NCBI GenBank assembly: GCA_963664325.2
Contig: CAXXDQ010000003.1
Location: 384,001-448,000, forward strand
Length of the DNA: 64,000 bases
Direction: 5' to 3'
Source of the DNA: Desulfomonilia bacterium
Lineage (GTDB): Bacteria > Desulfobacterota > Desulfomonilia > UBA1062
In this document: positions 1 through 64,000 of the stretch, piece after piece
Position numbering within the stretch: position 1 is the first letter of the stretch
Layout: each line of letters opens with the position of its first letter
Notes under the pieces: generated by a model
The model's input: only the letters and a program-made list of their open reading frames with translations
Databases searched by the model: none
What the model was told of the DNA's origin: nothing
Made by a program: the position numbers and the translations under genes

Positions 1-2483
1 AGCCCCAAGCTTGACGGGGAATTGAAAGCAGTCGGACTGAAAGGGCGCGTGGAAATTTTTCGCGACTCCTATGGAATACCGCACATCTATGCCAAAAACA
101 TGCACGATCTGCTTTTTGCACAGGGTTACGTCCAGGCGCAGGACAGGTGGTGGCAGATGGAATTCTTCCGCAAGACCTGCGGCGGACGGATTGAGGAGCT
201 CACAGGCAGGAAGTCCAAGCTGGTCAATACCGATATCTATCTGCGCTCGCTGGGACTCTATAGGGTGGCCAGGCAGGAGTACGACAGCTACCCGCCCGAA
301 GACCGTGCACTCCTGGATGCCTTCGCAAGCGGCGTAAATGCTTATATCGCGGACAGAAGCCCGTGGCAGCTTTCTGTCAATTATTCAATACTGGGACTGA
401 CGGGAGTTAAATTCAAGGTCGATCTCTGGTCTCCGCTTGATTCATTGGCCTTCTCCAAGCTGATGGCCTGGGACCTGGGCCTTTCGCGTGATCTGGAGTT
501 GCCCCGCGTCAAGCTTTACAAAAAACTGGGGGCAGAGATGGCTGAACAATTTCTGGTACCGCCCTGGCCCCTTAAAGAGAAACGCACCATTCTGCTGGAA
601 GAAGACATTAAGGCCACTTATCCGGCGGCTAATAATTCATCAAAACAGAATGCGGATAAAGGGATGACCCGTCATGGTCTCCATGCGGCATCAACCCTCG
701 CGTATGATGACCCGGCCGCCGACCTCTCCCTGCTCATGGCCAGACCGAGGGAACGGGCAGCAACTCCTGGGTGGCCACAGGCAGTATGACCCGGAGCGGC
801 AAACCCCTGCTTGCCAATGATCCGCATCTGGGTATTCAGCAGCCTTCCATCTGGTATGAGATTGCACTGCATTGCACTGACGATGGGACAGGACGTCCCT
901 TTGATGTGGCCGGCTTCTCCTTTGCCGCAAGCCCCGGTGTGGTGGTGGGCCACAATAACGATATCGCATGGGGCACCACCAATGTCTATCCGGATGTCAA
1001 TGACCAGTATCAGATAAAAGTCAACCCAGCCGATCCTTTGCAGTATGAATGGAACGGCGCCTGGCGCGACATGACCGTACACGAGGAACCCATTTCGTTT
1101 GGCGACGGCAAGCCCGTCATCCTGGTCAAGGTGCGTGTTACCCATCTCGGCCCGATCATTAACGACAACAAGTTTGACGCCAAGACCGGAGAAATGGCCG
1201 GCTTCAACAACAAAGACCCGCTGGCCCTTCATTGGACCGGACTCGAACCCGGTACCATCGCACTATCCATACTCAGGCTTGACAGGGCGAGAAACTGGGA
1301 TGAGTTCCGTGCTGCACTAAAATACTGGGATACGCCGTCACAGAGTTTTGTCTATGCCGACCGTCAGGGCAACATCGGCTATCAGATGCCCGGCAAGATA
1401 CCTGTGAGGGCCAAGGGCCAAACCGGCCAGATGCCGGTCCCGGGATGGACTTCCGTTTATGAGTGGAAGGGGTATGTGCCTTTTGAACTGATGCCGCGCT
1501 CATATAACCCATCCCGGAATTTCGTTGTGGCCTGCAATCAGGAAGTGGCACCGCCGGACTACTATGCCATGCTCGACAAACAGCTGGGACCTGATGTTAA
1601 CGCCAATTTTGGCAGCAAGTATAACAAGTGGGTCTACGGCTACCGCTCGCAGCGCGCATATGAACTTATCAAGCAGCTGGCACCGAACTCCGTCGCCACA
1701 TTCCAGAGGATGCAGGGAGACAACAAATTATTGCCAGCCGATGAAGTGCTGCCATATATAGACGGTCTCAAGTTCAAAGACCCTGAGCTTGCCGCAGCCC
1801 GAGACTGGCTGCTTACGTGGGACCGGTTCACCGGCGGGGACAGCCCGCAGGCTGCGCTCTACATGGAATTCTGCATGAAGCTGTTCCAGAATACATTCCA
1901 GGATCAGCTTGGAGATATAGTAAAGTCCGATGGCCTCGACAAAGAGATGTGGGCCCTTTACCTGATGATGAAAAATCCCAGGGACCCCTGGTGGGATGAT
2001 GCCGCCACGGCTGCCGTCAAGGAAACCCGCGACGATATACTAATCCGCTCGTTTAATGAGGGATATACAGCCACAGTGGCCGCTCTTGGCAAGGACCGCA
2101 ACAAATGGAAGTGGGGCGCATTGCACAAGGCGACTTTCGTCAGCAACCCGCTGGGTGCCTCCGGGATCGGGCCGATCGAATCACTGGTCAACCAGGGGCC
2201 GGTGGAGACCGGCGGCAGCACCGAGTGTCTGAACAATAATATCTGGTATGCCAGCAAAGGCGATTTCAGCGTGGGGCTGATACCGTCCATGCGTATAATC
2301 GTGGACCTAAATGATCTGACGAATTGCGTCAGCATCAATTCCACCGGATCAAGCGGCCACCCGGGCAGCCCCTGGTACGGAGACCAGATCCAACTCTGGG
2401 CCATAGCCAGCTACCGCCCCATGCTGTGGAGCAGACAACAGGTGGAAGCAGGTGCCAAATACAGGCTTTACCTGAATCCCTGA
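1..2483 (+). CDS. Penicillin acylase family (Ntn hydrolase, peptidase S45); 5'-truncated by the window edge, one frameshift near 738
   Basis: Alpha-subunit motifs RDSYGIPHIYA and AQGYVQAQDRWWQME in ORF 22..789. The catalytic G-SNSW (agc aac tcc tgg at 759) and LLANDPHL lie in the frame of ORF 771..2483. Adding one G at atg-gc (738-739) joins the two frames. Confidence 0.9.
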
Positions 2484-2860
2484 TGGCATAAAAGAAAGGG
2501 CATATCGTTCCGGGGTGTCCCGCACATAAAATGCCAGACCCGGCCCAGCCGGCCGGGATACTCCGGGTCACATTTTTATTAAACCCTGAATCCGGGAAAC
2601 GGTTTCCCATTGTATTGATCCTCCTGATCGCCTGCGCTCAAGCAGTTTACACGTTCTCTTCAGGAGTTCATCCTGAATGTCCCTAAAAACAATTTCTTTC
2701 GTTACTGAGGGGCAGAACTGTTACGATAATTCTCCGGCTTCATGTTCGGAAGAGGAATTTTTAAAAAAAATTAAATATTCATCATTATTATTCCGAAACG
2801 GTAAAATATATCAGATTGTGCGTGGCTGTATGGATAACGAAATAAAAAAGGAGAAGTGAG

Positions 2861-3070
2861 ATGCTTAGATTCTCAGGGCAAACTGCTCAGGGAGATAGAA
2901 TTAACTTTAGATTTAACGACATCAAACATATTGTAAAGGATGAGGACGTTGTCGTCCTGGACAGGCCCGACAAGGTCATTGTGAAATTCTCTTCCCTCGA
3001 AGTGGAGAAGTACGAGAAGGAAATTAGAGGCTCTGATTTCCCTCTGGTCGTCAGGCTGGGGTTTCATTAA
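2861..3070 (+). CDS. Small hypothetical protein (69 aa)
   Basis: AAGGAG RBS upstream, plausible composition, followed by a strong hairpin. Confidence 0.55.
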   Translation: MLRFSGQTAQGDRINFRFNDIKHIVKDEDVVVLDRPDKVIVKFSSLEVEKYEKEIRGSDFPLVVRLGFH

Positions 3071-3082
3071 GCGTTCTAACAG

Positions 3083-3129
3083 AAAGCCGGAACCCCCTGT
3101 TATTCGATAAACAGGGGTCTCCGGCTTTT
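3083..3129 (+). terminator. Intrinsic terminator-like hairpin
   Basis: aaagccggaaccccctgtt-attcgat-aaacaggggtctccggctttt inverted repeat just after the 3070 stop. Confidence 0.65.
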
Positions 3130-3687
3130 AAAAATATTCCCTGTCGAATTATCTGGATTTGCCTGATAAAAAGCGCCAGTCAATTAAAATCAATTGGTCT
3201 CAAATCGTTGTTAACAATATCTTGCAACCGGACATGTTCGAGATTTCCTCTTCAAGCCCGGTGATAAATGTACCGTTTTTCATGACTGATCGGAATAATG
3301 TGTTAATGGAAAGGCCAATGGGGCCGTCATCCTTGTTGAACGGTATTTTTAGGTGTGTGCCTTTTGTCCTAAAGAATATGCATTTTCTCTAATTTTGCTG
3401 GTTCATATGGCAGAGCCGAAATCATCTCCGGTTCGTTTTACAGGATATCACTGGGCTTATCATTCCTGTAAACTTCCTCCGTTAGGCTGCGACTGCTTTG
3501 CATAATACAAATCTTGAAATATTTGTCGTGTCATAAAAACTGCCTGCACCTCCTTGATTTGAGAGATATGTCCCTTATTAAAAATTGATTCATATGGAAA
3601 TCGATCTCTCTTTAAGTGCAATTTATTTCCACTTGTTACGGCATTAAAAATTAATTACATATCTAACTGGTTCCTTGAAAAAGCATC

Positions 3688-3755
3688 TAACTAATTGAAA
3701 ATAAATAATTTCTATGATTTTAAAAACAAAATCTTTTTCTGGTTTAATTATTGCA
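3688..3755 (+). promoter_or_regulatory. Sigma-54 (-24/-12) promoter with an upstream IHF-like site
   Basis: TGG-TTTAATTATT-GCA at 3740-3755 has exact GG-N10-GC spacing. The reverse complement of 3688-3700 (TTTCAATTAGTTA) resembles WATCAANNNNTTR. PEP-CTERM genes commonly have sigma-54 promoters. Confidence 0.6.
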
Positions 3756-3811
3756 ATATGATTCATCACAACAACAGAAAATATTAAATCTTACATCTGA
3801 GAGGTTTATTT

Positions 3812-4495
3812 ATGAAAAAGATTATCATCTTCTGTGTTTTATCAATACTAATAGGAGCTCCTGCCGCAGAAGCCACACCATATACATACACCTCAACTGT
3901 TACGGCTGATAACCATTATGCGATCTATACTGGCAATTCCGGTTCCATCAATTATATAGGCAGGAATGAAAGCGGTCCTTCGGGCTCGCCGGGTACTTAC
4001 AACTGGAGCAATCCTGAAAATTTTACATTCGATGTGAATTCCGGGGATTATATATATGTGGCCGGATGGAGCGATAATTCTGTGGCTCAGGGCTGGATAG
4101 GTCAGTTTGTCTCTGATTCAGGTACTATCTTGTCGAACGCAACGGACTGGCAGGTATTCCTTACCTTCAAGGACATTGATGATGGCGGTGCCGCCCCTAC
4201 GGCAGAAAAATTCCAGAATGATATAGCTGGCGCTTCCTGGGTTGGCATAACAAATACCAGAGATAACGGGGCATCGCCCTGGGGGACAATAGATGCGATT
4301 GACTCCAATGCTGACTGGATATGGGGAAGTGCTATGGAACCCGGAAGCGGCTTCGGCGAATATCAGGTATTCAGGGCACAGGTAGCTCCGGCTCCGGTCC
4401 CGGAACCTGCAACAATGACGCTTCTTGGAATCGGAATGCTCGGCGTGGGGCTTGTGGCAAGGAAAAGGAACAGGAAATCAAAATCAACAAAGTAA
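3812..4495 (+). CDS. PEP-CTERM sorting domain protein
   Basis: N-terminal signal peptide; C-terminal VPEPATMTLLGIGMLGVGLVARKRNRK (PEP motif, TM helix, basic tail). Confidence 0.93.
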   Translation: MKKIIIFCVLSILIGAPAAEATPYTYTSTVTADNHYAIYTGNSGSINYIGRNESGPSGSPGTYNWSNPENFTFDVNSGDYIYVAGWSDNSVAQGWIGQFVSDSGTILSNATDWQVFLTFKDIDDGGAAPTAEKFQNDIAGASWVGITNTRDNGASPWGTIDAIDSNADWIWGSAMEPGSGFGEYQVFRAQVAPAPVPEPATMTLLGIGMLGVGLVARKRNRKSKSTK

Positions 4496-4516
4496 ATAAA
4501 ATTCTTAATATATCTC

Positions 4517-4559
4517 GGGGAATATTTTCCTGGAGGGGGAGAATATTCCCTCTTTTTAT
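4517..4559 (+). terminator. Intrinsic terminator-like hairpin
   Basis: ggggaatattttcc...ggagaatattccc followed by tctttttat. Confidence 0.6.
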
Positions 4560-4662
4560 TCCTTGGCATAATCAATGGAGAAGGTTTCATGGTCTTGTTC
4601 CTTTTGCTATTTATGATGGTCCATGTTATTATAGTATAATTCAATTATTTTGAGGAGTGGTT

Positions 4663-5505
4663 ATGAAAAATATTCTTGGCATTGTAGTCTGCACCGTTTT
4701 CCTTTTGTCCTGTAACGCTCCGGGTGTATACCAGAAAAAGACTCCGGACAATGAATTTTCCATACTCACCTATAATGTCGCAGGATTGCCTCAAGGCATT
4801 TCTTCAAGCAACCCCCTATTCAACATGCCCCAGATCGGGCAGAAATTGAACATCTTTGATATCGCGCTTGTTCAGGAGGATTTTTCATATCACTACAATC
4901 TGATGTATGGGGACGGCCATCCGTACGAATCAGCGTTTGATTCTTTCCACGGCACAGTGGGCGATGGACTGAATTCGTTCTCTTACTGCAGTTTTACCAA
5001 TCTCCAGAGAGTTACCTGGGAGGCATGCCATGGGGTTTTCGGTTACGCCAATGACTGTTTGACGCCCAAAGGTTTCATGTTCGCCCGCTATGAAATATCC
5101 GGTGGTGTATTCGTGGATATATACGATCTGCACATGGATGCCGGCGGTGCAGATGGAGATAATGAAGCCAGAATCATTCAAGTTGAACAGCTGATAGACA
5201 ATATCAATACCTTTTCAGCCGGTCAGGCGGTCATAGTATGCGGGGATTTCAACATGATTTACGACAATGTGAACGACAACATCAACCTGACGCGGTTGAT
5301 TTCAGGTACAGGGCTTTCCGATTCACGCCTGGAACTCGGGATTGCGGGAGAGCGGATTGACAAGATACTCTACCGCAGCAACAGCACGGTTCTTTTAACT
5401 CCCGTCGCCTATACTGTCGAATCTGATACTTTCCTCAACAGCAAAGGCAAACAGCTATCCGACCATGAGGCGGTCAGCGTACTTTTCAGGTGGGACAAGA
5501 TATAA
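4663..5505 (+). CDS. Endonuclease/exonuclease/phosphatase (sphingomyelinase-like) lipoprotein
   Basis: Lipobox LLSC; EEP motifs LTYNV, VQED, CGDFN, IDKI, SDH. Confidence 0.85.
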   Translation: MKNILGIVVCTVFLLSCNAPGVYQKKTPDNEFSILTYNVAGLPQGISSSNPLFNMPQIGQKLNIFDIALVQEDFSYHYNLMYGDGHPYESAFDSFHGTVGDGLNSFSYCSFTNLQRVTWEACHGVFGYANDCLTPKGFMFARYEISGGVFVDIYDLHMDAGGADGDNEARIIQVEQLIDNINTFSAGQAVIVCGDFNMIYDNVNDNINLTRLISGTGLSDSRLELGIAGERIDKILYRSNSTVLLTPVAYTVESDTFLNSKGKQLSDHEAVSVLFRWDKI

Positions 5506-5704
5506 TCCCTATTCTCAACCATGATTCGACCTCACTGCTTTCGTAAAAGTGCTATTTGAATTGTTAGGAGAAAGGCCTTGCATGAAAAATCAGCGATCAA
5601 AAATAATTCGTCATCTTTGGTAAGGTATTTGGAACCTAATGATAAGGATAATCCTGATATGAGGGTGAATGTGTTGCAGTTATTTTTCAGCAGTGAGGTT
5701 AATC

Positions 5705-6199
5705 ATGAAGGGGCAAATTGTTACCGGATTATTTATCATTTTACTAATAATATTTGAAACACCTGTCTTCGCATCATATTTCAAAGGGATTCCTGTTGTA
5801 CCGGATTCGGTATTCCAAGGCCTTGATACTCAGAATATCAGTAAATCCGAGTTAAAGGCGCAAAGGCAGAGCATATTCGACAAGATGGATGTGGAGAAGG
5901 ACGGCAAAATCAGCAAAGACGAATTCATGCTTTATGAGAAGAGTATTTTCGCGGGGCTTGACAAGAAGAAAGATGATGCCCTTACTCCCGATGAGGTAAA
6001 TAAAACCTGCCAGGTTTACTTTGTATGCCTTGATGCGAACAAGGACAACAAGGTCACGCTGCAGGAATTTGAGGCCAAGCTGGATGAGACATTCAAGCTT
6101 ATGGACGGAAAGGACCAGGACGGTTATATTACCAGTAAGGAATATTTCTCTTTCTGGAAAGACCATGACAAGGCCTGTGCCGGAAAACAGACAAGATGA
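5705..6199 (+). CDS. Secreted EF-hand protein
   Basis: Signal peptide; EF-hand loops DVEKDGKISKDE, DKKKDDALTPDE, DANKDNKVTLQE, DQDGYITSKE. Confidence 0.8.
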   Translation: MKGQIVTGLFIILLIIFETPVFASYFKGIPVVPDSVFQGLDTQNISKSELKAQRQSIFDKMDVEKDGKISKDEFMLYEKSIFAGLDKKKDDALTPDEVNKTCQVYFVCLDANKDNKVTLQEFEAKLDETFKLMDGKDQDGYITSKEYFSFWKDHDKACAGKQTR

Positions 6200-6235
6200 G
6201 CAAGTATCATTTATAATCCATAAAAGGAGAGCATT

Positions 6236-6736
6236 ATGAAAGATTGCGACCCCATTGCCATTTCCGAAACCCTGACAAACCGGATTAAAAAAGGTGCCTT
6301 TCTGACCGTCAAGGCCGGTGACTCCTTGAACACAATGACCATCGGCTGGGCCCTGATTGGATACATCTGGCAGCGGCCCGTGTTCATGGTGGCCGTTCGC
6401 AATTCGCGCCATACCTTTTCCATCATCGAAAAGGCTGTGGATTTCACTGTAACCGTACCTGCGGGAGATATGAAAGAAGCCCTCATGTTCTGCGGTTCCA
6501 ATTCCGGAAGGGATCTGGATAAATTCAAGGCCTGTAACCTGATAACCGCAGCGGCACATCAGACCGTCTCTCCCGTTATCAATCTGCCGGGTATCCACCT
6601 GGAATGCCGGATCTGTTTCAAAGCGCCCATGGATCCCGCTCATCTCGATCCTGCCCTTGAAGACCTCTATCCGGCTAAGGATTACCACACCCTCTATTTC
6701 GGAGAGATCTCAGCCTGTTACGAGACAGACAAATAA
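6236..6736 (+). CDS. Flavin reductase-like (flavoredoxin) family protein
   Basis: NTMTIGW, VRNSRHT, CGSNSGRDLDK, YHTLYFGEI motifs; AAGGAG RBS. Confidence 0.9.
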   Translation: MKDCDPIAISETLTNRIKKGAFLTVKAGDSLNTMTIGWALIGYIWQRPVFMVAVRNSRHTFSIIEKAVDFTVTVPAGDMKEALMFCGSNSGRDLDKFKACNLITAAAHQTVSPVINLPGIHLECRICFKAPMDPAHLDPALEDLYPAKDYHTLYFGEISACYETDK

Positions 6737-6889
6737 TAGGAGGAGACCTGTTGATTCACGGATAAAATCCTTCAAATGCATCGCTTTTCGACTGAACACG
6801 CAAAGAGTCAACAGCGATTTGATGAAAGAAGCATCACAATGTCGGGATTATTACAGAATCAGGTTTATGTTATTGGGCATTGACTGTAT

Positions 6890-7156
6890 TTACTCCTGAT
6901 CGGGATTCATGCTGCGATATTTTTCCTCGCCGCTTTCAGCCTCATCCCTAATTTCTTTCCGGTCTTCTTCTGTAACCTTATAACGTTCATCGGGGGTCAA
7001 TCTGGGATCGGATGAATCAAAGTCTCTTGCATCAGAATTAACGATGCCTGTGTCATTGCTGTCGCGGATTTTGACGGAATCCGAATAAACAGCACCGGCA
7101 GGCATAAGGAAACCGGCTATTAAAATAACTGCAAAAGCTGTTCTGAAACGATTCAA
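6890..7156 (-). CDS. Small exported hypothetical protein
   Basis: GGGAG RBS before TTG at 7156; signal peptide (AFAVILIAGFLMPAGA) then an acidic tail. Confidence 0.5.
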   Translation of the reverse strand: MNRFRTAFAVILIAGFLMPAGAVYSDSVKIRDSNDTGIVNSDARDFDSSDPRLTPDERYKVTEEDRKEIRDEAESGEEKYRSMNPDQE

Positions 7157-7263
7157 GATGCACTCCCTGTAACTTGTCAGTCTTAAGTAGTCCTTTTCGG
7201 TAAAAAAGTGTTTGCCCTTAATCCCTGATATGCAAACATCAGCACTCGACAAGCTGCAGGCGC

Positions 7264-8520
7264 CTATTCAATAGGCTTTTGATGGCTCGGTTTCCTGAAA
7301 ATGGCTATCAGCAGGAAACCTGCAAGGAGTATGGCTGACTCTATGTAAAGCGCATTCTGGAAGCTGCCTGTAATCATCTTGACTCTGGCAAAGAGGTATG
7401 GACCCGATACCCCGGCCAGCCCGACCGCTGTGAAAATGACCCCGTAAATCCTGCCTATGCTGGAAGGCCCGAACATGTCTGCCGTGAAAGCTGGCAATGT
7501 TGAATACATGCCTCCATAGCAGGCAAGCAGGTAGCAGGCAAGACAGGTGAACATCAGGGTCCCGGTCGAATGGCCGATGGCCGCATAGCCTGCAGCCTGG
7601 GTCAGGAAAATAATCATGAATACAGCCCTTCTTCCCACCCAATCCGAAAACCATGCCCAGGCGAACCGCCCCAATCCGTTGAATATGGCTGCGATAGCCA
7701 CGATGGTGCCTGAAAGGATGTAAATGTTCTTGAGTATCTGTTCAGTAACGTAATTGCCCAGGCCCTGCCTGATGACATCCTGCGCAATGGGTGAAAGCTG
7801 CGAGATGAATCCGAGTCCGGCAGTGACATTCAGAAAGAGCATCAGCCATAAAGCCCAATACTGCCAGGTTTTTAAGGCCTGTGAGAACGTGAAGGACGAA
7901 GAATCAGCGATGGCAACGGTTTTTCCCTGCACGGGGACACGATGCTCCATCCAGCCTGAAGGCGGGTTTTTAATGAGCATTATCCCCAAAGGAACCAGCA
8001 CAATGCTTATGAGCCCCCATGCGGTAAATGTTTTTTCCAGACCTAAATCTAATATTGCCCTGGGCGCCAGGTTTCCCATGACAAACGACCCGAAGCCGTA
8101 GCCCATGACGGCAAGCCCCGTCACAAGCCCGCGCCTGTCCGGGAACCACTTGATTAGGGTCGTTATGGGGACTGTGTAACCCAGTCCTCCGCCCAGCCCC
8201 ACGATTATCCCGTACGCGACGTATAAGAGCCCTGCAGAACCTATGACATTTGCATAACCTGCCAGCAGCAGCCCTGAGCCGAAAAGGATGCCGCCCGCCA
8301 TTCCTGTCAGCCTGGGGCCTTTCCTGTCTATAAGCATGCCTCCCAGTGCAACGGAGACGGCAAAGCACAGGGACTGTATCATGAAGGCGGCCTGAGTGGC
8401 TGTCTCCGACCAGCCGTGCGCCGTCATCATGGGCTTTTTGAATATCGACCAGGCATAGACGGTTCCGAGACAGAGCTGGACGATCACACCGGCAGCGGCA
8501 ATGAGCCACCTTTTTTTCAT
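7264..8520 (-). CDS. OFA-family MFS transporter (oxalate/formate or lactate antiporter-like)
   Basis: RWLIAAAG..QLCLGTVYAWSIF, KWFPDRRGLVTGLAVMGYG, FNGLGR motifs; about 12 TM segments. Confidence 0.92.
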   Translation of the reverse strand: MKKRWLIAAAGVIVQLCLGTVYAWSIFKKPMMTAHGWSETATQAAFMIQSLCFAVSVALGGMLIDRKGPRLTGMAGGILFGSGLLLAGYANVIGSAGLLYVAYGIIVGLGGGLGYTVPITTLIKWFPDRRGLVTGLAVMGYGFGSFVMGNLAPRAILDLGLEKTFTAWGLISIVLVPLGIMLIKNPPSGWMEHRVPVQGKTVAIADSSSFTFSQALKTWQYWALWLMLFLNVTAGLGFISQLSPIAQDVIRQGLGNYVTEQILKNIYILSGTIVAIAAIFNGLGRFAWAWFSDWVGRRAVFMIIFLTQAAGYAAIGHSTGTLMFTCLACYLLACYGGMYSTLPAFTADMFGPSSIGRIYGVIFTAVGLAGVSGPYLFARVKMITGSFQNALYIESAILLAGFLLIAIFRKPSHQKPIE

Positions 8521-8586
8521 TAAATATGAGTTTTCTTCACCAAAGGACATTAGCCGTCATTTATAAAATGGAACCTGATAAAAAAG

Positions 8587-8787
8587 CTATCGTTTCTTTG
8601 TTGCCTGCTGAGATTTTTTTCTCATCTTCTCGCCTTGACTGGCGTTATATTCGAGCCATGAGGCGAGAAGCTCTTCGTTTTCTTTGTCAAAATCTTTGCT
8701 GCCCAGTTCATCCGGACTGCATGAGGCTGTCATCTTCATAAAGAAGTCATCATGGGCCTTCCGGGTTTTTCTGCCGGTTTTTTTCAT
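8587..8787 (-). CDS. Small hypothetical protein (66 aa)
   Basis: ATGA overlap with the upstream MBL gene suggests translational coupling. Confidence 0.4.
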   Translation of the reverse strand: MKKTGRKTRKAHDDFFMKMTASCSPDELGSKDFDKENEELLASWLEYNASQGEKMRKKSQQATKKR

Positions 8788-9623
8788 CCGAATACCGTAA
8801 AGCTATTGAACGCAGGCACAAACCTGATTTCTGCGGCCGGGACAGTTTTCATGGCTGAAGAGATGAATTCGTCGATGCGGACCCCCTTCAGCAGGCGCAG
8901 CCCTTTTTCGAACGGGGAGAAGAACCAGTCGTGGTGAACAGGTATTATCCTGTGGGCGCCGGTTTTCCTGACGGTTTCATGGAGATAGGGGCAGGTCTCT
9001 TTACGGCCTGCGAGGCACAGAAATACAGTATCAGCCTTGATTCCGTCGTACATCCCGGGAATCCAGCCTGCGCTCCCGTGATGGATGAATGTGCCCAGGG
9101 GATGGTTTATGACCATGCCGAAGAAACCGCCCAGCCTGTAATCAGAAGCCTTGGCAGGCGGGGCAAACGGTTTTTCAATGATGCCGGGGTAAGGTATCCT
9201 GCCGAGGAAGGCCGGCCCATGCACCCCTTCGATGAATCTTATGTTGAACTTTCCCAGATCCAGAGTACTGCCGTTTTTAATGACCCTGATTCTTTCTTCA
9301 GGCAGACCTGCTCCTCTGGCGACATTGGCGGTGCTTTCCGAACCCGCGAGCAGGGCGGTTGTCCTTATGGCGAATTCCGGCGCGTCAAGCAGGTGGTCGA
9401 AGTGGGAATGCCCCAGCAGAACAGCTGCAGCTTTTTGTCCGGATGTAAGGCTTATGCATTCATCGATCCTTTTGATATCCGGGCTGATCTTCCTCCCTGA
9501 AAAAACCTTGAAAGCCGGGGACCTGCTTACATACGGGTCTATATAAAACGAGGTCTCCCCGTCAGTAACATACAACCCTGCCGTTCCAAGCCAGGTAGCC
9601 TCTATATGGTTTGAACCGTTCAT
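8784..9623 (-). CDS. MBL-fold metallo-hydrolase
   Basis: WLGTAG, IDPY, HSHFDH and PVHHD motifs. Confidence 0.9.
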   Translation of the reverse strand: MNGSNHIEATWLGTAGLYVTDGETSFYIDPYVSRSPAFKVFSGRKISPDIKRIDECISLTSGQKAAAVLLGHSHFDHLLDAPEFAIRTTALLAGSESTANVARGAGLPEERIRVIKNGSTLDLGKFNIRFIEGVHGPAFLGRIPYPGIIEKPFAPPAKASDYRLGGFFGMVINHPLGTFIHHGSAGWIPGMYDGIKADTVFLCLAGRKETCPYLHETVRKTGAHRIIPVHHDWFFSPFEKGLRLLKGVRIDEFISSAMKTVPAAEIRFVPAFNSFTVFG

Positions 9624-9729
9624 CCGATTTCCTCTTCTGCCTATAGAATTGAATATTGAATGCCGATCATTTTGAGACGGATTGCATTTTAGTCAAGGCT
9701 ATTCTGCAAATATCCGTATTTTGGCTGAA

Positions 9730-10491
9730 TCAGGGAATTTTACCGACAGGGGCGATGTAGATTGTGAATTCTTCATTGCCGTCAACCCCGATCAGCCTGT
9801 CGCATTCCTCCTGGTCATAGGCTGCTATGGCGCAGGTCCCTGCATGGATACTTTCGCACGCAAGGTAAAGGTTCTGGCAGACATGGCCCGCTTCGATTGC
9901 GATCACCTTGTGTGCAGCCAGGTCATAGCGCCACTCCATGCGTGCGGGTATCGCGGTCCATATAAAAACGACCGCGGAAGCCGATACAAACCCCTGTCCG
10001 AGACAGGCGACTGCGGCTTTGCGCATGATCCTTTCGTCGACGGACAGTTGCGCCAGCTGTCCGTCCAAAGGCAGATAACGGTAAAGCCCCGGAGCCAGAG
10101 AGCCAACCCTGCCTATTGCAAGATAGGTTTCCAGGGCATGCCGCGCCCCTGCGGATGGGACCGTTCGAAGAGCGCATTCGGGACTCAACATTTCGCGAAC
10201 GCCCTGTGTCGCCCAGAGCAGGGCGGCCAACTCCTCTATACTCAATGGCAAGCTGCCATATTGCCGCACGCTTTGTCTCCGGGTGATTGCATCACCAATC
10301 GGTGTCCCTCCCAGCTTTGCCAATGCAGCTCTTCCATCTGGAAGACTGATCCTGGCAGCTTCATGCGGACATGGCATTTGCAGGGGAGGCGCAGAGATGC
10401 CCCGGTTCTGCCCGGTCCGGGAGAAATCGATCTGCTGCCTTATATTATCCTTAAGGAAAAAGCGGTTTTGTTCGTACTTTTTGTCAGACAT
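9730..10491 (-). CDS. SagB/ThcOx-family nitroreductase-like dehydrogenase
   Basis: RRQSVRQY, RTVPSAGARHALETY, IEAGHVCQNLYL. Confidence 0.9.
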   Translation of the reverse strand: MSDKKYEQNRFFLKDNIRQQIDFSRTGQNRGISAPPLQMPCPHEAARISLPDGRAALAKLGGTPIGDAITRRQSVRQYGSLPLSIEELAALLWATQGVREMLSPECALRTVPSAGARHALETYLAIGRVGSLAPGLYRYLPLDGQLAQLSVDERIMRKAAVACLGQGFVSASAVVFIWTAIPARMEWRYDLAAHKVIAIEAGHVCQNLYLACESIHAGTCAIAAYDQEECDRLIGVDGNEEFTIYIAPVGKIP

Positions 10492-10587
10492 TTAATCCAG
10501 TCTCCTTGTCGTTTGTTTCCAAATAAACAGGGGGAATATGCTTCATACCTGTCAAGCCAGTAAAATTTTCTGGATAAAGAGAACAAA

Positions 10588-11942
10588 ATGGATACAATGT
10601 CCATCATGGACGTGATGTATCTTGCCAGAATCCAGTTCGCAATGACAGCTATATTTCATTTCCTGTTCGTTCCTCTTACGCTCGGGCTGGCCCCGCTGGT
10701 TGCATGGATGGAGACCAAGCACCTGACAACCGGTGATGAAATGTATGAGCGCATGGCGAAGTTCTGGGGCAATCTTTTCATCATTAATTTTGCCCTCGGG
10801 GTCGTGACGGGGCTTACCATGGAATTCCAGTTCGGCATGAACTGGGCCAAATATTCCACCTATGTGGGTGATATATTCGGCGCGCCGCTCGCAATCGAGG
10901 CGCTGGCTGCATTCTTCCTTGAAAAGCATATTCATCGGCCTCTGGATTTTCGGCCGAGGTTAAAATTTCCGGGAAACTTCATGTCGCCTCGATCTGGATC
11001 GTCGCGTTTGCCGTCAACCTGTCCGCCTTCTGGATACTGTTTGCAAACGGATGGATGCAGCACCCTGTAGGCTATACGATACAGCAGGGCCGTGCAGTGA
11101 TGACGGACTTTTGGGCTTTCCTTAAAAATACCTATGGCTGGTATAAATTCCTGCACACGATGTTTGCAGGTTTCGTAACCTCATCATTTTTCGTCCTCGG
11201 AATATCGGCGTGGCATCTTCTCAGGAAGAGCGGGACAGCCCTGTTCATGGCATCGTTTAAAATGGCGGCGATACTTGGGCTCGCCAGTTCGATTATGGTT
11301 TTTGTGCTTGGCGACATGGCCGGCGGCGATATAGCCATGGTCCAGCCAGAAAAGCTGGCCGCCATGGAATCCCACTGGGAGACCGCAAGGCATGTACCTT
11401 TTTATCTGCTCGTCATGCCCGATGAACGGAATTCGAAAAATTCCATAGAGCTCTTCGGCATCCCGGGAATGGTGAGCTTCCTTTCATTCAAGGATTTCAA
11501 TGCCGAGGTCAAGGGCCTCAGGGAATGGCCGAAAGAGGACAGGCCTCCGGTCCTGCCCGTGTTCGCCGGCTTCAGGCTGATGGTGGGCCTGGGCCTGCTG
11601 TTCATGCTGTTAACCGCGATTGCGGTATACATTTCAATTAGGGACGGATATGGAAAATGGGGTTGGTTTTTAAAGCTGCTTCCTTGGGCATTGCCGCTTC
11701 CGTATCTTGCAGCCGAACTCGGCTGGGTGGTCGCCGAGATGGGCCGGCAGCCGTGGATTGTGTACAGGGTCATGCGCACGGCTGAGGCGGTTTCTCCGTC
11801 CGTTGGAGCAGGACAGGTAGTCTTTACCATTATAAGCTTTCTGATGATCTACGGACTGCTTGCAGCCCTTGACATCTACCTTCTTGCCAAGGCTGCGCGC
11901 AAAGGTCCCGTACCCGCATCTGCAGAGAGGTCCGAATCATGA
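10588..11942 (+). CDS. cydA: Cytochrome bd ubiquinol oxidase subunit I; two +1 frameshifts near 10924 and 10960
   Basis: [45 protein letters not shown]. Removing one A and one T restores [23 protein letters not shown]...ANGWMQHP. Confidence 0.92.
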
Positions 11943-12934
11943 GCCTTGCAGCCTTGTGGTTTTTTATCCTGGGTGTTCTGTGGGCCGCATGGATTGCCAC
12001 GGACGGCTTTGACCTGGGAGTCGGCATACTTTATCCGTTCATCGGTAAAACCCCTGGAGAAAAGTCACAGCTTGTAAAAACAATAGCCCCTCTCTGGGAC
12101 GGGAACGAGGTCTGGCTGATTACTGCAGCCGGCGCTACATTTGCAGCCTTCCCGGCGGTCTACGCTGCCCTTTTCAGCTTCATGTACATTCTGTTTGCAC
12201 TTTTGCTATTCTCGCTGATCCTCCGCGGAGTCGCGCTTGAATTCATATACAAGGGGCGAGGAGAGCTCTGGCTAAAGGCGTGGGGCATGCTGTTTTTTGC
12301 AGGGAGCATTTCAGCGCCGCTTTTCTTCGGACTTATCTTCGGTAACGTCTTTCAGGGGCTGCCTTTTGATGCCGCAGGCTTCAGGGGAGGTTTTTCCAGC
12401 CTTATAAATCCGCTGTCGATACTCACAGGTTGTTTAATGGTGATCCTCTGCATCCTGCACGGCAGTCTGTGGGTTTTTATTAATGCTGAAGGAAGCCTGA
12501 GAACTAGAGCGCGATCGACATCATCATCCGCATGGTTTATAGCGCTTGTCGTCCTAATAATATTTATCGCTGAAATCCCCATATTTACAGAGCTGCACAG
12601 AAATTATCTCAAATATCCGATAATTTTTATGTTGCCGGCAATACTGCTGGCAAGTTTTTTCTGTATCCGCCTGTTCATTGCAAAAGGCAGTCCCTGGATA
12701 TCGTTTGCATGCACGATGCTTTTAATAATAACGCTTTTCATGACGGCTTTTGCGGGGCTGTATCCGAATTTCCTTTTGTCGTTGATTGACCCGAATGAAA
12801 ACCTTACCGTTTCACGGTCGTCTTCAGGCAGTAATACCCTTGTCATCATGACAGGAGTCGCACTTGTAATGGTGCCCGTGGTAATAGCCTGCCAGGCATT
12901 TGTTTACAGGGTGTTCAGGTTTAAAGATAAATAA
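11939..12934 (+). CDS. cydB: Cytochrome bd ubiquinol oxidase subunit II
   Basis: TDGFDLGVG, PLWDGNEVWL; overlaps the cydA stop. Confidence 0.95.
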   Translation: MSLAALWFFILGVLWAAWIATDGFDLGVGILYPFIGKTPGEKSQLVKTIAPLWDGNEVWLITAAGATFAAFPAVYAALFSFMYILFALLLFSLILRGVALEFIYKGRGELWLKAWGMLFFAGSISAPLFFGLIFGNVFQGLPFDAAGFRGGFSSLINPLSILTGCLMVILCILHGSLWVFINAEGSLRTRARSTSSSAWFIALVVLIIFIAEIPIFTELHRNYLKYPIIFMLPAILLASFFCIRLFIAKGSPWISFACTMLLIITLFMTAFAGLYPNFLLSLIDPNENLTVSRSSSGSNTLVIMTGVALVMVPVVIACQAFVYRVFRFKDK

Positions 12935-13014
12935 AACCTCGCCGCATCTTGACTGAACATGCAAGCACCTTACCTTTATTTACAGGTTTTTTTACAAATT
13001 GCAGGAGGTGGCTG

Positions 13015-14016
13015 ATGAAAATCAAATCAGGCCGCAGTCGGGTCCTTGTTTTATTGATCATCGCAGCGGCGGTTGCAAGCCTCGGTTCTGCCAAAGGCTG
13101 CAAACCTGATTTGAGCCCGTTTGATCCGGCGGAACTGTATTCCCATGTAACAAAGCTTGCTGGAGAGATAGGTACGCGGAATATCAAGGAGCCGGGAAAT
13201 ATCCTTGCGTCCGTTTATATCCATGACAGGATGGTAGAATACGGCCTCTTTAACGTCCATTACGAATATTTCCCGGACGGCTATGGGAACCTCTACAGAA
13301 ACGTTGCAGGCACATGCCCGGGCACGACATTTCCGGACCTGATTATCATTATCTGCGCCCACTTTGATACGCAGAAAGGTGTGCCCGGGGCGGTTGACAA
13401 TGCAACTGGAATTGCTGCGATGCTTGAATATGCCCGCTATTTTTCGGATAATCCCGCCCCCTATACGTTAAAGTTTGTGGCCTTCAACGCAGAGGAATCC
13501 GGCTATTACGGTTCGTCATACTACCACAGGAAAAGCCTCTCAACGGGCGAGATTGGGAATACGCTCATGATCCTGAATCTTGATATGGTGCAGAGCAATG
13601 CCTCAGATCCAGAGGCGCCTTTTGTATTGTTTGTCCTTTCACCCAACAGGGCCACCGTAAAGTCTTTTTCCGAAGAAAAGGACGAAATGGGACCTGCAGC
13701 CTGCAATATCGTTTTAATTCCGGCAAAAACCGCTTCGGTAATATCTGAAGGACTCAGTACCGATGCAAGATTCTGGATTAATGATCCAGTTATTTTATGC
13801 TGGCCCTGGGCTTATGACACCTATTACAACAAGCCTGTCGATACCTGCGATAAGGTTGACGAGACAGGCCTTGCAATAGGCACGAAGTTTATTTTCGGGT
13901 TCTTCACTAGGATGCTCAAATGCGTACCTGATGAATTCAGGGAAGAACTTGTGGATTATGAGGTTTCTCCTGAACTGCTTGCGTGGCTGATTGATAAGGG
14001 GGGAATAAAGCCCTGA
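13015..14016 (+). CDS. M28 family metallopeptidase, exported
   Basis: ICAHFD, GAVDNATG, AEESG, NLDM motifs; GGAGG RBS; N-terminal hydrophobic segment. Confidence 0.85.
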   Translation: MKIKSGRSRVLVLLIIAAAVASLGSAKGCKPDLSPFDPAELYSHVTKLAGEIGTRNIKEPGNILASVYIHDRMVEYGLFNVHYEYFPDGYGNLYRNVAGTCPGTTFPDLIIIICAHFDTQKGVPGAVDNATGIAAMLEYARYFSDNPAPYTLKFVAFNAEESGYYGSSYYHRKSLSTGEIGNTLMILNLDMVQSNASDPEAPFVLFVLSPNRATVKSFSEEKDEMGPAACNIVLIPAKTASVISEGLSTDARFWINDPVILCWPWAYDTYYNKPVDTCDKVDETGLAIGTKFIFGFFTRMLKCVPDEFREELVDYEVSPELLAWLIDKGGIKP

Positions 14017-14145
14017 AGGTCGGTCCCGGGCATCAAATAAGGTTCAAGCAGGGATTGTGCAATATCCTGAAAATGTGTAATATGCCTCCAAGATTCTTCA
14101 CCGCCTTTTTTTAGGGCAAAACAATTCTGGTTCTGGAGGACAAAA

Positions 14146-14445
14146 ATGAAAAAGCTTATAATTGCCATGCTGGTGATGTTCGGGATCATGTTCAGTACAA
14201 CGCTCATTGCAGCAGATCTTTACGGTATAGTAACGGACAAAAGCGGCAAACCGGTCGAATCCAAAATGGACCTCAAGGACGCCAAAGACGGAAAGGTGGC
14301 TGCAAGCGTCAAATCGGACAACAAGGGGAACTATTCATTCAAGGACATAAAACTTGGAAGCTATATCATGGTTATCGGTACAAAGGAGTTCAAGGTTCAG
14401 GTAGCCCCTGGCGATACGCGCAGAGACTTCCAGCTCGACAAATAG
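14146..14445 (+). CDS. Secreted carboxypeptidase-regulatory-like (prealbumin fold) protein
   Basis: Signal peptide; GIVTDKSGKP...SDNKGNYSFKDIKLGSY pattern. Confidence 0.7.
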   Translation: MKKLIIAMLVMFGIMFSTTLIAADLYGIVTDKSGKPVESKMDLKDAKDGKVAASVKSDNKGNYSFKDIKLGSYIMVIGTKEFKVQVAPGDTRRDFQLDK

Positions 14446-14506
14446 CGGCAGGCTCATCCGCGCCTGAGTTTTTCATAAAGCCCGACACGTCAAGCGAGGT
14501 TTTAAC

Positions 14507-15499
14507 ATGTCCGATGATATAAGGCCGAAAAAGGATTTCTGGGACATCATACAGGCGCTTGGTCCGGCAATCATTGCCGCCACTGTGGCCATAGTCGGTA
14601 CCATGTACAACCATCAGCAGGCGCAGATAGCAAAGGCTTCCGAAATGCGCGAAGTCTATACGAAGATAATGGCCGAGCGCGAAAGTTCGGACAACAACAT
14701 CCGGGCGACCATGTTCGGCATGCTCTTTAACGCCATGTTCCAGAAAGTGGGCGGTTTGAAGGGAGAGCCCACAGATGCGCAGGCTATAAAGCAGCAGGTC
14801 ATGTTTCTCGACCTTTTAAGCCGCAATTTCGATACGATCGATATAAAGCCCTTGTTTGAAGACCTCGACAATGAGATGACAAAAAAGGTTTATGACGAAA
14901 AATATCCTGCTGATTTCAGAGGGGAGATGTTCATCATGCGGGCCGACCTGAGACGCATAGGAAAGAATCTTTCCATCAAGCAGCTCAATGCCCTGGCCTC
15001 CCTTGCGGGCAGCGATGTGAGACGCGTCGTTATCATGCAGATGAATGACGGCACCATGCAGGCTATTCCGGATGAACCCCCTGAGGGCAGGACCGATGAC
15101 TTTCCTGTCGAGATCAAGCCCGAAGTTCTGCACGACGGGGTTATCGACCTGACGCTCGATTATAAAAAAAGCAAGGCCGCGGACCAGGGCTTCAAGGCGC
15201 CAAGCTTCTACATAACCTTTTACGACCTGCCTTATATAGACAACAGCGTTCTTGATAAGGATATGAGGGTGGCGCTTGTGCTGACCAAATTTTTCAATGT
15301 CCAGGACCTCGACAAATTCAGGGGCAAACTGGACAGGAGATTGCTCAAGGACTATCAGGATATGAAAGACGGCGGCATAGCAAAATATGCCGAGGTACGT
15401 CTGATCAAATTCCCGGCAAAATATACCGGCCACCGCGACAGGCCTTACTTGCAGGAGATTCTGCAGGACCTGGTCGATGATAACAAGCTGAAAAAATAA
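14507..15499 (+). CDS. Hypothetical protein with an N-terminal TM anchor
   Basis: 330-aa ORF, GAGG RBS, KKDFWD followed by a hydrophobic helix and a coiled segment. Confidence 0.7.
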   Translation: MSDDIRPKKDFWDIIQALGPAIIAATVAIVGTMYNHQQAQIAKASEMREVYTKIMAERESSDNNIRATMFGMLFNAMFQKVGGLKGEPTDAQAIKQQVMFLDLLSRNFDTIDIKPLFEDLDNEMTKKVYDEKYPADFRGEMFIMRADLRRIGKNLSIKQLNALASLAGSDVRRVVIMQMNDGTMQAIPDEPPEGRTDDFPVEIKPEVLHDGVIDLTLDYKKSKAADQGFKAPSFYITFYDLPYIDNSVLDKDMRVALVLTKFFNVQDLDKFRGKLDRRLLKDYQDMKDGGIAKYAEVRLIKFPAKYTGHRDRPYLQEILQDLVDDNKLKK

Positions 15500-15534
15500 G
15501 CCCGGAAAAGTTCGGCAGACCTGTAAACTGGCAG

Positions 15535-16029
15535 TTAGATAAACCTCTCGAAACGGTCCGCTTTAGCCTTGCAGATGGGGCAGACCCCCGGCGGGTTGTC
15601 GCGTGCGCAAAGGTAACCGCAGACCCTGCACCGCCAGACGGGGTAGGGGAGTTCTTTATTTAAAAGCCCGGATGCATTCACTGTTTTAGCCTCTTTCTTA
15701 CCGGCAGGCCTTCTGTCGGGTATTGAGGAAAGCTTTTTGGCGCCCGTTGCGATTTCTTCCGTCACATAAAGGGCGCAGTAGCAGGCACCGTAATCCGTCA
15801 GGTCGGCGTCCCTGTAGTCGCAGGGGCAGATCATGTCCCTGTCTTCTTCGATGGTGCCCGAGGCAAGCCTGCAGGGGCAGGCCTGATAGCCGTAGCGGGC
15901 TTCATTTTCGAGGAGGCCTTCAGCAATGACCGTGGTAAAACCGTCATCAGGATTTATCCGGTAACCGCCTGCCAGTGCGTCGGTCTTCAGCTTCGCCAGA
16001 AGACCGGAGGCCTTTGAAGCATCACTCAT
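15535..16029 (-). CDS. Ferredoxin-thioredoxin reductase catalytic domain fused to rubredoxin (FDR-like)
   Basis: CPCR, CPCD and CYC motifs; C-terminal WRCRVCGY...CPICK. Confidence 0.92.
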   Translation of the reverse strand: MSDASKASGLLAKLKTDALAGGYRINPDDGFTTVIAEGLLENEARYGYQACPCRLASGTIEEDRDMICPCDYRDADLTDYGACYCALYVTEEIATGAKKLSSIPDRRPAGKKEAKTVNASGLLNKELPYPVWRCRVCGYLCARDNPPGVCPICKAKADRFERFI

Positions 16030-16304
16030 TTCAGCGCATCCCTTATATCGTCTTCCTTGAACCCTACGATGCAGCTGCTGCCGTTAATGACAAGGGTCGG
16101 GAACGAGCATGAAGGATTCCATCTTTTGACTTCATCAACTACGGCCTGTTTTTCATCTCCGCTCAGTGTATCGACATCGGTATACGAATAGGCCACGCCC
16201 AGTTCGTTCAATAGCCCCTTCGTTTTTCTGCACCACCCGCAGGTGCTGAGTGCGTAAAGCATGACCTTGCCCTTGTTCTTTCCTTCGACGTGGTTAACTG
16301 ACAT
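16026..16304 (-). CDS. Glutaredoxin/NrdH-like redoxin
   Basis: YALSTCGWC, SFPT; GAGGAGG RBS before ATG at 16304. Confidence 0.9.
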   Translation of the reverse strand: MSVNHVEGKNKGKVMLYALSTCGWCRKTKGLLNELGVAYSYTDVDTLSGDEKQAVVDEVKRWNPSCSFPTLVINGSSCIVGFKEDDIRDALK

Positions 16305-16320
16305 ATTTCCTCCTCTTCTA

Positions 16321-16445
16321 TACAGGGCGTCATAACTTTGCATACCTTTGTCGCTTCCTTGGCTCGTCATTGCGGCATACGCTAAAAGTATGCCTCATTC
16401 CTTGCCATCGTCGCTCCTCGGTCTGCTTTGTTCTTACACCCTGTA
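16321..16445. mobile_element. MITE-like element 1 (125 bp)
   Basis: Terminal inverted repeats TACAGGGCGTCATAAC / GTTCTTACACCCTGTA; internal hairpin ggcatac-gctaaaa-gtatgcc; non-coding. Confidence 0.65.
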
Positions 16446-16645
16446 TTTATAATCGCTAGTGACTTATTATAAAACAATTTGCTTGAGAAAACGATCTCCA
16501 TCTGATGTCAGGGTTGCCTGTATTAATAAAACCCCTTCCTGGAATAGTCAGAAATTTGATTCCATGACATTTTGTCAATTGTTGGAAGCTGACCTTTTAA
16601 CTTCCGCAAAGTGGTCCAAATTCCAGAAGGTTGAAGTTGTCTCAC

Positions 16646-19600
16646 TCATTCAAAATTGTCTCTATAAAAATTAAGATTTCGTTCGTCAAGTTCTTGGCTA
16701 AATCGTTGAAATACTTCTCTGGCGTTTTCCTTCATTTTAAAATCCCGACAGCAAAGAAAAAATCTGAATACAGGCGCTTGGCTATGTCGGTCAAAATGAT
16801 ATTCGGGTTGTGCAATGAATTCAAAGAACCGCTGTACACACTTCTCATTCTTTCCCTGACGGTTCCAGATTGCTAGAAGTTCTGACATTGCATAAATGTC
16901 GAGCGGGTCTATTTCTAAAGACTCTTCTGCTTTTTCAGCGGCTTTATCGAGCTTATTCTGTCTCTGGTAAATCTTCGCCAGTTCAGTGCGGGGATGCAGT
17001 TGTTTATTGTCGATTTTCAAACTTTCCAACAAAAGAGCTTCAGCTTTATCGAGCTTATTCTGTCTCTGGTAAATCTTCGCCAGTTCAGTGCGGGGATGCA
17101 GTTGTTTATTGTCGATTTTCAAACTTTCCAACAAAAGAGCTTCAGCTTTATCGAGCTTATTCTGTTTCTGATAAATCTTTGCCAGCTCTGTGCGGGCTTG
17201 CAAGTTTTTCTTGTCTATATCCAAAAGCTTTTGCAAAACTACTTCAGCTTTATCGAGCTTATTCTGTTTCTGATAAATCTTCGCCAGCTCTGTGCGGGGA
17301 TGCAGTTGTTTATCGTCGATTTTCAAACTTTCCAACAAAAGAGCTTCAGCTTTATCGAGCTTATTCTGTTTCTGATAAATCTTCGACAGCTCTGTACGGG
17401 GATGCAGTTGTTTATCGTCGATTTTCAAACTTTCCAACAAAAGAGCTTCAGCTTTATCGAGCTTATTCTGTTTCTGATAAATCTTCGACAGCTCTGTACG
17501 GGGATGCAGTTGTTTATCGTCGATTTTCAAACTTTCCAACAAAAGAGCTTCAGCTTTATCGAGCTTATTCTGTTTCTGATAAATCTTCGCCAGCTCAGTG
17601 CGTGAATTTAAGTCATCAATTTTAATATCGAGCACTTCTAGCAATACAACTTCAGCATCAGTCAATTTACCTTGCCTCTGGTAAATCTTCGCCAGCTCAG
17701 TGCGTGAATTTAAGTCATCAATTTTAATATCGAGCACTTCTAGCAATACAACTTCAGCATCAGTCAATTTACCTTGTCTCTGATAAATCTTCGACAGCTC
17801 AGTGCGGGCTTGCAAGTTTTTCTTGTCTATTTCTAAAAGCTTTTGCAAAACGGCTTCAGCTTTATCGAGCATATTCTGTTTCTGATAAATCTTCGCCAGC
17901 TCAGTGCGTGAATTTAAGTCATCAATTTTAATATCGAGCACTTCTAGCAATACAACTTCAGCATCAGTCAATTTACCTTGTCTCTGATAAATCTTCGACA
18001 GCTCTGTGCGGGCTTGCAAGTCTTTTTGATCTATTTCCAAAAGCTTTTGCAAAACGGCTTCAGCTTTATCGAGCATATTCTGTTTCTGGTAAATCTTTGC
18101 CAGCTCTGTGCGGGCTTGCAAGTCTTTTTGATCTATTTCCAAAAGCTTTTGCAAAACGGCTTCAGCTTTATCGAGCTTATTCTGTTTCTGGTAAATCTTT
18201 GCCAGCTCAGTTCGGGCTTGCAAGTTTTTCTTGTCTATTTCCAAAAGCTTTTGCAAAACGGCTTCAGCTTTATCGAGCTTATTCTGTTTCTGGTAAATCT
18301 TTGCCAGCTCAGTGCGGGCTTGCAAGTTTTTCTTGTCTATTTCCAAAAGCTTTTGCAAAACGGCTTCAGCTTTATCGAGCTTATTCTGTTTCTGATAAAT
18401 CTTCGCCAGTTCTGTGCGTGTATGCAAATTATCAGGCACTTCTTGGATAAATAATTCTAATAAAGATACAGCTTCATCATCTTTGTCCTGAGATAGAAGC
18501 AACCAAAATTTGGCAAGATGAAGAGTTGCATACAGTTTTTGGGAGAGTTTAACTTTATCGACAAGGTAGCTGTTAAATAGATAATCAAAAATGGATTGAT
18601 AATTAACATGGTAATCTTCAATCAAGTAGTTCTTCTTAGTTCCAAAGATATTCACCAGCGCTTGAGAGTGCAATAAATCACGGAAATCAGTATGCTCGCA
18701 ACATTCCATTAACAGTTCAGTCTTTTCTAAATTGTGGTGCTCACGGAAATATACTTCTGAAACTATTTCATGTTTAGTCCTTAACAATATATTCTTTCGA
18801 CCTGAAACATCACGTCTTTCGTCTACAACTACGGGCTCGTATTCCAATCCACGGAATTTTTCTAGAAAGATTCTCTGCTGCACTTCATCAGCGTGTAAGA
18901 TTTTTGACAAAAGTGAAAACGGCATTTTGACGCCAAATAAATAAAAAAGCGCTATATATTTGTAGCCACCTTGGAAAGACGGAATATCTATGGTTAGCTT
19001 ACGATAATCATCCCAGTCGAAGTCAAAATCGATTTTCCGCTTTTTTTTGAGTTCTAACAATATGGTATATGTGGCGTTGACATAAGCAAGCCGTTCATTA
19101 AGACCGATTTCTCGTAATGTGGTTGTATCGTCGTCAGCAATTCCCAAAAGCTCAAAAAGCTTATTGTATACTTGTTGGCGCTGTTTGCGTGAATTCCTGA
19201 CAATGATAGGATCGTGTTCTTCTTCACCATGCAGATATGTCATACACCCATTCTTCTGCATGGCATGGTAACGGTGCCCTCGTTCTGCAATCAAAATGTT
19301 TATTTGCTCACAGTAATCAGGGATGAGCCTTAGGAGTAATCCCAATGCCTCTTCATCCTGTGCCGGGTTGTCAATACATAGCAGAACCTTGCCTGTAGCA
19401 TTACAGTATTTTATTTGGGATAGAACATTTTCAAGATCACTCCTATTAAGATTTGCTTCAAAATTAAGCATATAGACGTTCTGCCCGCTCAATGACAATT
19501 CCACGGCTAAACGATGCAAGATCGTAGTCTTGCCACTCCCACCATTCCCCAGAATCCAAAACGTCCTGCTGGAAGTATACTTTTTAAGTTTCTGAAGTGC

Positions 19601-20245
19601 ATTTTCCACAACATCGGTATTTCGAATGTCCATTTTGTTGCAGACGACTTTGAATACAACATCATCCCGGTCGTTAATTCTATAATATTCCAGTGCTAAC
19701 TTTTTACGTCTATCTGGATCGTCAATAAGTGCTTTTTGGATATCGTCAATCGTAATTTTTCTGAAACCAGGAGTATGTTTGATAGGGCATTGGGGAAAGA
19801 AAATGGGTATCAACGTTTCAGCATAATCCCAAATTTTTTCGTTTATCGTATCCCATCCCCAGTATTCTACAATAGTTTCTATAGTAGATATAGATTTGGC
19901 TTTTTGTTGGAGGTGAGTGTCATTCTTAAAAGTGGACGCAAAAATAAACCGCTTTGGACGAGTAGTGAGGTCTTTTGTCTTTCCAAATTCCTCCACCATT
20001 TCAGTAGTCAGAACTTCTCGAAGGTTTTTTTCACTTTCATATCGCAAATCTTTAAGTTTGCACTGAAATGTTATATCGGAAACAGTAGGAGAGTATCCGT
20101 CAATACCGTGCTGATTCTGACCTCTTCTGCCAAACTGTTCTATGCCGGGATCTTCATAAACCAGCCGCAAAATGTCGCGAACTAGTTTTTCAAATGTGTC
20201 TGCATCAATTAAAGGTGGCAGTTGATAAGTCATGGTTTCTTCCAA
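16646..20245 (-). CDS. PD-(D/E)xK (Mrr-like) nuclease + STAND-type P-loop ATPase + TPR array; Avs-like putative defence protein (start TTG 20245 or ATG 20233)
   Basis: FEKLVRDIL...GRRGQNQHGIDG...FQCK nuclease motif; Walker A GNGGSGKT; Walker B LLCIDN; 15 consecutive 34-aa TPRs; visibly AT-richer than the flanks. Confidence 0.8.
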   Translation of the reverse strand: MEETMTYQLPPLIDADTFEKLVRDILRLVYEDPGIEQFGRRGQNQHGIDGYSPTVSDITFQCKLKDLRYESEKNLREVLTTEMVEEFGKTKDLTTRPKRFIFASTFKNDTHLQQKAKSISTIETIVEYWGWDTINEKIWDYAETLIPIFFPQCPIKHTPGFRKITIDDIQKALIDDPDRRKKLALEYYRINDRDDVVFKVVCNKMDIRNTDVVENALQKLKKYTSSRTFWILGNGGSGKTTILHRLAVELSLSGQNVYMLNFEANLNRSDLENVLSQIKYCNATGKVLLCIDNPAQDEEALGLLLRLIPDYCEQINILIAERGHRYHAMQKNGCMTYLHGEEEHDPIIVRNSRKQRQQVYNKLFELLGIADDDTTTLREIGLNERLAYVNATYTILLELKKKRKIDFDFDWDDYRKLTIDIPSFQGGYKYIALFYLFGVKMPFSLLSKILHADEVQQRIFLEKFRGLEYEPVVVDERRDVSGRKNILLRTKHEIVSEVYFREHHNLEKTELLMECCEHTDFRDLLHSQALVNIFGTKKNYLIEDYHVNYQSIFDYLFNSYLVDKVKLSQKLYATLHLAKFWLLLSQDKDDEAVSLLELFIQEVPDNLHTRTELAKIYQKQNKLDKAEAVLQKLLEIDKKNLQARTELAKIYQKQNKLDKAEAVLQKLLEIDKKNLQARTELAKIYQKQNKLDKAEAVLQKLLEIDQKDLQARTELAKIYQKQNMLDKAEAVLQKLLEIDQKDLQARTELSKIYQRQGKLTDAEVVLLEVLDIKIDDLNSRTELAKIYQKQNMLDKAEAVLQKLLEIDKKNLQARTELSKIYQRQGKLTDAEVVLLEVLDIKIDDLNSRTELAKIYQRQGKLTDAEVVLLEVLDIKIDDLNSRTELAKIYQKQNKLDKAEALLLESLKIDDKQLHPRTELSKIYQKQNKLDKAEALLLESLKIDDKQLHPRTELSKIYQKQNKLDKAEALLLESLKIDDKQLHPRTELAKIYQKQNKLDKAEVVLQKLLDIDKKNLQARTELAKIYQKQNKLDKAEALLLESLKIDNKQLHPRTELAKIYQRQNKLDKAEALLLESLKIDNKQLHPRTELAKIYQRQNKLDKAAEKAEESLEIDPLDIYAMSELLAIWNRQGKNEKCVQRFFEFIAQPEYHFDRHSQAPVFRFFLCCRDFKMKENAREVFQRFSQELDERNLNFYRDNFE
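16910..18436 (-). repeat. Intragenic tandem array of 15 near-identical 102-bp TPR-coding units
   Basis: ttcagctttatcgagcttattctg recurs every 102 bp (e.g. 17039, 17141, 17243, 17345, 17447, 17549); RTEL(A/S)KIYQ occurs 15 times. Confidence 0.95.
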
Positions 20246-20527
20246 TTATATTTTTTAGATGCCCAACAAGTTATTCTAAAGTTTCTGTATATCTTAGAAA
20301 TCCAAGGAATTCGTGAAGTTTACTACTATGACAAGGTATTTCTTTTGTTGTTTCACCACAGGCCAACCAAAATCCAATGATTCAATCAATCACAGGATAT
20401 TTCATACATTTAATATTTTAACAGGTTTGTTGCAAACCTTAAATTTTTAACTTTCCGTATGTCATATCGATTTTAATGTTATTTCAAGTTCGAAGGACCT
20501 CACATGCAAGCAATCCTATAAGCATTA

Positions 20528-20695
20528 TACAGGGCGTTATAACAAATTTTCTCTACACCTTCGGTTTGAGGAGCGAAACAGGATGCTCATGATCCCATTA
20601 TTGCATCACGAAAATTGACGCATCGAAGATACGCCCGAAGGGTGAGTGCCGATAATGGCCCGATTCAAAGGTGTATGAAGTTATAACGTCCTGTA
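20528..20695. mobile_element. MITE-like element 2 (168 bp)
   Basis: TIRs TACAGGGCGTTATAAC / GTTATAACGTCCTGTA; nested inverted repeat tacacctt...aaggtgta; abuts the deoC stop codon. Confidence 0.7.
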
Positions 20696-21394
20696 CTAAA
20701 CCTCGACGACGCCGTCCGGCAAGGCCGCGCATTCCCCGAGTATTTTAAGTCCCGAGGCGGCGCCTATGCCGAAACGCTCGGCGCCGAGTTTATACAACTC
20801 AATCATTGTCTTTAAATCCCTGATGCCGCCCGAAGCCTTGATCTTGAGCTGATCGCCGACACATTTTTTCATTAATGCGATGTTATGCGGGGTCGCGCCG
20901 GTCGGTGTGTGGCCTGTGGCTGTTTTCACAAATTTGGCCCCTGCCTCGATGCAGCATTCACAGCCCTTTTCTATGTCGTAGTCCTTCAGGTAGTGGACTT
21001 CGAATATGACCTTGACGGTCCTTCCGGCGGCCGTATCCACGACGGCCCTGATGTCGTCCCTGACATACTGATACCGGCCGGAGAGAAGCGCCGAGATGTT
21101 TATCACCATGTCCAGCTCTTTACAGCCGTCTTCTAACGCGAGCTTTGCCTCATGGACTTTAATGGCCGTTTTGTGGTTTCCGAACGGAAAGCCTATACCC
21201 GTTCCTATCAGCACATCGTCGCAGCCTTCAAGGAGCGCATTCAGCTCCGCCACAAAGTAGGGCAGGACATGGGCGCCGATAAACCTGTATTTTCTGACGT
21301 CTGCCGCAAACCCCCTCAGCTCCTTTTCGTCCACTTCCGGCCTTACGATGCTGAAATCCATCATCCTGGCGAGATCGTGCGCATTAAGCTTCAT
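20696..21394 (-). CDS. deoC: Deoxyribose-phosphate aldolase (divergent)
   Basis: GFPFG, ELDMVIN, KVIFE, FVKTATG (Schiff-base Lys), KASGGIR. Confidence 0.88.
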   Translation of the reverse strand: MKLNAHDLARMMDFSIVRPEVDEKELRGFAADVRKYRFIGAHVLPYFVAELNALLEGCDDVLIGTGIGFPFGNHKTAIKVHEAKLALEDGCKELDMVINISALLSGRYQYVRDDIRAVVDTAAGRTVKVIFEVHYLKDYDIEKGCECCIEAGAKFVKTATGHTPTGATPHNIALMKKCVGDQLKIKASGGIRDLKTMIELYKLGAERFGIGAASGLKILGECAALPDGVVEV

Positions 21395-21413
21395 CTTTTA
21401 CCTCCGGTAATAA

Positions 21414-22895
21414 CTATTTCCAGTATCCGAGCATATGTTTGTAAAATTGTATAAATTCATTTTGCAATTCCTCATATATTCTGACGGATTTTTCATCAGG
21501 CTCGATAACGGTTTTTTCTGAAAAAAGCATGTTTGCAGCCCCGGATAAATCCGTTAACAACCCTAAACCGTATGCCCCGAGCATGCCGGCGCCGGATAGT
21601 GTTGTTTCGGGCTCTCCTGCGATTTCAACAGGCACACCGTAAACATCGGCCTTGATCCTGTTAAGAAGCCGGTTGCGGGTCGCACCACCGATGCAGCATA
21701 CCCTTTTAATTTTTACGCCAAGTTTTCTGAAGACCGCCGCGTTCATACCGAGCGCGAGAGCCGTGCCTTCCATGACGGCGCGGGAGAAATGACCTGATCT
21801 GTGCCCGGGAGTGATGCCGGCGAACATGCCCCGTGAGTTCACATTATCGCTCCTCCTCTCTCCGAGCAGGTAGGGATAGAACATGAGGCCGTCCGAGCCT
21901 TCGGAAATGTTCCCGGCAGATGTAATTATGTCATCATAAGATATACCGGCGCCGGCTGCCGATGAGATGAAATCCCTGCACCATTTCATGTTGAGCCCGC
22001 CCGTATCGAGCATGACGAAAGGCACCCAGCCGCCAAGCACATGCATGAGGTTCGAGACGGCAGGGTGAATAACAGGCGAATCCTTCTGAACGACGAAAAG
22101 GGAAGATGACCCTGTCATGTCAACAGCCGTTTCGCCGTCGGTCAGTCCGAGTGCAACCAGACTTACTATGAAATCACCGCCTCCCGCCATGACCGGTGTG
22201 CCTTCTGCCAGGCCGGTATGCATGGCGGCGTCTCTGGTAACACGGCCGATAATCTCATGAGACCTGAAAATCCCGGGGAACTTGTTCAGGTCAAGGCCGA
22301 GCCTTTCCGCCATTTCATCAGAATATTGCCCTTTATCCGAGTCAATCAGGAATGAACCCGAGGCCTCGCTGAAATCGGTTGCAAGGGAGCCTGTGAGTCT
22401 GTAATTGATGAAATCCTTGGGTACCAGGAAGCATTCCGTTTTTTCATATACCTCAGGCTGGTTGTCCTTTATCCATTTGACCTTGAGTCCGGTCCATCCG
22501 GCCCCCGGGACATTTCCCGTGGTTTCCTGAAGCAGTTTCTCGCCGAAGGAGAGCCTCGCCTTGATGCACTGAGGTTCGCACCTCTTGTCGCACCAGAGCT
22601 GGGTGAATTCCGTAGTGATGTCTCCGTCAAACCCGATGCCTGTCGGGCCGTGCATCTGGCCGCATGCCATGACACCTGCGATTTCCGATGGTCTTATTCC
22701 GCTCTTTGCCAGAACATCCCTTATGACGTTTGTTGTGATGTCCCACCAGGCGACGGGGTTTTGCTGAGCCCACCCCGGATGCGGGCTCTCGATTAAATGA
22801 ACCTGCTGAGATACGGCAACGGCCCTGCCTTCGGGCGTCATGAGGCCGGCCCGTATGCTCTGTGTTCCGAGGTCTATGGCCAGGATACGTTTCAT
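21414..22895 (-). CDS. FGGY-family carbohydrate kinase (xylulokinase-like)
   Basis: AIDLGTQS, GQMHG, WCDKR, GGGD, PYLLGER. Confidence 0.92.
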   Translation of the reverse strand: MKRILAIDLGTQSIRAGLMTPEGRAVAVSQQVHLIESPHPGWAQQNPVAWWDITTNVIRDVLAKSGIRPSEIAGVMACGQMHGPTGIGFDGDITTEFTQLWCDKRCEPQCIKARLSFGEKLLQETTGNVPGAGWTGLKVKWIKDNQPEVYEKTECFLVPKDFINYRLTGSLATDFSEASGSFLIDSDKGQYSDEMAERLGLDLNKFPGIFRSHEIIGRVTRDAAMHTGLAEGTPVMAGGGDFIVSLVALGLTDGETAVDMTGSSSLFVVQKDSPVIHPAVSNLMHVLGGWVPFVMLDTGGLNMKWCRDFISSAAGAGISYDDIITSAGNISEGSDGLMFYPYLLGERRSDNVNSRGMFAGITPGHRSGHFSRAVMEGTALALGMNAAVFRKLGVKIKRVCCIGGATRNRLLNRIKADVYGVPVEIAGEPETTLSGAGMLGAYGLGLLTDLSGAANMLFSEKTVIEPDEKSVRIYEELQNEFIQFYKHMLGYWK

Positions 22896-24073
22896 ATCCT
22901 CTCTTTCAATATCTCCGCAATATCTTCCCTGGTAAGCCTGACCGCATTGTTCTTAAGCTCGGTTTCACCGGCAATCCTGTCGATATCCGCATCAGTCACG
23001 CCGTAGCCGCGCAGGAGCGGCATTTGAAGCCTCTCGGACCAGCCGTAAAGCACGTCAGTCAGAATATCGCATAGTTCATTAACCTTTGATTCGTCATAGA
23101 CCCTTCCACTTAAAATGGCCCCGACCCATGCATGCTTTTTCAGCTGAACCCCGTCAGGGTCTTTTTCTTTTAAAACCTCAATATTCTTTTTAGTTGCCAC
23201 GGCAAGGAGCGTGCCGCAGATAACGCCGTGCGGGATATTAAAGAAGCCTCCTATCGCCGAGGCGAAGCCGTGAATGACCCCGAGGCCCGAATTGGCCAGT
23301 GTGATGCCCGATATGAGGGCTCCGTAGGCCATGTCCGAGCGAGCGCCGATGTCGCCAGCACCGGTGGTGCTGGCGCTGACAAGGCTCCTGCCGACAGCCT
23401 CCATGCCGCTCACGGCCAGGGCATCGGTCATGGGCGCAGGTTTTACCGACACATAGGATTCAAGAAGCTGGACGAACGCGTCCATGCCGCATGAGGCCGT
23501 TATTGCTCCGGGGCATGTCAGCATGAGCCCGGGGTCTATCAGTGCAACGTCCGGCACGAAATTATCATGCCTGAGAGATTTCTTATAACCTCCGGGCCCG
23601 ACCTTTGACAGCACGGCATTCTTGGTCGCCTCGCTGCCTGTTCCTGATGTTGTAGGAACAGCAATGAAAGGCACCTTTGTACCCGGGTGCACATCCCTGC
23701 CTATGCCTTCAAGAAAGCCCTCGACAGGCTTGTCAATCTTGAGCATTGCCGATACGGCCTTGCCTGAATCAACGGCGCTGCCTCCGCCCACAGAGACGAT
23801 GACCGAAATGTCATTTGCCCTGTATTTCTTTGCCATGGTGTCGATCAGGTTGGGTGAAGGTTCGGCCGTCACTGTTTCAACCGAGGCCGTGATGCCTTTT
23901 GTATTCAATCCGTTTAAAAGGTCATCAAGCTTGCCGGAGGTGTCCAGGAATCCGCCGCCTGAGATGATCAGCGCTTTTTTTCCGTATGCCGATATTATAT
24001 CCGGCAATGCCGAAAACTTGCCTGCCCCGAATTCTATCCTTGGTATCCTGGCAAAACCGAATGCGTTTATCAT
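22892..24073 (-). CDS. Iron-containing alcohol dehydrogenase
   Basis: GGGSAVDSGK, PTTSGTGSEATKNAV, GMDA, GLGVIHG, PHG. Confidence 0.93.
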   Translation of the reverse strand: MINAFGFARIPRIEFGAGKFSALPDIISAYGKKALIISGGGFLDTSGKLDDLLNGLNTKGITASVETVTAEPSPNLIDTMAKKYRANDISVIVSVGGGSAVDSGKAVSAMLKIDKPVEGFLEGIGRDVHPGTKVPFIAVPTTSGTGSEATKNAVLSKVGPGGYKKSLRHDNFVPDVALIDPGLMLTCPGAITASCGMDAFVQLLESYVSVKPAPMTDALAVSGMEAVGRSLVSASTTGAGDIGARSDMAYGALISGITLANSGLGVIHGFASAIGGFFNIPHGVICGTLLAVATKKNIEVLKEKDPDGVQLKKHAWVGAILSGRVYDESKVNELCDILTDVLYGWSERLQMPLLRGYGVTDADIDRIAGETELKNNAVRLTREDIAEILKERI

Positions 24074-24090
24074 TATAAGCACCTTGAAAT

Positions 24091-25071
24091 TTATTTTTGG
24101 CAAAGAGCCCTTAATCCATATGATTCAAAGCTTTCTGCTATCTGCTTTATCCTGTCTTCATCCAGCTTGCCGAACTCCCTGTAATCGGCGCCTCTGCCGA
24201 TCTTTTCAAATTTTGTTTTATACAGGGAATTATAAGGCATAAGATTGATATCACCATCAAAATCATATTTTTTGAAAAAGTCAGCGAATGCCTTGATTGA
24301 CGCTTCATCTGTGTTGACACCAGGTATTACTGGAATCCTTGGAACAAGCTTCTCGACTCCCGCCTTATCCAGAATCGAGATGAAATTATCGAGAATCCTC
24401 TTGTTGTCCTTTCCTGTCAAGGCTTTGTGCTTGGCCGCATCAATCTGCTTGAGGTCAAAAAGGAACAGGTCTGTCAGAGGAAGAAGTTCATCAATCAGGC
24501 TTTCGTCAAAATACCCGCATGTCTCTAATGCAGTATGAATGCCCGCCTTTTTTGATTGATCGAGCATCTCCAGCAGAAAAACCTTCTGCAGGCTTGGCTC
24601 GCCTCCCGAGAACGTCACGCCTCCACCTGAATTGTCATAAAACGGCCTGTCCGGCAAAACTGTTCCGATTACCTCTTTCACATCCATTTCTTTGCCTATC
24701 ATTTGCGTCGCCCCTGTCTCACAGACCGAGACACACATGCCGCAGGCTTTGCAGCGGGAGCCATCCCTGATGAGACTCCTGGCTTTTGCAGAAAGACTTC
24801 TGGATAAGATTGTTTTTATTTTGTTTATCGACTTGTCAGCTTGCGATTTATCAGCCAGCCTCAATGCTTTGTTCTGGCATACCTTCACGCACTTGCCGCA
24901 ACAGACGCACTTTTCTGAAAGGTATCCGGTCTCGGGTTTCATCTTCTGAGATTCGGGATTTTGGCACCAGGCGCATTTTAAGGGACAGCCTTTCAGGAAA
25001 ACGACAGTCCGGATTCCGGGGCCGTCGTGGATGCAGTAATGCTGAATGTCGAAGATAATTCCCATTCCCAT
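24091..25071 (-). CDS. Glycyl-radical enzyme activating protein (radical SAM with ferredoxin insert)
   Basis: HDGPGIRTVVFLKGCPLKCAWCQNPE; CVCCGKCVKVC and CKACGMCVSVC; GGGVTFSGGEP. Confidence 0.95.
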   Translation of the reverse strand: MGMGIIFDIQHYCIHDGPGIRTVVFLKGCPLKCAWCQNPESQKMKPETGYLSEKCVCCGKCVKVCQNKALRLADKSQADKSINKIKTILSRSLSAKARSLIRDGSRCKACGMCVSVCETGATQMIGKEMDVKEVIGTVLPDRPFYDNSGGGVTFSGGEPSLQKVFLLEMLDQSKKAGIHTALETCGYFDESLIDELLPLTDLFLFDLKQIDAAKHKALTGKDNKRILDNFISILDKAGVEKLVPRIPVIPGVNTDEASIKAFADFFKKYDFDGDINLMPYNSLYKTKFEKIGRGADYREFGKLDEDRIKQIAESFESYGLRALCQK

Positions 25072-25074
25072 TTG

Positions 25075-27642
25075 TCAGACCTGCTGGTGCTCCGAGCGCG
25101 AGATGATTTCCTCCTGAATCTCATAACCCAGGTCAACAAAATAGGCGCTGTAGCCGCCGACCTTCACGATCACATCCTGGTAGGAGTCAGGGTCTTTCTG
25201 CGCGGCCCTTAAAACTTCCGTTGAAACGACGGTAGGCTGAATCTGCTCACCGCCCATCTTGAAATAAGTATCAATGAGCGAGATCCATTTTTCTCTGACA
25301 GCGCCGGTTTCCCCGATACCTGTCGGGTGCATGCGGATATTGACGGCGCAGCCCAGTACATGGGAATAGTCCAGGGCTGAAACCGATTTTAAAACACCGG
25401 TAGGGCCTTTTGTATCGACGTTATAGGGGTTGCAGCTTGCTGCAAAAGGTTTGGCCGCCTTCCTGCCGTCGGGAGTCGCGATGAATATGCGGCCGTCATA
25501 GGTATGCGCGGTCATGCTGTTTATAAATGGTGCGTAAATTCCACCTTTATATGTCCTGTATTTTGACATCTCCTCGAAAATCGCTGTCGTAACCTTCCGG
25601 GCGATTTTATCGGTCTCGGGATTGCCATTGCCCCATTTTCCGGGCAGTGACAGGATATTTGCAAGCATGCCCTCATAGCCCTCATAATTGCTGTCGATTG
25701 CCTGAAGAAGTTCCCTGATGCTGAACAGCCTCTGTTCATAGACAAGCTTTTTGATAACATAAAGCGAGTCTGTCAGGTTCGCTATGCTGTTCATGACGAG
25801 AATGCCCTCAAGGTCATACACCGCCCCGCCCTGCGTAACATCCTTCTTTTTTTCAAGGCAACCCTGCATGAAAGCCGAAATGAGAGGCGCAGGCAGGTTC
25901 TCGGCATGCGTTTTGTCCCTGATAAACGAGGCCCGGGCAATGTTCCTTATCTGCAGGGAGGCCTGCTTTATGAACGCGTTTTCGAAATCTCCGTAAGACC
26001 TGAACGAATCCGGGTCGCCGGTTTTCAGCCCTGCGTCCTTGACAAGACATATGACGACCTGGGCGTCTCCGTTTCTGAGCGTCATGTCGAGCGTCCGGCA
26101 GAGCAGGATGGAACTGAAAGCCTCGCCTCCGGTCTTGCCCGGCGCGCACATGTCGACGCAGCCGGTTATTGCATAATCAAGGGCATCCTCATGGGAGAAG
26201 CCGTGCTTTTCGAGCGCCCTGACAGCGATTTCATCGTTCATTATGGAGATGCTCGAATTGCCCCTGTGCTGAAGTTCGGCGACCTTTTCCATCAGTTCCC
26301 TGGGGCTGTCCTTATGGATACGTACTGCAAAGTTGAGCGCCGCCTTTGATTCCGCGGCGGCATCAAGCATGACATATGTAAGCTCATTTGTGGCGTCTCG
26401 GCCGTCATGCGTCAGACCGCCCATTGTCACGGGCTCGGAGCCCTCATAGCGTTGTGTGAAATAGGCAGTGAAATTTGAGTACGGCCTCATGTTGTGGCTC
26501 ATGATCTTTAAAAAAAGCTCCTGCAGAATAAGAGAGGCTTCTCCTTCTGTAATCCGGCCTTCCTTCAGGTCATTTATGTAAAAGGGATAAAAAATCTGGT
26601 CGAGCCTTCCGGGTGCATGAACGTTGAAAGGTACGGCCAGCTCGACCGCTGTCTTGACCGTCCAGTACGACTGAACGGCCTCTTTGAAGGTGCGGGCCGG
26701 GTTCAGCGGGACTTTTGAACATGTCTCATACATTTCCGACAGGATGCGCCTCTGTTCGGGGTCGGTCTCTTTCCCAAGCTCCAAACCGAGCTTTTCGGCA
26801 AGGCGTTTTGAAAAAGTGATTACACCTTCAAGTGCTGTCTCGACTGATTTTAAAAAGGTATACTCTTCTTCGGCCTCAGCGCAGGTCGAGCTTAGAAGCG
26901 CGCTCACCTCATCCTTCATGGACAGGAGCCCTTTTTTGACGGGGGTTACATGATCGAGTATGAGATGCCCTTGCCATGTGCCCAGCGCGGCGCCTGCGGA
27001 AATCACCATGTCGTTCCTTGAGGTCGCCTGTGGCATGGCCGCTGTAAGGCTCTCAAGCTCGCCCCTGTGAATGTCAGTTTTGTCGACTGCGGACTTGATT
27101 TTATCGACCAGCGTTTTTCCCTTCCAGAAGGGCAGGAGTTTCTTTTGCAGGATGCGCTTGTCAACTGGGCTGATCCTGTATGGGTTTATCTTCCTTCTGT
27201 CCATTGTGGACAGGCCGATTGATGGCATGGCGATGCCCAGGCCCTTCATTTTCTTAAGGTTTTGAAAAAAGTTTGCAATGCCGTGACGCCTGAACATGTA
27301 GAGAAGGAACCTGGCATTGGATTTTATCTGATAGAAGAGCATGGAGCCCACATCCAGTTCGGTCTCGAATACGTTATTGAAAAGCCCCCTCTCGATATCG
27401 ACCGGGATGCCGAGAAAATTCTCCGTCCATGTGCCTGCAATGCGGTCGTCGGGATCAATATGAAACCCCATGTTATCATAGACATGCTTCATGGACTCGG
27501 CCGCTTTTATGGCGTTCGGCACCGAAGAATCCATTGAAATCCACTTTTCGGTAAATAACCCGGCCCTCTGGATTGAAATGAAAGGGGTCTCTTTGACGTA
27601 TCGGTTTCTGAGACTTTTAATCCTGTCGGGCCCTGTTCTCAT
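25075..27642 (-). CDS. Glycyl radical enzyme (PFL-like family), paralog 1
   Basis: 855 aa; PGRLDQ, Cys loop TGCVDM, ATPDGRKA, Gly loop VIVKVGGYSAYF; activase directly downstream. Confidence 0.93.
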   Translation of the reverse strand: MRTGPDRIKSLRNRYVKETPFISIQRAGLFTEKWISMDSSVPNAIKAAESMKHVYDNMGFHIDPDDRIAGTWTENFLGIPVDIERGLFNNVFETELDVGSMLFYQIKSNARFLLYMFRRHGIANFFQNLKKMKGLGIAMPSIGLSTMDRRKINPYRISPVDKRILQKKLLPFWKGKTLVDKIKSAVDKTDIHRGELESLTAAMPQATSRNDMVISAGAALGTWQGHLILDHVTPVKKGLLSMKDEVSALLSSTCAEAEEEYTFLKSVETALEGVITFSKRLAEKLGLELGKETDPEQRRILSEMYETCSKVPLNPARTFKEAVQSYWTVKTAVELAVPFNVHAPGRLDQIFYPFYINDLKEGRITEGEASLILQELFLKIMSHNMRPYSNFTAYFTQRYEGSEPVTMGGLTHDGRDATNELTYVMLDAAAESKAALNFAVRIHKDSPRELMEKVAELQHRGNSSISIMNDEIAVRALEKHGFSHEDALDYAITGCVDMCAPGKTGGEAFSSILLCRTLDMTLRNGDAQVVICLVKDAGLKTGDPDSFRSYGDFENAFIKQASLQIRNIARASFIRDKTHAENLPAPLISAFMQGCLEKKKDVTQGGAVYDLEGILVMNSIANLTDSLYVIKKLVYEQRLFSIRELLQAIDSNYEGYEGMLANILSLPGKWGNGNPETDKIARKVTTAIFEEMSKYRTYKGGIYAPFINSMTAHTYDGRIFIATPDGRKAAKPFAASCNPYNVDTKGPTGVLKSVSALDYSHVLGCAVNIRMHPTGIGETGAVREKWISLIDTYFKMGGEQIQPTVVSTEVLRAAQKDPDSYQDVIVKVGGYSAYFVDLGYEIQEEIISRSEHQQV

Positions 27643-29013
27643 TTACTTTTCCCTTGTCTTAAGCTCGTCAAGGATTCTTTTGTGGTATGCGGCGTCTATC
27701 GGGTAGAAGAAAATCAGGATCATACCCAGAATGATAAAGGCGATCGGGATGAATGAAATTAATAGTCTTATGCCGACAAGCGTCTCCCCTGTCTGCTGAA
27801 CATTTGCAATAAATCCGAAATGTGCAAGCCCGGTGCCGGCCACATATCCTGAAATGGCTGAGCCTATTTTCATGCACAGAAAATAGACGCCGTATATCGT
27901 GCCCTCGCGTCTCAGTCCTGTTTTCCATTCGGAATATTCGACAGTGTCAGGCACCATGGCCCAGGGGAAAAGAAAGACTGTGGACATTCCGATTCCTGCA
28001 ATAAAGAACAGTGCAAAGATGGCATAGAGATTATCGCCGGGCATGAAATACATCCCTGTCAGGGATGCCATTAGCATGATCATCCCCACATTGAACCCGA
28101 ATTTTTTGCTCTTTTTGTTCGAGAGCCATATGAATGCAGGTATGAAAACCGCAGCTGTGACAAACAACGCAATAAATGCGATTGAGACGAGGTTTTCTTT
28201 ATGAAGATTGTATTTGAAGAAATAAACTACAATTATCGCCAGCAGGTTGACTGCAGCCATGTAAAGGGTGACGCCGCCGGCCAGAAGGAGAAAAGGGCCG
28301 TTTAAAAAAATTACTTTCAGATTCTCAAAAAAAGGAAGCTTTTCCTCCAGGTCGACATGCTTGACCCTTTCCCTGACGGTAGAAAATGTTATCAGAATAA
28401 TAACGGCTATGATAATACCGTATATGGCGCCTATCCATCTGAATCCGGTTGCCTCGTTCGGAAACAGCGACGCCAGAGGTTTGGTAGCCGCCGCTGCGAA
28501 AAGGGTCCCCAGGAGGGCGAACGTCATCCTGAATCCGGTAATGCCAGAACGTTCTTTGGCATCAAGGGTCATGTCTGCGGTTAAGGCTCCGTACGGCACG
28601 TTGACCGTGGCTATGGCAGTGCTGAAAACAATGAATGTCGCCGCTGCGTAAATTATTTTCATGTTAAGGCTTAGATGAGGTCCGTAAAAAAGAAGAAAGG
28701 TCATAAGGCCCAGAGGGACGGCCCCGAAAAGCAGAAACGGGCGCTTTCTTCCCCATCTGGAATTCGTGTGGTCGCTGATGGTTCCGATTATGGGGTCTAC
28801 TACGGCGTCCCAGATTTTGGATCCCATGAATATCATGCCCGCAATCCCGACAGGCAGCATGAAAACATCAGTAAAAAAGTAGAGAAGGTACAAGGCGCAA
28901 ACCTGATAACCGAGGCAAAAAGCAAAATCGCCCACGCCGTATCCGAATTTCATACCCAGGGGGACCCTTTCCGATTCCGCCAATGTCAAATCTTTTTCCA
29001 ATGTTTTTGTCAT
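27643..29013 (-). CDS. Glycoside-pentoside-hexuronide (MelB/GPH) cation symporter 1
   Basis: KFGYGVGD, WDAVVDP, SRWGRKRPFLLFG, PDTVEYSEWKTGLRREG. Confidence 0.93.
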   Translation of the reverse strand: MTKTLEKDLTLAESERVPLGMKFGYGVGDFAFCLGYQVCALYLLYFFTDVFMLPVGIAGMIFMGSKIWDAVVDPIIGTISDHTNSRWGRKRPFLLFGAVPLGLMTFLLFYGPHLSLNMKIIYAAATFIVFSTAIATVNVPYGALTADMTLDAKERSGITGFRMTFALLGTLFAAAATKPLASLFPNEATGFRWIGAIYGIIIAVIILITFSTVRERVKHVDLEEKLPFFENLKVIFLNGPFLLLAGGVTLYMAAVNLLAIIVVYFFKYNLHKENLVSIAFIALFVTAAVFIPAFIWLSNKKSKKFGFNVGMIMLMASLTGMYFMPGDNLYAIFALFFIAGIGMSTVFLFPWAMVPDTVEYSEWKTGLRREGTIYGVYFLCMKIGSAISGYVAGTGLAHFGFIANVQQTGETLVGIRLLISFIPIAFIILGMILIFFYPIDAAYHKRILDELKTREK

Positions 29014-29048
29014 GAAACATCCTTGAATTTTATTTTTCAGCAAGAGTA

Positions 29049-29092
29049 ACTGAACATGATTCAGTAATAAACTTATAAGCTCCCATAGTCAA
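29049..29092 (-). promoter_or_regulatory. Sigma-70-like promoter overlapped by the palindromic operator ACTGAA-CATGA-TTCAGT
   Basis: TTGACT-17-TATTAC on the minus strand; perfect 6-bp inverted repeat at 29049-29065 over the expected +1. Confidence 0.6.
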
Positions 29093-29196
29093 TATCCATA
29101 ATCAATGTTGGGATTTTCTGAGCATATTTCACAAAAGGTATCCTGCAACATCTTCATGATTCGTTTGAGTTAAGGAATTGACCGGATTGCTGGCAT

Positions 29197-30346
29197 TCAG
29201 TATTCGCCGAATGCATGGGCTGCTTCCACCATGACTTTCAATTTGGAAGCGGGGTACAGTATCAATGGAATGCGCAGCGGCAAGTATGTATCTGCCTCCT
29301 TGGGCAAGCCCGTCTATAAGCCTTCTTACTTCTTCAACTACTTCTTCGGCGGTTGAACGTTCCGTCAACAAATAGTCAACACCGACATTTCCCATAATGG
29401 TGATCCTGTCACCGTGGAGTCTTTTCTCACTGTAAATATCCACGTTGGATGTCGGCTCGAATGCATGGAACCCGTCGAACCCCCAGGATATAAATGTATC
29501 GAACAAGAGCGTGTTGTCACCGCATGAATGCAGAAGCATTCTTGCGGAGCGGGCATGAACGGCTTTAATCACTTTCCTGTAAAATGGGCCGAAGACTTCG
29601 TTTACCATCTTCGGACCGAAAAAAGGTCCCGTTTTCTGTGCGAAGTCATCACCTATCAGAATGACTTTTGCCCCGGCGTCCAGCACGGCAGTGACCGAAT
29701 TGAAAATAATATCTGAACACCAGTCAAGGTATTGTTCTGTAAGCTTTTTTTCCTTCTTCATCCACAGGGGGGCATTTCCGATTCCTACTGAGAGCAGAAG
29801 GCTGTCCTGCAAACCGCCACATGGGCAGGCGAAGATGCAGATATCCTCACCATATTTATCAAGCATCCTTTTGTAGAATTTATATATTCTTTGAGCGTAA
29901 TCGTCCGGGCTTTCGAAATACGGCCATTCTTCGAAGTCTTTGGATGATCTTATCGCTGGCCCTCGGTACATGTAGCTCATGTTCCCGTAACCGTCTTCGA
30001 TCAGGTTGTAGATGAGCCCGTTGATATTTGCCATTGTATCATAATCCAGAATGACCATGTTCTCTCCGCATGCAAGCCACATGGCGTCGAATCCGAACCT
30101 TATCGCAGCTTTGGTGTGCTTTTCCATCCCGCCGTTAATGGCATTGTGTGCAATATGAGTGCTGATCTTCTGGTGATTGTTCAGGACATGTTTCATGAAC
30201 GGATTTCTGAAGAGTGCCTTGGGGGGTATAATGGGTTTTCCCATGATTTCATTTGCCGTCCTGTCCTCAAGGCCCGCGCACATAACCGGCACCCTGTCGA
30301 CAGGCAATCCGTCCATAGTTCTCAAAACTCGCTCGGTGGGGTTCAT
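29197..30346 (-). CDS. Uroporphyrinogen decarboxylase/MtaA-CmuA methyltransferase family protein; +1 frameshift near 29252
   Basis: ERV...PVDRVP, GDDFA, LHSCG, FEP, MGNV, GGRYILAAAHS. Removing one C gives the typical end VPASKLKVMVEAAHAFGEY*. Confidence 0.85.
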
Positions 30347-31708
30347 ATACTTTCCTTCATGGCTCCTATATCGCCGATGATCTTTAAATGGGCCTTTTCG
30401 TCGATGGGATAGAAAGAGAAAACTGTCATTCCGGCAATGATGAAAAGCAGCGGAACCAGCGTGACCATCACTTTTATGCCGAAAAGGGCAGTACCGCTCT
30501 GAACAGTATTAGGGACATAACCCGAAAGCTTTAGTCCCCAGCCGGCTATGAACCGGAAACAGCAGCGCTTATTTTGAAGCACAGGAAAAAGCATCCGAAC
30601 AGCGTCCCTTCACGCCTCAATCCTGTTTTCAGCTCCGAGTATTCGACAGTATCGGGAACAAGCGCCCAGGGAGAAAGATAGATCGTGGAAAAACCTATAC
30701 CGCCGAGAATGAAAAGCAGCATTACAATCGTTGTGCCGGCATCTCCCAAAAAGTAAAAAAGTATGAGCATAAGGCCCAGAAGGCCTACGCCAAGATTGAA
30801 GGCGAACTTCTTCCCTCTGGCCTTTGATATGAAAACGAATACGGGAATAAAGATTGCAGCCGTTACAAACAGGGCGAGAAATGCAAAAGGGATCATCTTT
30901 TCCATCCGAAGATTGTATTTGAAATAGTAATTTACCATTGCCGCAAGCAGATAGACCGCTATCATGTAAAGGACAGTTGAGGTAGCAAGGATGATAAACG
31001 GTGTATTGACCTTGATCACCCAAAGGCTGTTCTTTATGGAAAGCTTCTCTTCTAACGGGTGAGCTACCCGCTCTCTGACGCTGGCGAAGGTGATGATCAG
31101 TATCACTGAGATTATGATTGCATAAAAGATTCCAACCATCCTGAAGCCGTAGGCCTCATTCGGGAATAATGCAACCAGAGGTTTTGTAGCCCCTGCAGCG
31201 AAGAGTGAACCGAGAAGGGCGAATATCCCCTGAAGCCGGATATGCTCGATCGCTCTTTTGCATCCAGAGTCATGTCTGCAATCAATGCCGCATAAGGCAC
31301 ACTGACTACTGCGATAGCTGTGCTGAAAAGCATAAAGGTCACCGTCGCATAGGCTATTCTGTAGCCCTCTGACAGTTTGGGGCCGGCGAACACCAGAAAG
31401 ACAGCCAGCGACAGAGGTATTGCCCCAAACAGCAGATACGGACGCTTTTTCCCCCATTTAGTTCTTGTATGGTCGGTAATGACGCCGACAACAGGGTCGC
31501 TTACGGCATCCCAGAGTTTTGAGACCATAAAGATGGTACCTGCGCTCACGGCGCTTATCATGAACACATCGGTGAAAAAGTAGATAAGATAAAGCGCGCA
31601 AACCTGATAGGCAACATTAACGGCGAAGTCGCCCGTTCCGTATCCGAACTTCATCGAGAACGGGATATTATCTCTTCCCTCGATGTTTTGAACCGGCATA
31701 CTTTTCAT
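30343..31708 (-). CDS. GPH/MelB cation symporter 2; two -1 frameshifts near 31228 and 30553
   Basis: Three ORF fragments collinear with the paralog at 27643-29013 (KFGYGTGD, YQVCALYL, PDTVEYSELKTGLRREG). Confidence 0.88.
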
Positions 31709-34286
31709 ATCATTTTGTGTTCACTTCTTGCGATGATTTCTTCCTGTATTTCATTTCCGAGTTCGACGAAATATGCACTATAGCCTCCGACTTTTACAAT
31801 GACATCTCTGAACTGGTCAGGATTTTTTTTGCGCAGCGCGCAGGGTTTCAGTAGAAACGATTGTAGGTTGGAGCTGTTCTCCGCCGAGGCTGAAATATGT
31901 CTTTATGAGGGATATCCATTTTTTCTGCGTTTCCTCGGTTGCGCCGATCGCCGAAGGATGCACCTTGATGTTGACGGCGCAGCCCAGAACTTCACTGAAG
32001 TCTATTGCCGCAACCGAGCGGAGGACTCCGGTGACACCGTTTTTATCCACATTGTACGGACCACAGCTCGGCGCATAGGGCTTGCCTGCTTTTCTGCCGT
32101 CAGGAGTGGCGACAGCAATCCGCCCGTCATAGGTGTGAGATGTCATGCTGTTTATATACGGTGCATAAAAACCTTTGTTAAAGGTCTTGTATTTGTAGGT
32201 CTCGTCGAAAATTCCCTTTGTTATCCGGGAAGCGATTTCATCGGATTCGGAATTTCCGTTGCCCCACTTTCCTTCAACGTTTTCAATGAGGCTTAATATG
32301 CGGTCATGTCCCTCGAAATTATTATCAATCGCTTGAATCAACTCGGCGAATGTAAACAGCCTCTTATCGAATATAAGCTTCTTTATTATGTATAAAGAAT
32401 CAACAACATTGGCGATGCTGTTGAGCATGAGTATGCCTTCGAGCGTATATATGCCTCCGCCGTGAACGACGTCTCTTTTATTTTCAAAACATCCCTGAAT
32501 GAATGCCGAGATGTGTGGTGCAGGAAATTTCTCGGCAAAACATTTGTCGCGTATGTGTGTCGCATCGACGACAATCTTCATCTGGAATGAGGCCTGTTTG
32601 ATGAAAGCATCCACTAGTTCATTAAATGATTTAAACGTGTCCGGATCGCCGGTTTTGACCCCGACATTGCTCAGTGTCCCTATGAGGGTCTGCGAATTGC
32701 CGTTCCTGAGCGTCATGTCCAGGATACGACACAATGGCATTGCCGAAAATCCTTCATGTCCGGTTTTTCCTTCGGATATCATGTCGACGCATCCCGTTAG
32801 GCAAAATGCATTTGCGTCCTGCCTTGAAAAGCCGCGTTTGGTGAGAGCCCGGATGCTTACATCATCGTTTATTACGGCCACACTCGAAACGCCGTGATAG
32901 TGCAGATCGGCAACGGCCTTATAAAGCATTTCCGGCGAGTTCATATGAAGACGGACAAAAAAATTCATAGTGGTTTTCGAACAGGCTGCAGCCTCGAGCA
33001 TGAGAAAGGAGAGTTCATTCGTAGCGTCTTTTCCGTCTTCGGTCAAGCCACCCATAGTAACGGGCATCGATCCTTCATACCGTTGCACATATGCACTTGT
33101 ATAGCCCGAAAACGGGCGTATGTTGTGGGTTATTATCTTTAGAAAAAGTTCTTCCAGCAGTTCTTTGGCTTCCTCCCTGCTGATAAGGCCGTTTTTCATA
33201 TCGCTTTCATAATACGGGAAAAAACAGCTGATCCAGTCTGCCCGGGCCGTGAGCGTTCAAGGGAACGGCAAGTTCGACTGCGGTTTTTACCGTCCAAAAC
33301 GACTGAACCGCCTCAGCAAAGGTTGTCGCCGGGTGCAGGGGTACTCTTGAACAGCGCTCGTAGATCTCAGACAGTGTTTTCCTGCGTTCGGGATCGGTTT
33401 CCTTATCGGCCTCTGACTTGACTTTTTCGGCGAGCCTTCTGGCATAGATTATAACGCCATCGAGTGCAATGCCGGCCGACTTCAGGAAATCCCTTTCTTC
33501 CTCGCTCATCTCTTTGCCGTTAGACAGCTCCGAGGATATTCTTTCCTTCATTTTCAGAAGGCCGTCCCTGATAGGTGTTTTATGGTCAAGTATCAGATGT
33601 CCCTGCCATGTACACGTAACTGCCCCGGGAGATAGGAATGTCCAGTAGCTGGCAGTATCTCTCGGAAGGGCCGCCACGAAGTCCTTCATGTCTCCTTTGT
33701 AGATATCCGAGTTTTTCAGTTCTTTATGAAAAATTTCTGCGAGCGTCTTGCCTTCCCAGTACGGCAAAAGGTCATTCTGCAGGAATTTCTTGTCGCCAAT
33801 GCCGATTCTGTATGGATTCACCTTTCTCTCAGACATTGTTTTTGTCCCTATGCCGGGCATATCCGCTCCGATTCTTTTCAGCTTTCTGGCGCTGTTGTAG
33901 AGCTTGAAAACACCGTATTTCTTGATAAGATATTTGTAGAAATTCAGGTTTGTCTTTACCTGATGCAGAATAACAGACTGTTTATCAAGTTCTATCTTGA
34001 GAACATCATTGAAAATACCTTTTTCGATGTCGATAGGAACGCCCAGAAAATTCTCTGTCCATGTACCGACAATCCTGTCGTCTGGATCAATATTCAGGTT
34101 CATGTTTTCATATACGTTTTTAAGTGAAAGGGCGACTCTTATTCCAAGCGGAAGATTGCCGGTCTCTGTCTTTTTCCATTTTTCCGTATAATATTTTGCA
34201 CGTTCTATTGATATGACAGGGACTTCTTCATGATACCTTCTGCGAATTCTTTGAATCCTTTCAGATGCCATGTATTGCCGTTCCAT
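31705..34286 (-). CDS. Glycyl radical enzyme paralog 2; +1 frameshifts near 33222 and 31826
   Basis: Fragments 33207..34292, 31817..33199 and the tail PDQFRDVIVKVGGYSAYFVELGNEIQEEIIARSEHKMI* are collinear with GRE1; TGCVDM Cys loop; GGGAGG RBS. Confidence 0.88.
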
Positions 34287-34339
34287 AACCAACCTCCCTT
34301 TTAAGGTAATCAGGCAGACGTTTCTCCATACAAATTGTA

Positions 34340-34441
34340 TGTATGAGGAAATCGTAGAAGGTTGTCAAGTGAATAATATTCAACAATAAATGATTAATGT
34401 TAAAAAGCCATAAAAAGGCATTAAAAGCCATTAAAATGGCA
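34340..34441 (-). promoter_or_regulatory. Promoter region of the GRE2 operon: TTGACA, palindrome TGAATAATATTCA and four phased 10-bp repeats
   Basis: TTGACA on the minus strand at 34363-34368; palindrome at 34370-34382; taaaaagcca/taaaaaggca/ttaaaagcca/ttaaaatggc at 34401-34440. Confidence 0.55.
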
Positions 34442-34596
34442 TATTTATAAATATGAACTAATGGTATGAAATACAATAAAATAATCATATTCAATTAAAA
34501 ATGTAAATGCTGCTCGTTGCCGGTGTTATGAAAAAGAGGGAAACTGGGTGATGGTTGCAGAGAAAAATTGAAACCGGTTGGGAATGTGAAGGTGTT

Positions 34597-35238
34597 CTAC
34601 GGTCTGTTTTTAAGAATTCCGAAGAAGGTCATTTCAAGAGACTGTTTGATAAGTTCTTCGAGCTTGATATGAATAACTGTCCCGATATTGTTTCTTTCTG
34701 CAAGGAGGATAAGTCCGTCCATCAACCCCCAGAATATATTCGTGGCTTTCCATGTATCAAGAGGGAGGAACTCCCCTGAATCGATCCCATGCTTTATTAT
34801 ATCTTCGATTAATTTCAGAAGTTTCAATGTCTTTACCCTGATGATTTCGCTTAACTCGGAATCGGTTTCCTTGAGTTCCTTTGGTGTTGCGCTTAGTACG
34901 GAAAGGATGTCGAAATATTCTCTGTATTCAGTGTAATATCGGAGATATGTCATAGCCAGAGAGGATAGCTTTGCAGTACAGTTCATGGCAGGCCAGGAAA
35001 GGGTTTTTTCGATCATACCTGTTAAGAGGTCGAGACCCTCTTCCTGAAGGGTCTTATATATTTCAATCTTGTTTTTGTAATAGACATAGAAGGAACCGGT
35101 GCTCAAGCCGGCCTTCTGAGTGATCATGTTGATGGTCGTGCCGTAATAGCCTGTTGCGAAAAACAATTCTTTAGCTGACTTGAGCAGCATTAGTCTGCGC
35201 TTCTGCTTGTCCTCGACTGTTCTGGCGCGAATATTCAT
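34597..35238 (-). CDS. TetR/AcrR family regulator
   Basis: AKELFFATGYYGTT...AGLSTGSFYVYYKNK HTH. Confidence 0.93.
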   Translation of the reverse strand: MNIRARTVEDKQKRRLMLLKSAKELFFATGYYGTTINMITQKAGLSTGSFYVYYKNKIEIYKTLQEEGLDLLTGMIEKTLSWPAMNCTAKLSSLAMTYLRYYTEYREYFDILSVLSATPKELKETDSELSEIIRVKTLKLLKLIEDIIKHGIDSGEFLPLDTWKATNIFWGLMDGLILLAERNNIGTVIHIKLEELIKQSLEMTFFGILKNRP

Positions 35239-35338
35239 TGAAAGTCTTGTGTTATCCAGTGTTACAACCTAAGTCAAGTCCTGTTTGAGGCATCAAGCTG
35301 CCGGTTTTTGCGGGGATATGCTTTATAAGTGTTGCGAT

Positions 35339-36961
35339 TCATTTGAAAGTAGGTTTTGTTTTCTCCCAGAACATCCTTTCTTCTGTTCCCGGATCGTCAA
35401 CAACCATGCACTTTTCGTTAAAGATCATGGTAGCCCTTGTCTTGGTATCGTATCTGGGCCACTCCGGTATGCCCTTGTGATTGGGATTACCGGTTTTGGC
35501 AAATGCCAGCCATGCATCCATCATATTTTCGGTGAGGGAAACAGGCGGGTTGTCACCCACTTCGGCGTCCTTGTTGTCCAGGACGAAACGAAGCTCTAGA
35601 GCATGACGCGAACCGTAGACGCCTTTATCAATAGGCGAATCCCATGTGAACAGATACATCCAGGTATTGCCGAAACCGGCCTGGGCCTCAGCCAGATGGA
35701 TCTGCGGCATGCGGAAGAAAAAGTCAGTGGCTATAGCAAGTCCGATATCCCCTGTCTTGGCATTAGGCATTCTCTTTCTGTAAAAGTCGATCACGTTGGT
35801 TTTTGTTGGTGAATCCCAGCCTTTCGTATCCGGTGTAAAAGTCAGCAAGACGGAAGCTGGGATATAAGGCAGCAGGGGCTCGTATTTTATCCAGAACCTG
35901 GCCTCGTCCTCGGTTGTTCCCGTAAGAAGGGAGACATTTTTTGCCGAGCCTTCGTAAACGGCCTTGATCGGGTCGACTGGCACTACCCTGCCGTCGCGGA
36001 CCGGTCCGAACAGGCGGTCGGTTGCAAGGCCCGCTTCCTTGAGAAGCTTCTGCTGGGCAACGAAGAAATCCTTCACAGGAAGCGCCTTCAGGCCTTTAAT
36101 GTCCGATACGCCTGCAAGTTCCATAAACCGTCTGGTTACGTCCTGTGCGTATTCTTTTGATCTCGTAATCCTTATGGCCCCGCTCTGCGGAATGGCTTTT
36201 GTGAAAAGGCCCTGCGCCTGGCTGACAGAGAGAAGTGTCGAAACGCTTCCTGCTCCTGCAGATTCACCGAATATTGTCACATTATCCGGATCGCCGCCAA
36301 AGGCCGCAATATTGTCATGGACCCATTTAAGCGCCGTTATCTGGTCCAGCACAGCGAGGTTTCCGCTGTCTGCATATGCCTCTCCGCCGACCAACGAAAG
36401 GTCGAGATATCCCATAGCGCCCATGCGGTAGTTGAAATTCACTGCAACGATCTTTCCCTTCCTGGCGATGTTGCCACAATCATACAGGGGGTCCATGCCC
36501 GAGCCCCAGAGATAGCCGCCGCCGTGGATGTACACCATTACGGGGCGTTTGGCGTTATCAAGTGCGGGGGTCCATATGTTGAGCGTGAGACAGTCCTCAT
36601 CCTGAAGATATAGCGATGACGGCTCGGTTTTGTCAAAGGATTGGGGGAAGACGGGCCCGAACGTGTGCGCCTTCAGGATACCCTTCCAGGGCTTGACAGG
36701 CTGAAGCTTTTCAAACCTGAGTTCTCCGACCGGAGGCTCGGCATAGGGTATTCCCAGAAAGCTCAGAAACCCGTCAGGTTCCACCCTGCCTGCAATGCGT
36801 CCCTTGTCTGTTACGGCAACAACCTGGTTTATTATGCGTCCCTTGGCCAGATCCGGGATATTCACAGGGATGGCCTTGTTGTGAGAGCATCCTGCCGGAG
36901 CAAGAAATATGAACAATGTTACAAGAACAGTTGTAGTCGTCCTGAAGATTATTCGCTGCAT
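35339..36961 (-). CDS. Type-B carboxylesterase/lipase (pNB esterase-like), probable lipoprotein
   Basis: FLGIPYA, EDCLTLNIW, HGGG, FGESAG, HALE; lipobox-like APAGC. Confidence 0.93.
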   Translation of the reverse strand: MQRIIFRTTTTVLVTLFIFLAPAGCSHNKAIPVNIPDLAKGRIINQVVAVTDKGRIAGRVEPDGFLSFLGIPYAEPPVGELRFEKLQPVKPWKGILKAHTFGPVFPQSFDKTEPSSLYLQDEDCLTLNIWTPALDNAKRPVMVYIHGGGYLWGSGMDPLYDCGNIARKGKIVAVNFNYRMGAMGYLDLSLVGGEAYADSGNLAVLDQITALKWVHDNIAAFGGDPDNVTIFGESAGAGSVSTLLSVSQAQGLFTKAIPQSGAIRITRSKEYAQDVTRRFMELAGVSDIKGLKALPVKDFFVAQQKLLKEAGLATDRLFGPVRDGRVVPVDPIKAVYEGSAKNVSLLTGTTEDEARFWIKYEPLLPYIPASVLLTFTPDTKGWDSPTKTNVIDFYRKRMPNAKTGDIGLAIATDFFFRMPQIHLAEAQAGFGNTWMYLFTWDSPIDKGVYGSRHALELRFVLDNKDAEVGDNPPVSLTENMMDAWLAFAKTGNPNHKGIPEWPRYDTKTRATMIFNEKCMVVDDPGTEERMFWEKTKPTFK

Positions 36962-37068
36962 GTTATTCTCCTCGAAATTAAGTGTTGTATAATAAAAATT
37001 ATATTTTTCTAATCATGTTTAAACTAAAAAAGGCGTGCTTGCAATATACTCGAATTAATATGCCAAAT

Positions 37069-37728
37069 TTAAAAGGTGTTTTCGGCTATTCCATTGAAGG
37101 TCATATCGAGTGCCTCGTTAATCAAGGCCTCAAGTCCGCAGCCGATTACGTTTTCCAGATTATGCCGTTCGGCAAGCAATATCAACCCGTCCATCATGCC
37201 CCAGTAGACATTTGCAATCTTCCATGCATCAACTGCTTTTATTTCCTTTTCCTCGATGCCCTTTGCAATAACCGCCTGTATGGTTCTCATAAGGTTGAAT
37301 GTCTCTTCATTGACGATATGGCTTATTTCCGATTCGGTTTCCTTGAGCTCGGCAGGGGTGGCGCTGAGGACGGCTATGATTTCAAAAAACTCGTGGTGCT
37401 CGCGATAAAACCTGTAATAAGTTAAAGCGAGGTCAACGAGCCTGGACAGAGCATTCTTATATGGTTTTGAAAGGGTGTCCTCCATCATCTCCGAGAGTAT
37501 GCCCAGGCCCTTGAGCTGGAGCGCTTTGTATATGTCTATCTTGCTCCTGTAATAAAGGTAGAATGTCCCTGTGCTGACGCCTGCATTTTTTGTTATATCG
37601 ACGATGGTTGTACCATAGTATCCGCGTGTTATGAAAAGCCCGGTAGCCGATTCCAGGATTTTCTCCCTCATCAGCCCCTTTTCTTTTTCCGTCCTTGAAC
37701 GGCGTCTTGCAGGTGCATTTCCGCTCAT
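37069..37728 (-). CDS. TetR/AcrR family regulator, paralog of 34597..35238
   Basis: HTH; shares VLSATPxELKET.SE.S and WG.MDGLILLAER segments with the paralog. Confidence 0.93.
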   Translation of the reverse strand: MSGNAPARRRSRTEKEKGLMREKILESATGLFITRGYYGTTIVDITKNAGVSTGTFYLYYRSKIDIYKALQLKGLGILSEMMEDTLSKPYKNALSRLVDLALTYYRFYREHHEFFEIIAVLSATPAELKETESEISHIVNEETFNLMRTIQAVIAKGIEEKEIKAVDAWKIANVYWGMMDGLILLAERHNLENVIGCGLEALINEALDMTFNGIAENTF

Positions 37729-37879
37729 TTTTATTCTCCCCGGGTTTAATAGTGCTCTGATATCTATACCAATACAAACAGGCCGGGCAAATATAATAAG
37801 AAATCAGGCAGGAATTTGTTCCTGATCATGCCGCTTGCCTCGATATAAAAACCTGCGCAGATAAGGCATCAATGCAATT

Positions 37880-37910
37880 AAAACAAAAGGCGTACTTTGC
37901 AGTACGCCTT
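37880..37910 (-). terminator. Intrinsic terminator of the dehydratase/CoA-ligase operon
   Basis: Minus strand aaggcgtact-gcaa-agtacgcctt followed by ttgtttt. Confidence 0.75.
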
Positions 37911-37961
37911 GGTGATAAGATAAAGAATGACGCTTGAATCTAAAGCAACAGGGTCCTGCAA

Positions 37962-39686
37962 TCAGTCCCCGGCATACTTTCCTTCCGCCCTGAGCTTTGC
38001 CTTTTCCTCTTCCTCCAGGGTGTTGAACGCTATCTTTCCGACAAGCGTTTTGGGCAGGTCATCCCTGAACTCGATTTCCCTCGGGCAGCTCCAGAGAAGC
38101 AGGTGCTCGCGGCAGTGTGCAATAAGCGCCTTTTCAGTATCGGGGCCAGCTTTCGACTTGTCTTTCAATACGATAAACGCCTTGACCCTGGAGATCTGCG
38201 CCTTGTCGGGCACGCCGATAACGCAGGCCATGTCGACATCCGGGTGTGTTCTCAGGACTTCCTCCACCTGGGCCGGATAGACATTCATGCCCGAGGATTT
38301 TATCATGCGCTTCAGCCTGAGCTTGAAATATGTAAAACCGTCATTGTCCATTGTTGCTATGTCGCCGGTGTGCAGCCATGTTTTTCCATCCGCATGTTTC
38401 TTGAGAACAGCGGCGGACTCTTCCGGCTGGTCGAGGTATCCCAGCATCACTGCAGGGCCCGAGATGCAGATCTCACCTTCCTCTCCCGCTGGCGCCTCTT
38501 CAGTTGTGCCTATCTTTACGATTTTTGCAAGCATGTCGGGGAAGGGTACGCCGACACTCCCTTCACGGTATTCATCCATAGGCATGGCCATGATTGCTGT
38601 AACCGCTTCGGTGAGTCCATAGCCTTCAAGCAGTTTGACCTTGCCGCCCTGCCTTGCAACGACCCGCTCGAATTCCTCCTTTACCACACGCGGCAATGTG
38701 TCGGCACCGCTGAAGCAGCCTTTCATGCATGACAGGTCTGCCTTGTTGAACTGCTCGTTTCTTGTAAGGGCATCGAACAGTGTGGGCACCCCTACAACGA
38801 AGCTCGGCCTTTTCTTTGCTATCAGGTCAGCAACAATCTCAGGTGTGAACTGGGGCACCAGGATACTCTGCCCTCCGCCCATGAATGCCGCATTCACACA
38901 GACTCCCAGCCCGAAACCATGGAATATCGGCAGGATTGCAAGGAGTTTGTCCTTTTCATCCATTTTCCCCCAGTGAGCCACCTGCATGCCTTCACTGATG
39001 AAATTCATGTGCGAAAGCATAATGCCTTTGGGTACGCCCGTTGTCCCGCCCGAGTACATGATTACAGCCATTTCATCCGGATCAACTTTGGCGGTCTCAA
39101 CTCTGGGATAACCTGCGTTCATCATCTCTTTCCACCAGACGACCTCTTTGTCGGCCGGGACTTTCGGGATCTTTCTTCCCTTCGTGAGGTTGAATCCGAT
39201 TTTTTTAACAAGCGGCAGGTAATCGGGAATTCTTGCAAGGATGAGTGTCTTGCATTGAGTCTTTTCCATACCCTGTTTGAAGTTTTTGTAAAATGCATCA
39301 ATGGTGAGAGCGAATGTGCTCTTGCTGACATTCAGGTAAAATTCTATTTCTTTCGGCGGTGAGAGCGGGTGAATCATGCTTGCGATTGCGCCGAGCTTTA
39401 TGATCGCATAAAAACATATAATGCCCTGCGGAGTTGTCGGCATGGATATGGTCATACGGTCGCCCTTTTTCAAACCCAATGCCGCCAGTGCGTTTGCGCA
39501 CCTGTCAATCTCCCCGGCGAACTCCTTGTATGTGCCGGTATAGCCCATGAAGTCCCAGGCGATCTTGTCGGGGAAGCGCCCGACAGTCTTCATCAGCGCC
39601 TCATAAAGGCTTACCCTCGGGTAATCGATGGCCGGCGGGACATTGCCGTAAAACTTCAACCAGGGTTTTGTATCTGATAAGCCCAT
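37962..39686 (-). CDS. Long-chain acyl-CoA synthetase (AMP-forming)
   Basis: YSGGTTGVPKG, EGYGLTE, HTGD, LPKTLVGK. Confidence 0.93.
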   Translation of the reverse strand: MGLSDTKPWLKFYGNVPPAIDYPRVSLYEALMKTVGRFPDKIAWDFMGYTGTYKEFAGEIDRCANALAALGLKKGDRMTISMPTTPQGIICFYAIIKLGAIASMIHPLSPPKEIEFYLNVSKSTFALTIDAFYKNFKQGMEKTQCKTLILARIPDYLPLVKKIGFNLTKGRKIPKVPADKEVVWWKEMMNAGYPRVETAKVDPDEMAVIMYSGGTTGVPKGIMLSHMNFISEGMQVAHWGKMDEKDKLLAILPIFHGFGLGVCVNAAFMGGGQSILVPQFTPEIVADLIAKKRPSFVVGVPTLFDALTRNEQFNKADLSCMKGCFSGADTLPRVVKEEFERVVARQGGKVKLLEGYGLTEAVTAIMAMPMDEYREGSVGVPFPDMLAKIVKIGTTEEAPAGEEGEICISGPAVMLGYLDQPEESAAVLKKHADGKTWLHTGDIATMDNDGFTYFKLRLKRMIKSSGMNVYPAQVEEVLRTHPDVDMACVIGVPDKAQISRVKAFIVLKDKSKAGPDTEKALIAHCREHLLLWSCPREIEFRDDLPKTLVGKIAFNTLEEEEKAKLRAEGKYAGD

Positions 39687-39697
39687 AAGTCCTCCTC

Positions 39698-40933
39698 TTA
39701 TCCTTTGTGCTGCCTTATAAGTTCCATGAAGGCGTCTATTCTCGTATCTATCTGGCTTTCGGAAAAACTTCTCTCATCGACCATGTCGGCCTCCAGCATG
39801 ACACTCGGGATCCCTGTGGCTTTCTGCATCATGCGCTGAATGTCGTACTGGCCGAGAGAATACGGTTTGCAGCTCCGGTTGGAGTGCATGACTATACCGT
39901 CAACATCATATTTCTTGACCATATCCTTTACGGTATCAACCATCTGGTCCACCCCGATATTCAGGTAGATCATGGTGTAGCTGTCAACCATCGACTTTAC
40001 GAAGTCGTTTTTGTCCACATAATCGAGCTGTCTGCACCATGCCGATGTGTAGGTGTCTGCAACAAGGCAGGCGCCATGTGAGGCGAATTTGTCAGAGAGC
40101 CATTTGGTCCTGTACCAGATGGGCAGGTTGTCCCACAGGAGCCTGTACTTCTCGTTGGGGATCGATCCGATCTTGTCCGCGGCACGCTGGCGCATTTCCT
40201 CGATCAGTTCCGTATAGTAATCGACCACGGTTTTGGTGCCCCTGAGCGTCACGATGAGCGCGAGGTGGAAGAACGCGTCGAACGCAGACAATGGGGCTGG
40301 CCTGCTGCGCGCCGTCTCGAGGACCTCCCTCCACAGCTTCTGGCCCTGATAGGAATACTCCATGACCTCTTCGGCCTTGTCCAGATTGAATTTTTTTCCG
40401 CATACCCTTTCAAGGAAGTCCATGTACTCCGTGACCTGCTTTTCAACGTAACGCCTTGCCTCCGGGCTGAACTCGGTGTGGCAGAACGGGGTGTCAAAGA
40501 CGAATAGCGGCACATTGTAATACCGCGCCTGCACCTCGTACCACTTAAGCACGGTCCCGCAGATATTGTTGCAGCATACGAGGAAGTCGGGTGCCGGGAG
40601 CCCGCCGATAGGACCGCCGTTCACGGTCGAACATGCTATGTCCGCCCTTGCATAGGAGCACAGGTCACGGCTGTAGCCCATATTTTCCGCTGTTTCGCAA
40701 AGCCCTACGCCCATCTTTGACGCGCCTATCATGGCCCCGTGGTTTTCCGGGTAGACCGGGATGACGTCCATTACCTGCAGCGGCTCGACAGGCCCGCCGC
40801 TCGTTATCCAGGCGACCTTCTTGTTGTTGTCCCGTGCTGTCTTGGCGTCAATATAATACGCGGTCATGATGTCCCGCATCTTCTTTATCGCTTTTACCTT
40901 TGGTACGGCGTCTTTCTTTATTTCTTCCGACAT
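39698..40933 (-). CDS. 2-hydroxyacyl-CoA dehydratase / benzoyl-CoA reductase family subunit (HgdA/FldB/BcrB-like)
   Basis: YPENHGA, DLCSY, NNICGT, HSNRSCK. Confidence 0.88.
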   Translation of the reverse strand: MSEEIKKDAVPKVKAIKKMRDIMTAYYIDAKTARDNNKKVAWITSGGPVEPLQVMDVIPVYPENHGAMIGASKMGVGLCETAENMGYSRDLCSYARADIACSTVNGGPIGGLPAPDFLVCCNNICGTVLKWYEVQARYYNVPLFVFDTPFCHTEFSPEARRYVEKQVTEYMDFLERVCGKKFNLDKAEEVMEYSYQGQKLWREVLETARSRPAPLSAFDAFFHLALIVTLRGTKTVVDYYTELIEEMRQRAADKIGSIPNEKYRLLWDNLPIWYRTKWLSDKFASHGACLVADTYTSAWCRQLDYVDKNDFVKSMVDSYTMIYLNIGVDQMVDTVKDMVKKYDVDGIVMHSNRSCKPYSLGQYDIQRMMQKATGIPSVMLEADMVDERSFSESQIDTRIDAFMELIRQHKG

Positions 40934-40956
40934 TGTTCTCTCCTTGCCCTGGGCGG

Positions 40957-42072
40957 TTAAAGCATCTCGATGAATGCTTCGAAACGTGTCGCAAGCTGTC
41001 CCGCAGAAGGAAGCTCCTGTTCGACTTCAAGCAGCATTGAAGGGATGCCCGCATCGTCCAGCATCTTCTTCATGAACGGGTAGTCAAAGGCATGCGGGTC
41101 GCAGAACTTGAGCAGAATGAATATCACGCCGCCGGCCTTGTGCTCTTTCGCTATGCTCACAAGATTGTCACCCCTGCCGGTCAGAGACGAATGCTTTGCA
41201 GGGCAGATCACCCGGCCTGAATATCTTGCGGCTATGGCCTTTACAGGGTCGCCGTCTTCGGAAATAAGGCCTTCAAAGAAGCGCGAACCGGTGCAGAGAT
41301 CGTCCCAGATTACTGTGGCGCCTGATTTTTCGATCATGTCATATACCTCGGGATGGTCGCAGATGCCGCCTGATACGACAAGGCGCTTTTTCGCCCCCTT
41401 GGCAGCCGGGGCCGATTCGAGCTGGATCACGAGCTTTTCAATAAGGTCGGCCGCTTCCTTTCTGTCCATGACCATCGAACCCTTGACTACCGCATACATG
41501 TCCCGGCCGCTTATCGCCTGAGGATTTGCGCTCTTGATTGCATAGAGCCTTTTCAAAAGCGATCTCAGGCGGTTGTAAACAACAATGCTCTGTCTGAGTG
41601 CGTCATCAGTGATCTCGGCACCCGTCCATGCCCCGAGCTCTTTCCTGAACTTGGCCAGTGCGTCTTCCATATATTCCCGTGCGCTCTGCGTGTCGAGCTT
41701 GACGGGAAGCACTATGTCATTGTGCCAGGTGGATGCGATATTCAGACGCCATATGTCGGACAGGCGCTGAATGGAGTCGCAGGTGTGCGGGAAAACCATG
41801 CCGTCAAGGAAATCGAGGTTGCCGAGAAGGGCGTCCTCCATGATTCCCCGTACCAGGGAACAGCTGTATGCCTGCAGATGGGCATCAGCCTTTGCAATGC
41901 CGGATTTTATTCCAAAGAGCCTTACCGGTATCGCACCTGCTGCATATATGATTTCCTCCGGTGTGTAGGTGCAGCAGTAGCCTATCAACTTTTTTTTCGT
42001 TTTCAGTTTGTTTCCCCTGGCGTATGAAACGGGATCCTGCGCCGCCCTCATGAATTCATTTAAAATTTCCAT
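40957..42072 (-). CDS. 2-hydroxyacyl-CoA dehydratase / benzoyl-CoA reductase family subunit (HgdB/FldC/BcrC-like)
   Basis: YTPEEIIYAAG, FPHTCD, DDLCTGSR, KFCDP, TRFEAF. Confidence 0.88.
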   Translation of the reverse strand: MEILNEFMRAAQDPVSYARGNKLKTKKKLIGYCCTYTPEEIIYAAGAIPVRLFGIKSGIAKADAHLQAYSCSLVRGIMEDALLGNLDFLDGMVFPHTCDSIQRLSDIWRLNIASTWHNDIVLPVKLDTQSAREYMEDALAKFRKELGAWTGAEITDDALRQSIVVYNRLRSLLKRLYAIKSANPQAISGRDMYAVVKGSMVMDRKEAADLIEKLVIQLESAPAAKGAKKRLVVSGGICDHPEVYDMIEKSGATVIWDDLCTGSRFFEGLISEDGDPVKAIAARYSGRVICPAKHSSLTGRGDNLVSIAKEHKAGGVIFILLKFCDPHAFDYPFMKKMLDDAGIPSMLLEVEQELPSAGQLATRFEAFIEML

Positions 42073-42115
42073 AAACCACCTTTCTCGCTTATATTATGCA
42101 GTTAATGTCTGCAAT

Positions 42116-42149
42116 TGAACATTGTATTAAAATGAACCTGAACTGTCAA
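42116..42149 (-). promoter_or_regulatory. Near-consensus sigma-70 promoter
   Basis: TTGACA-17-TACAAT on the minus strand; imperfect palindrome TGAACATTGTATTAA over the -10 box. Confidence 0.7.
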
Positions 42150-42447
42150 CGCAAAGCGCCAATAAACAGTAACTTTCTTGCGATATCAGCAACAGACAGC
42201 TTTTCTACAAAGGCTTGATGAACCGGCAGTTGATTGTCTGACTCATCTGCTTGTAATTTGCATTCAAGATGATACCAGGACGACAAGAAATGGACAATCT
42301 TCATCAGTTAATTAATCTACAGAGTTATCAAGTTATCAGGACTCCTCGATTACCCTGATATTTAAGGAATTCCTTATTCCGGCCGATATATCTATTGATA
42401 AAGATTGCATCAGAATGCTGCCACTTTAACCAATATAAGGAGCAATT

Positions 42448-43548
42448 ATGAAAAAATTAATGATGGTTCTTGCTGCCGGCTGTTTCCTTACCGTATTATT
42501 ACCTTCTTCTTCTTACCCCTGTGGAAGTTTCAGCGTTACGGCTGATGACGGGTCGATCCTGGCCGTACGATCAATGGAATTCTCGGTTGATTTGAAATAC
42601 GACATCATTATTGTTCCGAGAAATAAAATTTGCCAGAGTCCCGCTCCGGAAGGCAAAACAGGCTTGAAGTGGAAAACGCTGTTCGGTTATACCGGGGTTG
42701 CGACCTTCGGCATGGACCATGGCATATCCGATGGAATGAATGAAAAGGGTCTGGCCGTAAGTCTGCTGTGGTATGAAAACGACATGAAATGGCAGAGTGT
42801 CGGCCCTAAGGAAACAAACCGCGCCCTTGCCGAGACCATTCTGGTCGATTGGATTCTAGGCAATTTTTCAACCGTGGACCAGGTAAAAGAGAATATAAAG
42901 AATGTCAGGGTATTCAGTTATGCCGACCCGTTGGTAAAGATTGCACTGCCCGCACATTTCATTGTTTACGATGCTTCCGGCGGTTCGATCGTCATAGAGT
43001 ATGATAACGGCGTATGCAATGTTTATGACGATCCGCTGGGAATCATGACAAATGCGCCCAATTTCCCGTGGCATCTCACGAACCTGCGCCAGTACATCGG
43101 CATGAGAACCGAAAACCCGGAATCCCTGAATGTAAAAGGAAAGAGCATCCTTCCGACCGGTCACGGGTCGGGGATGATCGGCCTGCCTGGTGATTATACT
43201 CCGGCGAGCAGGTTTGTGAGGTTTGTGGCCTTAAAGAGGTTTGCCGACAAACAGCATGACGCGAAAGGAAATCTTAATCTCGCGCAGCATATCATCAACA
43301 CGTTTGATATCCCGCAGGGCATCATAACCGATACACAGGCGGACGGCAAAACAGTGCTCAAGGAACTGACCCAGTGGGTGACCTTCAAGGACCTTACAAA
43401 CCGCATAATATACTTCAGGACCTATGATAACTTCAATCTGAGGAAAATTGATCTGAATGCGCTCGATTTTGATGCAAGGACCATCAAACGCATTTCGATG
43501 TTTGACAGGCCCGAAGCCATAATTGATGTTACGGGTCAGGCCCGTTAA
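42448..43548 (+). CDS. Choloylglycine hydrolase/penicillin V acylase family (Ntn, C59), exported
   Basis: Signal peptide then the N-terminal nucleophile C(GSF); RSMEF, DGMNEKGL, MTNAP, LPGDYTPASRFVR. Confidence 0.93.
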   Translation: MKKLMMVLAAGCFLTVLLPSSSYPCGSFSVTADDGSILAVRSMEFSVDLKYDIIIVPRNKICQSPAPEGKTGLKWKTLFGYTGVATFGMDHGISDGMNEKGLAVSLLWYENDMKWQSVGPKETNRALAETILVDWILGNFSTVDQVKENIKNVRVFSYADPLVKIALPAHFIVYDASGGSIVIEYDNGVCNVYDDPLGIMTNAPNFPWHLTNLRQYIGMRTENPESLNVKGKSILPTGHGSGMIGLPGDYTPASRFVRFVALKRFADKQHDAKGNLNLAQHIINTFDIPQGIITDTQADGKTVLKELTQWVTFKDLTNRIIYFRTYDNFNLRKIDLNALDFDARTIKRISMFDRPEAIIDVTGQAR

Positions 43549-43631
43549 AACTTCGGGACTTCGAATGGATCAGGCCTCAACAAACGGCTATACATGAAGA
43601 TTTGTTGAATGCTGGGGCCTGAATCCTAAAA

Positions 43632-44291
43632 TCATGCTTCAAAAAGGTTATTGATTCCGCCCAGCATGAACGAGGCTGTCTCATCTGCGATTCCCTTGAT
43701 ATTTTTCGAACTGTTCTGCCAGAGGAAATAGTGGCATGCGATCCGTTCGTATATTCCGACTATGCAGACTGCGATCAGCTCGGGCGAAAAATCGGAAATG
43801 AAACTTTTTCCCTGTTCCTTGCTTATCTTCTTTATTGCATCTTTAATATCAAGGGTCAGTTTGATGAACAGCTGCTTTCGCTGCTCTTCCACTTCAAGAC
43901 TCTGCCCGACCGATTCCCTGAAAAAAATGGTTAATTTCTCCGGGTGGCGCTTGCAGAAATTCTTTAAAAAGGCATAAGGGATATTGTTGAATCCATTCAG
44001 CGTTAAATCTGTCTTTTCAAATTCCTCGCCGAGCAGTTTTCTTAAAAAATGTCCTATCTCATGCATCAGCTTGATAAGCAGGTCATCCTTGTTCTTGAAA
44101 TAAAAATACACAGCCCCTGTCGAAACCTCGGCCAGGTCGGCGACTTCTTCAATGCTGGTCTGGTTGAAGCCCTTTCTTGCAAACAGCTCTTCGGCGGCCT
44201 TTAATATTGTGTTGTAGCGGTTTTCCTTTTCCCTGAGCCTGCGCATGGAGCGTCTCGGCAACGGGGAATCTGTGTTGTCTCTTTTAGTCAT
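43632..44291 (-). CDS. TetR/AcrR family regulator (AtuR-like position)
   Basis: AAEELFARKGF...AEVSTGAVYFYFKNK. Confidence 0.92.
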   Translation of the reverse strand: MTKRDNTDSPLPRRSMRRLREKENRYNTILKAAEELFARKGFNQTSIEEVADLAEVSTGAVYFYFKNKDDLLIKLMHEIGHFLRKLLGEEFEKTDLTLNGFNNIPYAFLKNFCKRHPEKLTIFFRESVGQSLEVEEQRKQLFIKLTLDIKDAIKKISKEQGKSFISDFSPELIAVCIVGIYERIACHYFLWQNSSKNIKGIADETASFMLGGINNLFEA

Positions 44292-44320
44292 AACAGCTTA
44301 TAGTTCTCCTTCACGATTAA

Positions 44321-45292
44321 TTATACTTCCAAAGTTCTCAGCCTTGAAAGTATTTTGTGGGCGCCGGAAACGATCTCATCGACAACCTCGGCTATGGGCT
44401 TTATCTCATGGATGAGGCAGGCGCACAACCCGCAGGCGATGGGAACGCCTTCGCAATCGCCGAGTGCATACATCTGTTTGCCGATTTTTCCGCTTACAAC
44501 CGTGAGCAGTTCGGCGAGTCCTGCCCCTCTGGCCTCCATTTCAAGGCATGTATCTGTCGCCCAGTTTTTCATGCAGCGCATGGGATTTTTAATGCTTCGC
44601 ATGATGAGCGTAGTATCTCTTTCCGTCACCTCAAGATAGCGCTTCTTGATTTTTTCATTCATTGTACTTTCGGTTGTAGCCACAAACCTGGTTCCCATTA
44701 CCACGCCTGCAGCCCCGTAGCACATGGCGGCTGCGAACCCCCTAGCATCGGCGACACCTCCTGCCGCAATTACCGGAACCCCGAGCTCGTCTACGGCTTT
44801 GGGCAGGATTATCGAAAGCGGGATGTCGTCCATGCCCGGATGGCCGCCGCATTCAAAACCCACGATTATTATGCCGTCAACGCCTCCGGCAACTGCTTTT
44901 TTAGCAAACCGTATAGTGGGAACCTTATGAAATACCTTGACTCCTGCCTCTTTAAGCACAGGCATAAGAAATGCCGGGTCATGCCCCGCGGTTTCCACAG
45001 CAGCAACCTTTTCTTCAGCAGCTACCCGCGCAAAGCCCAGAGAGCGCTCGCCCTTTCCCAGTTCAGGAAGCATGCTTATGTTCACACCGAAGGGTTTGTC
45101 GGTCAATGCCCTCGTTTTCCTTATTTCATCACGCAGGGCCTCAGCCGTCGGCGACGTCTCGGCCGTCAGGAAGGCCATAACTCCTGCATTTGCAGCCGAT
45201 GCAACGAATTCGGCGGTTGAAAGCCATTGCATTCCCCCCATCATGATAGGATGGGGGATGCCCAGCATCTCGGTCAGTCTGGTCTTGAACAT
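44321..45292 (-). CDS. Nitronate monooxygenase/FabK-like flavin oxidoreductase
   Basis: PIMMGGM, PFGVN, ECGGHPG, AAGG, MGTRF. Confidence 0.9.
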   Translation of the reverse strand: MFKTRLTEMLGIPHPIMMGGMQWLSTAEFVASAANAGVMAFLTAETSPTAEALRDEIRKTRALTDKPFGVNISMLPELGKGERSLGFARVAAEEKVAAVETAGHDPAFLMPVLKEAGVKVFHKVPTIRFAKKAVAGGVDGIIIVGFECGGHPGMDDIPLSIILPKAVDELGVPVIAAGGVADARGFAAAMCYGAAGVVMGTRFVATTESTMNEKIKKRYLEVTERDTTLIMRSIKNPMRCMKNWATDTCLEMEARGAGLAELLTVVSGKIGKQMYALGDCEGVPIACGLCACLIHEIKPIAEVVDEIVSGAHKILSRLRTLEV

Positions 45293-45332
45293 GGTTTATT
45301 TTTTCTCCTGAATTATATGCTCTAGACGGGTT

Positions 45333-46469
45333 TCAAAAACCCTCCATACGGGCGATTATTTCGCACATCACCTCGTCCGCGCCCCCGCCGATCGACATGA
45401 TCCTTGAGTCCCGGAAATACCTCGAAATGAGGGTCTCGTTCATGAAGCCCATTCCTCCGAACATCTGCAGGCAGCCGGTAGCGACCTCGGATATAAGCTG
45501 CCCGGCTGTCAGTTTGCCCATCGATATTTCGCGGGTGACATCGAGGCCTTCCATCTTCATCCTTACTATATGATAGGTCAGCTGCTTCAGGCATTCGTTT
45601 CTCGTGAGCCACCCGGCCAGCCTGTGCCTGAGCACCTGCTTTGTTATGAGCGGTTTGCCGAAGACCACCCTCTGCCTTAAATAATCCACCGTCATATCGA
45701 TCATGTCCCTGACGCACACATGTACGCCGGGGAGAATAGAGAAACGTTCGTGCTGGAACTGCTTCATCTGGTAGATGAAGCCTTCTCCCTCTTCACCGAT
45801 CAGGTTTTCGGTTGGGATCTCGACATTGTCAAAAAACAGCTCGGCCGTATCGCTGCTTCTGAGCCCTACCTTGTCCAGTTTTTTACTTACCGAAAACCCG
45901 GGCAGGTTTGTCGGCACGACAAAAAGGCCGAAGGAATGATAACCGGGTTCATCGCCAGTTCTTGCGAGCAGCGTCAGGAAGTCGGCCTGGGTACCGTTGG
46001 TGATAAATGTCTTGGAGCCGTTTAAGACGTACCGGCCGTCCTTTTTCACCGCCCTGGTTTTGATGGCGAAAACATCGGATCCGGCATCGGGTTCGGTGAC
46101 CGCGATAGCCGAGACCATGTCACCGGCAATCGCAGGCCTTAGATAAGTCTCTTTCAGATAGTTGCTTCCATAAGCGGCAATGGCCGGGGTTGCCATGTTT
46201 GTCTGCACGGCGACGGCAGTTGAGACACCCACTCCATGAACATGCCCCATTTCCTCGAGCAGTATGGTTTCAAACCAGTAGTCAAGGCCCTGGCCGCCAT
46301 ATTCGGGTTCATAGCGGATGCCCAGAAATCCGAGGTCGCCCATCTTCTTGAACAGGTCATGAAGGGGCACTGTTTTTTCCTCCCATTCGTCCATGAACGG
46401 ATTGATCTCCTTGTCGACAAATTTCTTTACGGATTGCCTGAATGCCTCGTGCGTTTCGTTAAAATACAT
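45333..46469 (-). CDS. Acyl-CoA dehydrogenase (citronellyl-CoA dehydrogenase AtuD-like)
   Basis: AVTEPDAGSD, GSKTFITNG, SDTAELFF, QMFGGMGF, IGGGADEVM; atuA context. Confidence 0.9.
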   Translation of the reverse strand: MYFNETHEAFRQSVKKFVDKEINPFMDEWEEKTVPLHDLFKKMGDLGFLGIRYEPEYGGQGLDYWFETILLEEMGHVHGVGVSTAVAVQTNMATPAIAAYGSNYLKETYLRPAIAGDMVSAIAVTEPDAGSDVFAIKTRAVKKDGRYVLNGSKTFITNGTQADFLTLLARTGDEPGYHSFGLFVVPTNLPGFSVSKKLDKVGLRSSDTAELFFDNVEIPTENLIGEEGEGFIYQMKQFQHERFSILPGVHVCVRDMIDMTVDYLRQRVVFGKPLITKQVLRHRLAGWLTRNECLKQLTYHIVRMKMEGLDVTREISMGKLTAGQLISEVATGCLQMFGGMGFMNETLISRYFRDSRIMSIGGGADEVMCEIIARMEGF

Positions 46470-46488
46470 TTAATCCCCCCTGTTAAAT

Positions 46489-48186
46489 TTATCTGAGCGC
46501 CTTCTTGTCCACCTTGCCTACTGCGGTAAGAGGGATGGCGTCAATTATCTCGAAAATCTTGGGAACCTTGTACGGTGACAGGTTTTCCTGGCAGAGATCA
46601 AGAAGTTCCTTCTTTATCTGGTCCCGGTCTTTATTGAGCGAATCTTCCGCAAGCTGAATGAACGCCTTCACGATCTGGCTGTCGGGACGCTTGGGATTCG
46701 GGATGCCTATGATTGCACAGAAACTGACCGAACCATGCTGGTAAAGGATTTCCTCGACCTCCCTGGAAAACACCTTGAAGCCGCCGACAATAAGCATGTC
46801 CTTGGCGCGGTCGACGAGGTAGAAATACCCGTCTTCATCCATCCATCCGATGTCTCCCGTATAGAGCCATTTTTCATTTTTGTATTCGCGAAGCGTATGG
46901 TTAGTGTCTTCGGGTTTATTGTGGTAACCTTTCATGACCTGCGGTCCGTTGACGATGATCTCACCCGCCTCGCGCAGGGGCATTTCCCTTGTCCCCGTCT
47001 CGACGTCCACGACCTTGAGCCTGGTGTTCTGCATGGGAAGGCCGACCGAGCCGATCCTCTTCTCTCCTTTCAGGGGATTCATGCAGATAAGGGGGCTGGC
47101 CTCGGTCATTCCGAAAATCTCGACGACCTTTCCCTTGCCCACGATATTTTCAAGTGCGGCCATGCCTTCTTTCGAAAAAGGGGAAGCTCCTGAAATGCAT
47201 ACCTCGCACCCGGAGAAATCAAGCTCAGAGAATCTCGGATTGTCCATGAGCATCTGATACAGTGAAGGCACATGGAGCATGACGCGCGGCTTGTGTTCGG
47301 CAATCTCCTTGCACACGTTTTCCGTATTTCTTGGGTCCGGGATTATGCACTGCGTGTACGCCATCGCCATTGTCGTCATGCCGAAATAGAGGCCAGCCTG
47401 ATGGAAGTACGGAAAGCCGGAGCATCCGACCCCGCTCCCCATCTCGAACTTGAGCCATTGAACTGCCTGCCTTATATTTGCGACGATATTACTGTGCGTC
47501 AGCACCGCGCCCTTCGGCATTCCGGTCGTGCCTCCCGTATACTGGATGAGGCATGTGTCATCGGCCTTTATTCGCACTTCGGGCCTTGAAGGGCGGTATT
47601 TTTTCAACAGTCCCATGAATGAAATGATGTCCTTGCCGGGTATGGGTTTTATCTTTCCGGAAGGGATCTTTTTGAGAAGCTTTCCCAGATATCTCTTATA
47701 AAACGGCAGAAAATCGGCGATATTTGTTACGACACAGCTTCTGAGTGACGGAACATCATCCCGTATTTTCTGAACTCTGTGTTCAAAGATTGCGTCGAGG
47801 GTTACGAGAATCTTCACACCCGAATCGTTTATCTGGTAGGCCATCTCCTTGGGAGTCAGGAGAGGAGAGACCCCGCTTGCCACACATCCCGAGCGCATTA
47901 TTCCGCACAGGGCGATCAGGTACTGCGGGGTGTTGGGAAGGTTGATGCCTACCACATCGCCGGGGACGCAACCCATATCCTTAATATAACCTGCGAACCG
48001 CAGCGAGAGCTCGTCGAGTTTGCCAAACGTGCATGTGTGGCCAAGGAAATGAAACGCAGGCCTTTCCGGATACTTGCTCATGGATGCCTCAATAAGATCG
48101 GCATAAGTGTCTTCATTGACCGCAATCTGAGGCTCAACATCAGGGTCATATGATTTGAGCCAGGGCATTGAATCATAATCCGTCAT
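46489..48186 (-). CDS. Long-chain acyl-CoA synthetase
   Basis: YTGGTTGMPKG, FGMTE, YTGD, PLTAVGK. Confidence 0.92.
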   Translation of the reverse strand: MTDYDSMPWLKSYDPDVEPQIAVNEDTYADLIEASMSKYPERPAFHFLGHTCTFGKLDELSLRFAGYIKDMGCVPGDVVGINLPNTPQYLIALCGIMRSGCVASGVSPLLTPKEMAYQINDSGVKILVTLDAIFEHRVQKIRDDVPSLRSCVVTNIADFLPFYKRYLGKLLKKIPSGKIKPIPGKDIISFMGLLKKYRPSRPEVRIKADDTCLIQYTGGTTGMPKGAVLTHSNIVANIRQAVQWLKFEMGSGVGCSGFPYFHQAGLYFGMTTMAMAYTQCIIPDPRNTENVCKEIAEHKPRVMLHVPSLYQMLMDNPRFSELDFSGCEVCISGASPFSKEGMAALENIVGKGKVVEIFGMTEASPLICMNPLKGEKRIGSVGLPMQNTRLKVVDVETGTREMPLREAGEIIVNGPQVMKGYHNKPEDTNHTLREYKNEKWLYTGDIGWMDEDGYFYLVDRAKDMLIVGGFKVFSREVEEILYQHGSVSFCAIIGIPNPKRPDSQIVKAFIQLAEDSLNKDRDQIKKELLDLCQENLSPYKVPKIFEIIDAIPLTAVGKVDKKALR

Positions 48187-48207
48187 ACCGCACCTCCATG
48201 ATAAAAT

Positions 48208-48244
48208 AGGACGGGACAGCCGAAAGGGCTGTCCTGTCCGTCAG
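48208..48244. repeat. Intergenic GC-rich hairpin inside the atu operon
   Basis: ggacgggacagcc-gaaa-gggctgtcctgtcc. Confidence 0.55.
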
Positions 48245-48253
48245 TCTGTAAAT

Positions 48254-50035
48254 CTATGATTCCGGCGCTATTGCCTCTGGGAGTTCGACGATCTTGGCCC
48301 TGAGGTATTCTCCCAGGGTTTTTGCCTGCGGGTCGCTTCTGAGTGAGGCGGCGACGCCCTCGCCCAGAACGCCCTTTATATAAAAGTTTATTGCCAGCAG
48401 GTTGGGAAATTCATAGCGCTCCATCTCAAAGGCGCTCATGTCTTTAAGCAGCTCCTTTAATTTGTCTGTCGTCAGAAATTCTCTCAGGAATGCATAGGCC
48501 ATAGGCGTCTTCGCCCAGACGCCGAGATTGGCATTTCCGCCCTTATCGCCGGAACGTGTTGCAAAAACACGGCCGAACGGTATCCTTACGGTCTTACCTT
48601 CCGGTTTGGGAGGGATCTTGACTTCCTTCGCTTTGATTGTGCCGGCAGATGAACCGGGTGCAGTTGATTCAACAATAATTTCTTTTTCGTCAATGACGAC
48701 CTTCTGCTGGACATGCCTTTGTGAGATGAGGCTCGGCCAGTGGATAATGGCCGGACTTCCTTTTCCCGGAGGGGCGGTTGCCGTAAACCCCGGGATATTT
48801 GCCAGTCCCAGCTCCACGATCTTTGAGGAAAATTTCTCGACCTTCTTTGCATCCGGGTCCATCACCGAAACCCGAAGATAGGCGAACGCCTCGTCATTTG
48901 TTTCGGGGTCATCTTTATTCGACTTGACGAGCTGGACATCCTCGACCGCGAATTTTCCTCTGCCGCCCAGGCCCGCGAACAGGGCGTCTTCAAATATCTT
49001 CGCCTTCTTTTCTATATCCAGCCCGGTAAGCACGATTGTCATTGAATTCCTGTGGCCGCCGATGTTGTTGATGCAGACCTTGGTCGTTGCAGGAGGCGCT
49101 TCGCCCCGTACGCCGGTTATTTTCGTCCGGTCAGGGCCCTCCTGGGAAATTTCGATTGTATCGAAGAATGCAGAAACATCAGGGGTCAGATATCTGGGCT
49201 GTCTCACCTCATACAGGAGCTGGGCCTTGACCGTATCAACCGACACAAGGCCTCCCGTGCCCGGATGCTTTGTGATTACTGAGGAGCCGTCTTCGAATAT
49301 TTCAGCAATGGGGTAACCTACATTGATGAACGACGGCACCTCTTCGATAAACGAATAATTGCCGCCCGTGGCCTGCGCCCCGCATTCAATGACGTGCCCG
49401 GCAACGGAGGCTCCTGCAAGCCTGTTCCAGTCATCCCTTTTCCAGCCGAACCACCATGCGGCCGGGCCTACTGTAAGAGAGGCATCCGCAATCCTGCCGC
49501 CGACCACTATATCGGCCCCCTGCTCAAGAGCCTCGGCTATACCCCATCCGCCCATATAGGCATTGGCCGTGATGGACATTGCCCCTGCCTCTTTAAGGCT
49601 GATGCCCTTGTCCATGTGGATGAATGCTTCGCCTTTTTCCTGAAGTTCGGCAAGGCGTCCCATCAGGTCGTCGCCCTCTATGTAGGCTATTTTCGGATTA
49701 AGCCCGAGCGCCCCTGCAATTTTCTTAAGCTCATTGGCCAGGGCCTTCGGGCCGAGCCCGCCCGCATTCGATACCACGCGGATGCCCTTATCCAGACATT
49801 CCCCCATGATCTCTTCCATCTGCTTTAAAAATGTCGAAGCAAAGCCCGCCTCCGGGTTTTTCATTTTCAAGCGGAAAAGCAGCGCCATGGTGAGCTCGGC
49901 CAGATAGTCTCCCGTAAGTATGTCGATGGGCCCGCCCTGCACCATTTCCCTTGCAGCCGAGAGCCTGTCGCCGAAAAAGCCGCTGCAGTTGGCGATGATG
50001 ACCCTGTCTCTGTTATTCGGATTTTTACTTCCCAT
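48254..50035 (-). CDS. atuA: Acyclic terpene utilisation AtuA family protein
   Basis: IANCSGFFGDR, GDYLAELTM, GHVIECGAQATGGN, RSGDKGGNAN, DPQAKTLGE. Confidence 0.92.
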   Translation of the reverse strand: MGSKNPNNRDRVIIANCSGFFGDRLSAAREMVQGGPIDILTGDYLAELTMALLFRLKMKNPEAGFASTFLKQMEEIMGECLDKGIRVVSNAGGLGPKALANELKKIAGALGLNPKIAYIEGDDLMGRLAELQEKGEAFIHMDKGISLKEAGAMSITANAYMGGWGIAEALEQGADIVVGGRIADASLTVGPAAWWFGWKRDDWNRLAGASVAGHVIECGAQATGGNYSFIEEVPSFINVGYPIAEIFEDGSSVITKHPGTGGLVSVDTVKAQLLYEVRQPRYLTPDVSAFFDTIEISQEGPDRTKITGVRGEAPPATTKVCINNIGGHRNSMTIVLTGLDIEKKAKIFEDALFAGLGGRGKFAVEDVQLVKSNKDDPETNDEAFAYLRVSVMDPDAKKVEKFSSKIVELGLANIPGFTATAPPGKGSPAIIHWPSLISQRHVQQKVVIDEKEIIVESTAPGSSAGTIKAKEVKIPPKPEGKTVRIPFGRVFATRSGDKGGNANLGVWAKTPMAYAFLREFLTTDKLKELLKDMSAFEMERYEFPNLLAINFYIKGVLGEGVAASLRSDPQAKTLGEYLRAKIVELPEAIAPES

Positions 50036-50059
50036 ACACCCCCCTGTTATTATATTTGA

Positions 50060-50830
50060 TCAGCGGCCTTTGAAACTGGGCTGCCGTTTTTCGATGAAAG
50101 CCGTGATTCCTTCCCTGGCATCTTCCGTGCTGACAACCTGTTTTAACCTTTCGGACAGAAAGACCAGGGCGTCTTTAAGAGGCATGCCCTCCATTTCATG
50201 ATAGGCCTGTTTGCCGATCTTCATTCCGATGGGGCTCTTTAAGGCAAGTGCATAAAGGACTTTGCCGACTTCTTCATCAAGGGTTGCAGCGGGCACGACC
50301 CTTGTGATCAAACCCATGGACAAAGCCTCTCCGGCTGATAACCGCTCTCCAAGAAGGATCATCTCCATGGCCTTTTTGAGTCTGACATTACGAAAAATCA
50401 ATGCGCCTATCATCATGGGCCACAGGCCTACATTGACCTCTGGAGTACCGAATTTAGAGTCGTCGCTCGCGATGACGATATCGCAGGCGAGCATGAAGCC
50501 CATCCCTCCCGCCAGGCAGAAACCCTTGACGCGACCAACGGTAGGCTTGGGAAAAGTAGCCAGCCTGTTCAAGAGACTTGCATAGTTTGCGAATATATTC
50601 TGGCCTTCTGTTGAAAGTCCGTCTCCAAGCTGCGCTCCTGTGCAGAAGGCCTTGTCACCTGCGCCTGTAACAAGGATAACCCTTACATTATCATCGTTTT
50701 CGGCTGCGATTAGATATTCATGAAAAAGGCTGATCGCCTCAGGCGTGATAGCGTTTCTCTGCTGTTCGCGGTTGATCGTAATAAAAGCGGTTCCATTCTC
50801 GACCCGATAGAGCAAATGACTTTCTTCCAT
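50060..50830 (-). CDS. Enoyl-CoA hydratase/isomerase
   Basis: AFCTGA, CLAGG, FGTPEVNVG, EGITAFIEKR. Confidence 0.92.
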   Translation of the reverse strand: MEESHLLYRVENGTAFITINREQQRNAITPEAISLFHEYLIAAENDDNVRVILVTGAGDKAFCTGAQLGDGLSTEGQNIFANYASLLNRLATFPKPTVGRVKGFCLAGGMGFMLACDIVIASDDSKFGTPEVNVGLWPMMIGALIFRNVRLKKAMEMILLGERLSAGEALSMGLITRVVPAATLDEEVGKVLYALALKSPIGMKIGKQAYHEMEGMPLKDALVFLSERLKQVVSTEDAREGITAFIEKRQPSFKGR

Positions 50831-50850
50831 TTCAATGCCTCCATTTATTT

Positions 50851-51384
50851 TCAGGATTCAGCCTGCCGGCCGGGTTCCTCCTGCGACTTTTCGATATTCA
50901 CCAGAATCAGGCCGGGCATTACCTTGTCCCCGACCGATACGTTTATCTTCGTAACCTGGCCGTCATACGGCGCTGTCAGTGTGGTTTCCATTTTCATGGC
51001 GGCCACCACAACAACTCCGTCTCCCTTTTTAACTATATCTCCGGCAGCCACCATTATGCGCTCGACCACGGACGGCATGGGCGGAGTGATATCCTGGGGC
51101 AAACCGGCTGGGCCTTTCCTTGATTTTTTTGTCTGCCCGGCCATGTCCGTGTCTTGAATAAGGTATGAGATCCCGTTTATCACTATGTTTCTTTCCCCGC
51201 TGTTTCCAGTTATGAATGCATTAAAACCTGAACCTTCCACGACAAGCTTGATCTCATTTTCGGAAATGACTGAATAACAGACATTCATGACGCGTGAGCC
51301 GTCAGTAACTTTAACGGTATCTGCGCCTGTAATTTCCACGTCAAAAGCAGTTGAAGTTTCATCGTTTTTGAATCTGTACTGCAT
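50851..51384 (-). CDS. Biotin carboxyl carrier protein of an acyl-CoA carboxylase
   Basis: PPMP...AAMKMETTLTAPYDG biotinylation motif. Confidence 0.9.
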   Translation of the reverse strand: MQYRFKNDETSTAFDVEITGADTVKVTDGSRVMNVCYSVISENEIKLVVEGSGFNAFITGNSGERNIVINGISYLIQDTDMAGQTKKSRKGPAGLPQDITPPMPSVVERIMVAAGDIVKKGDGVVVVAAMKMETTLTAPYDGQVTKINVSVGDKVMPGLILVNIEKSQEEPGRQAES

Positions 51385-51416
51385 TATTTCAGCACCCCTT
51401 TACCTGTTCATAAGGA

Positions 51417-52904
51417 TTATCTTCGCCATTGACCGAGGCTTTGCCACGGCGTCGGGTAATCATCGGCGGCCGGGCCTGCCGTCTGGACCTTTTTTTTGCC
51501 CGCGATTTCATCGATGATGTAAGCGATACGCGCGATATCAATATCCGGCTTTTCGGGTCTCCAGCAGGGGAAATGGGTATTGATGAAATCGGTATATGTT
51601 TGCCCTTCTGCAAAAGGGATGGAATTGAGGATGTCCATCAAAAAAGCAATAGGCGTCTTCACACCGAGGATCACATACTCCTTGAGAGCACGCACCATGC
51701 GCCTGATTGCGTCTTCACGGTTTGACGCATAGACGATCAGTTTGGACAGGATGGGGTCATACTCGACAGGGACATTAAATCCCGAGTAGATCCCGCAGTC
51801 GTTCCTTATGCCCGGGCCTGACGGCTCTTTCATGAATTCGATTTTTCCGGGCGAAGGGAAGAATCCCTGTTCAGGGTCTTCGGCGTATATGCGGCATTCG
51901 ATGGCATGTCCCCTGCCTGCAATATCCTTTTGAGTGAAGGGCAGAGGGTTTCCTTCTGCAATCCGGATCTGGAGCCTGACCAGATCGAGACCGGTAATCA
52001 TCTCGGTGATAGGATGTTCGACCTGGAGACGGGTGTTGACCTCAAGGAAATAAAAATTGCCGTCCTTGTCCAGGAGAAACTCAACCGTGCCTGCATTGAC
52101 ATATCCCGAAGCCCGGGCAGCCATTATTGCGGCATTTCCCATACGCTCGCGCAGCTCCGGCGTCATGGCGGGCGACGGGGTCTCTTCGATGATCTTTTGG
52201 TGGCGCCTTTGGATGGAGCATTCACGTTCCAGCAGGTGAACGGTGTTCCCGAAGCGGTCAGCCAGTACCTGAAATTCGATATGCCTGGGGCACTGTATAT
52301 ATTTTTCAAGGTAGATGGAATCATTTCCGAACGCGCGCTTGGCTTCGTTGGCTGCCGATGTACATGCTTCGTGCAGATCACTTGGCGTCTCTACCAGCCT
52401 CATGCCTTTGCCTCCGCCTCCTGCAGCAGCCTTTATCAAAACCGGATAGCCCAGTTTGTCGGCCTCGCTCGCCATGATTTCCTTGTCGGATTCCGGACAG
52501 AACATGCCCGGGATTACAGGCACACCGTTTTTAATCATGGTCTGCCTTGCCGTGGTTTTATCACCCAGGCTGCTTATTACCGAAGACGGCGGTCCGATAA
52601 AGACAAGGCCCTCGGCTTCGCACCGCCCGGCAAAACCGGGGTTTTCAGCCAGGAAACCGTAACCGGGATGAATTGCCTCGGCCCTGCTTTCTTTGGCTGC
52701 ATTGATTATCTTATCTATATTCAGGTAGCTCTCGGAAGGTTCCGGACTTCCTAGATATACGGCATGAGATGCTTTCAGTACATGCAGGGCCTTCCTGTCC
52801 GCATCGGAGTAAACGGCTACAGTTGATATACCCATTTCATGGCAGGTGTTCATGATACGCAGGGCGATCTCTCCCCTGTTTGCGATCAGTATCTTTTTAA
52901 ACAT
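51417..52904 (-). CDS. Biotin carboxylase subunit
   Basis: ILIANRGEIA, HPGYGFLAEN, GGGGKGMR, RECSIQRRHQK, NTRLQVEHP. Confidence 0.95.
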   Translation of the reverse strand: MFKKILIANRGEIALRIMNTCHEMGISTVAVYSDADRKALHVLKASHAVYLGSPEPSESYLNIDKIINAAKESRAEAIHPGYGFLAENPGFAGRCEAEGLVFIGPPSSVISSLGDKTTARQTMIKNGVPVIPGMFCPESDKEIMASEADKLGYPVLIKAAAGGGGKGMRLVETPSDLHEACTSAANEAKRAFGNDSIYLEKYIQCPRHIEFQVLADRFGNTVHLLERECSIQRRHQKIIEETPSPAMTPELRERMGNAAIMAARASGYVNAGTVEFLLDKDGNFYFLEVNTRLQVEHPITEMITGLDLVRLQIRIAEGNPLPFTQKDIAGRGHAIECRIYAEDPEQGFFPSPGKIEFMKEPSGPGIRNDCGIYSGFNVPVEYDPILSKLIVYASNREDAIRRMVRALKEYVILGVKTPIAFLMDILNSIPFAEGQTYTDFINTHFPCWRPEKPDIDIARIAYIIDEIAGKKKVQTAGPAADDYPTPWQSLGQWRR

Positions 52905-52915
52905 GGTTAACTCCG

Positions 52916-54532
52916 CTACATCCTGAAAATTCCATATCCATAAACATCGTCACGGATGGGGGCGTTCAATGCAGCTGATATGGCTAGACCCAGGACGTCC
53001 CTCGTGTCGGCCGGGTCCAGGATGCCGTCGTCCCACATGTTCGCCGTGCTGTAATATGCGTTGCTTTCTTTTTTTGCCGAGCTGATTACAGGTTCTCTGA
53101 TGAGGTCTTCCTCTTCTTTTGTCATGGGCGGCAGGCCTTCCTTGGCAAGCTGGTCGTTGCGCAATGTTACAAGGACTCCGGACGCCTGCTCGCCACCCAT
53201 GACGGCGATTTCGGCATTGGGCCACATCCAGAGGAGACGCGGTGAATAAGCCCTGCCGCACATGGCATAGTTGCCTGCGCCGAATGATGCCCCGACAATT
53301 ATTGTGAATTTAGGGACGGTCGATGTGGCGACCGCATTGACCATCTTATGCCCGTTTTTCGTAACACCCTGACGTTCATACTCCCTGCCGATAATAAATC
53401 CGTTGATATTCTGCAGGAATATAAGCGGGATCTTCCTTTTGTCGCAAAGCTGTATGAACTGTGTCCCCTTGAGAGCGCTGTCGGGGAACAATACTCCGTT
53501 ATTGCCGAGAATGCCGACCGGATAGCCGTGGAGATATGCCCATCCGCACACCAGCGTGGGGCCGAAGAGTTCCTTGAACTCAAGAAATTCACTCCGGTCA
53601 ACGATTCGTGCAATAACTTCCCTTACGTCGTACGGGACCTTGAGCTCACGGCTTACGATCCCGTAAATCTCTTTCGGGTCATAAAGAGGTGGAGCAGGTT
53701 CCTGCATCGACAGCCTGTACTTTTCATTTGATGGAAGATTCTTGATGATGCTCCGTATTATGGAAATTGCGTGCGCATCGTCGTCGGCATAATAATCTGA
53801 CACCCCTGATTCGCGGCAGTGAAGGTCCGCGCCGCCCAGATCGTTTACGCTCACTTCTTCTCCAGTGGCAGCCTTTACAAGCGGCGGGCCGCCTAGAAAG
53901 ATGGCGCCTGTCCCTTTTACGTGAATGGTCTCATCGGACATGGCCGGGACGTAGGCACCGCCCGCAGTACAGAGTCCCATAACAGCCGTGATCTGTGGCA
54001 CCCCCATTTTTGACATTATCGCCTGGTTGTAAAAAATCCTCCCTCCGTCATCGACATCCGGAAAGACCTCGGACTGAAGCTGAAGGTAGCCTCCTGCGGA
54101 ATCGATGAGGGTTACAAGGGGCAGCCTGTTTTCCATGGATATCAGTTGCGTGCGCAAGGTTTTCTTTACCGTGAGGGGGTAGGTGGCTCCGCCCTTGATC
54201 ATGGCGTCATTGCCGCTTACCATCACTTCCTTTCCGCTCACGATGCCGATGCCTGAGACAAGACCCGCCCCGTGAATCTTGCCGTCATACATATCCTTGG
54301 CCGCCATGGGCGCAATTTCAAGAAAGGGTGTATTTTTATCCAATAGCAGCTCGAGCTTTTTTCGCATGGGGAGTTTTCCCTGGGACAAAAGGCGCTCGAC
54401 CGCTTTGGGGGAACGGTCGTCCCTGGCCCTTTTTAATTCATTTTTCAGCTCCTCTACCAGGGCTTCCATTGCGGCATAATTCTTGCGGTATTCAACTGAT
54501 GCGGTATCGATTCTTGTTTCAATCGCATCCAT
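52916..54532 (-). CDS. Acyl-CoA carboxylase carboxyltransferase (geranyl-/methylcrotonyl-CoA type)
   Basis: CTAGGAYVPAMSD, GGPPLVKAATGE, GAGNYAMCGRAY, DDGILDP; GGAGG RBS. Confidence 0.93.
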   Translation of the reverse strand: MDAIETRIDTASVEYRKNYAAMEALVEELKNELKRARDDRSPKAVERLLSQGKLPMRKKLELLLDKNTPFLEIAPMAAKDMYDGKIHGAGLVSGIGIVSGKEVMVSGNDAMIKGGATYPLTVKKTLRTQLISMENRLPLVTLIDSAGGYLQLQSEVFPDVDDGGRIFYNQAIMSKMGVPQITAVMGLCTAGGAYVPAMSDETIHVKGTGAIFLGGPPLVKAATGEEVSVNDLGGADLHCRESGVSDYYADDDAHAISIIRSIIKNLPSNEKYRLSMQEPAPPLYDPKEIYGIVSRELKVPYDVREVIARIVDRSEFLEFKELFGPTLVCGWAYLHGYPVGILGNNGVLFPDSALKGTQFIQLCDKRKIPLIFLQNINGFIIGREYERQGVTKNGHKMVNAVATSTVPKFTIIVGASFGAGNYAMCGRAYSPRLLWMWPNAEIAVMGGEQASGVLVTLRNDQLAKEGLPPMTKEEEDLIREPVISSAKKESNAYYSTANMWDDGILDPADTRDVLGLAISAALNAPIRDDVYGYGIFRM

Positions 54533-54589
54533 ATAAAAAACCTCCGTGAGCGATGAATAATGATATAAATGACATATTAAAATATTTAA

Positions 54590-54635
54590 AATGAATTTAA
54601 TTAAATTACATAATAACATTCAATAAAAGTGTCAA
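54590..54635 (-). promoter_or_regulatory. Sigma-70-like promoter of the atu-like operon with TGAA half-sites
   Basis: TTGACA at 54630-54635 (minus strand), TATGTA 17 nt downstream, TGAATGTTATTAT in the spacer. Confidence 0.5.
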
Positions 54636-54821
54636 GTTATTTATTAAAGATATTTACACGGATATGCTGATCTGGAAATTTTTTATGAAACAAGGATTTA
54701 TTGGTGATTCTGGAAGGTTTAATGGGGCGGAATTTGATATATCTTATTTATGGAATATTGGAATAAGCATGCTAAGCCATTATTCCTGCACAAATTCAGG
54801 AATAATGGCTGTTTTCACTTT

Positions 54822-56540
54822 CTATCCTATAAGTTTTTTACGGCGATCATCCGAATCAAGACCGAGCTGACCGCCCGGGTTCATTATGTTGTTTGGGTCA
54901 AAGTGGCGTTTTAGGGCCCTGAGCACGGCCATCTGTTCGGCTCCGAGATGCTTGTCCATCCAGGGACCGATAAGCCTTCCCACCCCATGGTGATGGCTTA
55001 ATGACCCTCCGTTGTTCTGTATTGCATCGACAATACCTGCGTGGAATTCCCTGAATTCCTTCGGGTCATTGAGTTTCATTATAAAAATAAAATAGAGGTT
55101 TGTGCCCTGAGGGTAGAAATGCGAAGCATGGGTCATGCACATCGTACGCGGTCTTGCCTTGATGTATGCCCGGACGCCCTTATGCAGCCTGTGCAGGTTG
55201 TCCCACGTGACACCTGCTTCGAGGGTGTCGATCTGGATGCCGTAATCGCCCAGGTCTTCCCTCATGTAGGGCTCGGTGTAACGCGTCTTTTCCCATTTCT
55301 TAACGGCATAACCGCTCAGGTTTATTGCGCCGTGTTTTTTTACTATTTGGGCTATCTTGGACTTTACGAGCCTGGTGTAATCGGCGTCACCTTCACAATT
55401 ACCGAGACATAGGCAGCGTTTCATGGGCATGAAACCTTTTTTCTGCAGAAATTTATCCACAAAACCAGGCATGCCATAGAGCTTTAGCCCTCGATCGGTT
55501 TCCTCGGGGTCCGATATACGGTATATGGCCGGTTTGCCGAATTCAGACTGCATGATTTCACGGCTGGCTTCAACGGCGGCCTCCCATGAGGGATACATAT
55601 AACCGAAGCGCTGGCGGTTATGAGGCATATAACGGAATATTTTCATGGTACATTCCACGAGAATACCAAATGTTCCCTCCGAACCTTTCATTATATCGTT
55701 TATCTTCGGGCCGGTTGCCGTTGCCGGAAAATCGAGGGTTTTGAAGTTGCCTGCTGGTGTTACATATTCCTGGCTGAATACGATGTCATATGCATCGCCG
55801 TAATAAGTGGAAGCCTGGCCTGAACCGAGCGTCACAATCCATCCACCGACGGTTGAGTATTCAAATGACTGAGGGAAGTGCCCGCAGGTATAACCCAGTT
55901 TTGTCCCGTAAAGCCCGGGTGCATTGTTCAACGCATGCTCATAGGCTGGCCCGTACATTCCTGGCTGGACAACGGCAGTCTGGTTTATTTCGTTTATTTT
56001 AAGGAGTTTGTTCATATGTGTGCTGAGCACGAGGGTAACTCCGCCTTTTGACGGCTTACATCCGAAGTTGACGGATGAACCTGCAGCGAATACTGTTATC
56101 GGTATCTTCTGGCCGTTGCAGTATTCAACAATTGCGGCAACATCATGTTTGTCCCTGGGATGCAGAACGATATCGGCCACTTCGCTGATGAGCCCTTTCC
56201 TGAGTTCGAGCATTTCCTCCGTCGTCTTGCCGTATGAGTATTTTACTCGGGAGAAGTCATCAATAGCTGCATTTCCTTTACCGACAATTGCCGAAAGCTT
56301 CTCTATATGCTCGGACTCGATGGAAGACTGTCTATTCAAGCTGACTTTGGAATTGCCTTCGTCAATTTTTTTCTGAAAATCAGCATCTGTCAGACCGAAA
56401 TCCTCCTTCATCATTTCATACCAGTGAGAACTCGGGTGCTTGAAATGATTAGGATTGCCATATTTGAATATTGACCTGAAAGAACCTTGTGCTGGTGACG
56501 TTTCAGTCCACGATGGAATAAAATGTTTTTTCCCAAACAT
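54822..56540 (-). CDS. FAD-binding oxidoreductase, alkyl-dihydroxyacetonephosphate synthase-like
   Basis: GHFPQSFEYSTVGGW, GSEGTFG, HASHFY, SLSHHHGVG, DPNNIMNPG. Confidence 0.85.
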   Translation of the reverse strand: MFGKKHFIPSWTETSPAQGSFRSIFKYGNPNHFKHPSSHWYEMMKEDFGLTDADFQKKIDEGNSKVSLNRQSSIESEHIEKLSAIVGKGNAAIDDFSRVKYSYGKTTEEMLELRKGLISEVADIVLHPRDKHDVAAIVEYCNGQKIPITVFAAGSSVNFGCKPSKGGVTLVLSTHMNKLLKINEINQTAVVQPGMYGPAYEHALNNAPGLYGTKLGYTCGHFPQSFEYSTVGGWIVTLGSGQASTYYGDAYDIVFSQEYVTPAGNFKTLDFPATATGPKINDIMKGSEGTFGILVECTMKIFRYMPHNRQRFGYMYPSWEAAVEASREIMQSEFGKPAIYRISDPEETDRGLKLYGMPGFVDKFLQKKGFMPMKRCLCLGNCEGDADYTRLVKSKIAQIVKKHGAINLSGYAVKKWEKTRYTEPYMREDLGDYGIQIDTLEAGVTWDNLHRLHKGVRAYIKARPRTMCMTHASHFYPQGTNLYFIFIMKLNDPKEFREFHAGIVDAIQNNGGSLSHHHGVGRLIGPWMDKHLGAEQMAVLRALKRHFDPNNIMNPGGQLGLDSDDRRKKLIG

Positions 56541-56734
56541 GATGAATCTCCTTTTCTAAAATAATAAATGCTATTCAGTAGGAAGTCCTAGCAAGTTCGC
56601 CGTTAATTCTATACCATTAGTCCAGGACAGACCAGCCTTTATAAACCAGGCGGTTGATTTTGGAAACATTAAAAATTCAAAAAATGATTTTTTTTTATCA
56701 AATAAAATTATATTAGTATCAACAGGGGGATGAC

Positions 56735-57856
56735 ATGAAATCATCTGACAGGTTCATCTGGCTTGTGGCTTTCATTTCTTGCTTTGTCATTGCATGCTGT
56801 TCGAATGACAAGGGAGGAGAAAGTTCAGGTTCAGGCGAGGCGATTTCCGGCAAAGATATTATACCTCCTACACCCGGAAAAATCATTTCAGTGAAAGCAT
56901 CAGGTCTGAAAACCATAACGGTTTCATGGGAAGCGTCTTCTGATAATGAGACACAGCAAAAAGATCTTCAATACAAGCTCATTTATTCAAATAGGAATAA
57001 TATCAGCACTGTTGAAAGTGCGGAAAAAAACGGCACTGTCATCATGGGCTGGACTCCCGGGACACTGTCAAGGCAGATAAAGGGGATGTCGGCGGCTGAC
57101 ACCTTCTATTTTACTGTACTTGTCAGGGACAGGGCAGGAAATATTGCATTGTATATGCCGCAGGTCCTTTCAACAACGGATTCGACACCACCTGTTGCGA
57201 AGGGTCCGGTGTCCGTCAGCAGTATATCAAGAGACAGCCTTATGGTTTCGTGGCCGCCGGCAATGGATGATGTGACATCCCAGGAAAAACTTCAGTATAA
57301 ACTGTTATACACGACCCCCAACAACATAAAGATGATTGCCAACGTCGAAAACAGCGGTACGCTGATAATGGATTGGACTGCGAATGTAAAATCAAGGCAG
57401 GTGAACGATCTGGCTTCGATGAACACATATTATTTTGTCGTGATGGTTAAGGATGAAGCTGGGAACAAGACCATGTACACTCCGCAGAAGAGCAGTACCC
57501 TTGACGCAGGTGCACCAGGCCCTGGAACGAATGCACCTTCAGGTGAATCCGGGGTCACAGTGAGTGATATAACATCAGACAGTGCCACGGTTTCATGGGG
57601 GATTGCAAATGACGATGCGGTTTTGAATGAAAAACTTCAGTACAAGGTGGTTTATTCAACATCCCGGAATATTGATAATGTGAGTGATGCCAATGCCAAC
57701 GGACAGATTGCGCTGGGATGGACTGCCAATGTGAATTCCTACAGAATAAACGGTCTGGAACCATCGACAACATATTATATTGCAACACTGGTCAAGGATG
57801 AGGCCGGGAATGAGACACTTTACGGATTCCGTGAAGTGTCGACTCTACCGCGTTGA
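56735..57856 (+). CDS. Lipoprotein with three fibronectin type III repeats
   Basis: Lipobox-like IACC; three repeats of VSW..A.D...LQYK..Y...Y..V.V.D.AGN. Confidence 0.85.
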   Translation: MKSSDRFIWLVAFISCFVIACCSNDKGGESSGSGEAISGKDIIPPTPGKIISVKASGLKTITVSWEASSDNETQQKDLQYKLIYSNRNNISTVESAEKNGTVIMGWTPGTLSRQIKGMSAADTFYFTVLVRDRAGNIALYMPQVLSTTDSTPPVAKGPVSVSSISRDSLMVSWPPAMDDVTSQEKLQYKLLYTTPNNIKMIANVENSGTLIMDWTANVKSRQVNDLASMNTYYFVVMVKDEAGNKTMYTPQKSSTLDAGAPGPGTNAPSGESGVTVSDITSDSATVSWGIANDDAVLNEKLQYKVVYSTSRNIDNVSDANANGQIALGWTANVNSYRINGLEPSTTYYIATLVKDEAGNETLYGFREVSTLPR

Positions 57857-57968
57857 GGGATTCAGGATAGCTGAAGAAAGGCAGAGATGACTTTTGTTGA
57901 AAGGAAGGGTTCTTTCTGATGGTCGTCTCTGTTAGAATTTATGTACAGCAGAAAACCGGGAGGTAAAC

Positions 57969-59561
57969 ATGTCTTTGCCGGACAGACAAAACCCTTATTC
58001 GTTCGATGAATTTCTTTCATGGAGGAAATCCATAGACTATTACCTTGATGATGAGTTCCTGCAGAAGGCTTTAAGGCATTTTTCAGCTCATGACTGGGAG
58101 AATGTAGATATTGAACTTAAGAAGATGTCTGCAAAAGCCTCTTATGATTGGCGGGATTTGAGTGATGCCATAGCTGTGCCTGAAAAAAGGCCCTATTTGA
58201 TTAATTTTGACGGCCATAATCACAGGATAGACAGGATCGCAAGACCGGCGGAAACACTAAAACTCGAAAAGGAGATATTTTCCCAGGCAATATTTTCTGA
58301 AGGAACAAATCCCTGGGCACGTCTTGCAAAGATGTATCTGATATACCAGAATGGAGAGGCCTGCGTAGCCTGCCCGATAGTGTGTACGGAAGGACTGATT
58401 GCCCTGCTTGAACGATATGCAGATACACCGGAGCTGAAAAATATACTTAAGCATTGCAAAGAAGGCGTTAATGGTAAATTCGGCATCGGTGCACAATACC
58501 TGTCGGAAATACAGGGCGGGTCTGATGTTCCTTCAAACCTTCTTGAAGCAGTCAAGGACGGCGATTTTTGGCGTTTATATGGCACAAAGTTTTTCTGCTC
58601 GGCCACTCACGCCGATTATGCGGTTGTTACAGCAAAACCGAAAGACAGTGAGAATATCGGTCTTTTTGTCGTTCCTTCATGGCTTCCCGGAGATAAGGAA
58701 AAAGAAAAAAGAAACGGTTATATGATAGACAGGATCAAATGGAAGATGGGTACCAGTGAGCTTACAACTGCGGAGCTTTCTTTCAATGGTGCTGTTGCAT
58801 ATCAGGCAGGCCCTCTCGACAGGGGACTTGCCAATGTTGTGGGAATTGTTCTCACCTACTCAAGGCTTACGGTTGGATTATCAGCAGCGGCGAGCATGAC
58901 GCGTGCGGCGCGCGAAGCAAAGGGATATGCCGAAAGGAGATCTGCTTTCGGTCTCAATATTGATTTATTCCCGATGCTCAAAGGGCAGCTTGCAAAACTG
59001 GAACTCTATGCAAAAAGAACGACTGCGGGGGCATTCAAGCTGTATCATGAATTCCTTGCAATTCCCGGTGGTCTTAAGGGCGGTATTGGTGTTGATGAGC
59101 CTGAAGAAACAAGAAAAAAACGTTTTAGAATAAGAGAACTTATTATGCTGCAAAAAATTACCGCCTCATGGGATGCAACCGATATGCTCAGGCTGGCAAT
59201 GAGCGTCTTCGGCGGGCATGGGGTGATGGAGGATTTTTCATCCCTGCCGAGGCTTTTCAGAGATGCTGCTATCAACGAGTTATGGGAAGGGCCTCGTAAT
59301 GTTCTACTTACACAGATTCACAGGGATTTATTGAAGGCCGCAGCATGGTATCCACCCGGATTAATTGTAAAAGACATCTTGTCGGGAGCTGATAAGACAG
59401 TGATTGCCGACCTTTCTGGTAGAATGAAAGAACTCTCGGAAAGTAATCTTCTCGGGGAGGGAGAGTCTTCAATAATAGCGTGTGAAAAATGGGATATCTT
59501 CTGCCATGAACTTTTTCACGCCTATCAGGATATTGCGCTTGGAGAGGTAAATAAAGGGTGA
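57969..59561 (+). CDS. AidB-like acyl-CoA dehydrogenase
   Basis: QYLSEIQGGSD, GTKFFCS, KWKMGT, FGGHGVMED, WEGPRN. Confidence 0.88.
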   Translation: MSLPDRQNPYSFDEFLSWRKSIDYYLDDEFLQKALRHFSAHDWENVDIELKKMSAKASYDWRDLSDAIAVPEKRPYLINFDGHNHRIDRIARPAETLKLEKEIFSQAIFSEGTNPWARLAKMYLIYQNGEACVACPIVCTEGLIALLERYADTPELKNILKHCKEGVNGKFGIGAQYLSEIQGGSDVPSNLLEAVKDGDFWRLYGTKFFCSATHADYAVVTAKPKDSENIGLFVVPSWLPGDKEKEKRNGYMIDRIKWKMGTSELTTAELSFNGAVAYQAGPLDRGLANVVGIVLTYSRLTVGLSAAASMTRAAREAKGYAERRSAFGLNIDLFPMLKGQLAKLELYAKRTTAGAFKLYHEFLAIPGGLKGGIGVDEPEETRKKRFRIRELIMLQKITASWDATDMLRLAMSVFGGHGVMEDFSSLPRLFRDAAINELWEGPRNVLLTQIHRDLLKAAAWYPPGLIVKDILSGADKTVIADLSGRMKELSESNLLGEGESSIIACEKWDIFCHELFHAYQDIALGEVNKG

Positions 59562-59646
59562 ATGCAATTTTTCTGGCAAGTAAAGACAGGTTTGTTATAA
59601 TTATGATGATGATTATAACAACACCTTTAATATTAAGGAGCCTCAA

Positions 59647-60315
59647 ATGAGGATACTGATTATTGAAGACGAAAAAAAGGTGGCGGGTTTTTTAAAGAAT
59701 GGCCTCAAAGAAGAAGGTTATGCTGTGGACAATGCATTTGACGGTCAAACCGGTTTTGATATGGCTGTTGAAAATGAATATGACATAATCATCCTGGATC
59801 TTATGCTCCCGGGTCTTGACGGGATTACATTATGTAAAAAACTCAGAGAAGAAGGCAACCATACGCCAATATTAATGCTTACCGCCAGGGAAGCAGTTAA
59901 AGACAGGGTTATTGGGCTTGATGCAGGGGCAGACGATTATATGACAAAACCGTTTGCATTCGAAGAGCTTCTGGCGCGGGTCAGGGTTATTCTCAGAAAA
60001 AGACCTGTCACTCAGGAATTGAAACTTGAAATCGGTGATCTTATTCTTGACCTGATTACCCATAAAGTCAAGCGCGGTGGAGATGAAATTGAACTCACCA
60101 CAAAGGAATATGCGCTGCTGGAATTCCTGATGAGGAATGCAGGAACGATCGTTACCCGCACCATGATAGCAGAACATGTATGGGATATAAATTTTGAAAC
60201 CTTCACCAATGTCATCGATGTTTACATAAACTACCTCAGAAACAAGATAGATCGCGACCATGACGAAAAGCTTATCCATACGGTGAGGGGAAGGGGATAT
60301 GTTCTTAAAAAGTAA
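59647..60315 (+). CDS. OmpR-family response regulator (CusR-like)
   Basis: LIIEDE, ILDLMLP, GADDYMTKPF, TNVIDVYI, TVRGRGY. Confidence 0.95.
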   Translation: MRILIIEDEKKVAGFLKNGLKEEGYAVDNAFDGQTGFDMAVENEYDIIILDLMLPGLDGITLCKKLREEGNHTPILMLTAREAVKDRVIGLDAGADDYMTKPFAFEELLARVRVILRKRPVTQELKLEIGDLILDLITHKVKRGGDEIELTTKEYALLEFLMRNAGTIVTRTMIAEHVWDINFETFTNVIDVYINYLRNKIDRDHDEKLIHTVRGRGYVLKK

Positions 60316-61801
60316 CCTTATTCGATCGATAAGAGTAAGGTTTATTGCATGGTATTCACTCATCCTGACAGTCACATTCCTGCTTTTCAGCACAGTGTTG
60401 TATATTTATCTTCAAAAGAGCTTGAACTCGTACCTGGATTTCATACTTGAGTCAAAGGCCGACGGTGTTGCTGCTTCCATAAATACTTACTGGGAAACTG
60501 AAAAAATGGTTGCTATTCATCGTAAAGGCATCAGCCGTAAGACGCTTAGTAAAATTAATAATGAAAACTTTCTCAAAATAGCAGACAGGTGGGTTGAAGA
60601 GCGGTCTGATGATCCGGATCTCGTAAATATAATCATTCAAATTTATAAGCCGAACGGGGAAATAATAGCCTATTCAAAAAGTGCGCCTATAGTCAATCTG
60701 TCCAAGGAAGGGCTTGATGAATTGAAGAAGGGCCAGGAGTTTTACGGAGATGAGAAGATAGAGATTTCAGAAAAGACATTCCAGGATTTCAGGTTTGTGG
60801 CAATACCCGTCAAAGAAGGAAAATCGATAGCTTATATTGTCCAGGTAGCGAGTCCCCTGACATTTACATATACAACACTCAACAGGGTAAAACTGATTCT
60901 ATTTGTCATGCTCCCGCTTACTGTCATCATTGCAAGTGTTTTGGCAGGGAAGTTCCTTGCGAGTATAACGTTAAATCCATTAAACAGTATGATAGGGACG
61001 GTACGACAGATTACCGGGGCCAACCTTGATACAAGGGTGACGGTTCCTGAGAACATGGATGAAATCAGGGAGCTTGCAGAAACATTCAATGACATGCTTG
61101 AAAGGATTAACCGCTCATTTGCAATCCAGAGGCAATTCATGCAGGACGTGTCGCATGAATTGAAAACACCCCTTACTGTTATAAGAGGAGAAATGGAGGT
61201 TGCCCTCAAACGAGAACGCTCAATTCACGAATACAGGGATATACTTGAAAGCAATCTTGATGAGATCAAGAAGATAAACCGTATATTGGAAAGTCTTCTT
61301 GCCCTGGCAAGGTTCGACAGCGACGCAGAGACGTTGCATAAAGAACCAGCTGATATAACGGCACTCATCAAAGAGATTCTGAATGACATTGAGATACTGG
61401 CGTTACAAAAAAATATAGAGATAACAGTTATCTCAGAAACATCTGACAGGTCGGTAAATATTGACAAGGAAAGGGTGAGAAGGGTCTTTTATAATATTTT
61501 CGACAATGCAATTAAATATTCCGGTGAAAATGGAAAGATCGAGATTGAAATTGAAAGGATTAATGAAGAGGTCTTCATATACATCAGTGATACAGGTCCG
61601 GGTATTTCCGAAGAAGATATACCATATATTTTCGACAGGTTTTACCGTGCAGACAAGGCCAGGTGCAGTGAAGGTTTCGGGCTTGGTTTAAGCATTGCGA
61701 AATCAATTGTTAAAGCTCATGGCGGGAACATAGAAGTCAGAAGCAGAACCGGCGAAGGTGCAACGTTCATAATTTCATTGCCGGCAGGTCAGCAAGCCTG
61801 A
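60299..61801 (+). CDS. HAMP-domain sensor histidine kinase
   Basis: Two TM helices, HAMP, DVSHELKTP, NAIKYS, DTGPG, GLGLSIA. Confidence 0.95.
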   Translation: MFLKSNLIRSIRVRFIAWYSLILTVTFLLFSTVLYIYLQKSLNSYLDFILESKADGVAASINTYWETEKMVAIHRKGISRKTLSKINNENFLKIADRWVEERSDDPDLVNIIIQIYKPNGEIIAYSKSAPIVNLSKEGLDELKKGQEFYGDEKIEISEKTFQDFRFVAIPVKEGKSIAYIVQVASPLTFTYTTLNRVKLILFVMLPLTVIIASVLAGKFLASITLNPLNSMIGTVRQITGANLDTRVTVPENMDEIRELAETFNDMLERINRSFAIQRQFMQDVSHELKTPLTVIRGEMEVALKRERSIHEYRDILESNLDEIKKINRILESLLALARFDSDAETLHKEPADITALIKEILNDIEILALQKNIEITVISETSDRSVNIDKERVRRVFYNIFDNAIKYSGENGKIEIEIERINEEVFIYISDTGPGISEEDIPYIFDRFYRADKARCSEGFGLGLSIAKSIVKAHGGNIEVRSRTGEGATFIISLPAGQQA

Positions 61802-61802
61802 T

Positions 61803-61849
61803 TATAATATTTTAATACGATTCTAATCGTCTTTTAATCGTATTAATCA
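61803..61849 (+). promoter_or_regulatory. Tandem (T/C)TAAT direct repeats, putative response-regulator boxes
   Basis: tttaatacgattctaatcgtcttttaatcgtattaatc with roughly 11-bp periodicity. Confidence 0.5.
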
Positions 61850-61890
61850 TATACGGATATCCGAACAAAAAAACCTAGGAGGCAGTGTTT

Positions 61891-62196
61891 ATGAAAAAGG
61901 CAATAGTTGGTTTTTTGGTACTTGTAGCATTCACATTCATGGTAACCGCGGCATTTGCAGCAGATGCGGCAGCACCAGCGGCACCGGCCGACAAGGCGGC
62001 ACCGGCAGTAACAGCAGACAAGGCGGCACCGGCGGCTGACAAGGCGGCACCGGCAGACAAGAAGGCGGAAAAGAAGGCAAAGAAAGCAAAGAAGTCAAAG
62101 AAGGCAAAGAAGACGGAAAAGAAGGCAGACGCAGCGGCACCGGCAGCGCCGGCTGAAGCAGCGGCACCGGCAGCACCGGCAGCACCGGCAAAGTAA
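61891..62196 (+). CDS. Small secreted Ala/Lys/Pro-rich low-complexity protein (Asr-like)
   Basis: AGGAGG RBS; signal peptide ending AFA; ADKAAPA repeats and a Lys-rich block. Confidence 0.8.
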   Translation: MKKAIVGFLVLVAFTFMVTAAFAADAAAPAAPADKAAPAVTADKAAPAADKAAPADKKAEKKAKKAKKSKKAKKTEKKADAAAPAAPAEAAAPAAPAAPAK

Positions 62197-62225
62197 GATA
62201 GGTAAACGGAATAAATGGTCCGTGA

Positions 62226-62591
62226 ATGAAAAAGCTAATAATACTGCTGATCATTCTCGGACTGACTTCAACGATTTGCTTCGCAGAAAAGGCGGCAGTC
62301 CCGAAAAAGGATGCCGCCTTTTTTAATAAGGGAACTAAGGAATTTGTTGCAACCGGATATGTGGAGACAGTCATTTCTGCCGATCCTAAACAAGGCCAGA
62401 AATCAAAAATAATCATTGTAACGGATGATGGTAAAAGGATAATCTTCTTTGTCAAAAAGACAACGACAATATATGACAAGGACATGAAGGCTAAAAGTCT
62501 TGCAGCAATCTCAGTAAAAACCAGGGTGACAATAGGATACAGATCAGATAAAGACGGGTTCTATGAAGCCCTCTCTATCACCGAGTTATAG
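62226..62591 (+). CDS. Secreted hypothetical protein (possible OB-fold)
   Basis: Signal peptide; beta-strand-rich, TTIYDK...ISVKTRVTIGY. Confidence 0.7.
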   Translation: MKKLIILLIILGLTSTICFAEKAAVPKKDAAFFNKGTKEFVATGYVETVISADPKQGQKSKIIIVTDDGKRIIFFVKKTTTIYDKDMKAKSLAAISVKTRVTIGYRSDKDGFYEALSITEL

Positions 62592-62645
62592 GATCAGATT
62601 TATTTCTTATTTTTTCCGTCTGCCATTTACGGGGTGACCCAGTAT

Positions 62646-63290
62646 ATGAAAAAACCATTAGTAATTATTGTCCTGTTCACGCTGAGCGTATTTCATCCTG
62701 CAGTCCTAAGGGCTTTTGACTGGAATAATCCTGATTTCGGACAGGATGGCATGACGGGGCTGACTGATTCCCAGAAAAAAGAGCTGTCGGAAGGTAAGAT
62801 TGTTTTTTCTACAACCGATGGAGACAAGGGAAGTTCACTTATAGAAGCTGCGATTGTCTTCAACAAAACCCCGCAGGAAGTATGGGGCATGCTTTCAAAA
62901 ACAGAAGAGCAGATCAAATACCTAAAAGAGGTAAATAAAATAAAGCTAATTGAGAAAAACAACAGTTCGGACAAGATTTGGTTTCAGTTGAAAATCATGC
63001 TGTTGCCGATAAGATATCAGATAAACCATCATTATAGTGAAAATGAACTTTATTTTTATTGGTCATTGGACCCTTCATATAAAAATGATCTGAAGGAACT
63101 TAAAGGATTCTGGAAATTCTATCCCTATGAAAATAATAAAACATTAGCAAGATACGGGAGTATTGTCAGACTGAAATATATACCTTTATTCCTACAGGAT
63201 ACATTTAAGAAAAAGGCAGTCGAAAAAGCACTCAAGTCTGTAAAATGCTATGTTGATTCAGGCGGCACCTGCAAAAGAAAAGGATATTGA
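62646..63290 (+). CDS. Secreted SRPBCC/START-like protein
   Basis: Signal peptide; TPQEVWGML, WSLD, GFWKFYP...TLARY pattern. Confidence 0.65.
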   Translation: MKKPLVIIVLFTLSVFHPAVLRAFDWNNPDFGQDGMTGLTDSQKKELSEGKIVFSTTDGDKGSSLIEAAIVFNKTPQEVWGMLSKTEEQIKYLKEVNKIKLIEKNNSSDKIWFQLKIMLLPIRYQINHHYSENELYFYWSLDPSYKNDLKELKGFWKFYPYENNKTLARYGSIVRLKYIPLFLQDTFKKKAVEKALKSVKCYVDSGGTCKRKGY

Positions 63291-63424
63291 TAAAAGCGCT
63301 TGTCTTTGTTCCTTTTTTGTTCGAGATGTGCGCTTTTCTTTAGATTCTGAAAGCTCATTATCACTCCTGGCGTTTGCTAAAATATCTGGTGATGTTTCCT
63401 TCGTCGATCTTAATTACGAATAAA

Positions 63425-64000
63425 TTACTTGGCTTTACCAGCGGCCTGGTCCTGTTTTTTAAGCATCATTCCCGGCAGCACTCCCTTATTAAGCACTCCG
63501 TTTTCAACGACTGCCAGACCATTTATCATAACCATCTCAAGGCCTGTAGGATGATGTACCGGATCGCGGAATACGGCTTTTGTCTTGAAATTCCGGGCAT
63601 CCATTATCAGCAGGTCTGCGAAATAGCCTTCCTTTATCAACCCGCGGTTTTCAATGCCGAACTCCTTTGCCGGCAGGCCTGTACATTTATATACGGCAGT
63701 CTCGAGGTCTAGCAATCTTTTTTCAAATACATACCTTCCGATAAATTTAGGGTAACATCCATAGAACAGGTATGAAGGTTTGCCAATGCCGAGCAGGATT
63801 GTATCCGTTGTTATCATTACGGACGGGTCAATAAGGGCTGGGAATGTGTAGCCTTCCGTGAATACATCGTCAGGTTCGCTCATGGACTCGAATACCAGTA
63901 CATGGCCGTCTTCCTCAAGCAACAGGTCACACATTACATCAAACGGGTGCATATCCCGTTCTTCGCCTATTTCTGTAAATCGTCTGCCTTCAAGGTGCTT
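63425..64000 (-). CDS. N-acyl-D-amino-acid deacylase family amidohydrolase, C-terminal part (runs off the window)
   Basis: YGCYPKFIG, TGLPA, RGLIKEGYFADL, VMINGLAV...PG. Confidence 0.85.
   Translation of the reverse strand, partial: KHLEGRRFTEIGEERDMHPFDVMCDLLLEEDGHVLVFESMSEPDDVFTEGYTFPALIDPSVMITTDTILLGIGKPSYLFYGCYPKFIGRYVFEKRLLDLETAVYKCTGLPAKEFGIENRGLIKEGYFADLLIMDARNFKTKAVFRDPVHHPTGLEMVMINGLAVVENGVLNKGVLPGMMLKKQDQAAGKAK

What the first reader, a model, noticed from the sequence alone, without database searches (positions are those of the whole stretch)
20696..34286. Candidate new radical pathway: twin non-canonical glycyl-radical enzymes coupled to FGGY kinase, DeoC aldolase, Fe-ADH and glycoside transporters
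Seen: on one strand, GRE2-GPH2-URO-D then GPH1-GRE1-activase-ADH-FGGY kinase-deoC, mostly overlapping or separated by a few bases. Established: GRE 1,2-eliminases (glycerol and propanediol dehydratases, CutC) abstract H from a carbinol carbon and expel the vicinal substituent; DeoC cleaves 2-deoxyribose-5-P to glyceraldehyde-3-P and acetaldehyde; Fe-ADHs reduce aldehydes. Inference: the GRE converts a pentitol (ribitol/arabitol) or a C2-substituted pentitol, free or 5-phosphorylated by the kinase, to a 2-deoxypentose that DeoC and the ADH then process. I do not know a characterised GRE with this gene context. No deoA, deoB or deoD is present here, so DeoC is probably not serving nucleoside salvage at this locus.
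Basis: partly seen in the sequence, partly recalled or inferred. Interest (0 to 1): 0.88.

Follow-up and report, generated by a model that had tools for sequence, protein, structure and literature searches.

The report
Radical enzyme operon with deoxyribose aldolase
An operon in an anaerobic bacterium links an unstudied family of oxygen-sensitive radical enzymes to a sugar kinase and a deoxyribose-phosphate aldolase, which points to an undescribed way of fermenting a sugar-like compound.

Summary
The gene string is real. On the minus strand it reads TetR, GRE2, GPH2, URO-D-like, GPH1, GRE1, activase, Fe-ADH, FGGY kinase, DeoC (20696-35238). In the window GRE2 and GPH2 each carry two one-base homopolymer frameshifts. 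A contig from a run of the same sample lacks all four, so they are probably assembly errors.

GRE1 and GRE2 belong to a large uncharacterised glycyl-radical family. Its glycyl loop is KVGGYS in 85 of 85 rows, and its Cys loop is CxD in 64 of 85 rows. It scores far below every curated class.

The coupling to the downstream genes is conserved. Fe-ADH-FGGY-DeoC follows a family GRE in 5 of 77 fetched loci. In 401 genomes of the phylum, the cluster-type DeoC (65% identity or more) and FGGY (52% or more) occur in the same six genomes. All six carry the GRE family, and none of the 390 genomes without it has either.

However, five other GRE-bearing genomes have neither gene, so the module is an add-on to the GRE core.

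Best reading (about 0.4): a dehydratase of a neutral imported polyol makes a 2-deoxyaldose, which is phosphorylated, cleaved by the aldolase, and the aldehyde reduced. The pentitol substrate is plausible but untested.

The parts
34597..35238 (-). TetR-family regulator upstream of GRE2
   Evidence: ORF of 213 aa. It falls in the same blastp cluster as the TetR_N proteins (PF00440) that lie directly beside the GPH/GRE genes in at least 10 other loci. Its only NCBIfam hit is a weak FadR-type TetR match.
34321..34351 (.). Imperfect inverted repeat in the 304-nt gap between TetR and GRE2; candidate operator
   Evidence: Arms of 12 nt, 83% complementary, 7 nt apart. No function was tested. Promoter-like sites in the region are no more frequent than in shuffles (20 found against a mean of 19.3).
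31708..34292 (-). GRE2, second glycyl radical enzyme of the same family; two one-base frameshifts in the window
   Evidence: Pfam PFL-like and Gly_radical domains lie on two ORFs. tblastn with GRE1 gives three pieces in three frames, 52-73% identical. The shifts sit at T6 (about 33219) and A8 (about 31823). The X1 contig lacks both, and the repaired frame is open for 885 codons with GCVD and KVGGYS.
30343..31708 (-). GPH2, glycoside-pentoside-hexuronide:cation symporter; two one-base frameshifts in the window
   Evidence: MFS_2 / TIGR00792 match on a fragment. There are three pieces in three frames, 36-66% identical to GPH1. The shifts sit at G4 (about 31227) and TT (about 30551). The X1 contig lacks both, and the frame is then open for 459 codons.
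29129..30346 (-). URO-D-fold protein (MtaA-like), function unknown
   Evidence: PF01208 at 96 bits over residues 187-361. The best solved relative is methylcobalamin:CoM methyltransferase at 34 bits. Relatives neighbour family GREs in 7 other loci. Atlas hits are only unnamed URO-D-domain clusters.
27643..29043 (-). GPH1, glycoside-pentoside-hexuronide:cation symporter
   Evidence: TIGR00792 at 365 bits, above the 231 cut-off; MFS_2 at 330 bits. A GPH of this blastp cluster lies in 25 of the 77 other loci.
25075..27642 (-). GRE1, intact 855-aa glycyl radical enzyme of the KVGGYS / CxD family
   Evidence: PFL-like at 464 bits and Gly_radical at 78 bits. No equivalog cut-off is reached. C495-V496-D497, K827-V828-G829-G830-Y831-S832 and Q224-G225-H226 are invariant in 18 aligned sequences.
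24091..25071 (-). Glycyl-radical activating enzyme (radical SAM with ferredoxin-like insert)
   Evidence: TIGR02494 at 330 bits, above the 174 cut-off; Radical_SAM and Fer4 domains. An activase of the same cluster lies in 46 of the 77 other loci.
22892..24103 (-). Iron-containing alcohol dehydrogenase
   Evidence: Fe-ADH and ADH_Fe_C domains. No equivalog cut-off is reached. The nearest solved relatives are methanol DH, 1,3-propanediol DH and lactaldehyde reductase at 114-143 bits.
21414..22895 (-). FGGY-family sugar kinase, xylulokinase-like
   Evidence: FGGY_N and FGGY_C domains. XylB TIGR01312 scores 326 bits, below the 380 cut-off. E. coli xylulokinase is the nearest solved structure at 204 bits.
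20696..21394 (-). Deoxyribose-phosphate aldolase, cluster-specific second copy
   Evidence: TIGR00126 at 201 bits, above the 117 cut-off. D102, K167, K201, G171, G204, G205 and R207 (E. coli numbering) are invariant in 9 sequences. It is 39% identical to the genome's other deoC.
20617..20635 (-). Terminator-like hairpin 60 nt after the deoC stop
   Evidence: Consensus scan gives 8 pairs and a T-rich tail. Such sites are only slightly more frequent than in shuffles (24 found against a mean of 16.7), so this is a weak call.

Best explanation
This is one long operon, under a TetR-type regulator, for anaerobic use of a neutral sugar-like compound.

Proposed steps:
1. A GPH symporter imports the compound.
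2. A glycyl radical enzyme of an uncharacterised family, switched on by the adjacent radical-SAM activase, abstracts H from a carbinol carbon and expels the neighbouring oxygen substituent. This is the chemistry of glycerol and propanediol dehydratases. The product is a 2-deoxyaldose.
3. The FGGY kinase phosphorylates the free end of that product.
4. The dedicated DeoC cleaves it to acetaldehyde plus an aldose phosphate. That phosphate is glyceraldehyde-3-P if the sugar has five carbons.
5. The Fe-ADH reduces the aldehyde.

The simplest substrates are pentitols. Ribitol and D-arabitol would both give 2-deoxy-D-ribose. That would also explain two paralogous GRE/transporter pairs feeding one downstream module.

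Shown: gene content, family membership, conserved motifs, synteny and co-occurrence.

Inferred: every chemical step, the order of GRE before kinase, and the substrate.
For: 1. Fe-ADH-FGGY-DeoC lies in this order next to a family GRE in 5 of 77 loci: L002, L003, L009, L010, L013. The record titles name Syntrophaceae, Desulfobacterales, Zymogenaceae, Thermodesulfobacteriota and Leptospirales. The same order is seen in L108.

2. Reverse test in 401 genomes of the phylum. DeoC at 65-69% identity occurs in 5 genomes plus the window's own, and the next best is 41%. FGGY at 52-54% identity occurs in the same 6, and the next best is 33%. The GRE family occurs in 11 of 401. All 6 are among those 11, and 0 of the 390 genomes without the family have either gene.

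3. The cluster DeoC keeps the catalytic and phosphate-binding residues. It is a second copy. No deoB was found, and no nucleoside phosphorylase scored above its cut-off.

4. GRE1 H226, in the invariant QGH motif, aligns with the GH histidine of propanediol dehydratase (chain residue 166) and of HypD. The 2026 review names the matching His164 of glycerol dehydratase as the acid that protonates the leaving hydroxyl (PMC13450708, section 5.6 read).

5. The two sulfonate-binding arginines of IseG align with L220 and F706. Many loci hold GPH-GRE-activase without any kinase. Both points fit a neutral, unphosphorylated substrate.

6. The order GRE-activase-Fe-ADH matches the dhaB1-dhaB2-dhaT layout of the clostridial glycerol dehydratase (recalled, not from a call). 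1,3-propanediol dehydrogenases are among the nearest solved Fe-ADHs.

7. Archaeal family members sit next to the same kinase type (49-53% identical) and a KDPG-type aldolase. Kinase plus aldolase therefore recurs across the family.
Against: - No substrate was tested, and nothing here fixes the carbon number or stereochemistry.
- 72 of 77 loci have no DeoC within 10 kb.
- Five genomes with GREs 62-83% identical to GRE1 have no cluster-type DeoC or FGGY. These include the nearest relative, L001, whose contig ends 1.1 kb after the GRE. Their completeness is unknown.
- Two spirochaete loci (L005, L007) keep only GPH-GRE-activase-Fe-ADH. The Fe-ADH may therefore act on the GRE product itself rather than on acetaldehyde.
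- GPH symporters are known for glycosides and uronides, not polyols (recalled).
- The Cys-loop acid is Asp rather than the Glu that the review reports for all eliminases and isomerases. The chemistry may therefore differ.
- Kinship inflates the co-occurrence count: 5 of the 6 positive genomes belong to one family, f14.
Confidence: 0.4

Rival explanations
1. The GRE is a ring-opening isomerase or ether lyase, like YbiW/PflD. It would act on an anhydro-alditol or a C2-O-substituted alditol. H abstraction at the primary carbinol expels the C2 ether oxygen and gives the same 2-deoxyaldose for the kinase and DeoC.
For: YbiW and PflD open 1,5-anhydrohexitol-6-phosphates, and an aldolase then cleaves the product (PMC13450708, section 5.7 read). 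That is the same GRE-then-aldolase logic. Two paralogues converging on one product match the epimer pair handled by YbiW and PflD. A URO-D / methyltransferase-like gene sits in the operon and beside 7 other family GREs, which could hint at O-methyl substrates.
Against: The PflD equivalog scores 337 bits against a cut-off of 1109. YbiW and PflD are more distant than CutC or HypD: 246-289 bits against 351-368. There is no PTS and no FSA-type aldolase here. The substrate looks unphosphorylated. Natural anhydropentitols are not known to me (recalled).
Confidence: 0.15
2. The GRE dehydrates a cyclic pentose or glycoside the way ribonucleotide reductase starts its reaction: H abstraction at C3 and loss of the C2 hydroxyl. 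The product is a 2-deoxy-3-keto sugar. The Fe-ADH then reduces it to a 2-deoxy sugar for the kinase and DeoC.
For: GPH carriers usually move ring sugars (recalled). The Fe-ADH stays with the GRE even where no DeoC or FGGY is found (L005, L007), so it may act on the GRE product. HypD shows that family relatives dehydrate ring substrates.
Against: Fe-ADHs nearest to this one act on small aldehydes. Ordinary pentoses already have simple non-radical routes (inference). No evidence here bears on regiochemistry.
Confidence: 0.15
3. GPH, FGGY, DeoC and Fe-ADH form a self-sufficient operon for free 2-deoxyribose. The GREs next to it do an unrelated job and travel with it by chance or by co-transfer.
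For: Transporter, kinase, aldolase and aldehyde reductase would be enough for deoxyribose (inference). In G054 the module and the GRE lie on different contigs, and in G275 one GRE lies 14.6 kb away.
Against: The cluster-type DeoC and FGGY were found in 0 of 390 genomes lacking the GRE family and in 6 of 11 that have it. The gene order is kept across GRE divergence of about 40%.
Confidence: 0.08
4. GRE2 and GPH2 are true pseudogenes in this organism, so only one GRE/transporter pair works.
For: The window holds four frameshifts in about 4 kb. The eight other genes of the string and six other GRE genes of the genome are uninterrupted. Low-depth contigs of X3 and X4 agree with the window near 33219, though only at their very ends.
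Against: The X1 contig (depth 8.9) differs from the window only at these four sites. Each difference restores the frame predicted from homology, with 0 substitutions in 4001 bases. All four sit in homopolymers. X3 contigs break exactly at two of the sites. This is what assembly error looks like.
Confidence: 0.2
5. The family are alkyl- or benzyl-succinate synthases, as was proposed for GREs of Hermodarchaeota.
For: A paper assigns Asgard GREs to Ass/Bss from 29-33% identity and a single-Cys loop (PMC8163825, passages read). One fetched locus, L015, comes from a Hermodarchaeota record. Whether it is the same protein set was not tested.
Against: Solved X-succinate synthases score lowest among PFL-like relatives: MasD 210 bits and TutD 178 bits, against 320-368 for eliminases. 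The neighbours are sugar carriers, kinases and aldolases, not small subunits or beta-oxidation genes.
Confidence: 0.02

Closest known systems
B12-independent glycerol dehydratase and propanediol dehydratase (GRE 1,2-eliminases) with their activase and Fe-ADH
   Same: PFL-like fold, a single catalytic Cys followed two residues later by an acidic residue, and the GH histidine. The order GRE-activase-Fe-ADH also matches. Dehydration of a 1,2-diol to an aldehyde is the chemistry proposed here.
   Different: The Cys loop is CxD rather than CxE, and the glycyl loop is KVGGYS rather than RVxG. Solved dehydratases score only about 323 bits. A kinase and DERA follow, the substrate is presumably larger, the carrier is a GPH, and no microcompartment genes were seen among the annotated neighbours.
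YbiW / PflD 'anhydroglycolysis' (GRE isomerases plus fructose-6-phosphate aldolase)
   Same: A GRE makes a deoxy sugar phosphate that a class I aldolase splits into a triose phosphate and a small carbonyl compound. Two paralogous GREs converge on one product (review).
   Different: Those substrates are phosphorylated by a PTS before the GRE acts, and the product is a 1-deoxyketose cleaved by FSA. Here there are a symporter, an FGGY kinase and DERA. Sequence relation is distant at 246-289 bits, and the PRK09983 cut-off is missed.
trans-4-hydroxy-L-proline dehydratase HypD and choline TMA-lyase CutC
   Same: These are the best-scoring solved relatives, at 351 and 368 bits over residues 144-852.
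   Different: Equivalog scores are 411 of 1100 and 403 of 1050. HypD Asp278 aligns with Asn340. The gene context has no amino-acid or choline genes.
Deoxyribose catabolism through a kinase and DeoC (deoK/deoC type; recalled)
   Same: Kinase, then DERA, then acetaldehyde plus glyceraldehyde-3-P. The DERA here meets its equivalog cut-off and keeps its catalytic residues.
   Different: The kinase is FGGY, not ribokinase-type. The module was found only in genomes that hold the GRE family. No nucleoside phosphorylase or mutase was found.

Membership tests
Glycyl radical enzymes, PFL-like branch | PFL-like catalytic domain plus C-terminal glycine-radical domain | tested here: met
   PF02901 at 464 bits and PF01228 at 78 bits for GRE1. 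Both are also on the GRE2 pieces.
Glycyl radical enzymes, PFL-like branch | Glycyl-loop fingerprint RVxG[FWY] | tested here: not met
   The loop is KVGGYS in 85 of 85 family rows. The six other GREs of the same genome carry R-[VI]-x-G-Y (RVxGY in five, RISGY in one). The Gly and the aromatic residue are kept; only Arg is replaced by Lys.
Glycyl radical enzymes, PFL-like branch | Cognate radical-SAM activase encoded nearby | tested here: met
   TIGR02494 at 330 bits, 3 nt downstream of GRE1. There is one activase for two GREs.
GRE 1,2-eliminases (GD, PD, HypD, CutC, IslA/IseG, HpsG/HpfG) | [quoted passage not shown] | tested here: not met
   GCVD in GRE1 and GRE2. The loop is CxD in 64 of 85 family rows and CVE in the 21 basal rows. 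The review states that all eliminases keep CxE.
GRE 1,2-eliminases (dehydratase subgroup) | Histidine that protonates the leaving hydroxyl (His164 of GD) | tested here: met
   H226, in the invariant QGH motif, aligns with the GH histidine of PD chain residue 166 and of HypD chain residue 180. Equivalence with GD His164 is by recall of the family alignment.
GRE 1,2-eliminases | Score above a curated equivalog cut-off | tested here: not met
   HpsG 418 of 1000, HypD 411 of 1100, CutC 403 of 1050, HpfG 351 of 1000. The PFL2-3 subfamily scores 461 of 678.
GRE 1,2-eliminases | Aldehyde or ketone product from a vicinally substituted alcohol | not testable with these tools
   This needs an activated enzyme and substrates.
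GRE isomerases YbiW/PflD | Equivalog score, PTS uptake and an FSA aldolase neighbour | tested here: not met
   PRK09983 scores 337 of 1109. The neighbours are a GPH carrier, an FGGY kinase and DeoC.
C-S cleaving GREs (IseG/IslA/HpsG) | Two arginines and a glutamine that hold the sulfonate | tested here: not met
   IseG R187 and R676 align with L220 and F706; Q191 aligns with Q224. The numbering offset was taken from the Cys loop.
X-succinate synthases | Close sequence relation and small subunits encoded nearby | tested here: not met
   MasD 210 bits and TutD 178 bits. No small-subunit-like genes appeared among the recurring neighbour clusters. Small ORFs under 90 aa were not examined.
Deoxyribose-phosphate aldolase (DERA, TIGR00126) | Equivalog cut-off, Schiff-base Lys167, Lys201, Asp102 and the phosphate-binding glycines and Arg | tested here: met
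   201 bits against a cut-off of 117. All these columns are invariant against E. coli DeoC.
FGGY carbohydrate kinases | FGGY_N and FGGY_C domains; equivalog for a named substrate | tested here: inconclusive
   Both domains are present. The best equivalog, XylB, scores 326 against a cut-off of 380, so the substrate is unassigned.

The most novel reading that the evidence does not exclude
A new branch of glycyl radical chemistry: a polyol (pentitol) dehydratase family with a Lys-for-Arg glycyl loop and an Asp-for-Glu Cys loop. It would open a redox-neutral 'deoxy-sugar shunt' running polyol, 2-deoxyaldose, 2-deoxyaldose phosphate, then triose phosphate plus acetaldehyde. The family is spread through sediment bacteria and Asgard archaea. 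There it would give the first function for an archaeal PFL-like GRE and would replace hydrocarbon-activation readings of those genes.
Probability: 0.3. Interest if true: 0.85.

Novelty: new variant of a known kind. Interest (0 to 1): 0.72.

Why it matters
- The 2026 review lists no GRE with this context or these motifs. It also says whole clades, and all archaeal PFL-like GREs, lack a function (sections 5.6, 5.7 and 7 read).
- This family is large: 780 proteins at E 1e-50 or below among 8000 scored candidates.
- Its members come from sediment Desulfobacterota, Dehalococcoidia, Spirochaetota and Asgard archaea.
- The operon offers a ready coupled assay, because the kinase, DERA and ADH together report any 2-deoxyaldose formed.
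- A radical dehydration that sends reduced polyols into glycolysis without making extra NADH would be a new fermentation route (inference).
- It would also question annotations of related archaeal genes as alkylsuccinate synthases.

Tried and rejected
Literature. Eight full-text searches found no paper that links a glycyl radical enzyme to DeoC, deoxyribose or sugar alcohols as substrate. Hits that hold both terms concern microcompartments or proteomics (search listings only). The primary YbiW/PflD paper is not held. Supplements were closed and may hold sequence lists that bear on the Hermodarchaeota comparison.

Rfam. There was no match in the whole window at gathering scores, so no riboswitch names the ligand.

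Promoter and terminator scans were no better than shuffles for promoters and only slightly better for terminators.

Expression. No RNA holder was listed for 30300-34300. Run X5 (other sample, raw reads, about 4 in 100 read) laid no read, which is no test.

URO-D-like gene. Pfam, PDB and Atlas gave only the fold family. Its role stays open.

Not run:
- structure prediction, fold search and complex prediction, because their outputs would not show the active-site pocket
- The search of protein representatives
- a bootstrap tree; the tree is FastTree only, GRE2 sits on a long branch with support 83, and the outgroup was not one side of a branch

The neighbour-cluster method used ORFs of 90 aa or more, so small genes are missed. 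It also split GRE2's N-terminal piece into its own cluster.

My first motif labels on the tree were regex-based and wrong for some rows, for example L049. The counts given here come from the alignment columns.

This is the same report with them filled in.

Full report
WHAT IS THERE

The minus strand of 20696-35238 carries, in transcription order:
- a TetR-family regulator (34597-35238)
- GRE2 (about 31708-34292)
- GPH2 (about 30343-31708)
- a URO-D-fold protein (29129-30346)
- GPH1 (27643-29043)
- GRE1 (25075-27642)
- a glycyl-radical activase (24091-25071)
- an iron alcohol dehydrogenase (22892-24103)
- an FGGY kinase (21414-22895)
- DeoC (20696-21394)

Neighbouring genes overlap by up to 13 nt or are up to 19 nt apart. 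The exceptions are 85 nt before GPH1 and 304 nt between TetR and GRE2. Rfam finds no RNA element in the window. Consensus promoter and terminator scans add little.

THE BREAKS IN GRE2 AND GPH2

In the window GRE2 lies in three frames and so does GPH2. From homology to GRE1 and GPH1 I predicted four one-base errors: T6 near 33219, A8 near 31823, G4 near 31227 and TT near 30551.

A Logan contig of run X1 is 43.5 kb long at depth 8.9. X1 comes from the same sample as X3 and X4 and may be the source of this DNA. The contig covers 30300-34300 with no substitution. It has exactly four one-base differences, at 33219, 31823, 31226 and 30550.

Applied in a script, these give open frames of 885 and 459 codons. 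The first carries GCVD and KVGGYS. X3 contigs (depth 2) end or start exactly at two of the sites.

The other eight genes of the string, and six other GRE genes of the genome, are uninterrupted. I read the four shifts as assembly errors with odds of about 0.8. Why they cluster here is unexplained.

THE GRE FAMILY

GRE1 (855 aa) has the PFL-like and glycine-radical domains. It reaches no curated equivalog: HpsG 418 of 1000, HypD 411 of 1100, CutC 403 of 1050, PflD 337 of 1109. The best solved relatives are CutC at 368 bits and HypD at 351 bits, while YbiW scores 246 bits.

Family members score 1125-1740 bits and are 57-88% identical. That search returned 780 proteins at E 1e-50 or below among 8000 scored candidates. 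Their sources name Desulfomonilia, Desulfobacterales, Dehalococcoidia, Lokiarchaeota/Promethearchaeota, Hermodarchaeota and Abyssubacteria.

In 18 aligned members C495-V496-D497, K827-V828-G829-G830-Y831-S832 and Q224-G225-H226 are invariant.

The alignment held 93 rows: 85 of the family and 8 others, namely six further GREs of this genome and two unrelated locus GREs.
- All 85 family rows have KVGGYS.
- 21 basal rows have GCVE.
- 64 rows have CxD: 54 GCVD, 9 SC[VT]D and 1 GCTD.

The six other GREs of this genome have GC[VL]E and R-[VI]-x-G-Y (RVxGY in five, RISGY in one). The family is one clade (support 100) in a FastTree tree. GRE1 groups with L001, L002 and L003 (support 100). GRE2 sits on a long branch beside the archaeal clade (support 83).

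ACTIVE-SITE HINTS

H226 aligns with the GH histidine of propanediol dehydratase and of HypD. The review names His164 of glycerol dehydratase as the acid for the leaving hydroxyl.

The sulfonate-binding Arg187 and Arg676 of IseG align with L220 and F706. HypD Asp278 aligns with N340.

This fits a C-O-cleaving enzyme with a neutral substrate. The Asp in place of the universal Glu is new among eliminase-like GREs.

CONTEXT ELSEWHERE

A scan of one genome per species matched 209 stretches. 180 of them encode relatives, and 77 loci were kept. tblastn with the window's proteins, neighbour clustering and Pfam on cluster representatives give these results:
- an activase in 46 of 77 loci
- a GPH carrier in 25
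- a TetR beside the genes in at least 10
- Fe-ADH in 8
- FGGY at 49-57% identity in 10
- DeoC at 65-73% identity in 5 (L002, L003, L009, L010, L013), always as Fe-ADH-FGGY-DeoC

Five archaeal loci (L011, L016, L018, L035, L044) carry the same kinase type next to the GRE, together with a KDPG-type aldolase. Four also carry a cupin sugar-phosphate isomerase, a 2-hydroxyacid dehydrogenase and a metallo-beta-lactamase-fold protein; L044 shows only the isomerase of these three. The basal GCVE clade instead sits with acetoacetate-decarboxylase-like, acyl-CoA-dehydrogenase, SDR and epimerase genes. URO-D-fold genes neighbour 7 other loci.

REVERSE TEST

In 401 genomes of the window's phylum (340 of good quality):
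- DeoC matches split into 65-69% identity (G012, G054, G125, G157, G275, plus the window's own copy) and 41% or less.
- FGGY matches split into 52-54% identity in the same genomes and 33% or less.
- The GRE family is in 11 of 401, and all six positive genomes are among them.

Larger stretches show GRE-Fe-ADH-FGGY-DeoC-GPH-GRE-activase in G012, and the same set in G125. In G275, Fe-ADH-FGGY-DeoC-GPH is followed by GRE fragments. In G054, Fe-ADH-FGGY-DeoC has the GRE on another contig.

Five of the six genomes are in one family (f14), so these are few independent events. None of the six other genomes of the window's own family has the GRE, which points to patchy spread.

RESULTS AGAINST A STRICT COUPLING

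Genomes G401-G405 hold L001, L005, L007, L004 and L012, with GREs 62-83% identical to GRE1. They have no DeoC above 43% identity and no FGGY above 34%. Their completeness is not known. L005 and L007 keep GPH-GRE-activase-Fe-ADH only. The kinase-aldolase pair is thus an add-on to a GRE core.

DEOC ITSELF

DeoC meets its equivalog cut-off. It keeps Asp102, Lys167, Lys201 and the phosphate-binding residues of E. coli DeoC. It is a second copy, 39% identical to the genome's stronger deoC at C3:1145364. No deoB was found, and no pyrimidine-nucleoside phosphorylase scored above its cut-off, in a genome 95.6% complete.

READING

The best fit is a dehydratase-type GRE. It would turn an imported neutral polyol into a 2-deoxyaldose, which is then phosphorylated and cleaved by DERA, with the aldehyde reduced. 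For a pentitol the sum would be pyruvate plus ethanol with no net NADH (inference).

Ring-opening of an anhydro- or O-alkyl-alditol would give the same downstream logic. So would dehydration of a ring sugar followed by keto-reduction. Neither can be excluded.

KNOWN OR NEW

The 2026 review lists six C-O, one C-N and three C-S eliminases and three isomerases, none with this context. It also says archaeal PFL-like GREs have no assigned function. Eight searches found nothing closer.

A Hermodarchaeota paper reads Asgard GREs as Ass/Bss from 29-33% identity. The neighbours seen here argue for sugar-type substrates in this family. I did not test whether their proteins belong to it.

This is a new variant within glycyl radical enzymes, well supported as a conserved pathway, with the substrate open.

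Noticed in passing
window 16646-20245 (-): A 1199-aa protein with a STAND NTPase domain and many TPR repeats lies directly downstream of deoC. It sits in the lowest-GC stretch of the window (0.39-0.41).
   Followed up: partly
window 37962-42072 (-): Upstream of the operon lie an acyl-CoA ligase and a pair like 2-hydroxyacyl-CoA dehydratase / benzoyl-CoA reductase subunits. Between them and GRE2 lie a second TetR and a 540-aa carboxylesterase-like lipoprotein. The ligase, a TetR and the esterase are also upstream of the GRE in L001.
   Followed up: partly
window 15535-16029 (-): A 164-aa ORF weakly resembles the FtrB double-selenoprotein family, at 63 bits against a cut-off of 160.
   Followed up: no
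L114 (E. coli K-12 4614680-4618102): In E. coli, deoC lies back to back with yjjI-yjjW, a DUF3029 protein and a putative glycyl-radical activating enzyme, as annotated in the record. This is another deoC next to a presumed radical system. It may be coincidence.
   Followed up: no
L060, L063, L071, L074, L075, L012, L042 and window 29129-30346: URO-D-fold proteins of two sizes (about 390-405 aa and about 505 aa) recur beside family GREs. In the basal clade they often sit directly upstream, as URO-D-GRE-activase.
   Followed up: partly
L054, L065-L070, L077 and others: The basal GCVE clade of the family sits with acetoacetate-decarboxylase-like, acyl-CoA dehydrogenase, SDR and epimerase genes and its own TetR type. 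This suggests a different, non-sugar substrate.
   Followed up: partly
L031, L037, L041-L047 (Promethearchaeota): The archaeal loci carry FAD oxidoreductase-GPH-KDPG aldolase-activase-GRE. Nearby are DUF2804, an M29 peptidase, a class-III aminotransferase and a PIG-L deacetylase, which hints at an amino-sugar-like substrate.
   Followed up: no
own genome G000: The genome holds eight GRE loci in 4.3 Mb, among them proteins of about 1000 and 1110 aa.
   Followed up: partly
G054:C17:10656-13207 and G275:C5:644663-645550: Family GREs in two other assemblies are also split or carry an in-frame stop. Broken GRE genes in such assemblies may often be errors.
   Followed up: no
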